From Paecilomyces variotii (Eukaryota), in assembly GCA_004022145.1 (NCBI GenBank), contig RCNU01000001.1: a stretch of 64,000 bases of DNA, one strand, 5' to 3'. The notes under the pieces are model-generated. The model worked only from the letters and a program-made list of their open reading frames with translations. It was not told the DNA's origin and made no database searches. The position numbers and the translations under genes were made by a program. Positions within the stretch are counted from its first letter, which is position 1; every line of letters begins with the position of its first letter. Shown one piece after another: positions 1-64,000 of the stretch.

Positions 1-1150
1 GTAAAGCAGGATGGATTAGACATCATGGATAACCGCTGATCCTGGTTTCGATGCTAATCCTGATCTATCTAGATAAGGAATTCATGTCCCAGTACCTTGG
101 GTCGGTTCCCCGCATCAGTGACGGGACAGCCATTCCCAGGCACAGCGATAGACGATCCAGGCACAATTAATTTATACAACAACACGACGTGTATTGTCGC
201 TGCTTTGCAGCCGTGCTGCTGTTAAGGGACATTATTAGGTGGCTTAATCTTCGTCTAAAGAGCAACATCATTAGTTCATACAGAGCCTGTGCGTCTTTAG
301 CCTCGGGCATATAAGAGTACCTAACTCCTGCCATCCGCTGAGTGTTGGTCGCTCACAAACCTGAGATCTTGACCGGAGTTGACGGCAGAAGACCGGACTC
401 ACCGGATAGATCTTGGCAAACTAGGCTCTTTTTTGAGTACTCCGTAGATATGTACCAGTAAGTTAGTTTCTGCGCTATATCCGTGTTTTCTGGGTATTAT
501 TGGTTTACGGTTAGCAATTCGCAGGTTAGCGGGATCTAAACGGTAGGATAGTTATCTTCATACCGTACTTACTTACTCTACTGAGTAGGCGGCCCTATGC
601 AGGTTATTAATAGCTTCATTTTTATGCGTTTGACTCGGGAGGTGACCCGCCTGTACCTGTCCTATTTTCACTATCATTATTAATGACTTCCTGGGCCCCT
701 ACAAACCCACGTGGACGGCTCTGATCTTCTAGTCTCTTCCTGCTGCAGATACGGAATTGAGGCTATCAACCGACCCCACCATGAGGCACTGCTGGGCGTC
801 GAAAAAAAAAATAATAAATGACCGATCAGCTTTATGCCGGCGTTTCTCTGGAATGCGACGGACGGACCATGAAATATCCGAACTGGGCCAACGGGCGTGT
901 TGATCTTATGGACAGCGCCGCCTATATGCCCCACGATACCATAGAGAACATTCTACTGCACTCGTGGGAGCCGTGTCTCTCGCTTGGTGCTAATGAACAA
1001 CAGTGGTTCTGCTAAACGACAAATGATTGGTCTTGTCGATCACTGTCCCCGCGCAATGTCTCGCATGGCTATATATTCGCCAGGTCAGCTTCCGGTGTTG
1101 AGGGTATCCATGAAAGAGGGTTACCTGCAGTGTGCCTTGCATCAGCCAAC

Positions 1151-2885
1151 ATGGGATCCTTTGTCGTCTCCGCTGTGACGACTTTGCTGTTTCTTTCTCA
1201 GGCTGTCGCTGGATCATACGCGCCGACACCGATCTCTTGTCCTTCTTCGTCTCTGGTCCGGCCTGCCGATAGTCTGAACAGCAACGAGGCATCCTACGTC
1301 TCTCAGCGAAAGCAGAAAGCTGACAAAGCGTTGAGTTCCTGGTTGTCAAAGACCAATCCTGGATTTGTGGTCAATGGCACCTTGCCAACGGTGAGTCTCG
1401 ATCTGCATCTTCAAGAATATCATTCGCTGCTGACTAGAATTCTAGCTGGGATTGGCCGTCAGTGGTGGCGGATATAGGTCCCTCCTGGTCGGTGCAGGTG
1501 TAATTCAGGGATTTGATGAGCGAGACAGCAATATTAGCACCAGTGGCCTATATCAAGCTCTGACATATCAGTCAGGCCTGTCCGGTGGTGCTTGGCTATT
1601 GTCCTCTATTATTGGAAACAATTATCCAACCATCACCTCATTAAAGCAGGGTCTATGGGAACAAGCTTTCCAGGACAGCCTTCTGGTTCCCGAAAACTTG
1701 CTAGTTGCAGTTGCTTATGCAGATATCGCTTCCGATATCGAGGCGAAGGCAGCCGCAGGCTTCCCCCCGACCTTAACTGATCCGTGGGGTCGGTTGCTTT
1801 CTTATCAGCTTTTTTACGGCACTGATGGAGGCGTCGACATCACTCTGTCGTCCGTTTCAGGCCTGTCTAATTTCACTGACTTCGAGGCGCCCTTCCCCAT
1901 AATTCTCGCGCTTGGCGTGAAGACCTGGGAAGGCGACTGCACCCCTGGACCGAATGCCACAATCTATGAATTCACTCCCTATGAGTTTGGATCATGGGAT
2001 AGCGACGTAAGCGCATTTACCCCTACGGAGTATCTCGGTACGTCCCTGTCCGGCGGGCAGCCGAGTAATGGCTCTTGCATCACCAACTACGACAACATCG
2101 GCTATGTCCTGGGTACCTCTTCCAACTTATTCAATAATGTCTGCATACCGGTCACGGTTGGCAATTCAACTGGAGACAACTACACATCCTTGGCGCAGGA
2201 CCTCTCCGTAATTGTGAACAAGACTCATGAATTCGTCACGCGTGATGAGTATGCTGTCTATCCCAACCCATTCTACGGATACAATAGCCCGAGCGGAATC
2301 GCCAATTCCGCTGATGCTGTCTGGACTCAGCAGGAGTTGTACCTTGCCGATGGCGGCGAAGCGAACCAGAATGATCCTATCTGGCCATTCCTGCAATCTT
2401 ACCGGGATGTCGATGTGCTTATCGTCAATGACAACTCTGCCGATACATCCGCGAACTACCCCAATGGATCTGAGATCCTGACTACCTACGTCCAGAGTAC
2501 CAATCGCAACCTGACCAAGATGCCTTACATCCCCTCTGTTGACATCTTCCTCGCCGAGGGACTGAACACGCGACCGACCTTCTTCGGATGCACAGAGAGC
2601 GACAAACTAACAATCATCTATATTCCCAATGTAAATATGACCTATAATAGTGGACAGTCCACCTACAAACTCTGGTATACGACAGATGAAACAGACGCAA
2701 TGATTGGCAATGGCGTCGCCATGGCCGAGCAGGCGGACGATGACAACTGGGCGACATGTCTTGGGTGTGCTATTCTCGCGAAGACCTCATTCACGCTCCC
2801 AGTGGATTGCACTCTGTGCTTTGCACAATACTGTTACGAGGATCTGAACTCCACATTGTCATCAGTATCGTCAGCGCTGGTGTAA
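1151..2885 (+). CDS. plb: Secreted lysophospholipase / phospholipase B (PLA2_B family), 2 exons (1151-1390, 1446-2885)
   Basis: Signal-peptide-like N-terminus (MGSFVVSAVTTLLFLSQAVAG), then SYAPTPISCP, SGGGYRS and the catalytic GLSGG motif, LADGGE. GT..AG intron 1391-1445 joins the two ORFs in frame. Confidence 0.93.
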
Positions 2886-3496
2886 TTTAGCGGCATGCGC
2901 GGACAGAGATCAACTATTCTTTTGTTGGATAATATTGACTATTGCCGAAGAGATAAGCTGGCTATTGCTTTGTCTCTCTGGAATTAATAAATGAAAAGTC
3001 AAGTTTCTTTCTCTGTTTGAACTTTGCAACCACCAATGAACAGTTTTGGCTATCCACGGTAGGTATAAGCTTAGATAAGATATGGATTTTGACAAGTGGG
3101 GACTCAGATTCCCATGCGATAAAGCTTTATCTGCCAGACAATAATTGTTCGCAAGGCGTCTCCGCTTGGCTTCCTCTTTAGGTTAATATTCTGAGTACCA
3201 GCAAGAACCTGGACTTTCTTGTATCTTACTATTACTCTGATAGGGAAACCCCCTTCGGTTTTTTCTTGAGTTTAAGTTCCTGTTGCGAGCAAGACGGAAG
3301 TGAGTACATTCAGTACGATATCGCAAAAGTGGGGGGCGTACATAGAGGACCGGGGTAGATATATAACGGCGACACTGACTGCGCAGAAACAGATTTAAAT
3401 TCCAAGCAAAGACGAGTGTTAAGGTATAATTTCCTTGCATCGCTATACTCGGTTTCTCTCATTCCATATCCTTCCGGGATTTCCAGTACGATCATC

Positions 3497-4872
3497 ATGA
3501 GCACCACTCTCAAGACTCGCTTCGGCGATATCGCCATCCAGAAGGACATTGTCCAGGGAGACTTTGACAACATTCCTATTATCGATCTTGCTCCCATGTC
3601 GAGTCCCAATATCGAGGAACGAAAGGAGCTAGCAAAGCAGATTTACGATGCTTGCTCGCGTGTTGGGTTCTTCTACATCAAGGTCTGACTAGCGGTATCA
3701 GAACTACCATCCATGTGGATTTATCTGACTTTGGGATATATTGTATAGAACCACGGTGTTCAGGAAGACCTCATTCGCAAAGTCCACGAAGCGGCACACG
3801 ACTACTTCGCTCTTCCGGAGGATAAGAAGATGGAGAGTTACATAGGAAATTCGCAGGTAAGACTCACTACTTTCTTCTCCCGTCAGTCCTCGACCAGTTC
3901 TGAGTTGCCTCTAGAAATTCCGCGGTTTCAGCCCTCTCTATGGAGAGCACTCAGACGAGGAGCTCAGCGACAAACCGGCTGGAAACCTGTCGGAAGCCTT
4001 TGACATCGGATACGAAATTGCCGGCGACAGCCAGAAGGGCCCCGATGACGTCCTGCCTCCAGACCACTACAGTCTATATGGAGGCAACCAATGGCCTAAG
4101 GAAGAGCATTTGCCAGGCTTCAAGAAAACCTACCTTGCCTACTTCCAGGAAATCCTTGAGCTCAGTCGTCGCATGATGAAGATTTTTGCTCTTGCCTTGC
4201 AGCTTCCGGAAGATTATTTCGATGGTATCGTGAAACATCCGGGCTGCATCTCCCGCCTGATGCATTATCCTCCTCAGCCTGTACCTGGTGAGGAGGTCGC
4301 GGGTATTGACACCCACACGGTATGACTATCTATATCTCCGAGAAGAAACGGAATTAGCAGCTAATCCCAAGAAGGACTACGAATGCTTCACTATCCTCTC
4401 TCAAGATAAGGTTCCAGCGCTACAAGTTCTCAACGTCAAAGGCCAGTGGGTTGCAGCGCCCCCGATTCCTGGAACGTTTGTCATCAACATTGGTGACTTC
4501 TTTGCTTTCTGGTAAGAATATATTCCGTCTCAGGGAAAAAAAATACGTCCATATTAATCAAAAATTAGGACAAACGGCATCTTCAGATCGACTCTTCACC
4601 GTGCAACAAACCTAACCGGAGAAGAGCGGTTCTCCGTCCCCTTCTTTTTCGGTGTCGACTACGACGCCACTATCTCTGTCCTTGAGAGCTGTATCACTGC
4701 TGAAAACCCAGCTAAATCTGGGCCGGTCAAGGCAGGAGAGGTGAGTTTTTCCCCGCATTTGGGAGTGCTTATAGAAACAAGAGCTAATTGGTATATATAG
4801 CATGTCCGCAAGCAACTTTCTAACACTTACATCAAGTTTGGTGAGAAAGCAACGGTGGAAGCTGCTGCTTGA
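3497..4872 (+). CDS. 2-oxoglutarate/Fe(II)-dependent dioxygenase (IPNS/DIOX_N family), multi-exon
   Basis: DIOX_N motif IPIIDLAPM...ACSRVGFFYI, RLMHYPPQP, HxD (HT|DYECFT split by an intron), NIGD, STLHRA, ERFSVPFF. About five canonical introns. Confidence 0.92.
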
Positions 4873-5498
4873 GCCAACTATCGAATATTCTGGAATGCGA
4901 AGCTAGTTGTTGATTGTTCTACTGAATGGATTGTACCTAGTCAACTCTGTGTGGTTAGCCAAATGAATGTTCTCTCTATTTGAATAATTATTCACAAGTA
5001 TATACAGAGCTTTAATCCCGTAAGGTGCTGATGTAAACCATATAGCCATCTCTTCTTTCGTTGTACATACAAGTATATTCAGTACCTGACAACTCCATAA
5101 GGCGAGAGATGGAGGGTGTTGCAAAAACCCCGCTTTCTGGCTTTAGCGGGGAGGGATCTTCTTTGAAAACTCCATGGAGCCTCTCCATGGTCCGAATAGG
5201 GAGTCTCCAGCTGGATAAATGTGGACTAGCTCTGTACTACTGTGTCATCTGGAGCCCTGACTGACAAATGAACCTTTGTTGTGGTAACAATATATGGCGT
5301 TGGAGAATGGGGAGGGCGCCGTGCGAGATCTACAACTTTCTAGGCGGTGTTCTAGGCGGTGAGTATTTGAATGTCGGTTCTGCCGGTTAGTTCCCCACCG
5401 TCGAGGTGGGCAAGATCTGTGTAATTACAAACTCGACTGTTATCGCCCCTTTCAATATTTTGTGCATACTGCAGCATTAGCTGCTCATTATAGTCAAA

Positions 5499-8109
5499 AT
5501 GGCTCCGGCTTCTCCAGTATCGATACCGCTATTCGCCCAAACGCAACAGCAGCTCCTGTTGAAAGAGCACGAAGCTGAAGTCTCATCGTCCGCACTTGCT
5601 AGCAAAGCTGCCTCCGCCTCCGCTTCAACGCGTCGAACACTACAAGCGACAGGATATGCATTAACTGGAATCATCCTGGCACAATGCCAGACAGGAATGG
5701 GAGGTCGCCTTGTTGGAGAATTTACAGCAGACCCCGCAATGTCCTCGAATTCTAAGACGGCTGGTGGACAGACAGATGCGAGCGGGGAAGCTCGACTAGG
5801 GGCCCATGGAATCAGAGTCGGTGATGTCGTTCGAGTCAGCGATACTTCTGCGGGGGGTACCAGGAAATCAGGGAAAGATAAAGACAAGGATGGTACGAAG
5901 TCTAATGCCGCACAAGGGATTGAAGGCGTTGTCACGAGAGTTGGTGAGCGAAGCGTATGGATCGCTTTTGGTCAATCAGGAAGCGGAGGCCGTCCGAAAG
6001 AGGATGATGAAGGCGTGGAAGAGCTCTGGGGCAAAAAGCTGTGGCTGTATGTTTGTTGTCATGCTGTGCTTGTAGGACTCGCTTTCTATGACCGATATCA
6101 TGACTGACGAAGATATGCAGTATAAAATTGGCCAACGACGTCACATACAGACGGTGAGTCCAGAACTGCAAGGAGTATACTAGGCCTAGGCGCTGATTGT
6201 CTCCAGCATGAACCAGACCATGCAGAAAATGGAGAAGATGGCCGAGTCAGAATATACTTATTTCATGAGGATGGCTTTTGGCCATACTTCGCCTTCTTCT
6301 GTCGACATCGACTCCCTGGGCACGGTGCAGTTTCACGACCCTACCTTAAACGACTCCCAGAAGGAAGCTATCCGATTCGCGCTTGCCTCGAAGGAGATTT
6401 CACTCATACATGGACCGCCTGGAACTGGAAAAACGCACACCCTGATAGAGCTCATCCGTCAGATGGTTCAACGGAACTTGCGCGTGCTCGTCTGTGGACC
6501 CTCCAATATCTCCGTCGACAATATTGTTGAGCGGCTCGCGCCACATAAGATACCGATCGTTAGGATTGGTCACCCAGCGCGCCTTTTGCCTTCCGTGTTA
6601 GACCATTCTCTCGAAGTGCTTACTCAGACGTCAGAAGCTGCGGAAATCGTGAAAGATGTGCGCAAAGAAATTAATGATAAGCAAGCTAGTATACGGAAGA
6701 CGAGAAACGGTAGAGAGCGACGGGCTATTTACGGAGATCTCAAGGAGCTGCGAAAGGAGTACAGGGAACGTGAGTCCAAGTGTGTCGACAATCTTGTCAG
6801 AGGGAGTAAAGTAACGCTGGCGACTCTACATGGAGCGGGAGGTTACCAACTGAAGAATCAGAAATTTGATGTTGTCATCATTGACGAAGCCAGTCAGGCT
6901 CTCGAAGCTCAATGTTGGGTTCCGCTTTTATCGGCTTCGAAGTTGGTTCTGGCTGGTGATCATTTGCAGCTGCCACCTACTGTGAAATCCTCAATACAAA
7001 AGTCGGCCACAAAGTCCAAGACAAAAGACAACAAAGTTGAGGACGGAGAGAACGAACCAAAGTCATTACCAGGAATCTCCCTAGAAACGACTTTATTTGA
7101 TCGGCTACTCTCTCTTCACGGTTCTGGTATTAAAAGAATGTTAACTATTCAATATCGCATGCACGACAAGATCATGAGGTTTCCATCAGACGAGTTGTAC
7201 GAGTCTAAACTTGTAGCTGCAGACTCAGTTAGGAGCCGGCTATTGAAGGATCTGCCATACGATGTGAAGGACACGGACGACACGAGAGAGCCCCTTGTGT
7301 TTTGGGACACTCAAGGTGGCGACTTTCCGGAGAAGACTGAAGATGAGGAGCTCGGAAAGAAGGAGGCACTGTTAGGGGAGAGCAAAAGCAATGAAATGGA
7401 AGCTGCAGTCGTTTCTAGACACGTCGGCAATCTTATCGAAGCAGGGGTTAAGCCGGAAGACATCGCTGTCGTGACACCGTACAATGGACAGCTGGCTGTC
7501 CTGTCTCAAATTCTCAAAGAGAAATATCCTGGAATTGAATTAGGTAGTGTGGATGGGTTCCAGGGACGAGAGAAGGAAGCCGTCGTTGTTAGTCTTGTCC
7601 GGAGCAACCCAGAGCATGAGGTTGGATTCCTTGGAGAGAAGCGGAGGTTGAATGGTAAGTCCCACTCATTCCCTGAAAAAAAAAAAAAAGTTTTGGTCGA
7701 GGTGCGGTCTCTGCTCTCTCCTGGCACTATGTGATCGTAGTCCAGGAATAGGTGATCGGCCTGTATGGACCAAGCGGAGAGGGTACCTGCGTCAGCTAAG
7801 ACATAAGGTGGTCTTGCTAATGCCAATCGCAAACAGTCGCGATGACTCGCCCCAAACGTCATTTATGCGTCTGCGGTGACTCGGAAACAATCAGTCGGTA
7901 AGTGTCCAGATGAATATTTCATTTCTTCTCTTTGATGACGCCGAGAATTCCCCAACAACGGAGTCTGCTCCTCCGATATAGACAAAGAAGGCTAATCTCT
8001 GGTGCTCTTTTACAGTGGAAGTGGCTTTTTGAAACGCTGGATGGACTTCCTTGAAGAGAATGCCGACCTACGGTACCCTGATGCTGGGGAGATGTTACAA
8101 AGCTCCTGA
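5499..8109 (+). CDS. HCS1: SF1 UPF1-like helicase, Hcs1/SMUBP-2 (IGHMBP2) ortholog, 5 exons
   Basis: Walker A HGPPGTGKT, DEASQ, GDHLQLPP, LTIQYRM, SVDGFQGREKE, RRLNVAMTR (spliced), and a 32-nt exon 6121-6152 encoding IKLANDVTY. Confidence 0.93.
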
Positions 8110-11100
8110 AAGCCTGTCCATATCTTAGACTGCTGGGAGATCATCAAGAGATGAGCGTTGCCTGATCTGCGTAACGGCTAAACAAGATCTTAACTAATTG
8201 CCAGGTATCTTGGGATGCTCAGCCTCTGGGGAGAAAATGACTGCGAGATATCCAGGAATTAGTGGTGGCCCATTCATCACTGCTTCGTACCAGCAGTTCT
8301 GTATCGCTCCTCGCGCCGTCTATTGCCATCAGCGCAGCTGATCAACCCATTGGTACGCTCGAGCTTACTCGGTTCAAGGTACGAAAATCAATGCCCGGAA
8401 CGCCAATCATAACATCCTGAGTGCAGCTACGACATATTATCCAAACATAAATCCGAATAGCAGGCAGCTTTAGTGATACGGAACCTCCGTTGCACCCTAC
8501 CTCGGAACTGTGACGAACTCAATTTCATGCATATTCTTGAGCGCCTCCAAATCACTATCCCACTGCAGTAAGATAACGAACCTGCAACCTAGTGGAATGT
8601 GGAAATTTTCCATATCAAGCTAGAAAGTACATATTGCACGGGCCCCCTAGGCAGTGTCTGCCAGTAGTGGAGTAGTGCACACAAGCCAGGACCTCGCTGT
8701 GCACGACGCGCTGCGGGGACCATCGCACGAGGACTCAAACATTATTGTCACCACTTGGATGACCATCCTAGCCTTCGCGGCTCCGGAGTGCATCGGTGTA
8801 GCAAACTTCCACAATTCGAGAGTGAAAGGGGTTAAACACTGATAATACGGAGTCAGAGTACCAGTTGCGGACTCACAGCTCCTGCATCTAGGGAACGTCA
8901 AAACCGTACTGGCGGGCCGTTGAGCCCCATCCAAATCAAACTAGATAGCTTCCACCGTTTTTTTGTTGTGGAATCCTGAGTGTTGGCTACGGCGACCGTT
9001 GTTCCAACGGTATCAAAATGCGGCGGCAGACACTGGTCCAAAAAGTCCGGGGCCCTAACAAACGATTTCGGAAAAAAATACTGGAATAGACTACGGAGTA
9101 GAGTATTATTACTCGGCCTTTCATGTCATCCAACAGGAGAATTACTCTAGGTTTTGGAAGCACATATGGTCCGGTATAAAATCATTACAAGCCACAGGAC
9201 AAAAAGAGACTGGGGTCTAGCGCTGGAAGTTCACAACGTTCAACGTTGTCACTCATCTCATTTTTCTTCTGTGGAGGCAACAAGCCGGAAATACGCAGTG
9301 TCCCTGACTAGAGTAAGGGGGACGGGCTGTTCCTGCTCCATGCGCCGCCGTCGTGGGGAAAAGGATGTTTCAGTAATGGCATGGACCCACGACTCACTCC
9401 ATTTCCACTGTCTAAGAGCGAAGCTCCTTCTTGTTTTTCCCGTGGCAATGTCCGGTCAAAATGCATATGGTCAATGGTATTTCTTCCCCCCCTGATACTA
9501 CTATTGGATTCCTTCAGGGTTCCAATGGTAGTTGGCAGCTCCGTCCTGGATTTCCAATGGTACGGAGTAACGACTATCAGTGGCTGACGCTGACAGCTGC
9601 CGGTCCTGATCAGAGTCAGACTCTAGAGCATGGACAGTGCGGGAGCCGAAGGTCCGAAGCGACTTCATGACGGATCGAGCCGGCCTGTCAAGCTGCTGGC
9701 GGGTCTTCCAGAAAGCTATACTGATCATTACTGACCACTCACCACCTCGATGGCCAGTAGCTTTCCTCTAGGACCAGCTAGCAGCTTTCCGATTGAATTG
9801 TCGACCGGGTTCGGGGGATAAGATTCTCAGGAGGTGGATGTTTGCACCGTCCACGGCTCCCTTATCTGAGTAAATGCCCATACTTTTTTACCTAAGTTAC
9901 CTAAATAGAGACTATTAACTATTCGGCAGCGGACCCAAGCAGCTTACTGTCGTTAGGTATCGCGGATGATACGCCACGAACTTTGACAAGCCCATCAGGA
10001 ATCTCTTGGACGCTCTGCGGCTTCAGGCCTTGTCGCTTGCGATTTATTATCGCTATGAAAGCAGTCAAAAAGCGACTCGTACACTGTACGAAAGTTCCGA
10101 TTGATCGAAACTTCTAACTCGGTCGGAGCTCATCGCATGCATCTGCCGGGAGTCTGCCATGTGGCCATATGGGAACCGGCCTCGTGAAGCGTCGTTTCAG
10201 CCACTCGCCAAGCTCATCTGGGGGTCTGGCATATCGCGTATCATTCGTGTCTTGGAATAGCACTCCGCACCCCTGGATCCCTGGTTAGGAGCTCGACCGG
10301 GCCGTATGGTACGCCATTAGATGGGCATTCCCGGAGAAAAGAGCAGATACCCATGCGATCCTGTCGAACATCATGGTACATATTACGGGCCAGAATAATA
10401 ATGGCTTGCTGGGGGCCGATGGATGGGCATACTCATAGGCTGCTGCTCGCTAAGGAGACAATTGTTCATTATCTCGGTCCTCCAACCGTGCTTTGATGCA
10501 GGGGCCGTGACCAAAACGCCCGTTCGTTCGCCGGCCCACTTAGCGACGATTATCATCCGGTCATCGCGCCTTCGACCACTCAGCTTTCCATTTGCTGGTC
10601 TTCGGCGGCTGCGAAGTTCGCAGTAGTCCATTCCAGCTCGTGCGGTGGTTCCCCGTGCTGGATGGCGCTGGTCGATCTGCTCCCGCCGCGAGGAACTGAG
10701 GGTCGAACTCTCTTTCGCTGCAGTACCATAGAGTAGTAGGTCATCTGTGCCCCTCTATTATTATTGGCATAGCGGTTTTTGACCGTGTCCAGGGAGTGGA
10801 GGGATCCCGGCACGGAGATCGAACCCTTGTGATGCTTGCAGATCGTACATCTGGACCTGCGCTCCCGGCGTATTTCTTTTTCTCCTCCTTTCAAATCGTC
10901 TTTGGCCTATCTGGATTTCACAAAATGACCGCTGGCTAGTCACCCAGTACCATAGACGCCTGCCAGTCGACCCAGCCTCACGCCTGCGCAGCTCGTGGAT
11001 ATGGCCGCTGGTGTGTCTAGGATTCCGACTGTTCATTGTCGGGCCGATTCATAACCATAACATGCGCACCCGGCAACACCTACCACTCCCACTGGCACTC

Positions 11101-11391
11101 AATTAAGCGATCAAATTGCCTGTGCGCTTGTATTGCGGCGATAGTCAGGCCGGCTGAAAGGTGGAAGCATACCCATTATTCATTCTCATACACTCGTTTC
11201 CTTTCCGTGATCTTCCAAGTGATTTGGCCACGGGTGGATTGTTACTTATAGCTTCGTCCGCTGGGGACTTACATGACTATGGAATCGTGTTGCCAACTGT
11301 AGCCTGTTATCACGAGATTACATTCCTTGAGCAAACAGAAACCTTTTTTTTATTTGTGCGATCAACCCTTGGTTATCGTCTCCTATACGAT

Positions 11392-13095
11392 ATGGCTTTA
11401 CGAAGCCCAAGCACCTCACACGGCATTGTTCGAAGCCACCCCAGCGTCGCCATTCGTCGCGGCGATATCAAGATATCGGATCCGATTCCCATACCTCGAG
11501 AAGGGCCCGATGGATTCGGGCCACAGAGCCTCAAACGCCCTTCAGTGTCTAACCTTCGACAAATTCGTCAATCCCAATCTTCCGCAACATCAAACTCCCG
11601 ACGGCAGATCCAAGGCCCGACCATGTCCTACCACAATCAACAAGACTCAATCTCGAGTTCGATATCTAGAGAGTCCAATCTACAACGACGGCGGGGGAGT
11701 GCTTTGAAGACTGTTATGCGGAAAATATTTGGGAGAAAGCGCGGGAGTGACGCCAATGGATTCGATACCCATTTTACAGAGTTACATATTGGGAGGAATG
11801 GAAGCGTATCGCCTGACCACGGGCCAGAAGGTGCTACATTTGTCACAGTCCCTGAATCTTTCCGGGCGGATCGGTCAGCATCATTAATAGCTGGGGCCGG
11901 TCATTTTCACCATGGCATTGAATCTAGCGACGGTACCCTCACGGAGAACACTGGCCGTATCGATAAGCAGCCACGTCCACGTCGCAGAGCCACCTTACCA
12001 AGTTTGATACTTTCTGACGAAGATGCCCGTGAGGTAGTCAGCACGTTTACCCGATCAGACGGCGCGGCCGGCGGTACAGAGCAACCGTCAGAAGCAAGAA
12101 GGATTCTTGATGATCTGCGGCGCAAGCAAAAACTTGAAGATAAAAGGCGCTCGCGAAGCGCGACCGCCCTTCGGGAAATGGCTAAGGCGCATGAGATGTC
12201 CCCCGTCCAGTGGATACAGGGGAATGATGAGAGGAAATCTTGGCGAACCAGTTTTCTAGGTGCGGATGTACCTCAAGTTATTACTTCGAGACCTCAGACG
12301 GGTGCATCAGCAGTCGTGGAAGAGAGAGAGATCGCGCCTTCAGAGGCCGATGAGACTGAGCCGGATACTGAAGCCGAGAGCGCCCACTACAACTTTGAGA
12401 ACCTAATAGGGTCAATGCCCAATGATGACAGCATCACGCTGGAACAAAGAGTGATTACTCTGGAGGTGAAGTTGCTCGATTTAGAATTGGCCATTGCGAA
12501 ATTACAAGGCAAAGACAACCGTCGGAAAAACTCGAAACCGGATCACAAGGGCTCTTATCCCGCCGGCCAGCTTTCCATGTCCTATCAGTCGGGCGGCAGC
12601 GATGGTTCTGGCCGAAGCTCCACGTGTGGCGTTGGCGAAGGGCGGCCGGCGAGTACCAATACACTACGTCCTAATGTCCAGGCTCGAAGTCCAATGTGGC
12701 ATGCGCCGTCCACTACTTCGCTCGCTGACATGAACGGTATCACTGTAGAGCAGTACAGTGCACTCATCACCCTCATCCGACGAGAACAAACGGCGCGCAG
12801 AACATTGGAAACTCAGGTGTCTCAGCTCCAGGACGATATACGACATCTGCAGCGTGTAGCTGTAGGCTCGTTGACTTCTGGGACTGCCTATCCCATCCCG
12901 AGCCCAGATGCACAGGAGGTGCTTCGGTTCCGGCGCGCTATGGGCCCTTCCAGGTCTACGACCCCTGCAGAGGAGAGGTCACCAGACCGCTACGACAGTG
13001 ATAGCGAGAATTCTGATCCCTACGCCGGGAGCGATCCTCATATGAAATCTAATCTGGACATTGAACAGCGACAGCCAGCGGCTGACATGATCTAG
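11392..13095 (+). CDS. Fungal hypothetical protein, Ser/Arg-rich and disordered, with two predicted coiled coils
   Basis: Long uninterrupted ORF (first ATG 11392). Heptad segments LEQRVITLEVKLLDLELAIAKL and LIRREQTARRTLETQVSQLQDDIRHL; RRRATLPSL phospho-type motif. Confidence 0.78.
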   Translation: MALRSPSTSHGIVRSHPSVAIRRGDIKISDPIPIPREGPDGFGPQSLKRPSVSNLRQIRQSQSSATSNSRRQIQGPTMSYHNQQDSISSSISRESNLQRRRGSALKTVMRKIFGRKRGSDANGFDTHFTELHIGRNGSVSPDHGPEGATFVTVPESFRADRSASLIAGAGHFHHGIESSDGTLTENTGRIDKQPRPRRRATLPSLILSDEDAREVVSTFTRSDGAAGGTEQPSEARRILDDLRRKQKLEDKRRSRSATALREMAKAHEMSPVQWIQGNDERKSWRTSFLGADVPQVITSRPQTGASAVVEEREIAPSEADETEPDTEAESAHYNFENLIGSMPNDDSITLEQRVITLEVKLLDLELAIAKLQGKDNRRKNSKPDHKGSYPAGQLSMSYQSGGSDGSGRSSTCGVGEGRPASTNTLRPNVQARSPMWHAPSTTSLADMNGITVEQYSALITLIRREQTARRTLETQVSQLQDDIRHLQRVAVGSLTSGTAYPIPSPDAQEVLRFRRAMGPSRSTTPAEERSPDRYDSDSENSDPYAGSDPHMKSNLDIEQRQPAADMI

Positions 13096-14194
13096 CCACA
13101 GTTATTCGCTGCGGCAACCATTGGATGGCCTGATGACTCTTCTTCCGTTTTGTGTCCAGTTTCCTTAGCGTGTGTAATTCATGGAGCAAGCGAGCTTTTC
13201 AGTGATTCCCCAAGGCCCTGAATTCTGTTTCCAGCGTGGTATTTCTAGGCACCTTCGCTCTTGGGCAAGCATGTCTACTGTACTATCTTCCCTCTCGACA
13301 CGATCAGCGCACAACCATGATATCTGTTTGCTCATGAACCTCCTTGCTATATACATATACTTCTTTCTTCCTACGGTCATTTACTCGAACCTTGCCCGTG
13401 GACATGTCATATTTGTTTTCCTATGTTTCTATTTCCCCCTCTGAGACGGGATTTCTAGTAGTGCAGAATTACCCGATCTGCACTGCACTCTGCATCTTTT
13501 TTTGTTACCTTCCCAAGATGTTGTGTTAAACCCAGCATCATTGCAATGGGCGGCTTTGGCTTTCTTCATCTTCTCTGTCTATATAGTAACGATCTCTCAT
13601 GTGGACCCTTTGTTGTGTTTTTCCTTTCTTTGTGCGTTGGACGCATATTCATCTCCACAAATACCCTTAGGTGATAACCCGGAGAGCGGCAGACAAATAG
13701 AGTTGTTTAATGACGCAGTTCAAAAAAAAGTTCTTGTCTGGTTTTCTAATATCCCTGGTAATTTATATTTGACCCAGAATATAAATCAAATGGTTTGTTC
13801 TATAGATCCCATTGTCTGGAAGAGGAAGCTGGCGCGCGGTTACAGCGGAAACAAGAGAAATTAATAGTATAATCCCATTATTATTTATTAACCGTTAACA
13901 GTGTGTGCTCTTGTCGATCATTAAGTTATACTTCTTCTCGAGAACTTCTAGACCGATCAACATTCTTCCATATCGCTGATGCCGAGAGGCAGCCAAACAG
14001 GACAAACATCCCTACACGCCGACAGAGGAACGACGATAACTAATTTCCTGCTCTTCCGGAGAAGATCTCCAGGAGCCACCAGTCAAGACGCGCAATCCTC
14101 TCAAATATCGAGAGCCATTGGGAATTACTACGCGCAACTAGATCTGTCGAAAAAAACTAACAATAACCAACTGGCTCCGATATTCCATTCCAAG

Positions 14195-15463
14195 ATGACA
14201 ACAACGCCTCCCTCTCCCTCCCCTCCGCGCCCTGGCTCCTCCGCTTCCTCCGCAGCGACCATGACAACGACGACTACCGGTGCGCACCACAGTCAATCGC
14301 AGACCTCGTCGCCAGTGTCAGGGCCAGTACAGAAGCCTTCCCCCCCTCCAGTGGATATTCTACCCATCCCGGCTGCGCAGACATATGCGCACGTCCACCC
14401 GGCGCTGCTGCTGGCGCTCTACGCGCTCCGGTTCCCGTCTATGATGGCAGATCCTGTGTCAGAGATGATTACCCAGGTGCCCCTGCTGGCAGTGGCACAG
14501 GTTGTATATGTGGTCACTTGTCTTCCTGCCAAGGGCACGATTGTGACTTCAACTGTGACAGCGGCTGGTGAAGGCGGAGTTGAAGGCACGGAAAGGAGAG
14601 CTGTTTCCGGAACACATGGACCTGCGGGAACAGGTGTTGTTAAGTCTGGGAAAGTGGGATATCGGCGGAAGCATCATGGACATGGAAAGGGAGATGGTAT
14701 TGGGTCGAGATTGACGGTATGTTTCTTCTTTCTATTTACCTCTGACTCGTTTGTTTTATCGGGAGCTACTCCCGCTAGATGTGCAAGAAAGCAAGACGAT
14801 GAAGATGAACAACCTATAACTTCAATTCGCGATTTACAACAAGAAAAAAAAAAAACCACTAACTCTATGAACAAATACAGGCTGCTCTCCTCTCCCTAAC
14901 CCTCACCTTCCTCCTGGGAACACCCGTCCTCGCAATTCTTCTCGTGCTGTTCGGCGGCCCATTGACCACCCATTCTCCGCACACCATCCTCTGCGCAATG
15001 CACATGTCCCTCCTCTCCTCAACGGCGCTCATCTATGTCTACGGTGTCGACGGCGCCGTCTGGAAAGAAGTCTACGCATTCGCAAGACCAGCAGATGCAG
15101 TCTGGGGCGGAGCTCTAGGTACCGGCGTAGGCGCCTGGTTGGGCGCCATCCCTATCCCATTAGATTGGTATGTTATTTATTTATTATCTTTCCCTCACTA
15201 GACTTCTCTATTTTTATTTTTTTTTTTTCATTTTATTTTATTTTATTTTATTTTATTTTTTTTTCTTTCGGGATATTCCTTTCTAACAACTCTATTTACC
15301 CAATTCTAGGGACCGCCCCTGGCAAGCCTACCCGATCACGATCCTCACCGGTGCGTATATCGGCTTCGCAGTCGGATCGCTCATCAGTCGGACACCTCTA
15401 CTCTATGGAAAGCGATTATCATTCACAGCGCCCGAGGAGGAGCAGCATGAAAAGTCGAACTGA
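14195..15463 (+). CDS. GPI11: GPI anchor biosynthesis protein PIG-F/Gpi11, 3 exons
   Basis: Spliced C-terminus contains LFGGPL...GAWLGAIPIPLDW|DRPWQAYPITILTGAYIG, the PIG-F signature; several hydrophobic helices. Confidence 0.92.
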
Positions 15464-16798
15464 AAGTAGATTCTAAACATGCATTTTCCTGTTATTTCTC
15501 AAAATGAAACCTGAAAAAAGGAAAGACGCCTTTTCCTTTTAATACCCATCATCCGTCGGAAATGGAATAATAACTAGAGAGAGAAAGAAGGAAGGAAGGA
15601 AGCGTTATTTCTCCTCAGATGAACGACCGGAGGTTGGTCTTGAGGCTGCCCGTTTTTTTATAGTTGTCTCTATATCCCTACCTGTATCTGTACATAGATT
15701 TGACTTGCTTAATGGATTGAAATGTATCTTGCATCTTATGCATAGTGACTTCTTTTATTTTCTCTGAATAGGTAACCCGGAAAGAGTCGTAAATAGGCTA
15801 ACTTAAGAGATCCCCAGAACACACTAAGCTATGAACTACATGGGGAGCAAAATAGTACAAATTGAATTCATGATATCATAGACTCGTTCGTTCACATGTG
15901 TTCGAGAAAACAAAAAGATGAAAAGAAATGGGGAAATCAAAGTCATAGCTAGGGGAAGAAGGGCCATTACAATATCAAGCAATCACTGAGCAAAAACACA
16001 CCACTGACTCACCCACCCAAGATAGTGGATTGGCTGCGGCTGTGGGGCTTCTGTTTGATAACCGCTTGCGGCCAAATCTTGGAATAATCCCTCGACTCTT
16101 TGTTAGCTTTTTTTCCATTTCTTTTCCGCCGTCCCTTTTTCCCAAAGCAACCATTTCGAAAAAAGCAATGACCTAACAGGACAAGAAACAAGGCAATTCC
16201 TACAGAAGGATGATAAGGCGGTAATGAAGAGGTAGAGGCCAGGGCAAAGGGTATGAGGAAATATCAGCAAGCCCACAACAATAAAAGGCCAGAAAGACAT
16301 GGAGAGAAACCTGTGTACTCCTAACCTGGAGCATCCTCCTTTAGCAACTCGTTCAGGATCCATTTGCTAAGACAGAGGAAAAGGCTCCCTGAGAAGCAAG
16401 CTCCCAAACGGTACAACAAGGTATTAAATGGTGCTCCACACAACAGGAAAATAAGAAAATAAAAGGGGAACTCCCACGAATAGAAGAAATAACATAGAGC
16501 CTCATTAGGGTTTCCATGATAACGCCCGCACCAAAATGATCACGTGCGTTCTCATTCCAACCAATTTCCCCAAAGCAGGCAAAAAAAAAAAAATCACTCC
16601 GTGAAATAAACCGCGATAAATAGACCGAGCGAATCTAGAGAGTCTGTATTGTAGCACATCTCTTCCGTATACTCCTCTCCGAACAGGGTAGACCGTGTTA
16701 AGCTGTTGTAAGATCGATGTCTGTCTGACCGCATATCCAGGAATGAAAGTGGAAAGAGCCAGGTTCGGCTGACGGAGGCTTCGAGCAACGGTAGGCAA

Positions 16799-19700
16799 CT
16801 AGGATGCAGGAGCTGCCTCTGGTGCAGCGGCAACATCTTTCTGATCTCCGTTCTGTTCTGCAACAGGGGCGGTCGAGACCTCTTCCTTTGCCTTCGTCTC
16901 TTGCGAAGTGACAGCATCAGTTTGTTGCCGCTCCTGCTGCAGAGACCGTTTCGGAATTTCAGGTGATGGAGGCTCCTCAGGAATGACCGGGGGTGGGCCA
17001 GACAGTGGCAACGCAGAAGAAACAGGGGATTGTTGGAAGGCTTCGGGGGTTTCTCGGGGGCCTTCAGTTAAAATGTGTTTGGAACTTCTATTTTCCTTGT
17101 TTCCGTAGAATGAGTTCTGCGTAGAAACGGACTTTTCGGTGTCAGACTGCGGGGGACTCTTTGCTCGCTCCCTCTCAGCATCCCAGTCCTTCACTCCATC
17201 CTTCACCATGGAAACTTTAGCTTTGAACTTTTCGAAGAGACTCCTCTTCTCTGGCTCGGAGGCTTGAGAAGAATCTTTCAAGTTGTCAAAGCTGCTACTC
17301 ATGTCACTCGTGGCACGTACCGGGTGGGAAGACTCGCTTCCAAACTGCTGCGAGTCCACCACGGAGCCTTGCCTGAGTCGGTTGGAGCTCCCAATAGAGC
17401 TCGTGCTGAACTCTGCTCCCGCGTTGACGCCAAGCTGTGGAGGTGAACCAAAGCCCTGACCAATCTGGTCACTATTTCTCTTAGAACGATGGAATAGCCG
17501 GCTTCGTCTGTTGTCCTTCTTCTCCGTCTTCGATGCTTCATCGAGCTGGTCGAAGTCAGAATGATCGGTGAATGAGGATCGAGAATGCATGGAGGGAGTC
17601 CTGGATGGAGGCTTCAGAGTGTGGTCGGACGGCTGATGCTGATGCTGTTGATAATTATGTGTTTCATCTATAGGGGCCGAGTCCTCCGGCTTGGTCTCTT
17701 TGTTGGCCTGCTGCGTTGTTTCGCCGTGCGATGAAGCAGGTACAGCAGGTAGCCTGGTATTCGAACCAGTATTTTCATGGCTATCCGTCTGGTGGTTGAG
17801 AGACTGAGTGAGAGACTGGGCGATGAAACCAATGGTTGAGGGGTCGGCAGACATAGCGTGAAGCGAGTGAGAGGAGCTCTGTGCGCTCTCACTGGCGCTT
17901 CCCGGAATACGCTTCTTCTTCAGACGATTGGGCTGACGGGGCTCTTTCTGTTCACCAGCCGGTGGAGGCGACTTTGTGAAAAGGTTGGATAATTTTCGTT
18001 CCTTAGTGGGAGTGACAGCTGTTGGTGGTGATGACATGCCTGTGGGAAGACCAGCCTGTAGACGAGGCTTCTCAGCAGTTACTACCTTGTCTGCCGCACT
18101 CACGGGCACTGGGCCATGGGTAGAGGTATGAATATACGCAGAGGTCGGTGTTGTCGCAACAGACCCTTCGCTGCTCGCTGTGCTTTGTTTAGCGGCAGGG
18201 TTAGGAGAAGCAGCCCGACTGCTAGATCGTGAGGCCTGGTAGGATTGAACCGGAGGAGTCAAGCCAGCGGGAGTAGGTGTCGATGGCTCAGCACCCCTGC
18301 CCAGTCTGGACGGCGGCAAGGCAGGAGATTTCTTGGAGGGTACAGTATTGCTGCGGTGCATACCACCGCCCAAGGAAGTTGGAGTAGCTGGGTTAGAGGC
18401 ATTGTTCGATGTGCGGGAGTTCTTTGAAGAAACCGAGACATTCCTTCTCATAGTCTCGTATTTCCGCAGGCTTTCGGCTCCACCACTAGCGCTAGAAACC
18501 GATCGCCTGACAGTCGAGTGTGATGGCTTGGGGGCCAGACCGGATTCCACATCTTTGACCGTCTGTTCATCTGCAGCGGTTCCGTTCATTCCGAATAAGA
18601 AGTGGTCCTGGTTCTCGATCAGGAAGATGAGGATATCTTGGCTGAGCTTGTATTCCTGCGGCGCCATATCGTGCTGTGGATGCGACAGCAGACCGGGCTG
18701 AAAGATCGCCGACAGGTTGGCAGAAGTCATGCGGTTCTGCTCTGACTTGGACGCGAAAACAGCCAGTAGATCCAGAATGTAGAGAAGCAGCTGCTTGTTA
18801 AGCGGAGGCAGCTCTCTGATCAATTGTTGATATGTAGCTACCGCCTTATCGTGATCAAAGTCGCCAGTGTCGTACTCCGCAGCCTCGATATCACCAACCG
18901 CCTGAGCTTGATGATTCCGCAGTGGTTCCCTGAAACGTTCGTAAAACTCCAGAGGGACGATAGGTTCGGGCAGCTGGTTGAGATAACGACGGAGAATATT
19001 GGCGGCATCGTGTACCGTATATCCGGTCCAGTCTAGTCCTTTTCCGTACCGTTCCGGGGAATCGAAAATCTCTTGGAGATCCTTGATACGTTTTGCAGAA
19101 CCGTTCAGGCGGAAAATACCTTCGACATCGGTGGCTGAGTTCGAGATGTCAGATCTGTGCGATGGAGTTGTATGGAAGAGCGGGTGTGCTCACCTTTCTC
19201 CTTCAAATAAACTCCACACTTAGCCACCACTATAGGAACGTATCCGTAGATAAAGCTCTCTCCATGGTCGTTCGTCAAGGAAATGGCGACATTTGCATAT
19301 TTGATGCTCACGTTAAGCGGGACTCCGAATATCCCACGAGGTTGAACTGCCACCAGGAAAGTTAGTCTCCTGCTGCACAACAGATATATAAAGCATGCAG
19401 GCAACCAAGTACACGAGACAGAATGAAAAACCAAGCATCATTATCGGGTTGGGACAACAGTCGCAAAGAGGGATGGGCACTCCGCAAGTTCTTTGTACGC
19501 GATGAACGGGGTGGGTGTAGCGCGGGGTCGGATGGAACGCCATCGTTGAACATGGCTCGCATCCGCGTCTATTGAAGAGATATTCATTGAGATCAACGGA
19601 TGGGGATAAGGTCAAGAGTGAACGCTAGCGCAGTTACATGACGGAACTGATCGGGAATGGTGCAGTAGAAACAGCAGCAGCAAGCACGAAATGACCATGT

Positions 19701-19897
19701 CAATGGGGACCCAGGAGCCTACCTTTTTCCTCCTCCTTTTTTGCGTTTCGCTTGAACTGCCTCCACCATGATGCTAGGTCCCTCTTGGATGGCGGAGAGG
19801 GTGCGACTGGGTTGGACGAGGGAGGATGAGCATCTCTCAGCTGAAGCTGCTGGACTTGCGCCGGATGCGACATCTGGTGCGAGTCACCCGTTGTCAT
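16799..19897 (-). CDS. Rho GTPase-activating protein (Sac7/Bag7-like), 3 exons, with a long disordered C-terminal tail
   Basis: GIFGVPL...YGYVPIVVAKCGVYLKEK|ATDVEGIFRLNGSAKRI (arginine finger), NRMTSANLSAIFQPGLL. Exons approximately 19897-19722, 19346-19194 and 19134-16799. Confidence 0.92.
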
Positions 19898-21885
19898 CGT
19901 ATAACCGGGGCAGCTGATCGATAAGCCCAGAGAAGGGCGGGTTGCAGGTGTGTTCTTAACGATCGAAGAGGCAGAGTATCGGTTAAAGGCCCTCTGGTGT
20001 TCTTGTCGGTTTTCTCGCAGTCAGGTCGTGCAGGTCTGGGGAGGCTGGCCGGTTGCAGTCCCAAAATAGCACGGGAGCTAGGCAGCGGTAGAGAGCCGCG
20101 CCTGGACTGCGGCAACGAAGGTGGAGTTAAGCGAGGGAAGCGATGACGGTGCGATCAATCACGATTAAATGCGCATCCAGAGGGGCTAAAGGGGATAGGG
20201 ACGGATTGGGCGGTGCGACTGCGATGCAGGCGAAGAGTTGTTGCGGGGGGAGAGATGCTGGAGTGGATGGAAGGGCGACGGCAGGCAGTCTGTCACAGAA
20301 GCCGGGCTGTGAAGAGTTGAACTGAGGTGCCCGGCAAGACCGTTAGAAAGATGGTCACCGCAGACAGGCGTTGAACAAAGGGCTGCGCCAGAACAAAAAC
20401 AACAGCATTCATCAAGGATCGCCAGTAGTACGTAGATAGTAGATAGTAGTGTGATGGAGAAAGTTGGATTAAAGAGATCTGGAATCTGAGATTGAAATGA
20501 AGGACGAGGATCGTCCGCTACTTCAAGTGGCCGCCTATCTGGGGCTTCTCTCTTGTCTAGAACTCTGGGGAGTTTCCTACCTAGGTACGCAGACGGAACG
20601 CTGCCGGGTCGCCCAGCCGGTGCCCCTCAGCAAGGCCCCAACGGTGCCTGGCAGCCAGACGATCAGACAAATAATTATTAGATGCGACCGTTGTTCCAGC
20701 AGACTATTCTTGCTTGCGTCTCTGGTTCTCTCCACTTGCGAACGGCGTCCTCGTCATGATCCTCGGGATGTGGTGAGCCTCGTTCGAAAAATACTTTTTG
20801 CTCTAGTGATAATGACGGTGGAGATGGCCCAGGACCCGTATACATTCCCGCCAGGGTCTTTGCCTTTGCCCTTTCAACGTCTACGGCACCATGGAATCCT
20901 GTGTGTTTCCGTAGCTCATCTTTCAGGAGTCTCCTTTCAATTTCCCTTCTGCCTTCTATTCCGCTCCGTCCTCCACGAGCAACCCATGGTTCCTCAAATC
21001 ATCCGGTCGTGCAGGCAGTTCCAGACATAGAGACTGTACTAACTAGTACTGGTCAATATTATTATTTTCCACCCGTCTAGTTACCTAGTGTCTCGTTTAC
21101 TCTACACACTGGCCACTACCGTGCCCGAGCCGCATTTCAATGTGGAGGGCAAGATAGAGATCGGGTTGGGTCTACAAGTAAGCTAGTCCAGGAACATCCT
21201 CGCTTAATCTGTCGGCGTTCGCTCCTTAAGTACCAGGAATACATCCATCACTCCAGTGGCTGCTCTTTTCTATGATCCCAGGGTTCTGGAATTCAAGCTT
21301 TGCCTTGCTGGGCATGTCCATCGAGACACCTTACTAGTATCTCCAGGTCAGCAGCAAGACCATCATCCGTAATGACTGCAGTGTAGACTACCCCCTGACC
21401 GCTGTACCGACCCTCTCCACCAGTCATACCCAACAAGTAGTGACTCATTGAGCAGTTGCTGACACCAACAAACACGGCTGGAACCGAGAAGGGTCGAATG
21501 GAGGGAAACAACAATCTGGAAAATCTTCTTCAAGGTGAGCACCTTGTCTTTGGAGGTGTTCCTTGCCCTAAAACACGGAACTATGCTCTCGAGGAGGCTG
21601 TACCCATGCATCGTAGAGACAGAGAGAAGCATCCCCCATCAGCCTGGCTTTCTCTGCTTTAATGTCTCATATTATGAGCGGAAGTCTTGTTCAGGATGCC
21701 GCAGGGACCAGTTGTTGCACACGTGACTTCACGTGACCGTGGCCCATGAAGAGCTTGCGGAGGAAGCTCTGTCTTGAGCTGCGGACACCAAGACAGCGTC
21801 AATTGGGTGGCCGTGCAAAGAACACCATTGTCCTATCCACCACAACTTGGAACTGAAGCATCCTCGTCCTGTACCATTTACCACA

Positions 21886-22402
21886 ATGGATGCGTAAGTA
21901 ATCGTTCCCTCCATCCTTCTGGTTGGCCTTCTGGTTGGACAATGCTGATGGTGAAATAGCCTCAACGCCTCGGAGCAGCGCGAGCTTGCATCTCGCATGG
22001 AGAAGAAGCAGATGAAGGAGTTCATGACTGTATGCTGGCTGACGTCCCTTTTTTCCTATCGACCCTTTTCATCTCCCCCTCTCAATCGATTCAGACTTCG
22101 TCGCTGTCTCTTCGTTTCCCGTCATCTCCGACTTTACCGGGGACTCGAAGAACACATTGCAAATAATCGATCAACACTTGCTGATACAACCTCTTTTTTT
22201 TCTCTAGATGTACTCCAGACTCGTCCAGCGTTGCTTCGACGACTGCGTCAATGACTTCACTACCAAGTCGCTCGTCTCCCGTGAGGAGAGCTGCGTCCTT
22301 CGCTGCGTCGACAAGCACCTCAAGAGTTCCGCCCGACTGGGCGAGCGCTTCCAGGAGCAGAACGCTGCCATGATGCAGGGCGGTCAGCTCCCTGGCCGGT
22401 AA
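21886..22402 (+). CDS. TIM9: Mitochondrial intermembrane-space small TIM chaperone Tim9, 3 exons (21886-21893, 21960-22029, 22208-22402)
   Basis: [48 protein letters not shown]...CVLRCVDK, a twin CX3C motif typical of Tim9. Confidence 0.95.
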
Positions 22403-23461
22403 ACGGCTTCTCCTCACATTCCAAAAAGGCCCGTCCATCAATGTTTGGCTAGTCAATGGTTTTTTTTTTCCATTTCCAAAACTTCGGCAACGCGTACGAT
22501 AGACAACCGGTCTTAACCCCCATTTCTTGACACCCCAATCAATGATCTGATGCTTCAGGTTTGACGATCGTGAAGTCATGCTCCTCCCAGAGAGTCAGGA
22601 TAAAGAAGAAGAGTCAGGACGGCTTACGCAGTCCTTTTCTGTCTTTCATGTGTACAGTAGAAATTAGTGGTATTTTGAGGATACGAGCACGGCTTTGGCC
22701 GCGGTGCTCGCTGGTCGCAGGCATTCTGGGCGTCAGGAAGGTTGAACTGATGTTATGTTATTTCTATGATCGCAATCAATCTTCCCTTGCCTGGTCCCTT
22801 CGGATCGATTTTGCATGGCTGCGTCTCAGCGATAATAATAATAATAAGTGCTCTGCCCTGTATCAGTCGCCAAATAAAGTAGGTGTCGGCGAACCTAGAA
22901 GGGCTTAGGTGATCGGGCTTGTGATTTCTAATCTTCCGGATCAAACTATAGACTCTAGTCCCGTGCCGGCCTAGTTTCGGAGACTTAATCCTCACCGCCC
23001 AGGCATCACTCGAATACTCTATATGCGAAGTTAATAATGATACTAAGAATCAACCCTCGAAGAATCAGAGGTTGCGTAGCGTCATTATCTACTCTAATGC
23101 TATCCTGTCTATTATTCTCCTTATCTTCGTCCTGCGATGATGCCCTCAGCTGAGGTCCTTGATTCTCATAACTCTATGGGGATAGTAAATGGCGAAATCA
23201 AGGCCGGAAAACGTTACTCGTTTTGTCACGAAGAAGCGATGGAAGCCTTCTTGCTGGCCCAGCGATGGTAGATAGCGCTCTAGATAGTTAGGATATGATA
23301 CGATTTACAGTAGCGCCTTCTGGTATATGTAGTAGTACTGAGCTTTATTCGAGATCTTTCTCCCAATCCGTGCGAAAGCGTGACGCCCAGACGATAGATG
23401 ACGCCCAGACGAGAAATGACGACGAATCGCCGTCAAACCCCGCTGCCAATCTCCGAAGGCA

Positions 23462-24049
23462 TCAGTCTGCTTAATCAGCAGTCAGATAGATTGACCTTCT
23501 CCGATGTCTATCGTTCCCTTGGATTCTGCGGACTGTGAGGGGAAGTTTGGACCGAATGTATGGCGTGTGTACTCTGCGGTAGTGATCTGTCCACCGTCTT
23601 CTGGCAGCGATGCGCTTTTTGTATGATTCCAATGGCCATGACGCCCGCCCCTCACCCCACCCCACCCGAGGCGCGCTCTTCTTCCCCTCCCCCCTCCTCG
23701 ATACTCCTCGCGCTCTCCTCATCCCCTCCACAACGGATCCGACTTCCTGTCGGCTTCAGTCTGCTTAATCAGCAGTCAGATAGATTGACCTTCTCCGATG
23801 TCTATCGTTCCCTTGGATTCTGCGGACTGTGAGGGGAAGTTTGGACCGAATGTATGGCGTGTGTACTCTGCGGTAGTGATCTGTCCACCGTCTTCTGGCA
23901 GCGATGCGCTTTTTGTATGATTCCAATGGCCATGACGCCCGCCCCTCACCCCACCCCACCCGAGGCGCGCTCTTCTTCCCCTCCCCCCTCCTCGATACTC
24001 CTCGCGCTCTCCTCATCCCCTCCACAACGGATCCGACTTCCTGTCGGCT
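23462..24049. repeat. Exact 294-bp direct tandem duplication (23462-23755, 23756-24049) in the promoter of the formaldehyde dehydrogenase gene
   Basis: The two copies read identically base by base; the ORF track shows identical translations offset by 294 nt. Confidence 0.97.
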
Positions 24050-24207
24050 TTTGACGGCTAGAGTGGATTTATAAGAGTGTCCTCTTGAGGTTCAAAGCGC
24101 TACTTTAGTTTTTTCTTCTTTCCATATATTATAATCCCCGTTCCCCCCTCTCCAGTCAGCAACTTGTATATCTCCATCCTTGGTCAAGATAGTCCTCCAG
24201 AAGCAAA

Positions 24208-25722
<1,515 letters not shown>

Positions 25723-26679
25723 TCGGTTACGCCCCGGAATTCAAATAATATGGAAGTGATCCACATAACTGGATATTCCTCTTAAATGAAAGCTCCTGCC
25801 AGGCTTCCATCGTATGGAGAATAACGTGAATCTCATGAGAAGTCCGTGGCTCTTCGGTAGTGCAACTGATCCGTTGCACTGGGATGGATCATCAGGGAAG
25901 GAGTTGCCGCTCATGCGGAAGCCGCAAGCCATGGCCTCCTATATAATGATTCCTGTTGCCAAACAGCTTGTGTAACTAGGGTGAAAAGTCGACTCACTTG
26001 AGGGGTGTCTGAAGTGAGATATTTAACGTTGACTAGAAATGATAAAAATGAAGTTCGGTGCATCATGCAATGTCTTCTTTCGATGTAAAATTCTCCATCT
26101 TCTGAAGGCGATACCCTTGTATGAGTTTCCCTTGAAAGCAATTGCAGTAGACGTAACATGAAACTGGATGCAGAGGGAGGATGAGCCCGCTTTTATGTCT
26201 GTCTGTCATCCCCAGGGTCCTCATGAGGTAACTGCAACCCTCCAACTTAGTGCATGGATCAGGCATTGCATACGCGCGGCAAAGAGCATATTTTCTTCTC
26301 TATAGACAAGATTAAAGCACTTCAAGATAACTCTATCTGTGGAATCCTGTAAGCTTTAACCATGTAGAGCGCGATTGCACCGTTGAGGTGGGTGGCAGAG
26401 GTATGTAGGTAGGGGGGAAGCTACAATTTCCCCACTTCCAAGTTCGAAACTTCCGATATGGGACGTTCTGTTCTGTTGCTATCCTTCGGCTCAAAGTTGC
26501 TTCCCAACAGCTGAGACAGTGCCGCTAAAAGTTGAATTTGAAAGGGGAACTGGTAGCAACCGGGGAGTACGCGAGTAATGTGAAGACGTATACCACAATC
26601 AGCAAGTTCATTTTTTTTTGTATTATCATAGTCCCTATTTAGTCGGATAGGATCACCCGTTCTCGCAGAGTGCTATAAT

Positions 26680-27677
26680 TCAAGCATTCTCTCTCCTCTT
26701 CTTCGCATCAGCCTGAATCCACTCCTCAGCCTTAACTTTCCAGCTATCCTCCCACCGAGACAGCGGCGGTCTATCTTCGATCACATCATCAGCAGCCCAT
26801 CTCATCCTAGCCTGGTCGAGAGCCCTATCCGTTTCTCCATCAGGACAGAGGATGTAGAAGGAATTCTTTTCAAAAGCCTTGCTGAAATAATCAGCAACCT
26901 GGCTAGGGTACCAGGCACCTGCTGGTTTCTTGACCTCTTCATCTTTCGTCGGGCCAACGTTCCCCATCAGGCCGGTGTATGCCCAGCCTGGGATTAGCAG
27001 GTGTACTGATATGTGAGATGTCTCTGGTGAAGCTCGTAGGTCGTATGCGAGGTGTTCTGCGATGTGCTTCACGGTGGCTTTGGATGCGTTGTATGCAGGG
27101 TTAGCTGCGCCGGGAGGGTTGGTGATTCCCTGTTTGGATCCGGTAAGGACGATGGACTTTGGTGATTTGTTCCCCGATGAGGTCAGGATAGGAAGGAAGG
27201 CGGCAATTCCGTTCAGGTAGCCATAGACGTTGGTGTTCAGAGTCTTAGGTGACGGTGTTAATATTCGCTAGTGCAGTAGATATGAAAAGACGAAAAAAAG
27301 GGGGGGCACTGTACCTTATTCCAGTAATCAAGATCTTCCCAAGCCTTTAATCTCCCTCCTTCCTGCTGACCAGCTGCTTTGAAACTCTTCCCAGCATTCA
27401 AAATCAACAGATCCACTTCTCCAAATGTCCCGGTCACCTTCTTCACGAGGTCCGCCCAAGCAGCCTTATCGGTCACATCCATCGCATATATCTCCGTCTT
27501 CAGACTCGAATTCAAACCCACCAAGACATCCTTGGCTTTGTTCAAGCTGGTAGTATCAAGATCGACTAGAGCAAGGTTCAGACCCTTCTCCCGGAGAAGT
27601 TTAGCGATTGCGAAACCAACGCCAGAGGCGGCGCCGGTGATGACAGCGGTACTTCCTTGACGTAGTGCAGCAGGCAT
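26680..27677 (-). CDS. Short-chain dehydrogenase/reductase, 2 exons (intron 27244-27314)
   Basis: TGAASGVG NAD(P)-binding motif, LILNAG, TGSKQG, catalytic YNASK. Confidence 0.92.
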
Positions 27678-28717
27678 TATGTCTCAATTAGCGAATGTCT
27701 GACTGAATAATTTTCTGTTCCTTTGAGCTGGTGAGAAGCTCGACAAGTTCTTGTTATGAAGATGACGGAGCCGGGTCTGCTTGATACATTTATATCTCGG
27801 CGTTTAGCGGTGATAAGAGGTCTCTCAGCCCCGCGCTGACTGTACGACTTAAGCGACTCTGACAAACACTCGAAGCCCTTCACTGTGAGCTGTCGAACGC
27901 TCTGGATAAGACACTGTTGATTCTGAGCCTCTTAAGAGTGTTTGTTTTCTTTTTGTTGACACGCGGTTTCTCACAGTCTCAAAAGCTTGTAGCACCCTTC
28001 AGTGCCTCGGAGAGCTACAATACGCTTCCACCAACTGTTACAAAGCTAGACAACGGCCAAACTTCTGCCTTTTAATTGAATACCCAGCTTGTCTAACTAT
28101 AGGGCTGATCAGTTCTTCGCTCAAGGAGCAGACATACTGATAACTAAGGGTGGCCTGGCGATAACTATCCACCAAGAGCATAGTTGACTAACTTGAGTAA
28201 ACCGTAAATAGATAGATACCTTTAACTACTATGCGGAGAACCAAAAAGACGATATCGAACAGCAAATCAGCATTTCCAGATCACCGCCTGGGCAACAGTG
28301 AGGAGAAATCCTCTTCTAGGTTATCTTGGAGATCTTATTCGTGGGATTATCCACTAAACGCCTATGATCTCATGTGCGGGCATTCCCCGGATATACCCCA
28401 AAAGGTCCACCACTCCATGCGGGGTAGAACCTTCGATTCAGACCTCCTTGGATCTTCCGGGGCATCCAGGTCAGATTGTCTTAACATTTGGAATCGGACC
28501 TTGCGATGTGAGGTTGAATTTATCCAGATTAGCCGTGCAGTCATGCCATTCGTTTGTCTAACATAGGTGCAATGCCAATCTTTGATGGAGAGATCAATTT
28601 AGGCAAACAATGTCAAAGAAGAGCAAATATAGTGAGTCCTGCTTGATCACGTATATAAGGTAGACTAGGGGAACCGGTTGTCTTTGGTAGATTAGAATCG
28701 GTCGTAGTATCTAGCAA

Positions 28718-30298
28718 ATGCAACTCATAATGCTTATGAGCAACCTTCCTTCTCTATGCCGCACTGCTGCGGTCGGCGCCTTGATTCTTTCTAGAGTCGC
28801 GGAGGGATTGCCCCATGGCCTCTTTGACAGAGCAAACGATCATGCATCTCATAACTCGCATTGGGTGGATATCTGGACGTCTATGCCACAGTTGACGGAA
28901 CCAGCTAACTTGCCTGATCCTCCGTTTGTGAGTACTCGCCGTCTGCTGATTAGCTCATGTGTTGACTTGAGGTATAGAATGGAACAAGCACTGTATTCTT
29001 CAACTCCACCATAAGACAAACCATTCATAGCTCCATTGGCGCGGATCTCATCCGCATACGCATCTCGAATGCTTTCGGCATAGACGACCTTACAATAACC
29101 AATGTAACTGTGGGCTTGCCAGCGGGAGGTAGAGCAGGTAGCAGTGCCATTGAGCCCGAGACGCTCAAGATAGTCACTTTCGATGGGCAGCCGGGAATTA
29201 TCATTCCAGATGCTGGTCTCGTCGTGTCAGATCCGCTGGAGTTCAGAGTCGAGCCGCAATCGATGCTTACTGTCAGCATATACCTTGAACAAGGACAACA
29301 AGGAGGCCACATCACCTCACATCCAGGTAGTCGCACGACTTCGTGGATGGCGTTCGGTAATCAGGTAGACGCTGCGAATATTACGGGCCCTTCAGTACAG
29401 AGTGTTGAGCACTGGTGAGGAGATATCCGTGATACTTGAGAAAATAATCTCTTTTAGCTGATGAAAAGAATCATCATCATCATAGGTATTTCCTCAGTGC
29501 CATTGAGGGATGGGTTTCGCAAGAATCGAGCGGGTTTGCTATCATAGGAGACAGTATCACTGATGGTCGTGGTAGCGATACCAACATGAACAACCGGTAC
29601 GCGTGTTTCTTTCCTCACTGGGATATTATATCGCCTTTCTAGCGCTCGGTGATTAATAGATATCATAACAAGATTGGCTGACCATACGCAGCTGGCCTGA
29701 CCTTGTACTCGCAAAGATGCAGAGCAACCCAAGTACATCGTCCATAGCAGTGCTCAACCAGGCAGCAGGAGGGAACCGCATCCTGCATGATGGCCTCGGA
29801 CCAAACGTAATCAGCCGAGTCGACCGAGATGTTCTTGCGCAATCCGGTATCAAGTATGCGATGATCTTCGAAGGCGTCAACGACATCGGCGTCGCGGACG
29901 CGGACCCAGTCAATCAAACGCTCATTGGCGATCGGCTCATTGGCGCGTATGAACAAATCGCTGCTCGCGTCCATGTGTTCGAAATACCAATCTTCGCAGC
30001 CACAATCACCCCTTTCGGAACACCCGCGAACTCATCCGTGATACAGCCCTATTCGAGCCCGGTGCGCGAACAGACAAGGCAGCGCCTAAACGCATGGATC
30101 AGGAGCAGCGGCGTATTCGACGCGGTCATCGATTTCGATGAAATAGTACGAGATCCCAACAACCCCTCGCAGCTCGCTCCTTGGTATGACTCTGGAGACC
30201 ACCTTCATCCCAATGTCGCCGGATATCAAGCAATCGCAGATGCATTCCCTCTTTCTCTGTTTTCCCGCTTCGCAGACGGTGTGGATAGACTTACATAG
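28718..30298 (+). CDS. Secreted SGNH/GDSL-like esterase/lipase, 4 exons (start ATG 28718 or 28736)
   Basis: Blocks IIGDSITDGRG, QAAGGNR, EGVND, GDHLHP; signal-peptide-like N-terminus. Confidence 0.92.
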
Positions 30299-31070
30299 TC
30301 CCGCTATCTATGGTAGAGCTGACGATACACCTCACACTAAATATAGCTCTCATCGCCAAGCTTGCTATATTTACCCCTAGACTAGTGCCGGGAATCTCCG
30401 CGCTAAGATGAAGATCTACCCCTGGGCCGTACCAAGTTGCCTTAAAAGTTATAGCCATCCAGAGCACTTATGCGGGCATATTTTCGACATAACTATCCTA
30501 CTTTCGTATTAGCTATAGTTCTAAAGGTCAATTATTGAAAGGAGCTTGTTTTGTTTATTTGAAAATGATGTTCCTGCTTCATGCCGGGAAAAAGCTAAAC
30601 CAAAATAAGCCCCAACCAATAGATGAAACCTTTTCTAGTATCTCCTAAGTATATCTAGATACTCAATTCCCATTGGATTAATCCCAAGGTATAACTATCC
30701 CGGTCATGTCCCGAAGGAAACTTAATCCGACTACGGAGTATCTACAATGAATGTTTTGATCCCTCAAATATGCTCTAGAGAGGCACAATATGGTTTAAAT
30801 GGTCGACCAAGCATTGATTTGATAAAACTATTAGAGTAAAAAGTTCAGCCCGAACATAATAGTTCGAACCAATATCGAATAATACAAAGAGTGATAGCAG
30901 TTGGACGCAGGACATAAAGAAATGAAAGCCTGTTTCCTTCACAGTACTCGATGAACAGCCGGCTTATCTCACTCGATCAGACAATGCTAGCTGACTATCT
31001 CGAGAGATTTCCCTTTCTTCAAGACTGTAGGATCGGTGCTAGATGTAGAACCCGCTTATGCCGCAACCCT

Positions 31071-31816
31071 TTAGTTCTGAGTGGCAGGGGGAGGGGGGGG
31101 TGCCTTTCCGTTAGGCTTCTGAGGGGGAGGAGCCTGTCCATCATCACCGCGCTTGTTGGGGGGGTTCTTAGAAGGAGGGCTCTGAGGAGGCTGAGGCTTT
31201 GGTGGAGGGGCCTTTCCATCATCGCCACGCTTCTCAGGGGGGTGATGAGGAGGAGGGCCCTGGGGAGGCGGCGGGTTTCCATCATCACGCTTCTGAGGGG
31301 GCGCAGGCTTCTTCGGCTCAGGCTTCTTCGGTGGTGGAGGCGCCTTGTTGTCATCACGCTTCTCAGGCGGGTGGTGAGGAGGAGGTCCCTGAGGAGGAGG
31401 CGGGTTTCCATCATCACGCTTCTGAGGGGGCGCAGGCTTCTTCGGCTCAGGCTTCTTTGGTGGAGGCGCTTTATTGTCGTCACGCTTCTCAGGCGGGTGG
31501 TGAGGAGGAGGTCCCTGAGGAGGAGGCGGGTTTCCATCATCACGCTTCTGAGGGGGCGCAGGCTTCTTCGGCTCAGGCTTCTTTGGTGGAGGCGCTTTGT
31601 TGTCGTCACGCTTCTCAGGCGGGTGGTGAGGAGGAGGTCCCTGAGGAGGAGGCGAGGGGCCATCACGCGTGATGAGGCCGTTGTCTGATACAGTCAGTAA
31701 CTGATTTTTCTCAAGATATGCATTCAGGAGAAGAACATACCGCTGTCGACCGGGAGAGCCGCTCCAACGGCCAGACCGGCCACCATAAAGCCGGAGATGA
31801 GGGCGGAGACCTTCAT
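31071..31816 (-). CDS. Secreted Kex2-processed repeat protein (KEP), Pro-rich, ~229 aa, 2 exons (31816-31741, 31684-31071)
   Basis: Signal peptide MKVSALISGFMVAGLAVGAALP; intron 31685-31740 (GTATGT..CTGAC..CAG); eight KR-terminated repeat units; TATAAA upstream on the minus strand near 31925. Confidence 0.85.
31220..31660 (-). repeat. Coding tandem repeat, ~126-bp unit (peptide A + peptide B), ~3.5 copies
   Basis: Near-identical repeats encoding DDGNPPPPQGPPPHHPPEKR and DDNKAPPPKKPEPKKPAPPQKR. Confidence 0.93.
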
Positions 31817-34555
31817 TTTGAAACGAGTACTGGTGGTTGAATAGAACGATTGTCTTTTGCTCTTGAGCGAATGTTCTTGTCTGATGGAGAGAAGCAGGAT
31901 TATGGAGGGATTCGAGGCCCTCTTTATAGCATCGATCTCGAGAGCTATCCCGTTTCAAGATCTCAAGTCCAGACTCAATTTCCCGCCTTTCCACAATATT
32001 GAATGCAGCTATGACACTCCAGCATCACCTCTACCGGGATGCTGTCGTCAGTGTTCCCACACCTGCGGGATCCGCATGGCATCCATGCCCTAAAGGTCTG
32101 GAAGCTCTCTCATACTTGACGGGATACAGCTTAGAAGGACCAATTTCTAGCATTGCGAAACTGTGGATTTCCACTCGCTGTCGATCCGGAGTTGACGTTC
32201 GTTCTTTTTGTCCCAAACATGGCTAAGCTCCGACAAGTTATCCATATTGGGGAGTCTCAGCCACAACTATAAATTCCTCCCCTGTTTTGTTTACCTGTAT
32301 GTACAATGGTCAGCTCTAAAGCCCCGAGGTATATTCAGGTTTCTTCAGGGGAAAGAACTCAACATAGTATGGTCTCCGGCGTAATGAAAGCTTCCCATTT
32401 GACAACATGAATTCGCGCTCAACAGTGCTAGCTACTCATGAAGTGAGCATCTGAATAAGGCCCAGAGCTCTTTCAACGTCAGAGGGTGAAGAGTAGTCGG
32501 ACTTTTGTAGATCCGACACTGATCTGGGTAGGTCAGAACGAGATGCCCGAGTTGGCAGTTCTGGAGATTCAATAACGTCCCCACGATGGAGATTGCGAAA
32601 GCTGTCCTACAGAGCACGTCCATCTGGGGGTGTGTATGAGAGGCTGCCAGGGCGCTTCCCTCCACTTTCGCTGCTAACGTGCTGGATTCCGACACGCGGC
32701 TACTTGTCGATCATTTCCCGCTCCCCCTTCTTAGAGTTATCTTAGTTTCCGTTTAAGCACTGTTAAGGTCTCGATAGCGCCGATCATTTCAGCCGAAGGA
32801 TATCATGGTCACGACATTGGCAGACGCAAGCTGGGGATTTTGGATTACGCATCAATTGGGTCGCGACATCCCTCATGCTCCGAACGTGAGATGATGGCTT
32901 TCGGGACTGCGCAAATAGTCATTGTTTGAGCAGGTATTGTGTTGACACGTCCGAAAATAGACTGCTCCCAAGGTCACAGATGACGAGGCCCTCGCAATGA
33001 TAGGTAGAGCTGCATTCCAGTTCCGTACAACGTCCTCCTGCATCGACCGTCTTCTCGTCTTCTTTGAGAACAGTTCGAGAAACAGGGGTCTGCAGTAGGA
33101 GCTAACCTTAGACAGCAAGTAGTGTCTCCATTGCTTGGGAAGCTCGTCTCAGAAGATCTTGGGCGTCAGTAACACTATCCTAGATCTGTAAGGAGAGCTC
33201 TCGAGAGAGATGTGTTGATACTCCAACCTGGTTGGCCATCTCCAGCACACTGAGACAGTACGTGGAAGACATTATTAGCTCTCCTTGCTGATGCTGATGC
33301 TGCCACTGCCCGTTTGGTGACACGAAGCAGTAAGCCTCTGCATACGAGCACGCTAAACTAGGACAATATCCGGATGGATGATGCTTTGGGTTATTGATTC
33401 GGTCAGGTCACTGGTTCTAGGCCCGATAGCTATGTCAAAGAATTATGTCAAAGAAATGGTTCTTTGGCCAAACCATTTCTCCTTGCCATTATAATCTTGC
33501 CATTATTATGTGCCGAATAGGTGACATGTCGTGATGACCCTCGTCAATCGCATGACCGGAAATTGACCGGTTGGCGCCTTGACCGAGATTTCGCACTTCT
33601 CCACAAACCTGTGTTTCTCTGTAAGAGTGCTCTTTTGTACTCGTACAGAAATTCCTCATCAAGTTCTCAATAGCATTTCCCCCTTACACAAGCTTCCGAA
33701 ACACCCGAGGCAAACCCCAGCATAGGGCAGATCTCGAAGAGCTGGCTTTGATGGTCTCAAGCCTTCGAGACAGACATTTCGAAGACGAGTACCACTAGAC
33801 CACGAGTCCACGAGCACAAAGGGACTTGAATAGCTGGTTGTGGAAACAGACAACTATCGCAAGACACATGCAGAGGACACGGCGGAATCGGTGAGTGCCG
33901 GCCCGCGGGAACGAGTCCGCATTGTTTTCCCAAAAGTGCCTTTTCCGCGTTTTGAGGAATTCGACCCTTCAAGCGTCAGTCACCTTCCGGAAGCTCCTCT
34001 GCTTTTTGGGTGATGATAATTACTTACGACCAGAATCTATTTTCTGATATGGAACGGTACTTGCAGTTATGATTTGCATCAAGTGTCCCTGATAATGAAC
34101 AGCGGTTTGTGCAGTCAGTGACCTGTTGTCATGGAAGCTCGCACAGTATTGTCAGGCGCGCGATATGGTATCATTTCTTTATCACCAGGATCTCGTTAAC
34201 AGCATCTGTATTCTATCGTTCCGGATACGGACTTATTGCCTCGTCGTTACTGTACGCTCGAGATACCGTTCCAAGTGAGAATCAAATATTTCCTGTGGCA
34301 TTGAAGAAGCAGAGTTTATTATGTACTAACATAGACATAAAGTATAATATATATAGACACGATCAAAGAAATTATATCCTACTCCTCGTCGTATCCCATG
34401 ATAGTCTACCCGTAAACTCAGTGGCCACCCACTCGAGCTCCGTGTCGAATGTGGTGTTTAGGCGGTGACGCGCATCGAGAAGAAACGGTTTCCCCCATCG
34501 ATCAATCCCAGGTTCGACAGTTACCGACGGTGATGCATGGACAAGGCTAGCCTTT

Positions 34556-35017
34556 CTATCTCCTGAGGCCAGGCACGGCAGTGTTGCTTGCGTTTCGAGG
34601 AATGAGGTCGAATGTCTTCAAGAACTCGTTCAGCAGGTCGGTAGTGGTCAGAGCGACCCCTTCTCCCACGGTTTCCAGGAGACAGGCAGCAACGAAAGTT
34701 GCGTTGATTCCAATTCCCAAAAGGTCGGGCGCCCACTTGGATGGGTCACCCCACCAGATGACCTCCCAGTGGATTTCATCGATGAGCTTGTTGAAGCTGA
34801 GGTCGGACAGCCCTCCAAGCTCGCCCACGATGCGGTCGCTGACGGGCCAGAGACACTGGACGAAAGCGTCAACGGGTGAGTTGTCGTTGGCAATGGGCTC
34901 TGCAAGGTTTGGCTTGTGAGAGGTAGTAACCGTCGCGCTCGAGGTTGTCGTGGTAGCTTCTGGAGCGGCAAAGGACGAGGCGATGAGCCCCATAAGGGCA
35001 AAGGAGAAAAACTTCAT
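34556..35017 (-). CDS. Small secreted protein of unknown function (153 aa, Thr-rich linker, 2 Cys)
   Basis: Signal peptide MKFFSFALMGLIASSFA, CAAAATG start context, coding-like codon usage, TATA-like element (CATATAAAG on minus) near 35170. Confidence 0.75.
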   Translation of the reverse strand: MKFFSFALMGLIASSFAAPEATTTTSSATVTTSHKPNLAEPIANDNSPVDAFVQCLWPVSDRIVGELGGLSDLSFNKLIDEIHWEVIWWGDPSKWAPDLLGIGINATFVAACLLETVGEGVALTTTDLLNEFLKTFDLIPRNASNTAVPGLRR

Positions 35018-35103
35018 TTTGATGAACAGCTAGCTCGATGGCTTGATCGTCGAAACGAAGGAATTGACAGCTGTCAGCTGCCTGGTTTTGAGGAATGAGC
35101 GAC

Positions 35104-35150
35104 TGAGCTGAGCTGAGCTGATCGGAGTGAGAAACGAAACGAAACGAAAC
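35104..35150. repeat. Pentanucleotide microsatellites (CTGAG)n and (GAAAC)n upstream of the small secreted protein gene
   Basis: ctgagctgagctgagctga and gaaacgaaacgaaacgaaac visible directly. Confidence 0.8.
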
Positions 35151-37297
35151 TACGGATCCAAAGCTCCCTTTATATGCATTTCATCCAGAGAGGCACGAGA
35201 AATTGGGTGGGACATGGTTACATTGTGGTAAGCAGCCTTCCAGTAACGGAGATCTGCCCGAAGGGAACTACGCATGATATTGAGATCGGCACATACTAGA
35301 TCACCAATTCTTTGCTGCAGTTATTGGGCTGTATGGCCGGCACCCGATAGCCTAATTCAAGTCTGAGAGATGGCCGAAGTATATTCCTTCAGGAACCAAG
35401 CATGTTGCATGTGAAAGTCTACCTACAACAGACCATGATCAGTTCTTTTTTACCCGATGCATAATAGTCATTCATAAGATCTGGGATCTTCAAACAATCA
35501 GACCATGATTCTTTCAAGAAATAAGCATATACAATCGCAGAAGGTGTTATCTGTACGGTTATCAATCTCGGAATTTACCGGCACCTATCCATTCTTCGCA
35601 ACCTCAATTGCACTTCTCGGGTGTAGATATAGCGAGGAGAAAAGCACGGAATTCCTGCAGCCCATGAGACCTTTGGATATCGAGCTGCGTTTCCTCCGTT
35701 TTTCGGACGCAATCCTGCGGCGCAGTATACTTGATCCGGTCAAAGAGAACGTTCCATAGCGTGATATCTGCACTATGACAGGAAATGCATAGCGATTGCC
35801 TCCCTTTGCCCTTCGACTGAGCCGGAAATGACCTCCGCCCGTGGAGAGATGAATGGTCCAAAGGGACGGCAGTGTGCGGACGATGTTGTTAAGAACCCTG
35901 TCAACCGTGAACGGGCAGCTTTCTGGTTCGTCGGTACCTGTTCGATATCCCCACTGATCAACAGCACTGATTATCAGATAAAAATCGGCCCCATCCCATC
36001 CATGACGGAGAAAAAGGGTCAATAATTTCTCTCGTCCCGGAATCTTATCTGATCCAGTCCAGCCCCAGCAAGGAAGTTCCCCCGTCCAAGACGGTGGGCT
36101 CTAGTGGGATGATCGTCTCTGTGAAAGACAAAAGGCTCTATTTTTCAGCCTGGGTCATTAACCGGGACGGGATTCCTGCATCGGAGCTGCGCTTAAACAG
36201 GTACAGTTCCAAGCTGTTCCTATGCGCGTGTCAACCATGAGCCGGTGGATCGTGACGGCAACTAAGAACGACAAGTCATACCATCATGAAATAACCTTCC
36301 AAAGACAAGGTAGAGTTGAATATCTTTCGTCCGTAAGCCAGGTGAATACGTGTCGGCTATCTATGTTAGCTGATTGAACTACATACTTGCATGGATCTAC
36401 GAGAAGTTCCCTGATGCCAAAAAAACCCAAGATACACAATCAAGGCCAATTCAGATACTGGAATAAGCAATGCCATTTAACCTCCACATACTCTACTTAC
36501 ATACAGCGGAATCACTTCGTTCTTAAGGTCATTGCATGTCTTAAGCGAGGACACTCCACCACCCCATATCTGCACAAGGTCCTTCATCACTAGAGCAGAG
36601 CAGCTCATTATTCGCAAAGATGCAGGTAAAATAAGCGATCGCGCCCACAATTTGCCAAGACACGGTGCAATATGGGATCCACGCCTTCCCTTGGCTTCCG
36701 CGAACGTGCTGCGAACAAACCTCATGCTAACGGTTGATCAAGCCACGGCACGGGGAAGACCGAGCGGATCGTCACTATTTTCAACCATAATAAGACGCCA
36801 TCCGACATCGAGATCCACCGCTATTCATTTACTGTCATCCGCTTCGAGAAACTACTCCGAACCCGTTCTACACGTAGAGTATAGAGACGGTTCACAATAA
36901 TTACATACCTGAGGGAACTTTATCGACCCGAGCCGGAGAGACGCAGTGTGCACTGTTTCCGAGTACCTACACGGGAGACTCCGATTCCGGCTTTGGACCG
37001 AATATTCAGCTTTCTATATAGCGATCATTTTTATGTAATTTTGTTAATTGGCGAATCTCTCTACCTAACGTTGCAGACGAGGGGAGTGGCAGCAGACCCA
37101 ACGAAAAAAGATAGTACACTGCCCGAAAGTGATACAGTTCGCATCATCTCCTGCCATTATTAAACCCTCGAGACTCATCTCAATCCAACCGACATATCCT
37201 AGATCCAAAGAAATCATCCTCTTTTTCACCTTATCCCAAAAGGCATCATCATATATACATTGGTGCGTAAGAGTCGTTGCATGCGATATTCAGTGCT

Positions 37298-39304
37298 CTA
37301 CTCTTGCACTATCTTTCTCTGCCGGAACTCGACCACCTGTTCCGGCATACAAGTAAACCTATCTCTCTTGATGTGGGTGGCACCGTCACCAGTGTTCAGC
37401 TCGAAGTGCTGCATAACAGCCACCAAGAACTGTTTTATGATCACGTTGGCGACGTTTTTGCCCAGGCACTTTCGCGGGCCCATTCCGTATCCCAGCATAC
37501 TATAACGGGCCTCTCGGCTAGTGATTTTATCCCATCGCTCTGGACGGAAGGAATAACCATCCTCTCCCCAGATGGGAGACGTTTTGTTGAGTCGCTGGGT
37601 ATCGATGATCACGGTAGTTCCGGCTGGAATGAGAAAGCCATCTATGCGTTTCTCTACGGCGGTTGTCTCGGGGAGAGAGAACCCTGAGGCGTCGATTATC
37701 AGCAGCGATTAGAATGGTACAGACTCCCAAGGTATACTCACAGACTGGCGGGTTATTACGGAGAATCTCGAGGTAAGTCTTGTGAAGGAACGTGTCTTCT
37801 CTTCTGACAAACTCTGCGATCTTCGTCTCGTCGCTTTCGATGGCTTTCACCTCCTCGTATAGACGCTGCTGGGAGTTCGGTGTCCGCCCTATATTGATCA
37901 ATGCGTACGCAAATTGAGCGGATGTGACATCAATGTTGGTGAAAAGGATCTCGTCCAGCGATTGTAGGAACTGACAACTAGTCAGTCGATGTCGGGAGAC
38001 AAATCCATCGGTTTTGGCTTACCATATCTGTGGTCATCTCACCGCGCTCAACGGCTTGGAACATCCGTTCTGCACGACAAGGCGTACCCGACTTTATATG
38101 AAATCAGCTGATAAGGCCCGGTGGTTGGAATCCGATGTTCACGCCTACCTTCCTTGCCTCCCCGATCACATCCAAGTTGAATTCTTTCCAACCATCCTCA
38201 TACGCGTGCAGTGCTCGGTTGGCAGCTGTAGGCAGGTAACGGTAAAACCGCATGTTCTCCCAGGTTCCGAAGAAGGTATGAGCAGTCACTTTCTCATGGA
38301 TCTTGTTCAAGTGCCACAATCTCTCAAAGACCTACAATAGAAGGAGCATCAGCTACCGTGCGAACTTCTGATATTCTCCCCATCCCAGGAGTGAATTTCT
38401 TACCTCGTCAGTAAGCATGTCACCGTACAGAGACATGGAAATCATACGGAAGGGCAGTTTTCTGCATGCCGCAACACTGTCTGCGAGGAAGGTACTCGGA
38501 GAAGTAGGTGTGGCTGCGGAGTCGCCGGGCAGCTTTGTTGCCCAGTCCGTAAGGGCCTTCTGGAACTCAAGGATCATCGAAGCTGCTTCTCCAGCCGAAA
38601 AATGAGCTTCGAGATGTCTGCGAGTTTTGTGCCATCTCTCTCCGTTCTGGACGCCAACACACTGGCCTAGACTCCTATGGATCAAATGCGCGTCAGCTCC
38701 CTCCCGATCAGAGTATGAGAGGAAAGGACACGGTTTCTATACCTTAGGAAATACTGGCCCATATTGGCATCCTGTTTCTTCTCATGGTCTAGGGGGGCGA
38801 AAATCAGCACCCCGTATCTCCAGGCTGCACTCAGAACTTACATCTAGCATCCTTTTCGAAGAAGTCGCGAACCTGATTAGGACTGAACAACACCAGTTCG
38901 ATCTTCGATTTGTTCTTGACAAGATACGGGTCTGGTCCGCTCTTTTGTTCTCCCTCTTGAGAGAGCTCCTTCCTGTGGGTCGAGAATAAGCTCACGATCC
39001 AGAGTGTCGGTACAACGCGGTCGGGATATGCTTACCCATGAGTGAAACGGAGATACCTAGTATCTTTGTCAAGGATCTTCATCTTTCTGCCATCGATATG
39101 CTTGTAGTGGAACGCGTTTGCCCTTTTTCTTGAATGCAAAACTGCAATGGCCCCAAGAATCAGGAGCAGCAGAGTGAACCGGATCTTCAAAATTGAGAAG
39201 ATCAAAGTGTACACGGGCGTCTGACTTGACAGTTCATCTTCATTTACTGTCGAATCTAGATAAGACACCACAGATACTCTGTCACTTGTTGATGTCAAAT
39301 TCAT
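37298..39304 (-). CDS. Cytochrome P450, GliC-like (diketopiperazine-modifying type), multi-exon
   Basis: N-terminal TM anchor, LGQCVGVQNGERW, atypical I-helix FLQSLDEILFTNIDVTS, EILR (ExxR), FRPERW, heme motif GYGMGPRKCLG. P450 identity is secure; the GliC-type assignment rests on recalled motifs. Confidence 0.88.
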
Positions 39305-40076
39305 TTTGGATTTTCTCGTCCAATGTCTGTTTAGAGCAAATGAAATTGGGTCTGCGAGGATGAACAGGAACGATCCCAGTCGAGGTTATAGAAAGCTGTA
39401 TAATTCATGTAAGACAAGGATCTACTGATACTGACCGTCAATATTAAGCACTGAATGCAGGGGATACCCTGCAGTTCATCAGAGAAGTGATCACTATGCT
39501 CACTGTTATTCGTAAGCAAGTATGACTCCGCAATGCTGAAGATGGCCACTCCCAAGTATCCACGACAAAACATCACGTTGAGATATCGAGAAGTTTCCGT
39601 GACCCGGCTCTTGTGTACCTAAAACCCTGTCGTGAGGCACACATACTAGGTAGATCCATTTAGCAGGACACATCTCCTCGGGGACCATCAAGGTTTGGTT
39701 GTGGCCTCAAAATGTGCTAGAATGGAACCCGCCATACTCTCCTAGTAATACGGTACCAATACAAGAGAGACGGGCTGTAGGCCTCCACTCCGCTATCTCA
39801 GGGCTGTCAACTTTAACAGAGAAACTGAAGAAGGAATCGACGTTGTGAAGCAGGGTGGCTGCATCGTGCAGTTGCCCGATTTCGGAGGATGTTAGAATAA
39901 GGTAAACATCAATGGTGATCATTTTTCTTTTTTCGTCCGTGCAATCTATGAGCATGACACACGGCTGAGAATCTTCATGATGGAGAAAGATTGATTAGGG
40001 CATGTTGACAGGACTCTCAGCCCCAAGTCCCTCTTAGCACGATTTAGTTCCACCCACCGGCTATTTTTTCAGTCTT

Positions 40077-40097
40077 GCCAAGGTAGGCTCCGCCAAG
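40077..40097. promoter_or_regulatory. Two closely spaced PacC-type GCCAAG sites in the divergent P450/O-methyltransferase promoter
   Basis: GCCAAG at 40077-40082 and 40092-40097 match the PacC consensus GCCARG; short motif, could be chance. Confidence 0.35.
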
Positions 40098-40406
40098 GAG
40101 GGGAGGCTCTCTACATGAGACTTATTGCGTCCGGAGATCGCCAGTTGGAGAATCCCGATCGGTCTTGAGATCACCAGAATGTAAAATGTGTGCGGGTTCT
40201 GATCCGCTTCAATGGGTCGTACTGTTGGTCACAGTTTGACCGTGTGGTGATTTGAGTTGTAGCCGTACGAATGCTCAAGGGACCACGATATTGAGTAGCA
40301 GATTTCTAGATAAACCAACGGAGTCGTCCTTTTGAGGGAGTTGAAGAGAAAAGCTTTCTTCCAGTCTTAAAATTCCTCCGTTGGTTGTTGATATCATTTC
40401 CGCATA

Positions 40407-42005
40407 ATGGCAACCGAGAAGAATCCAGTTCAAGAGCTCGAGCAGCTTCGAGACCTCATCAATTCTTCTATAGATATTATCAAGAAGAACGTTACTGAGA
40501 ATGGAGATCCTCCTCTGACATTGAAGACCAACGAACCCCATCCGATCTACAGCAGGAATGACCCCCATTTGGCACAAGCTCTGAGGACTGTTTCGTCCTC
40601 GGCGCAGATGCTCAGGGCTCTCCTTGATCCGAACACCTTCCTCAACGATATCATATACGGAGTAAGATACTTGGCTTTCGTAGAATAGTGGTCATAGTCG
40701 AGACTAATATCTTTGATTCAGTATCATGATGAGACCGCTCTTCTGGTCGCCTGTCAAGCGGATGTCCCCAACTTGATCGGCGACACCGACCGTCATATAG
40801 ACGAAATTGCTGCTCAGGCGGGTTTGAATGCTGACAAACTCGGCCGTTTCTTGAGGAACCTGTGCAACTCATACATCTTCGAAGAGACAGCACCGAACAG
40901 GTTTGCTAACAATGCACTCTCTGCGAGGTTCAAACCTGAAGGAAAGAGAGCAATTGTCGGGCATTGGTATGTCTGCCAGCGGGGATATAACCACAGGGGC
41001 GATACTGATAATGCTATTCCAGCGCCGACGAAGCTCGCGTTTCCTCATGCAAGTCATGGGAAGCACTTACCCTTCCTGAGTACAAGGACTCCACGGAAGC
41101 AAACAAGGCTCCTTTCAACATTGCCTACAATACGTCGCTCACATACTTCCAGTATGTTGCGACTGAAAGACAGGATATAGGAATAAGGGCGAAGAAGGCC
41201 ATGGCCGGGAAAGGATTCAATCTTGGTCAATACCTCAGCTGTAAGTCGACCTAGCGTCTCTTTACCGAAAAAGGAGACAATTGACGACGAGATTGCAGTG
41301 TACCCCTGGGGATCTCAGAAAGGCGCCAAAATCGTAGATGTCGGGGGTGGAATTGGGGCCGCGACGTTCCCCATCCTTCAAGCCAACCCGGACCTACGAC
41401 TGACGGTGCAGGATATTCCGGATACTGGACCTGAGTTCCAAAAGGTAACTGCATGACTCCCGTGGACCTGGTATCCTTCCCTGCATGAGGACCAAAATAT
41501 TAACTTCGACTCGTTACTTTAGAACCTTGAACAAAACTTCCCTGACATCTTGAAGTCGGGTCGTGCGGAGTTCATGGAACTGGACTTCTTCAAGTCCGCC
41601 CCTGTTAAGGGTGCGGATATCTACTTCCTGCGCCATGTCATTCACGACTGGCCGGACGCAGAAGCCATCAAGATCCTTAGTGGCTGTACTTCCTCGATGT
41701 CTGCACAGAGCAAGCTGCTAATTTGTGAGCACGTTGTCTGTCCCACATATCGGTCCGCAGATGACAGCACCACAGCCGAGAAAGGATCTAACAGCGAGCC
41801 ACACTTCGTAGCACCTGAGCCGTTGTTGGCAAACTGGGGAGACGCACCCACCAGCAGGCTAGATCTGCAGGTATACACATGTTTGAACGCCAAGCAGCGG
41901 ACGAAGCTTGAATATCAGGCTCTAGTCCAGCAGGCAGGCCTGAAACTGGTCAAAGTGTGGCGCAACTTGGGAGATGAGACCATCCTTGAATGTCTGCTTC
42001 GCTGA
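40407..42005 (+). CDS. SAM-dependent O-methyltransferase (Methyltransf_2, fungal secondary-metabolite type), ~5 exons
   Basis: N-terminal dimerisation region (RFLRNLCNSYIFEETAPNRFANN), IVDVGGGIG SAM motif, LTVQD, DFFKSAPVKGADIYFLRHVIHDWPD, NAKQRT. Confidence 0.93.
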
Positions 42006-44476
42006 GGGTATTCTCAGTTAGAATGTCTAACGCACGTAAGGTGCCGTTCTAGTAGATTCAAGATATGCCGGATGCTTCTTTAGGCAGCCTCATCCGTCCC
42101 ATACTTAGGGAATAGTAGTTCATCAGAAACTTCCCTTTTTTTTCCCTTTTCTTCTTTTAGCAGTAATTGTATATTGAATCGTCACCAAATAGAATGATTG
42201 GACACCATACCATATGCAGAACCCCCTCAAAGCACCAAGTAGGTCTCCCAGGATGAGAAATTTTGTGTGATTAGCCGTATCGTCCGGACAGATTCCCACA
42301 AGGACGGAAAGTGGCCGGCATGGATCGAACCTAAGAGATGTCCTTGCAAAGGACTCCAGGCTGACAGGACGTGTCGCTGGCCACCTCGATCGGGGGCCAT
42401 GCTGATCATCCCTATTTACCGTGAATAATGATTTTTCGAGCACGCTGAGCGTGAAGTGGTTCGAACATGTGGCGTGCCGATCAGGCGGGAACAGATGTCT
42501 CGGCCGTGGAGAATTGGATCCTCTGGGGAGCTTGGGGTGGGACACGCGGGCCGAGTATAATAGCTAGTCGAGAAATTAGTTCATAATTCTTCAAGTACTA
42601 TATACTCTTCGACAGTCAATATCCCTGCCTCTGTCGGAAATGGGCCGGACCCTGCCGATAGTTTGTGCTCCTCGGTAAAACAAACCATCTTTTCCTTCGG
42701 ACTTTTAGACAATTTCATTGACTTCCTAAATGAATAACTATCCAGAAAACAAACTCCGTGTTCTAATAGGGGACTTACCTCAAGGCTGACACTAGGTTAA
42801 GGGCTATAGCATATTTGCAGATGCCCGACGACTGTATGATAGTTCCATGGTAGTCCATTATTTCTTGGCCCGATAGTTCATTTACCGCCGTAGACGGATT
42901 CCATCAGTCATTCCATCATGGCGTCACTCTGTGGGAATTCGAGTGAATATCCCCATTGAACTGGTAGATCAGTCTGCCTAGCTCTCTTCTCTTTAGAGTC
43001 CAAAGCATCTTCGGATGGATAAGTTTCCCAGGATGTCCCTGTCGACATAAGCGTCAGAAGTGGATCCCGCTTAGTCCCACTCTAACGGCGATGCTGCCGT
43101 TATAGTTATCTGATAATCGCATAACTTTGATCAGAGATCATCAGGCCCCTTCAAGCGAAGTTGAAGACCATGTTCTGCTCCACTAATGGGAGCAGATTCC
43201 AAGGAACGTACTGGAACCATGCGGCTATTATTGATGTCTCTTATTCCGAGGTTTTCCTGATCAATTGTGCTCGTGATACTCAACCTTCAGGAACAACACT
43301 TGGCATCCGCACAAGCCCGAGAGTGGAGTTATCATACAACCTTGAGCTAAAGCCGGACGATTGCCGTGAGCTGTAATGAAGTCCTGGGCAACGCTTTTGC
43401 GTTGATATCAGACGTTGGAGTAGTTCAAGCGGAGCGATTCAGACACCGATCTCCCGGCTATCTGTGCTGCTTCTTCAAAACCCGTATGGGGGATCCCTTT
43501 CACAAGGCCAAGGCCCTCAAGTTAGTCCGTCTGTGTGGATACGTGATTCCTCAATGAAGTGACTCCATCGGCAGGGTTTCGTAATTTACGTACACCACTG
43601 TCATGAATAAGCCACTCCACTAATGAAAAAGAAAGCACACAGGGCTGGAAAGGATTATTGGTGGCGTAGTCCCCGAAATATCAAACGATATTGCTCAATA
43701 ATTCGTTCTTTTGTAGTTCTGAATCCCGAGTTCTTGGCCCATTGTCTGGCCGTACAGGTCCTGAAGACTTCGTCCCGCTGCTTGGACTTCCACTCGACAG
43801 CGTTCCGCAGAGCTTGCGAGACAACTTAACACCAAGGCGAAAGGAGGATGATTTAGCCCCTGTGGATAGTACCGTTCAGCTTGCACAGAAAATATGTCAA
43901 TTGGAAACTCGAATTGAGTGTCGTTGAAACCTTTCTTTCTTCGTTACCGGGCTGCGATCAGTCCTCCATTGGCGGTTCTCGAGTATTCTGTCGCTTCGGG
44001 AAACTCCTCTCCAGCTAACAGATAACAACAATTCTCATGAGAAATTATACTTCCTTGGTGAAAGCAAGCTTCTGCGCGCTTCTTGTAACACCTCGATTGG
44101 CCCGTGACATGTCAAGTTACGTACTCGAACCGGTGTGAGTGGAGATTATACCAAATCAGTTACCTGAGTGACAATCGACATAGATTACTTTCAGGGCTCC
44201 ACTTACAGTCAGATTCAACCCGTCCCTTCGGGGACTTCTGTTCGTTAGGGGCCAGGCAGTCCTTTGCTCCGCAAAGTTCGGGTCAAAGAGATCTAGGTTT
44301 CCCGGGGCTCTGGATATTCCACGAGGTGATTGCTCAGGCAAGGAGGTATTTAGTAGGGAAATACTTACAGAATCAGGGTCTGAGCGGATATCAAAGACCC
44401 TATTTTCCATGATATCCTCTTCTATGTTTCCTTTGCGAGTCTTTCTGCTTCGTCCGTTAGCATTGATATCATTCAA

Positions 44477-46503
44477 ATGGCCGACTTCCTCTTTCCCGCG
44501 TTCGAGCAGCGGATTCGCTCTCACAGGAGGCTCCTCTACCCTGCATTCTTAACAGACTTGGTTCGAGGCGCTTCAGACGCTATTGAAGCACTCGAGTTGT
44601 TCCGCGGCCTCCTCCTGGGGACCAACAATGGTCCACAGTCAGTTGGTTTCATGGCCTTCGATGCACACGGAGGAGATACAGCATGTCATCTTCGAGCAGG
44701 GATGTTGCTTGAAGTCTTCTCAGTGCACCGCCAACTGATACTCGACCAAACTGTCGGGACACCAAGGATCCCCTTGTGGATCAACAAGTATATCCAATCG
44801 TTGGAAGAAACACGTGAGCGAGCAAAGAAACTCTGCGCGGCACTCACATATGACCGAGTTCATCCAACGAGGCTCGGTTTAGGGGCCAAAGAGGACACAT
44901 CTGAACATATACTCGGCGTCTTGGGATGGACAGAGCCTTTCTTCCCGCGAAACCGCGAGGGTTTATACGGCAGCATCGAGCCTTCCGGGGAGAGCCAGAA
45001 AGGCGTCCCTTTTATCACTGTCTTGAATAACGGGAACTTAACCCCCGCCTCTCTCGAGAGCCCCGAGAGCCCCGAGAACCCCGACCTCGAAGACCCTGGG
45101 CTTCTTAGCAATCAGCTCTCGTGCTTGAATCTGGCAGGACTCCCTCTTGAGCTCGATCACACAAAGCAAAATTGGCTCCATGGTGCTGGAAGACACGGTC
45201 CCCTCCATTCCGCCTATGAGTGGAACATTGGGGTTCCCCCTTCAAGTCCACCAAGGAGCCCCTCGTCCGGAGCCACTCCTTCCATTGATGACTTCGAAAG
45301 TGATGTCTCCCCTCTTCAAACGCGATGGGACCTCCTCGATGGTAGGCTTGTGGTTCGATTCATTGTTTTTTCCTATATCCTCTCAAAGTACAAGACATTC
45401 TTTTGTTCCAGGGACGTCGTCGGCGCTCGTCTATATCCGGAAGGTGCAGTCAGCCGCGGATATGAGTTGATGGAGCAGTCCTGGAATTTCAAAAACGTGG
45501 AATATAAGAAAGCAAAGCTTGAGAGAATGGCGCTGGAGCTCAGAGCTCTTCAGATGTGGCTATCCGATTTCAGCTGCGCCTGGCTGCAGTCCCTTTCGGT
45601 GAGATACTCTCCATCAAGTAACATGGCAAGGTGATCCATTCTGGTGTACTGTCTTGAAGCGAACATATCTAACGGTCCACTCAGACTGCTGCTCGGAACA
45701 GTCCAAAAGTCTGCCAAAGGGTTGACAGCGGCGGCTTGCTATCCCGGTTATATCCTTCTCCGCAACGAACTTGCTCGAGAGGAACAGACCTTCGTCATGA
45801 TTGACCGGCACTTCTGTCCACATGGTATGATAGTCTGTTTGCTATATAGCACCAAATGTTTTCAGACTGCTGACGAGTTACAGGAATCCATTTCAATGTG
45901 TTCCTAGCAGATCTCCACCATACAGGTAACAAGGAAGATCAAGAGACTCGCTGCGACACGCGGCTCGAGCCTGTCGATTGGAAGGTCAGACAAGTGACGC
46001 TTGACGACCTTTATAGTTTGCCGAATCAGTCAAGGCCCCATCCTGTCGTGATGGGTAATAGCATCCAGGGTGCGTCCGCAGATTACATCGCACGCTTATC
46101 ATCTCACTACACTTCAGATCCTGTGCGAACAAGCCTTCATGAAGACTCCTCGTGCGAAGAGAATGCGGCACATATAGAAGAATTCCTTGCTGCGGATCAT
46201 GATAGGCTATCTCTGTCCTTCTTTGCTGCCCACAAAAGCTATGCCTTCCCTCTCGCAAATGCACAGGATGAAGTAGAATTTGTGGGTTCAAGAATGGATG
46301 AAGAATGGCCCGGCCTTCGCGAGCGATGGCTCGCGTCTCGAGAGGAGATTTCCACATTAGGGGGCGGCGATCAAGGCCTCCATCTCTTCGGTTGGCAGCA
46401 TATGTTCGTCGATACCAAAGAACGCTTGGCTCATAAGTTGGATGTTTGGATCAAGAATGGGGAACTGATGCCGTTGTCTGCAGATGTCACGGCGAGGAAG
46501 TAA
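44477..46503 (+). CDS. Unknown ~637+ aa protein; candidate fungal tRNA-dependent cyclodipeptide synthase (RCDPS/AnkA-like). Exons 44477-45630, 45685-45824, 45884-46503; the 5' end may extend upstream
   Basis: Two canonical introns (45631-45684, 45825-45883) fuse three ORFs in frame. Motifs GGDTACHLRA, FSYILSKYK, LSDFSCAWLQ, QKSAKG, LDDLYS, FAAHKSY. The gene model is well supported; the function is inference. Confidence 0.6.
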
Positions 46504-46869
46504 TGTATTGGTTGGATCTCTGTGATGTTAATGATATCCCACGTTTCATGTCCATCGGTTAGTCGATAGTAAATAATGGAGAAACTCAAATCGATATCCC
46601 GGTCTGGCTTATTAACCTTGTCGCGAGGTGCCACGACTCCAAGATCGGACAGTTTCTGGTAATCTGGGATACACCATTGCTACTGGAGGTATCGCAGGAT
46701 AGGTAAGCTGCAGCATTTTTACTCCTGCCTTCCTGCATCCCTTCATCCCTTATATCCCGTGCCTCGCAAAGCTGAATTTCCAGGAAGATGGCGATATAAG
46801 CCGTTGCTGTGGGGTGAAGTCATTCAAAGTCATTATTGATGCGCTTGGGGGCGCGGGGTTTCCCGTATT

Positions 46870-47320
46870 CGAGATAAGCTTGCTCCCTCGACCAGTTAGC
46901 CGTTCTTTTGGAAGTGGAAGCCCATTTCACCTTCGGTCTTTTGGTTATCTGGCTCTGGTTCCTTATCTGTTAAGATCTGCCTTGATAATCGCGATACAGA
47001 AGACCGACAGAGCTCAAAAGCATGGTTTAGGAACATCAAAGGTCCCTCCCGGAACTGTCTCTTCGGGCTCTCTGTTTATTGTATGTAACACCAGCTCTGA
47101 CATGCGGCGAGAGAAAGGTCATTATCCCACAACAGTCTGCAGAAGGTGATCATCCCCAGAATTTCCTTACAGCGACGAGGATTCCCCGCGCCAATCATTC
47201 TTGCCGTTCTTGGTACTGGAATGCGGAGTTTCTGTCGGGATTCCAGATAATAATGTAACCCTATCGCCTTGTTATCTGGGCTTGGGCCTCTCTTGCTTCG
47301 CTCCTTGGCATGATAACAGC
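46870..47320. promoter_or_regulatory. Cluster of at least 8 GATAA/TTATC sites (AreA-type nitrogen regulation) upstream of the MFS permease
   Basis: GATAA/TTATC at ~46873, 46945, 46963, 46984, 47122, 47246, 47272 and 47312; fits a nitrogen-regulated DAL5/TNA1-type permease. Confidence 0.55.
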
Positions 47321-47355
47321 AGTCTAATCAGACTGTTATATAGCCAAGCATTGAG

Positions 47356-49028
47356 ATGTTCTCCCATCGTCGTACAGCTGGCGCTGGAAGATTCCGTCCA
47401 GAATATCAACGAGATCATTCAGTCACGGCCATGGTCTCCAGTCAAGAAGATCATTCAGTGGCAGATGATGTCACAAAGGATGCGGTCTCTAAGACAAGCT
47501 ACCATGACATTGACAAGATCGATAGCGGAGTCGGCCAAGCAGGCATCATCCACGATGTCGCGCGTGTGATTGACCACCAGGCTGAGCGTTCTCTTTGCCG
47601 GAAGTTTGACATCAGACTATTACCGATCATCGCTACCATGTATCTATTCAATGCGCTTGATAAAGGGAATCTTAGTAATGCTCAAACTGATGGGCTCAGT
47701 GACGGTAAGCTTCAAAGACACACTGCGCTTCTGATCACAACCATTTGGTTCTGACTGGGATATCGATAGATCTAAACTTCAAGCCTAATCAATATAACCT
47801 TATCCTGTCGATATTCTTTGTTCCTTATGTTGTCTTTGCGCCACCGATAGCAATGCTAGGAAAGCACTTTGGTGCTAACCGCACGCTTCCCATACTCATG
47901 TTTTCTTTCGGATCATTCACAATGTTGGGAGCAGCGACCAGGAATTTTGGTGGGATCTTCACGCTCCGATGGTTTCTGGGCATGTCAGAGGCGGCCTTTT
48001 TCCCGCTTGTGATTTACTACTTGACCACTTTCTATCGCCGTGGGGAACTTGCTCGACGCCTCGCCATCTTCTATGCGGCTTCGAACATCGCCAATGCATT
48101 CTCGGGTCTCTTGGCCTTCGGTGTATTTCAAATCAGGGATACGAGAATTGAGGGCTGGCGCTACCTTTTTATCATTGAAGGAGCATCTTCGGTCCTCTTC
48201 TCCATTTTCGCCTTTTGGTATCTTCCACGCAGCGCTGCTGAGGCGAAATTCCTCAACGAAGATGAGAAGAGGTTGGCATATCATCGCATTCAGGTTGATT
48301 CGAGCTCTGTTGTCAACGAGAAGTTCAACTTGCGCGAAGCTCTCGTCATTTTCAAACATCCGACTACCTATGCATTTCTGGCGATCGAGATCTGTTTGGG
48401 TGTTCCTCTGCAAGGAGTGTCATTGTTTATGCCTCAAATCGTGCAGCGGCTGGGATATCCGACCGTTAAGACTAACCTTTACACCGTGGCACCCAACATC
48501 ACAGGCGCTGTCATGCTTCTTGTCCTAGCCTTTGCTTCGGATGCCACCCGAATCCGGTCCGTCTTCATAGTCCTTGGGTTCCTGTTCACTTTTGCAGGTT
48601 TTATGATCTATGCCTCAATCAACGACGTGCAAGCTCAGATCAGACTTGCGTATTATGCTACTTTCATGATGACATGGGGCACTTCCGCGCCATCGGTACT
48701 CTTGAGTACTTGGTACAACAATAACGTCGCCCACGAGGGCAGACGGGTCTTACTGACGAGTATCGGTGTGCCTCTTGCCAATCTGATGGGGTTGGTAAGT
48801 AGCAACGTCTTCAGATCCAAGGATAAACCAAAATACATGCCAGCACTCATCACGATTGCTGCGTTTGGGGCAACCGGTGCATTATTGGCTGCGTTACTCG
48901 GGATCTATATGTGGCTAGATAACAAGAGAAGAGATCGACAGGCTGGAGTGAAGATTGATGCTCGAGATGTACCGACAGAGAGGCTGAGAAACGGCCCCGA
49001 TAGTCCAGAATTCCGCTGGTTTCTCTAA
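47356..49028 (+). CDS. MFS transporter, anion:cation symporter family (allantoate/nicotinate permease, DAL5/TNA1-like), 2 exons
   Basis: RKFDIRLLP...LDKGNLSNA, RWFLGMSEAAFFP, FYRRGELARR, GWRYLFIIEG; about 12 TM segments; C-terminal FRWFL. Confidence 0.93.
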
Positions 49029-49538
49029 TTTTTACTGGGACTAGGCGGCCTGAAGCACTGGGGATGTCTCTTCATTATTGATTTTTGTCCGCCCTTCATG
49101 CTTGGTATTTATTATCACGCTTTGAAAAATCGTACATGGTTTCTTTGGGATTTGGGTCGTTACCTATTCTCTGGATAGGATAGGGATCGTAGCTCTCAAT
49201 CCTGACTTTATGTTGCACTAGGAACTCCCAAGGTTTTATCAGTTGGAAGAGGATTTAAATTCTGCTGCACGTCAATGGGCGTGGTGTGATACGATCATAC
49301 GATACTCAAGCAGTGACCAATAGGGCAGGATGTGCCTCGGCTTCCCCTCTTACAGTAGTTACTTGACTAGCAGGTAGTTAGTTAACTAATCACTTCAAAC
49401 TACTGATTACAAAACATGTCTTACATGGTTCCCCGCCAGCATGAAATGAACGACTCTACTTCTTAATCCCCTCCCTTTACTTGTTCTCTTCAAGCTACCT
49501 GGATCTGTCATAGGTATTATTCCTTCAAAATCTTCACA

Positions 49539-50636
49539 ATGGTTCCCACAGTCCGCGCGCTCTTGTACAAAAAGATCCCCACCGGATTCCCTGTAGTAGG
49601 AGAGCATGTGGCCGTGGAAGATGTTCCTTTCGATATCTCGGCACCACCACCACCAGACGGTATCGTCGTCCAGGTTCTCTACTCGAGTCTTGATCCGTAC
49701 ATGCGCGGACGTATGCGACCTCCAGAAGTCGAGTCATATTTCCCCGCGTTCAAGACCGGAGAGCCTATCACAACCCGTTCTCTAGTCAAGGTGCTGCAAT
49801 CGAGCAATAGCCAGTTCAAAGAGGGTGATTTGGTTACTGGATTCTTCCCTATTCAGGAATATGCAAATGCTCCTGGCGATTCGTTCCAGGCCAGAACCAT
49901 CAAGCTTCTCAGCAACCCGTTCGGCATCGAGGATCTCCGGGTTTTCCTGGGTGCGCTGGGTTCATCTGGCTTAACGGCCTACTCGTCCCTGTATGAGATT
50001 GGAAAACCGAAGAAGGGAGAAACCATCTTTGTCTCTTCCGCTAGCGGCGCCGTTGGACAGATCGTGGGACAGCTTGCCAAGCACGAAGGTCTGAAGGTTA
50101 TCGGCAGCGTAGGCTCCGACGACAAGCTGAACTATATCCTCAATGACCTGGGCTTCGATGGCGGGTTCAACTATAAGAAGGAGAAGCCACTGGATGCTTT
50201 GAAGCGCCTGGCTCCCGAAGGTATCGATATCTACTATGATAACGTCGGAGGCGAGCAGCTGGAAGCGGCCCTTGATGCATTGAACAGCTTTGGCCGCATC
50301 GTAACATGCGGCATGATATCGCAATATAACCTACCACCTGAGAAACAGTATCCGCTCAAGAATCTCATCCACATCTTCCGAAAAAGACTCGAGATGCGAG
50401 GGTTTATCGTTTCGGATGCAAACATGGGTCCTAGGTGGGCAGAAGAGCATCAGATGAAACTAGGGCAGTGGATAAAGGACGGTACTTTCAAGGTTCGCAT
50501 CGATGAAACAGCAGGAATCGACCACGGGGCCGAGGCGTTGGTTGGTATTTTCGAAGGCAAGAATTTCGGGAAGGCTATTCTACGGATCCAGAAGGTCGGT
50601 TTATCTCCTGTTCCTTCTAGTAATGGGGCGTACTGA
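49539..50636 (+). CDS. NADP-dependent alkenal/enone reductase (PTGR/LTB4DH-like MDR); exact 3' end uncertain (possible terminal intron)
   Basis: SLDPYMRGRM, GLTAY, SASGAVGQIVGQLAK, YYDNVGG, CGMISQYN, GKNFGKA. Confidence 0.92.
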   Translation: MVPTVRALLYKKIPTGFPVVGEHVAVEDVPFDISAPPPPDGIVVQVLYSSLDPYMRGRMRPPEVESYFPAFKTGEPITTRSLVKVLQSSNSQFKEGDLVTGFFPIQEYANAPGDSFQARTIKLLSNPFGIEDLRVFLGALGSSGLTAYSSLYEIGKPKKGETIFVSSASGAVGQIVGQLAKHEGLKVIGSVGSDDKLNYILNDLGFDGGFNYKKEKPLDALKRLAPEGIDIYYDNVGGEQLEAALDALNSFGRIVTCGMISQYNLPPEKQYPLKNLIHIFRKRLEMRGFIVSDANMGPRWAEEHQMKLGQWIKDGTFKVRIDETAGIDHGAEALVGIFEGKNFGKAILRIQKVGLSPVPSSNGAY

Positions 50637-51200
50637 CTGGATAGTGATATAGTAAACGCCTAATGAGCCTGGTCAGGCGCCAAGTAGACCAGTACTCATA
50701 TGGTCTATGGTGACAATGATGACCGTAACATGGCTAGCATTTGGGTTTGTTCTTACGAACGCCGGACACGTTTTCTGTCGGCAAGTGCAGTCCCATGCGG
50801 GCTTCAAGGTATAATGATAAGTTATGGATTATGTCTCATGAAATCACTTTGGTTCAATACCTATGTGTCGCCGAAAACTTGGTAATCCTGTCTATAAAGT
50901 GCATTCTATAGCATATTTACCTGTTACAGCGGAGCAACATATATATATATATCCATGCCCTACCCCCAGTAGAATTAAAGCAGAAAACTTCTTCGCAACA
51001 ACGAGGCGCACATGCGCCCTTATTTCGTGCTAGGAGGGATAGAACTATCGGATATATAATATAGTCATCTGATGTACCGAACATCTATACCTTAAAGTGT
51101 ATAGGTGAAAATACCAGTAATCTCAAATGGATGCATTTTTACGATCTTGTGCAGACAATGGGGTCTTATATCATAGGTTCGGATCCACAATCACACAACA

Positions 51201-51272
51201 TCCCAATTGGTGTAGTGGCTAACATCGCCGTCTTTCACACGGCAGCCCGGGGTTCGATTCCCCGATTGGGAG
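51201..51272 (+). tRNA. tRNA-Glu (anticodon UUC), intronless
   Basis: Acceptor stem TCCCAAT/ATTGGGA, A-box TGGTGTAGTGG, anticodon arm GCCGT-CTTTCAC-ACGGC, T-arm CGGGG-TTCGATT-CCCCG, downstream T-run Pol III terminator (~51286-51295). Confidence 0.96.
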
Positions 51273-51969
51273 AACATCATCTGGATTTCTTTTTTGGTAT
51301 TTCAATAATACCAATCTCTCCCCGATAGGATCTTTTTTTTCTTCTTCCCCTCTTAAATGCAGAGAATTTACCGACATGGTCTATGATAGTAATTTTGGAA
51401 GATCATGCGACATGAAGGTGCATATAAATCCACGACGCGTAGCTACTGTAGATACAAGGTCGCGTACATATCCAAGGAGAGAGAATGCGCGTTGAAGTTT
51501 CTGATACCACTAATTCATCCGTGGTGCTATTTTCAATATATATGGCCAAGCCTGAAAAACCTAGCCATGATTCTCAGTGTCTCTGCCTCTCTTTAGCAGT
51601 AGTCATGAGTTTGATCCTAGCTAGGGATGCCAGTTTCGAAAGCAAGGCATAGGATAGACGACAAGCGGAGAGCAAGTCACTCAGATTCGTGGACCACACA
51701 CTAGAAATATAGGATACATTATGGGATTCCATGCCAACCTAATCCCTATAATGCCGAATCTCCGCGAAATAGATGAAAGTATAACATCGGTAGCGTGTTC
51801 CTGGTTGCCTGTTCTGCATAAATGTACTCAAATATCGTTAACGGAAGCAGAAGAAGAAGAAAAGAGGAAGAAGAAAAAGTCCTATCCCACATGTCCACGT
51901 CGCCAGATGGTCAAAAATGAAAACCGTAGATGTCAGTATGCATAAGTCATTATATGGCTCCCTGTCCGC

Positions 51970-53154
51970 TCATGGTATCCCGACTATCTGGGCCTCCACA
52001 TCGGATAGCAGGTGCCAACAGTAATCCCATCCATTTTCGCCGCGAAAGCAACCATATGGACATACCCAGTCCTCGTCCCAATCGAGCTCTTCCAGACATG
52101 TGTGCTCAGCGTGTTCACGCGAGGGATTCGGATTCCGTTGTTGCACGTGTGCCCAGGTCTTCCCAAAGAGCCACTCGGGTTTGCTTTGGACGCCAATATT
52201 TACGTGAGGCCCACGTTTGACGATGACGAGCACTTCCTTCGTCCTCTCCGCTTCGGACATGATGTATAAGTCCTCCTCTTCACCATACTCGTCCCACTCG
52301 TCGTCGTCGGAGGGTACCTCCTGCTCAAAGGCTTGTCTCAAATTTCGCTTCATGACTGTCCCCGGTGCGGGGTTTGGCGTGAGAGTACGATAGATGGTAA
52401 CGGACCCTTCCGAGCATATGCCGTCCCGGCTCCTGAGAATGCTATTCCAGACCGCGGGCTGGGGCAGGCGCACGCAGGCATCTTCGAAATCTTCCTCCCC
52501 TTCGTATCCGAATATGGTCGAATCACGCGTGACGAAATACAATTCCCTCCATCCGGATCCCTCCTGGACGAGATCTTCGACTCCCTTATACGCAAGTTCA
52601 CCGGTATAGGGCGTCAGAATAGTCAGTCGGCGGAGACGTAATGTTGGCAGAAGCTTCATTGCTAGCGTGATGCTGCATTCCCACGGAAGTACCATTTCCG
52701 AGTTGCTGATACTGACATCGTCGAACCCGTCGTCATTATGGTCATCGTGATCGACTACCGGGGTATGGAGAATGGCGCTGTTTCCCAAGGTTCGAGCGTA
52801 CCGGACTTGTGATAACGTTGCCTCCGGCAGCTTAGCTAGGGTCTCCATCATAACATCGATGCGCTCGAAATTGAACAGAGCGAGGCGCACCCATAGCGAC
52901 CCGATCTCCGAATGGACCTGACGACAGGTGAGAAGAAGCGCTAATCTCTTGAAGGTCTTGTGTCTATTTGTATTTATTCTGAAGTAGAAATTCAGTATCG
53001 TTGAGGAGAAGACGAATTTATAAATCTCATATCGCAATTCCGGGGGCAGATTAAGGAAACGACTTGAAGACGCGGTCAGAAGACGGACATCCTTCTCGCC
53101 ATCTTCTTCTTCTTCTTTTCTCAACCTGGGCCATTTCCCATTTTCAAGAGACAT
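51970..53154 (-). CDS. Hypothetical protein with an N-terminal F-box-like motif
   Basis: Intronless ORF from ATG 53154; SRFLNLPPELRYEIYKFVF and LALLLTCRQVHSE are typical of fungal F-box-like proteins; acidic patches. Confidence 0.75.
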   Translation of the reverse strand: MSLENGKWPRLRKEEEEDGEKDVRLLTASSSRFLNLPPELRYEIYKFVFSSTILNFYFRINTNRHKTFKRLALLLTCRQVHSEIGSLWVRLALFNFERIDVMMETLAKLPEATLSQVRYARTLGNSAILHTPVVDHDDHNDDGFDDVSISNSEMVLPWECSITLAMKLLPTLRLRRLTILTPYTGELAYKGVEDLVQEGSGWRELYFVTRDSTIFGYEGEEDFEDACVRLPQPAVWNSILRSRDGICSEGSVTIYRTLTPNPAPGTVMKRNLRQAFEQEVPSDDDEWDEYGEEEDLYIMSEAERTKEVLVIVKRGPHVNIGVQSKPEWLFGKTWAHVQQRNPNPSREHAEHTCLEELDWDEDWVCPYGCFRGENGWDYCWHLLSDVEAQIVGIP

Positions 53155-54080
53155 ACCAGCTACTTGATCAAAGCCGGACAAGCGAGAGCGACTGCATGGG
53201 ATGGACGTGGGTTGATTTGAAGTCGTACAGTTAGGTAGGACATGCGATCAGAGACTGACTGAGCAACTTCCGGGGTCGGTAATAATCATCATGCACCAGC
53301 ACAGCACTTGGAGGCGTAGCAAAGTAAAGTGGAACCCGGCGAGTTTTCTTTTTTTACACTAGAAACGGCCTAGAATCCTGACGACGGGGACAGAATATTA
53401 AATAATAATTCGCGGCATCTCCAGCATCGCCAGCAGCAATTAATACTCTAACCAACAGTGAGTCTAGCCGCCTAAATTCGAATTGCGCCCTTATACCTAT
53501 GTGAGTCGAGAAAACGCATAACGGAACCCAACAAAGACGACTTCATCCGATCAGTAACATCTTAAAACTGCACAGATCGAATGGAAACACGCAACAGGGC
53601 CTTGAGATGAGATGAGATGAGATGAGAACAAAAAGATCAATAGCCTAAGTTAACTATATATGGTATATGATATCAGGTAAAACCTCGTATTTCTACATGT
53701 TCCCCGAGTCCCGCCGTTATCTTATCTGGTTCCACAGACTCACTTGTAGAGAAGACAACGATGTAACTAACTTAACTAATTAGTTATTAGTTAGTTAGCA
53801 ACATCGGCCGTCCCGACCGGGAAATATTTGCGGTATAGATAATCCACGTCTTGGAGAGGCGGGGTTAATTGTACAGTGGTTACTTGGCACTGATAATAGC
53901 CATTCTCTATATTACTCTTGTTGCTATCTCTTGTTCCTATCTGAGATTCTTCCCATTTCTCTCCTCCCGGAAAAACAACCTCCATTCATTTTAATTTAAC
54001 GAAAGACAGACAGACAGACCCCGCCATCTGAACACACCCCCGCAGAGCTCGACAGCACCGCAATTCCACCATACCCAACC

Positions 54081-55676
54081 ATGTCAGGAGTGACCAATTA
54101 TCCCAATGCCTCGATTGAGGATCTCAGGACACAGTTTGTGGGAAAGCTGCTGGAGGAAATCGAGCCTCCTGCTGCAGTCATAGATGTGGCAGTGGCACGA
54201 CGAAACTGTCAGCTTATGCTCGATGCGGCAGAGGCATTAGGCGTGCATTTTCGAAGCCATGTGAAGACTCATAAAGTGAGTTTTATCTGAATGTATCCGT
54301 TGACTGTTTTGATATATCCCCCCCGGGTAAAGAAACCAGCGTTGGATCATGATTCTGGTTACAGATACCATCAGTAAGTCTGCGTATGCTGATACTAACC
54401 TCTCCCAGACAACGGAGCTTACTCGACTACAAGTGGGAGAGAAATCAGAGACGGTGCGTCTGGTGGTGTCGACTTTGGCCGAGGCAGAGCAACTGCGTCC
54501 ATTCCTTGAAGAATGCAAGAACAAGGGCCGACCAGCCGATGTAAATGACAAACAATCCATTGACAAGCAAAAAAAAAAAAATCATCCAGTCTAACGGTTG
54601 TATAGTTGATCTATGGAGTCCCTGTGCGGCCCTCTTCCTTCGAGAGACTGGCCACGCTGGGAAAGGCTCTCGGAGCGAACAGCATCACTGTCATTATCGA
54701 CAGTGTCGACATTCTCCCGTATCTTGACCGATACCATGAACTCACGGGATATTCGCTTGGTGTCTTCATCAAACTGGATACCGGCTACAATCGCGCTGGA
54801 CTCTCGCCCGAGTCCCCGCAGCTGGAAACCCTGCTGAAGGCCGTACAGGCCAAGGAGACAGAGAGCCCATCGCGTATTTTCCTTCGGGGTTTCTACAGTC
54901 ATATGGGCAGCAGCTACGGTTCGGATACCACTTCAGAGGCTCTCGACTATCTGGCAAAAGAGATCGAGCGGTGCGAGACGGCTACTCAACAGGCTGCAAA
55001 GATATATTCCCAAGACTCATCCAAGCGATTTACGATCTCAGTCGGTGCCACACCGACAGCGACTACTGCACAGAACCTCGTCTCTCCCGAAGCGGCGACT
55101 CCTGCAGTAATTAGAACCAAAGAACTAATTAACAAGGTCAAAGAGTCTCACGACGTGGAACTCCATGCTGGCGCGTACGTCACACTTGATCTGCAACAGC
55201 TCGCTGCGCACGCGCGACCATCGACCTCGAACCTTTCATTCGACGACATCGCCCTGAGGATTCTAGCAGAAGTAGCCAGTCTGTACCCGCATCGCGCTCG
55301 CTACGAGGCCCTGATCGCATGTGGCTCGCTCTGTCTGGGTCGGGAACCATGCAGAAGCTACCCTGGATGGGGAGTGATAACTCCCTGGACGCACACAGAC
55401 CAAGAGACAAGACAATTGTCTTCATGGTACGAACCGGAAGGAAACAAGACCGGATGGATCGTCAACCGTGTGAGTCAGGAGCATGGTATCCTGTCTTGGG
55501 AAGGTCCAAAAGATAACATGCGGCCTTTGAAAGTAGGCGAAAAGCTCCTCATCTGGCCTAATCACTGCTGCATTGCAGCGGCCGGCTTTGGCTTTTTCCT
55601 CGTGGTGGACTCGGAGAAGCCGGGAGTTGAGAAAGATAGGATTGTTGATATCTATCCTCGTTGGAGGGGTTGGTGA
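54081..55676 (+). CDS. DSD1: D-serine dehydratase (PLP fold type III, Zn-dependent), 3 exons
   Basis: FRSHVKTHK|T PLP-lysine motif, KLDTGYNRAG, YSHMGSSY, ISVGATPT, ELHAGAY, SQEHG, WPNHCC. Confidence 0.9.
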
Positions 55677-55824
55677 AATAAAAGAAAAGATATCTGCATA
55701 TGGGAATCATTATCATAGGATTTTTCGAAGTTAACGAGAATCATTCCTATATGACGAGAGTATATACCCCCCACACCCTGGCCTCATAACCTATATACAA
55801 AAGTCTCCCCCACCACCTTCAAAT

Positions 55825-57212
55825 TCACTTAACCCTAACAACAACCTTCCCAAAATGCCCACCACTATACAAAAACTTCAACGCCTCCTTCCCCTCCTCA
55901 AATCCAAACACCCGATTCACAACGGGTCGAATCTGATGCTTCTCATAAAACGACAACATTTCCTCGAACCGATCTTTCGGCCCATTAATAATCCCCTTCA
56001 GCGTGACGGTCCTTCGAAGCGCGAGGAGGTTGACATTCGTCCTATCTCCTGGCTCGTCTTGCTTGCCGGATAAGTAGCCGATAGAGTTAATGAGACCGCC
56101 CCATGCGATACAGTCGAAGGATTTACGGAGCGTGCCCGCCCCGCCGGTCTCGAGGATGATGTCGGCGCCATTGTCGGAGGTGAGGTTCATGACTTCGTTC
56201 TCCCAGTCGGGTTGGGTACGGTAGTTGATTGTGTAGTCGGCGCCGAGGGATTTGGCTTGTGAGAGCTTGGAGTCGGAGGAGGAGAGGATTATTACTATTT
56301 CCCCCCCTCCGTCGTCTTTTTGTTAGAGTTGTTTCTTAAGAAAAACAGAAAAGAAAAAAAGAGAGAGAAAAAGAAGATTAACACACCTTTCGCACCACTC
56401 GCCTTTGCAATCTGCAATCCAGCAATCGCCACCCCTCCCGTACCCTGCAACAGCACAATCTCTCCCTCTCCACCACTCTTCCCCATAGGCCTCATGCCAT
56501 TGATCGACATCCACGCCGTAACAGCCGCAATCGGCAACGTACTCGCCTCCTCGTCAGTCAGATACTCGGGCGCTTTCACGAGGCCGTATTCCGGAAAGAC
56601 ACGATGCGTAGTCAACACGCCAGGCAACGGGAATCCCAGACCGTACGGCATGTGCTTGGAGGTGATCTGGCCGGATAGATGGGTCTGGTTGAAGGTGGAA
56701 AGGACCCGGTCCCCGACTTTCCAGGCTGAGACGCCCGGTCCGATGGCGGTGATGATGCCGCACATGTCGGAGCAGGGGACGACGGTGGGTTTGTCCTTGA
56801 TGTCGCGGTGGTGGTTGTATAGGCCCATTGAGACTGTGGAGAGTGGTTAAGCGTGTTTTCTGTATTATATCAAGACAAGAAATGCCATGCTGCAGGATAT
56901 AAAGAACGTTGTCAAAAAAATAAAAATAATAATAATCAAATATTATTCCTCTCCAACTTGTAACATGCCCAAGTAGTACTCCAAACATTCAATTGTAATG
57001 CTTATCAAGCGGCATCCCAGAGGAAAGAAAGAATCGGAACAAACACGAAGAAAAGCAAGCTACCAACCTTCAGTATCCCGATAATTGAGCGAAACAGCAT
57101 GGATCTCTACCAGAACCTCCTTGTCTCCTGGAACGGGCATATCTGCCTCAGTCATTCGTAGATTGTCCAGTCCATCCTGGGCGGTCACCCACTGCTTGAT
57201 CGTGGTGGGCAT
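55825..57212 (-). CDS. MDR family oxidoreductase (zinc-type ADH-like / quinone reductase), 3 exons
   Basis: [44 protein letters not shown]. Confidence 0.9.
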
Positions 57213-57724
57213 GATGATACGCGGATGGTTAACGTCTCCTTAACTCTATCGGTAGGCTGGATCTGCCGGATCAAAGTGGTATATATGCGGAAGCAAAAGG
57301 TCTATATTGGTTCAATTGCAAGTCAATATCGCTCAGATGTATGGTAGGAGCATGGAGCGTCCCTGCACAAGCAGTCTACGTCAAGAAAATGAAAAGCATA
57401 GCCCCACTTCGGATAGAGTAATCGGATAAGCAGCGCAGAGGATGCCTGGATGTTTTACGACGTCGACTACAATACTACGCGCTTATTCTCACATTGCATA
57501 GAAAATCTTTCACTTCACTTCCACAGGGATTACGGGGATCCATGATTGATTATAATTTCAGTAGCACATCACGACATCCCAAATCACTATCTCTGTGGCC
57601 ACTAGCAATACCATTATATATTAATTCAGCCAGACTCGACCGAGGCCTGAGAAAGCCAAAATAAGACCAGGAATCAAGGACCAGAAACAAAGGTTGATAA
57701 TTCACCGATGAGACGCCAGCGCTT

Positions 57725-60700
57725 CTATTCGCTAGCATTTGCCTCAGCCGCCGACTCTTTCTTCTCGTCATCCGCAGTTGTAACGGACTCCTTCGTCTCA
57801 GCATCCGGGACTGCGTCAGTAGATGACTTGCCTTCAATGGAAGTCTCAGCAAGAGCGGCAGAAGCCGCTTCAGCCTCGTCTCGGTGTATTGACGGCTCCA
57901 CGGCCGGTTCGGTTGAAGCAGCAGCAACCTCCTCACTCGAAGCGGGAGAAACACTAGTCTCCCCTACCAGAGGTAGATTTGGCTCAATTGGTTTCGAGAC
58001 ATCAGTGTATACCGGTACTCGGTTGCTTGAAGTGACTTCAGGTTCGCGTTGGGCCTTTTCTGGAGTCTCCTTCACCTCTCCCGCTCCAGGATCCGCTGGT
58101 TCTCCCGCCGTGTTTCTTGCAATGGGCGGTGCCATCGTTGTATCGGCGGACTCCGAGGCATCAGGAGCTTTGGATGGAGTCTCCTCAGTCTTCTCTGCCT
58201 CGGGTTGACCCACAACCAGATTTCCGCTGTCGTCGGTTTGCCACACATTCCAAGCTGTAGTAATTCTAATTTCCGGTATTGAGGGCAACTTATTCTCTGT
58301 GCTGGCAGCTGCGGCCGGCTTCCTCCTTGCTGGCCCGCGGGCTCTTCCTTTCCGTGCGTCACTCAGAGGTCCTTTTGGAGCGGGAGCTTCCTCGTCCTTC
58401 TTTTCCTGAGGCTTTGGTGGCAGTTGCGGCCCTAATTGAAGGCGCGAGTTCAGGTCTGACAGGAAACCTGCCTTGAGTGCAGCAATCTTGCCTCCCACAG
58501 GTCGAGCCGGGATGGCGGGCTTGGCCTTTGGTACGGGCTGGGCACCGTTTTTAGACTCTTCAGTACTTCCATTAGAGCCGTTAGAGCCGGCGGAAGTCAC
58601 CTTGGTCAGAGAGTCAGATGATCCTCGTGCAAGAGGTCTTGCAGGCCGAGCTGGAATCTGTGGCTTAGGTTTGTCGGGGATGGCCGGGGGCTTTCGCGAC
58701 AAGTCGACTGAGGGGGCCTGTTGCGGACGCTTCTGTGGACGCGGCGGGATGGACGGCTTAGACGAGACATCTGCTTCCTCTTCTTCGTGAGGCTCTATCG
58801 TCGCCACAAGTTGCTGGCTATCAGGCGCGTCTTCCCAGATATCCTGGCTGGGGAAACGTTGCTTGACCATAGCCGGTCGTGTGGCGGGGCTTTCGTGGCC
58901 TTTCTCCAAGATATGCGATGCCACCTTGTGGGAGTCAATCTGTTCCGTTTGCTCCTTCCGAGCAGCCTCTTGCTCGGGGGTCTCAAAGGTGCTGGGTGAT
59001 TCCTCCTTAGGAAGATCAGGAGTCGATACCGTTGCAGATAATTGCAGGCTGTTGGGTGTGTCCTCCCAGATATCTTCACTAGGAAACCTATGCTTCGAGA
59101 CATCTGGACGGCGCTTGAAGCGGTCAGCAGTGGAAAGTGGTCTCTCTTGCTTGCTATCTTCTTCCGGGAAAAGCGGCTCGTACTCATCGACATCCTCGAG
59201 AGGAGTCGAAACATCTTCACGGTCATAAGAGTTAAATCTGGAGAGACCGGGAATGGCACCGTGGAGGCTGGTTGGTCTGCTTCCCGGTCTGCTTCCGGGT
59301 CTGCTGTTCGAGGCGCTAGGAGTCCGACTTCTCTCAATCTCTGCACTTCCCCTCCTATCAACCGTGGGGGAAACGGCAGGATGCAAAAATGCGGAGTCCG
59401 GGCGAATTTCGTCCGCAGCAAGGATGGGCTCATCGTACTCCTGATCCTCGCCTAGAGGAGTGCGACTTCGGTCCTCTGGGACGGGAGTGTGGGAATAACC
59501 ATCCGGGTGGTGCAGTTGATGATGCAGGTCATCGACATGGATGACACCGGCTTCACTGCTGGCTCTCGAGTGCGTACTGTCCTTCCGCTGCGAGGACTCT
59601 GCATCGGACGGAGGCAGGCTCATATCCCGTAGACCGGATTTGACAGAAGGCTGAGAGTCCCGCTGAGCTAGCGGCGGCGGGGATGCCAGGCGGGAGGTAT
59701 ATTCGTCTGTTGCAATGTACCCCAACTCTTCCTCTGGGGTTCCGGTTACTGCAGGGGAAGTGCCTAGGAGCGGTCAGTTCGCGTCCCAAAGATGGCGAGT
59801 CGTCAGTATGTGTATGTATGTATGTACTTACCAAGACCAGATCCCCTGACCGCGGAGCCGCGCACAATCTTATTCAAGTCGTCACTGCTCAGCGCCCAAT
59901 CCGGACGCGGCTCCCCAATGCCGGGACCGTACTGGCCCTGCTCTTCACGAGCCAACTCGTCCGGGTGCTTCTCATACCAGGCTTTCTCGAACTTATCACT
60001 TGGCGGCATGCCATGGCCGTGAAGGCCATAGCTTCCCGGCGGTGCGGAGAGCTCTCGGCCACTCTTGGTGCGTTGGTGGTTGCGGCCCGTACGTAGGGAA
60101 CCACCAGACCCTACAGAAACGGCTGATCCTTGGCCAGCAGGGTAAATATATGGGCTTGGGGATGGTGCCTGCACATCACCCGCGTTGGGATACATCGGGA
60201 CCCTCTGCCCGATTTCTGGGATGCCCTGTTCATCCGTGACAGAGGAGCGACGTTCTGTCCCGTTGGATGCTGTCGATTGTGCGCGAGAACCGCTATTCTT
60301 TGAATATAGAGAACGGGGACGGCGATCTGAGTCGTCGTCAGACCTGCCAAAACCCGCTGCAGCAGCCTGCTGAGAATCGGTGCGAGTGACAGCCTGGACC
60401 TTGGCCTTGGCGCTAGACGTGGGCAAGGAGGGCTTGGGAGCATGCAGCTTGAGATCACTGCCGACGTTCCTCGTCTCCATCGCCGCCTGATGTTGCTGCT
60501 CTGCGGCCAGGTTATCCAACTCCGCATACTCAATGCCCTCCTGGCCAAGGGACGGTATTGTCACGCTCGGGGGACGATGAGAGTGGTCGCTTCCGACGCG
60601 ACTCATGTTCGGCCCGTTGGGCATCTCGTTCAACGGTGAGGGAGCATAGCTATCTCGCGCGGGGGAAACGGATCGTTCGACGCGCCGATTTACGGGACGC

Positions 60701-60798
60701 GGTGGAATCTTTGGTATATTGGAGGTGGCAGAGATGGCATGAGCATTTGGTGACTTTGACGGTCGAGGCGGGATTACCGGTGCCGTTTGTGTAGTCAT
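57725..60798 (-). CDS. AIM21: Altered inheritance of mitochondria protein 21 (Aim21/DUF3210), capping-protein regulator, 2 exons (intron ~59764-59831)
   Basis: GIPEIGQRVPMYPNAGDVQAPSP, GSYGLHGHG, WALSSDDLNKIV, PxxP-rich tracts, and a CPI-like motif PLSDARKGRARGP. Confidence 0.85.
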
Positions 60799-63700
60799 GA
60801 TGGCGGTATATGAGGTCGATTATGAACGGTACTGGACCGTCAATAGCAAGGGGGAAAAGAGAAAAAACGCTATGGACAAGTATATATTAGTCACTTGAAC
60901 GAGGGCTGATGTCAATCGAACTTTGGCATTCAGCTGCTCCTCTTAGCTCCCCCCAGCAGGCTGGGGAGCCCGGATGTCGTCTCAAGGGTTGCTATAGCAT
61001 GCTAGATCTACCATGCTTTCCTCGTCATCCCCGGCTTCTTGTTCGAATCCAATTGAAGGAACCCAACTTTTGATCTCACCTCCACTGTGATACGGTTGGT
61101 TGAGAATAAATATTCTGCCATGTACAAGTCACGACAGGGCATCTTGCACCATGCAGGCAACGTGGGTTGGGCTAGGCGCAGGCAATGACCAACGGACAAT
61201 GCAGGAGCCGCGCCAGCACTGTGCAAGGGCAGTTCTACTGCAGCACGGAGTCGACCGCCTTTGAGAACATCCCAGATCACCATGAAAGGGATTTGGAGAA
61301 ACCCAGGGAATGCGAGCGTTCATATGGGACGGCCATGCCAAGGAGGAGCAGATAACACAAAGCAGACTCATTTGCTTACCTGGTCAACGGATGGTATTAC
61401 AGTGGTAGTGGTAGGACCAGTAGGTAGAGCTACAATCACAAGCTCGAAGTGGACGTCAATTGGCCACGAGGACTCTTAGAAATGTGATGTTTTCCGAGGG
61501 GAAGAGGGAGGGGATGGTAAGAAAGCGGAAATGGAGAGTGATGATTATAGATAAGGGAGGTGCAACTTCTTGTACGGAGTAGGCGGTGACTTGAAACCAA
61601 GTAGCAGCAGCAGCAGCCGGATAGAAATATGATGTGACGGGGTTGTGGCTGTGGCAGTAAGCCCTGGTGCCCTTTGACCGCCTGCCGTCGGGCTGTTGCC
61701 ACGGCCCACTGCGGGCACTTGCTTGACGCTCTCTGACGCACCTCCGCAGCGCCGGGGGGAAGCCAACAAGAGGCCCGCCGTGGCATTAGCCGATTACCGT
61801 TGGCGTCCGGCCCATTGGCCCGCTGAAGTCATGATTGAGATTCTATCGAGCATTCTAGAGTACAACTGAACTATTGTCGACTTCCAGCGGTGACAACTTT
61901 TGAGCGAGCCTTTTTTTTCTCTCACTGCGACATTTATCTCATCGTATCGATCTTTTTGCTTTCTTTCTTTTCTACTCCATCATACACCCGTGGAGAAAAG
62001 GACACACTGGAGACGCTGCATCAAATCACGCAGCTCAATCCGGACGGGCCTGCTCGAATGAAAATCCTCTGTTGTTCATAAGGTTTACCTCCTGCACCGG
62101 ACCCCTTTTTATCAGTCCTCACCACTGGGGCAACGTAGCCCGATTGAGTATCTATTCTGTCAGTCCAGACCATGGCCGAGATGATGGCAGATGAAGCTGC
62201 ACAGCCGGTCTTCACGTGGCCGTTCGATATCGTGACAACTGTTCGAGACTCTACATTTTTTAGGGATCCTTACAGTTGGCGCGCGCACTTTGTACCGCCA
62301 TGTTCCTGCTGATATGAGCCAGTCAGTAACTAATGCTAGCTAGCTAGGGATGGGGTATGTCTCGCTGGCGGTCAAGTTTGACCGGCATTAGCATTATTGT
62401 TAGGGACCTCCGCATGCGAACTTTCTATGTGTATCGAGAATTGGAGATACTTACCTGTTCCTTGAGGCATTCTTCTCTCACTGCTCAGCCCCCTTCCGGA
62501 TCGTTTTTTCTTTTTTCTTCCTCATCAGCTGCTCCTTATCCGCCACGCCCTAAAAAAGAGGAAACGCGAGCAATGAATCTGGTGGGCTCGAACCATCTTA
62601 CAGAAAGAGTCACATCATCGATCTTCCCCACAGGAATGGCCTCCACCAACCAACCGCCGGCAGTAAGCTCTCCCTCTGCAATTCTGCGACAGTAACCGCC
62701 AGTGGTGGATCACTGAGCATTATGGTACTTACCATAGAACGGGCTGGGGCTTTAACACCCATTATTGCCTCAGACCGTTGAACTTGTTTCGCAGCAGATT
62801 CTTGTTTTTCCTTTTACTCGGCTACAGTATGATTCCACAAATCCGCCCGAACTTGAGAATCTCACAAACAGTAACGGATTTGTCCGAAAGGATCTTGAAA
62901 TTAACTCGTACAGGATAGACAGGGGAACAGTTCCGCCGATTCCACTTCAATATTGCACGCATCTCTCCACAAGGCAATTGAGTGGAGTTCTCTCCTCACT
63001 GGATAGTCAAAGTATCACTCGATATTCTAGATACATCCCAACAATTACATACTGACACTCTCAGCAACTACCACGTCACAAGACTGTCCAAGAGGCCAAA
63101 ACTTGAAAAAAAGAGCGTCCCCTTGTACCAATTACGTGGGAGATATCACCACTAGAAATATGCCCCGCGATAATAGGTTCCGCGGCGGCGTTGAACAAAG
63201 CACACCAGCCTCAACCCCGCATTTTTACATCTGCAGCTTGTGGATGAAGTCCAAGCCATATAAACTGATACTACATTATCAAAACCCAGCACTAGTATTC
63301 ACCAATTGAATCACTATACCCCCTCACTTCTAAAACGATATTCCCGAGCGCAAAAAAGCCCCCCCCTTCCCCAAACATATCAAATCCATGTCAGGTACAC
63401 ATACACATCCCGATCGAGTAGTATCTCACGCGTCCTAATCACCAGATCTCGTCGTCACTAATACCAACAATCCAACAGCAATCTCGTATCGATCAATATT
63501 ACCCCTCATCGTCCAATCCTCTTCCGTGGACAATGCCCAAGATCTATCACCACGTAATAACACATGTATACCTACTACTGTACTTACTATGGTACATACT
63601 TACCCCGCAGGAACCACCTGACATCGAGTCTTAGCCTACGTCAGTTTTTCCCGAAGAAACTACTACTATAAACTAACCCTGGTTTTACATATTCCGACTT

Positions 63701-64000
63701 GGTTATTCTTGGATGACTGCGCCTCATGATGAAATAATAATACTCTACTCGTTCCTAGTCGTTATGGTGTTAGAGCGGTATATTGCCCGTCATGTAAGTA
63801 CATAAGTAGTAGTTAATTACGAGAGTTCCCAATTTAACACGACGCAATGCGAAGAATACTTTTCAGCATACATTATATAAAATAAAATAACTTTTTCAAA
63901 CAGAAACAATACAGTCATAACATTTCCAATAAGACAAAAAAAAGAAGAAATAAAGGGGAAAGGAAAGAACCCCCCCCCCCATCTTCTCATGGTTTAGACT

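What the first reader, a model, noticed from the sequence alone, without database searches (positions are those of the whole stretch)
37298..46503. Candidate NRPS-free diketopiperazine cluster: GliC-type P450 + O-methyltransferase + RCDPS-like unknown protein
Seen: three adjacent genes in a gene-poor interval, namely a P450 and an O-methyltransferase sharing a divergent promoter, followed by a large spliced protein with no standard domain. No NRPS, PKS or terpene synthase lies in the window. Known: GliC-type P450s hydroxylate the alpha-carbons of cyclodipeptides in epipolythiodioxopiperazine pathways, and fungal RCDPSs (AnkA, AvaA) make Arg-containing cyclodipeptides from aminoacyl-tRNAs. Inference: a DKP-acting P450 beside a putative DKP synthase suggests a self-contained pathway to a hydroxylated, then O-methylated, cyclodipeptide. 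The sulfur genes of gliotoxin-type clusters (GST, gamma-glutamyl cyclotransferase, dipeptidase, C-S lyase, thioredoxin reductase) are absent. A cluster like this would probably be missed by core-enzyme-based BGC finders.
Basis: partly seen in the sequence, partly recalled or inferred. Interest (0 to 1): 0.9.

Follow-up and report, generated by a model that had tools for sequence, protein, structure and literature searches.

The report
Conserved P450–methyltransferase–unknown enzyme gene trio
Three neighbouring genes of the mould Paecilomyces variotii (a P450, an O-methyltransferase and a 637-residue protein of no known family) stay together in distantly related fungi, so they probably form a small, undescribed natural-product pathway, possibly for a modified cyclic dipeptide.

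Summary
The window, from Paecilomyces variotii, carries three intact genes. A 527-aa P450 (37298-39304, minus) and a 448-aa COMT-type O-methyltransferase (40407-42005, plus) share a 1.1-kb divergent promoter. A 637-aa spliced protein with no Pfam domain follows (44477-46503, plus). None of the window ORFs I scanned has an NRPS, PKS or terpene synthase domain.

The P450 and gene 3 are also neighbours in three Penicillium species and in two metagenome contigs, which group with Chaetomiaceae and Phaeosphaeriaceae. In one contig the exact trio sits alone between housekeeping genes. So this is a real, conserved, core-less cluster.

The RCDPS label is not supported: the published DDxxE motif is not conserved, and no hit carries an RCDPS name. 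Gene 3 belongs to a pan-fungal family of 254 representatives with conserved Asp/His/Cys residues. One basidiomycete member is labelled "putative cyclodipeptide synthase PUL1". Yeast Pul1 plus the P450 Pul2 make pulcherriminic acid. I could not test that link directly because no yeast Pul1 sequence was reachable.

Two AlphaFold models match no solved fold confidently. Only weak, recurring OTU-protease similarity appears (Z 2.7-5.0). "GliC-type" rests on one source label.

Best reading, at about 50%: a Pul1/Pul2-like diketopiperazine pathway extended by an O-methyltransferase.

The parts
37298..39304 (-). Cytochrome P450 gene, 8 exons, 527 aa, N-terminal membrane anchor, heme loop YGMGPRKCLG
   Evidence: Pfam p450 at E 8.9e-21. 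The gene model is 516/527 identical to P0040. Four introns are seen as CT..AC joints in RNA contigs of X3/X5. It is 61% identical to the Penicillium cosmopolitanum P450 that lies two locus tags from the gene 3 homologue.
39305..40406 (.). Shared divergent intergenic region between the P450 and O-methyltransferase start codons (1,102 bp)
   Evidence: Coordinates come from the gene models. L005 has the same head-to-head P450/OMT arrangement, with matches ending at 8862 and starting at 10056.
40407..42005 (+). Class I (COMT-type) O-methyltransferase gene, 5 exons, 448 aa, VDVGGGIG SAM motif
   Evidence: Pfam Dimerisation and Methyltransf_2. The spliced frame is open. The nearest solved structure to the last exon is GedA O-methyltransferase, E 8e-23. 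Its counterpart in L005 is 44-57% identical.
40605..44130 (-). Spliced minus-strand transcript overlapping the O-methyltransferase in antisense and filling the gap up to gene 3; probably non-coding
   Evidence: RNA contigs of X3/X5 show CT..AC joints at 41714>41848, 42562>42779 and 43495>43593, and they keep the OMT introns. The longest ORF in the joined RNA is 62 aa. Contigs cannot show strand directly; the strand is inferred from the intron ends.
44477..46503 (+). Gene 3: 637-aa protein of an uncharacterised pan-fungal family, 3 exons. Candidate scaffold-forming enzyme, with conserved D62, H64, D67, C70, R73, C429, H434, C522, H548, H604, D608
   Evidence: Gene model equals NCBI protein P0001. 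No Pfam family. Family of 254 representatives. Conserved columns. AlphaFold pTM 0.78.
47356..49028 (+). MFS transporter gene (start codon uncertain: 47356 or 47431). Possible exporter of the cluster; membership not shown
   Evidence: Pfam MFS_1 at E 5.1e-32. Intron 47704-47768 is seen as a GT..AG joint in X3 and X5. No MFS counterpart was found in any of the 19 related loci.

Best explanation
This is a conserved, core-less three-gene biosynthetic cluster of Pezizomycotina.

Gene 3 is most likely the scaffold-forming enzyme. It is a cytosolic Cys/His enzyme of the family that one source labels with the yeast name Pul1, the enzyme assumed to make cyclo(Leu-Leu) for pulcherriminic acid.

The proposed pathway has three steps. 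Gene 3 condenses two amino acids into a 2,5-diketopiperazine. The ER-anchored P450 oxidises it, as Pul2, CypX or GliC do with cyclodipeptides. The COMT-type methyltransferase then methylates the new hydroxyl or enol oxygen. The neighbouring MFS protein may export the product.

Shown here: the genes are intact, the trio is kept together in three fungal classes, gene 3 is a full-length homologue of the PUL1-labelled protein, and a fixed set of polar residues is conserved.

Inferred: the link to yeast Pul1, the diketopiperazine product, the order of steps, the amino acids used, and the catalytic role of C70 and H604.
For: 1. Conserved neighbourhood. The P450 and gene 3 homologues carry locus tags two apart in P. 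variotii DTO271G3 (8122/8124), Penicillium cosmopolitanum (N7509_001512/001514) and P. waksmanii (N7481_011870/011868), and three apart in P. variotii DTO027B9 (1496/1493). They share one 289,889-bp contig in P. pancosmium.

2. Of 19 metagenome loci encoding relatives, L005 has gene 3, an OMT (44-57% identity) and a P450 (27-31% identity, head-to-head with the OMT). L003 has gene 3 and a P450 (32-43% identity).

3. In L005 the trio is flanked by an eEF1A-like GTPase and a Yju2 splicing factor, so it is a self-contained island. Gene 3 is inverted there relative to the window, so adjacency survived rearrangement.

4. In a quick tree, the Paecilomyces and Penicillium rows form one clade (SH-aLRT 99). 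L003 sits with Chaetomium and Dichotomopilus (99). L005 sits with a Phaeosphaeriaceae protein (89, inside a group with 99).

5. Gene 3 versus P0111 ('putative cyclodipeptide synthase PUL1'): hhalign probability 99.9%, E 4.2e-31, 460 columns; BLASTP E 2e-18.

6. Papers. M. pulcherrima PUL1 plus PUL2 suffice for pulcherrimin in S. cerevisiae (PMC10786192, passages). Pul1 has no homology to bacterial CDPS and its mechanism is unknown (PMC11610984, PMC12715866 and 10.1101/2025.03.18.643849, passages).

7. Residues conserved across 26 diverse members (P0018 numbering): D62 26/26, H64 26/26, C70 25/26, R73 24/26, C423 26/26, H514 26/26, E518 24/26. All are present in the window protein.

8. A member of the 90% cluster of the P450's Coccidioides relative P0045 (51% identical to the window P450 over 482 aa) is named GliC by its source.

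9. The nearest solved methyltransferase is the fungal secondary-metabolite enzyme GedA.
Against: The Pul1 link is only a source's label on one basidiomycete protein. No budding-yeast member appeared among the 20 representatives whose names I looked up. I could not obtain K. lactis or M. pulcherrima Pul1 to compare.

The 14 more distant loci (L006-L019, 22-32% identity) have no P450 or OMT match. Their neighbours scanned in L006, L010, L015 and L017 are F-box, kinase, Myb, multicopper oxidase and GT20 genes. So the family is not always clustered and may have another basic function.

The L005 P450 is only 27-31% identical, so orthology is not proven.

No solved fold matches confidently: best Foldseek E 0.18-0.81 and best VIA Z 5.4-5.9, both from helical matches.

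RNA contigs show splicing for the P450 and the MFS gene, but not for gene 3 or the OMT. The OMT region is covered by what looks like an antisense transcript. Co-expression could not be assessed from contigs.

No product is known.
Confidence: 0.5

Rival explanations
1. The cluster is real, but gene 3 is not the scaffold synthase. It would be a papain/OTU-like cysteine hydrolase or acyl/aminoacyl transferase that tailors, releases or detoxifies a compound. Alternatively it is a non-catalytic partner. The P450 and O-methyltransferase would then hydroxylate and methylate a substrate made elsewhere, such as an aromatic amino-acid derivative.
For: The only matches listed that span both the C70 helix and the H604 strand are OTU deubiquitinases, in two independent models. 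Model 1: 4ddg_A Z 4.8, 4dhz_A Z 4.6, 8cmr_C Z 3.9, 3von_A Z 3.7 and 6w9r_D Z 3.2. Model 2: 4ddg_A Z 5.0 with 162 residues aligned, 4dhz_A Z 4.7, 3von_A Z 4.2 and 6w9r_A Z 2.7. C70 sits at the start of a helix and H604 in a strand. The motif GDTxCxLRA resembles the OTU Cys box as I recall it. Distant family members lack biosynthetic neighbours. The nearest solved OMT acts on a phenol (GedA).
Against: All OTU scores lie below the tool's own noise guide (Z under 8). Pfam OTU families did not match even at E 10. A hydrolase fold does not exclude peptide-bond formation through a thioester. No other scaffold enzyme lies in L005 between the housekeeping flanks.
Confidence: 0.28
2. One reading: gene 3 is an arginine-containing cyclodipeptide synthase (RCDPS, AnkA/AvaA family), and the cluster makes a hydroxylated, O-methylated Arg-containing cyclodipeptide.
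For: Like RCDPSs, gene 3 is a fungal 'hypothetical protein' without a domain that sits beside tailoring enzymes. It has conserved Cys and Tyr residues in the ascomycete subset.
Against: The DDxxE motif named as essential in AvaA is not conserved: 2 of 18 and 3 of 26 sequences, in different columns. Among the columns conserved in 85% or more of rows, none keeps the C193/Y392/Y515 spacing; this is my reading and the spacing was not computed separately. No Aspergillus versicolor or A. thermomutatus protein and no RCDPS name appears among the named hits.
Confidence: 0.05
3. There is no functional unit. The three genes are neighbours by descent only, or gene 3 is an unrelated housekeeping protein that happens to lie near a P450/OMT pair.
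For: Co-expression is not shown. The family occurs widely outside clusters. Close P450 relatives exist in Thermoascus, Aspergillus versicolor and Coccidioides, and no gene 3 relative from those taxa was among the 39 hits.
Against: Adjacency recurs in three classes of Pezizomycotina with different flanks and with gene 3 inverted. That is hard to explain without selection for linkage.
Confidence: 0.1
4. A ribosomal-peptide (RiPP-like) pathway. A small precursor would be encoded in the 2.4-kb gap, cut by the cysteine-protease-like gene 3, and modified by the P450 and OMT.
For: The gap is transcribed and spliced. Gene 3 has weak protease-like features.
Against: The gap transcript runs on the minus strand and its longest ORF is 62 aa, with no repeats noticed. 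L005 has only about 2.2 kb between gene 3 and the OMT, and I did not examine it for a shared small ORF. No UstYa-type or other known fungal RiPP enzyme was found in the ORFs scanned.
Confidence: 0.03

Closest known systems
Budding-yeast PUL cluster (PUL1 putative cyclodileucine synthase, PUL2 P450 CYP5251, PUL3 transporter, PUL4 regulator) for pulcherriminic acid
   Same: Both have a domain-less protein of unknown mechanism next to a P450, with a transporter gene nearby. One member of the gene 3 family carries the PUL1 name. Pul1 diverges fast (31% identity between K. lactis and M. pulcherrima, PMC6851878), as gene 3 does (33-38% to L005).
   Different: Here an O-methyltransferase is an integral, conserved member and no Pul4-type regulator was seen. 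The host is a filamentous Eurotiales fungus. Homology of gene 3 to yeast Pul1, of the P450 to Pul2 and of the MFS protein to Pul3 was not testable here.
Fungal RCDPS clusters (ank of Aspergillus thermomutatus, ava of A. versicolor)
   Same: Both are core-less fungal clusters in which a 'hypothetical protein' makes the cyclodipeptide and tailoring enzymes follow (PMC11610942).
   Different: The DDxxE motif is not conserved in the gene 3 family. No RCDPS-named relative was found. The ank cluster also has PLP, FMO, ATP-grasp and NIS enzymes, which are absent here.
Bacterial CDPS plus P450 pairs (YvmC-CypX of Bacillus)
   Same: The logic is the same: a cyclodipeptide synthase followed by a P450 that oxidises the diketopiperazine.
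   Different: No Pfam match to bacterial CDPS or any other family. The predicted fold found no confident match in the Protein Data Bank.
Gliotoxin-type epipolythiodioxopiperazine clusters (GliC P450, GliM/GliN methyltransferases)
   Same: Both hold a P450 and an O-methyltransferase. One source calls a member of the 90% cluster of the Coccidioides relative P0045 (51% identical to this P450) 'GliC'.
   Different: No NRPS, GST, dipeptidase, C-S lyase or thioredoxin reductase is present in the ORFs scanned. GliC clade membership is untested.
OTU/otubain cysteine proteases
   Same: A Cys at a helix start follows an Asp three residues earlier, and a His lies in a C-terminal strand. Weak structural matches to OTUB1, SnOTU and a Wolbachia OTU recur.
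   Different: Gene 3 is three times larger, with a long helical N-lobe and extra conserved Cys/His residues. The scores are sub-threshold and there is no Pfam OTU match.

Membership tests
RCDPS (AnkA/AvaA) | Conserved DDxxE motif, reported as essential in AvaA | tested here: not met
   DDxxE occurs in 2 of 18 (A1) and 3 of 26 (A2) sequences, never in a shared column. The motif is taken from PMC11610942.
RCDPS (AnkA/AvaA) | Sequence homology to AnkA or AvaA | not testable with these tools
   No AnkA or AvaA sequence could be fetched, and Yee et al. 2023 is not held. No named hit comes from A. thermomutatus. The only A. versicolor hit is the P450 relative P0042, not a gene 3 relative.
RCDPS (AnkA/AvaA) | tRNA-dependent formation of an Arg-containing cyclodipeptide | not testable with these tools
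   This needs biochemistry.
Yeast Pul1-type cyclodipeptide synthase | Sequence homology to K. lactis or M. pulcherrima Pul1 | tested here: inconclusive
   Only indirect evidence. P0111, labelled 'putative cyclodipeptide synthase PUL1' by NCBI, is a full-length homologue of gene 3 (hhalign E 4.2e-31). No yeast sequence was available, and none appeared among the 20 names looked up.
Yeast Pul1-type cyclodipeptide synthase | Clustered with a cytochrome P450 that oxidises the cyclodipeptide | tested here: met
   A P450 lies next to or one gene away from gene 3 in the window, in two Penicillium species and in L003 and L005. The P450's substrate is not known.
Yeast Pul1-type cyclodipeptide synthase | No recognisable protein domain | tested here: met
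   No Pfam family above cut-off in P0001, P0015, P0019 or ten distant members. None of the 39 hits has a precomputed Pfam domain.
GliC-type cyclodipeptide-hydroxylating P450 | P450 fold with a heme-binding Cys loop | tested here: met
   Pfam p450 at E 8.9e-21; heme loop YGMGPRKCLG at 37489 on the minus strand.
GliC-type cyclodipeptide-hydroxylating P450 | Falls in the GliC/SirB/AclC clade in a tree | not testable with these tools
   No GliC sequence was available. The only lead is the source name 'GliC' on P0211, a cluster-mate of P0045, which is 51% identical to the window P450. The nearest solved P450s are unrelated animal and plant enzymes, at E 1e-16 or weaker.
Bacterial cyclodipeptide synthase (CDPS) | Match to the CDPS family profile | tested here: not met
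   Pfam scans of gene 3 and its relatives at E up to 1 and 10 list no CDPS family.
OTU/papain-like cysteine protease fold | Significant structural or profile similarity to OTU domains | tested here: inconclusive
   VIA Z 2.7-5.0 to five OTU entries in two models, below the tool's noise guide. Foldseek found no match at E 0.001 or better. Pfam found none.
COMT-type class I O-methyltransferase | Dimerisation domain plus Methyltransf_2 domain with a SAM motif | tested here: met
   PF08100 at E 8e-6; PF00891 at E 6.6e-12 and 9.7e-5. VDVGGGIG is present in the spliced protein. GedA is the nearest solved structure.

The most novel reading that the evidence does not exclude
Gene 3 and yeast Pul1 belong to one ancient, pan-fungal family of Cys/His enzymes with a remote OTU/papain-like core. 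In this reading the family makes cyclodipeptides through an enzyme-bound thioester, a route to diketopiperazines separate from NRPS, bacterial-type CDPS and RCDPS. In Pezizomycotina a branch of the family has recruited a P450 and an O-methyltransferase into a three-gene cluster. That cluster would make an oxidised, O-methylated diketopiperazine or pyrazinone, possibly a metal chelator, which core-enzyme-based genome mining cannot see.
Probability: 0.3. Interest if true: 0.8.

Novelty: new variant of a known kind. Interest (0 to 1): 0.62.

Why it matters
Reviews up to late 2025 state that it is still unclear how yeast Pul1 makes cyclo(Leu-Leu), and whether it uses free or tRNA-bound leucine.

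If gene 3 is of that family, three things follow. The family is far wider than the few pulcherrimin yeasts: 254 representatives across ascomycetes, basidiomycetes, chytrids and Basidiobolus. It offers a short list of conserved residues to mutate (D62, H64, C70, R73, C429, H434, C522, H548, H604). And it gives a compact three-gene pathway that can be rebuilt in a host.

The cluster also shows that conserved clusters without a standard core enzyme exist in a common food-spoilage mould. Core-enzyme-based cluster finders probably miss it; that is an inference, because I ran no such finder.

My searches found no paper that describes this trio or Pul1 relatives in filamentous fungi.

Tried and rejected
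- ESM Atlas look-ups of P0001 and P0111 gave no usable hit.
- The third word-based homologue search, with alignment A2, returned only 2 proteins and no names of use.
- A profile search of PDB sequences gave only two designed coiled coils at E 2 or weaker.
- Foldseek against the PDB gave no match at E 0.001 or better for either model. Its low-probability rows were mostly actin-like ATPases, NTPDases and transposases, which I did not pursue.
- VIA-wide top rows are helical-bundle matches to the N-lobe (Z 5.4-5.9), which I regard as a common arrangement.
- Pfam scans of N- and C-terminal fragments at E 10 found nothing.
- A strict P450 heme-motif scan of the 19 loci found only L005. The relaxed pattern gave spurious hits, mostly on the antisense strand of the family gene itself.
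- Searching papers for the family's motifs found no printed sequence: 0 occurrences of the two FDAH motifs in the papers listed.
- A CYP5251/GliC literature search gave nothing relevant. PMC13107220 turned out to be unrelated.
- Runs X2 and X4 (metatranscriptomes) cover the locus with unspliced contigs that look like DNA, so they say nothing about expression. No joint for the introns of gene 3 or the OMT was among the 14 joints listed, and 57 pieces were not shown.
- No whole genome is held for this window, so paralogues and a genome-wide P450/OMT survey were not possible.
- Yee et al. 2023 and Krause et al. 2018 are not held. Their text and supplements, which I could not see, may state whether Pul1 and RCDPS are related and may list accessions.
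- The careful tree did not finish. The tree cited is the quick one, with SH-aLRT support only. Loci L006-L019 and most fragmentary representatives were left out of it.

Full report
**Origin and observation**

The window comes from Paecilomyces variotii (Byssochlamys spectabilis). Exon 1 of the third gene is 100% identical to a P. variotii protein, and the P450 model is 516/527 identical to another.

Pfam confirms a P450 on the minus strand and a COMT-type O-methyltransferase on the plus strand. I built intact gene models:
- P450: 8 exons, 527 aa.
- Methyltransferase: 5 exons, 448 aa.
- Gene 3: 3 exons, 637 aa, equal in length and nearly in sequence to the NCBI model P0001.

The P450 and methyltransferase start codons are 1,102 bp apart and face away from each other. 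None of the 29 window ORF pieces scanned in Pfam shows an NRPS, PKS, terpene synthase or gliotoxin sulfur-gene domain. All eight ORFs above 400 aa were included.

**Is it a cluster?**

Locus tags and contig lengths returned with cluster members show that the P450 and gene 3 homologues lie two or three tags apart in P. variotii strains. They lie two tags apart in Penicillium cosmopolitanum and P. waksmanii, and on one 290-kb contig in P. pancosmium. The Penicillium P450 is 61% identical to the window's.

A scan of metagenome contigs gave 19 loci encoding relatives of gene 3:
- P450 matches occur in 2 of the 19 (L003, L005).
- An O-methyltransferase match occurs in 1 of the 19 (L005).
- MFS and dehydrogenase matches occur in 0 of the 19.
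- Only 9 of the 19 loci are 8 kb or longer.

In L005 the order is gene 3, then the OMT (44-57% identity), then the P450 head-to-head with the OMT. The trio is bounded by an eEF1A-like GTPase and a Yju2 splicing factor. Gene 3 is inverted there relative to the window.

In a quick maximum-likelihood tree, Paecilomyces and Penicillium form one clade, L003 joins Chaetomiaceae, and L005 joins a Phaeosphaeriaceae protein (SH-aLRT only, careful search unfinished). The association thus spans three classes of Pezizomycotina with different flanks, which argues for a selected functional unit.

The 14 more distant loci (22-32% identity) have no P450 or methyltransferase match. The neighbours scanned in four of them are unrelated genes. 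So clustering is a feature of one branch of the family, not of all of it.

**What is gene 3?**

It has no Pfam family, no PDB sequence relative and no Atlas neighbour.

A profile search of 1.84 billion representatives found 254 proteins at E 0.001 or better, of which 96 are at 1e-30 or better. Names for 20 of them show ascomycetes, agaricomycetes, chytrids, Basidiobolus and Calcarisporiella, plus a rotifer and a beetle. Seventeen are 'hypothetical', 'uncharacterized' or 'unnamed' and two carry no name. One, Psilocybe cubensis P0111, is 'putative cyclodipeptide synthase PUL1'.

P0111 aligns with the ascomycete profile over 460 columns at hhalign probability 99.9% and E 4.2e-31.

The name PUL1 comes from the budding-yeast pulcherrimin cluster:
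- PUL1 plus the P450 PUL2 are sufficient for pulcherrimin in S. cerevisiae (PMC10786192, passages).
- Pul1 is unrelated to bacterial CDPS, and its mechanism is unknown.

I could not reach a yeast Pul1 sequence, so the link is a lead carried by a label, not a test.

**RCDPS test**

A commentary on Yee et al. lists C193, DDxxE, Y392 and Y515 of AvaA as essential (PMC11610942, read whole). In the gene 3 family DDxxE occurs in 2 of 18 and 3 of 26 sequences, at unrelated columns. As I read the conserved columns, none has the C/Y/Y spacing. No hit bears an RCDPS name. I therefore do not file gene 3 as an RCDPS, although direct comparison with AnkA and AvaA remains undone.

**Residues and fold**

Across 26 diverse members the nearly invariant polar residues are D62, H64, D67, C70, R73, K209, S266, R314, C332, H337, S389, H415, C423, H449, H514 and E518 in P0018 numbering. 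The counterparts used in this report in the window protein are D62, H64, D67, C70, R73, C429, H434, C522, H548, H604 and D608.

Two AlphaFold models are confident outside linkers: P0001 with pTM 0.78 and P0018 with pTM 0.88. They place C70 at the start of a helix and H604 (H514 in P0018) in a strand.

Foldseek finds nothing at E 0.001 or better. With VIA-align, the only listed matches that span both the Cys helix and the His strand are OTU deubiquitinases, in both models (Z 2.7-5.0). These values lie under the tool's stated noise level, so I call the OTU likeness inconclusive. The motif GDTxCxLRA recalls the OTU Cys box, but that is recalled, not tested.

A Cys/His pair would suit covalent aminoacyl-thioester chemistry; this is inference. 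The second Cys/His set may bind a metal; this too is inference.

**The tailoring genes**

The P450 is a membrane-anchored class II enzyme with no close solved relative. Its Coccidioides relative (51% identity) has a cluster-mate that one source calls GliC. This is the only support for 'GliC-type', and it is a label.

The methyltransferase's last exon is closest to GedA, a fungal phenol O-methyltransferase, at E 8e-23.

**Expression**

Contigs of two runs of the same organism label (X3, X5) show canonical minus-strand joints for four P450 introns and a plus-strand joint for the MFS intron.

They also show a minus-strand spliced RNA running from about 44130 to 40605. It overlaps the methyltransferase in antisense and has no ORF above 62 aa. 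The methyltransferase's own introns are retained in those contigs, and no joint for gene 3 was listed.

Contigs cannot rank expression, so co-expression is untested. The two metatranscriptome runs cover the locus without splicing and are uninformative.

**Verdict**

The cluster idea is well supported. The RCDPS and GliC labels are not established.

The best-supported mechanism, at about 50%, is a Pul1/Pul2-like diketopiperazine pathway extended by an O-methyltransferase. The main rival, at about 28%, is that gene 3 is a hydrolase or transferase acting on a scaffold made elsewhere.

My literature searches found no description of this trio or of Pul1 relatives in filamentous fungi. I rate it a new variant of a known kind, with interest 0.62.

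Noticed in passing
window 40605-44130 (minus strand): A spliced transcript, probably non-coding (longest ORF 62 aa), runs antisense across the whole O-methyltransferase gene and up to the gene 3 promoter. It has CT..AC joints at 41714>41848, 42562>42779 (with alternatives) and 43495>43593. It may regulate the cluster.
   Followed up: partly
window 41476-41536: RNA contigs of X3 and X5 skip 61 bases between two copies of an 8-base direct repeat (CT..AA ends, not a canonical intron), at the border of OMT intron 4 and exon 5. This could be a strain deletion, a template-switch artefact or a non-canonical splice.
   Followed up: no
P0121 (beetle Brassicogethes aeneus, 6458 aa) and P0139 (rotifer Adineta steineri, 434 aa): Animal records hold relatives of this otherwise fungal family. 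The beetle protein has 26 matched stretches of the C-terminal part. Possible explanations are horizontal transfer, contamination, or a tandem array merged into one gene model.
   Followed up: no
window 36500-50800 in runs X2 and X4: Food-fermentation metatranscriptomes contain long unspliced contigs of this locus, with a few per cent of differing bases and small indels (for example 8 bases inserted behind 44250). So a related Paecilomyces strain is present there, probably as DNA.
   Followed up: partly
window 49467-50636 (+) and 24791-27267: Zinc-type and short-chain dehydrogenase genes lie near the trio (ADH_N_2/ADH_zinc_N at 49467-50636, ADH_zinc_N at 24791-25486, adh_short at 26680-27267). 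None has a counterpart in L005, so they are probably not part of the cluster.
   Followed up: partly
window 11158-13095 (+): A 645-aa open frame without any Pfam family. I did not look at it further.
   Followed up: no
L005 13190-14872 (-): A FAD_binding_4 oxidoreductase lies two genes beyond the trio in L005, after the Yju2 gene. It is unclear whether it belongs to that cluster.
   Followed up: no
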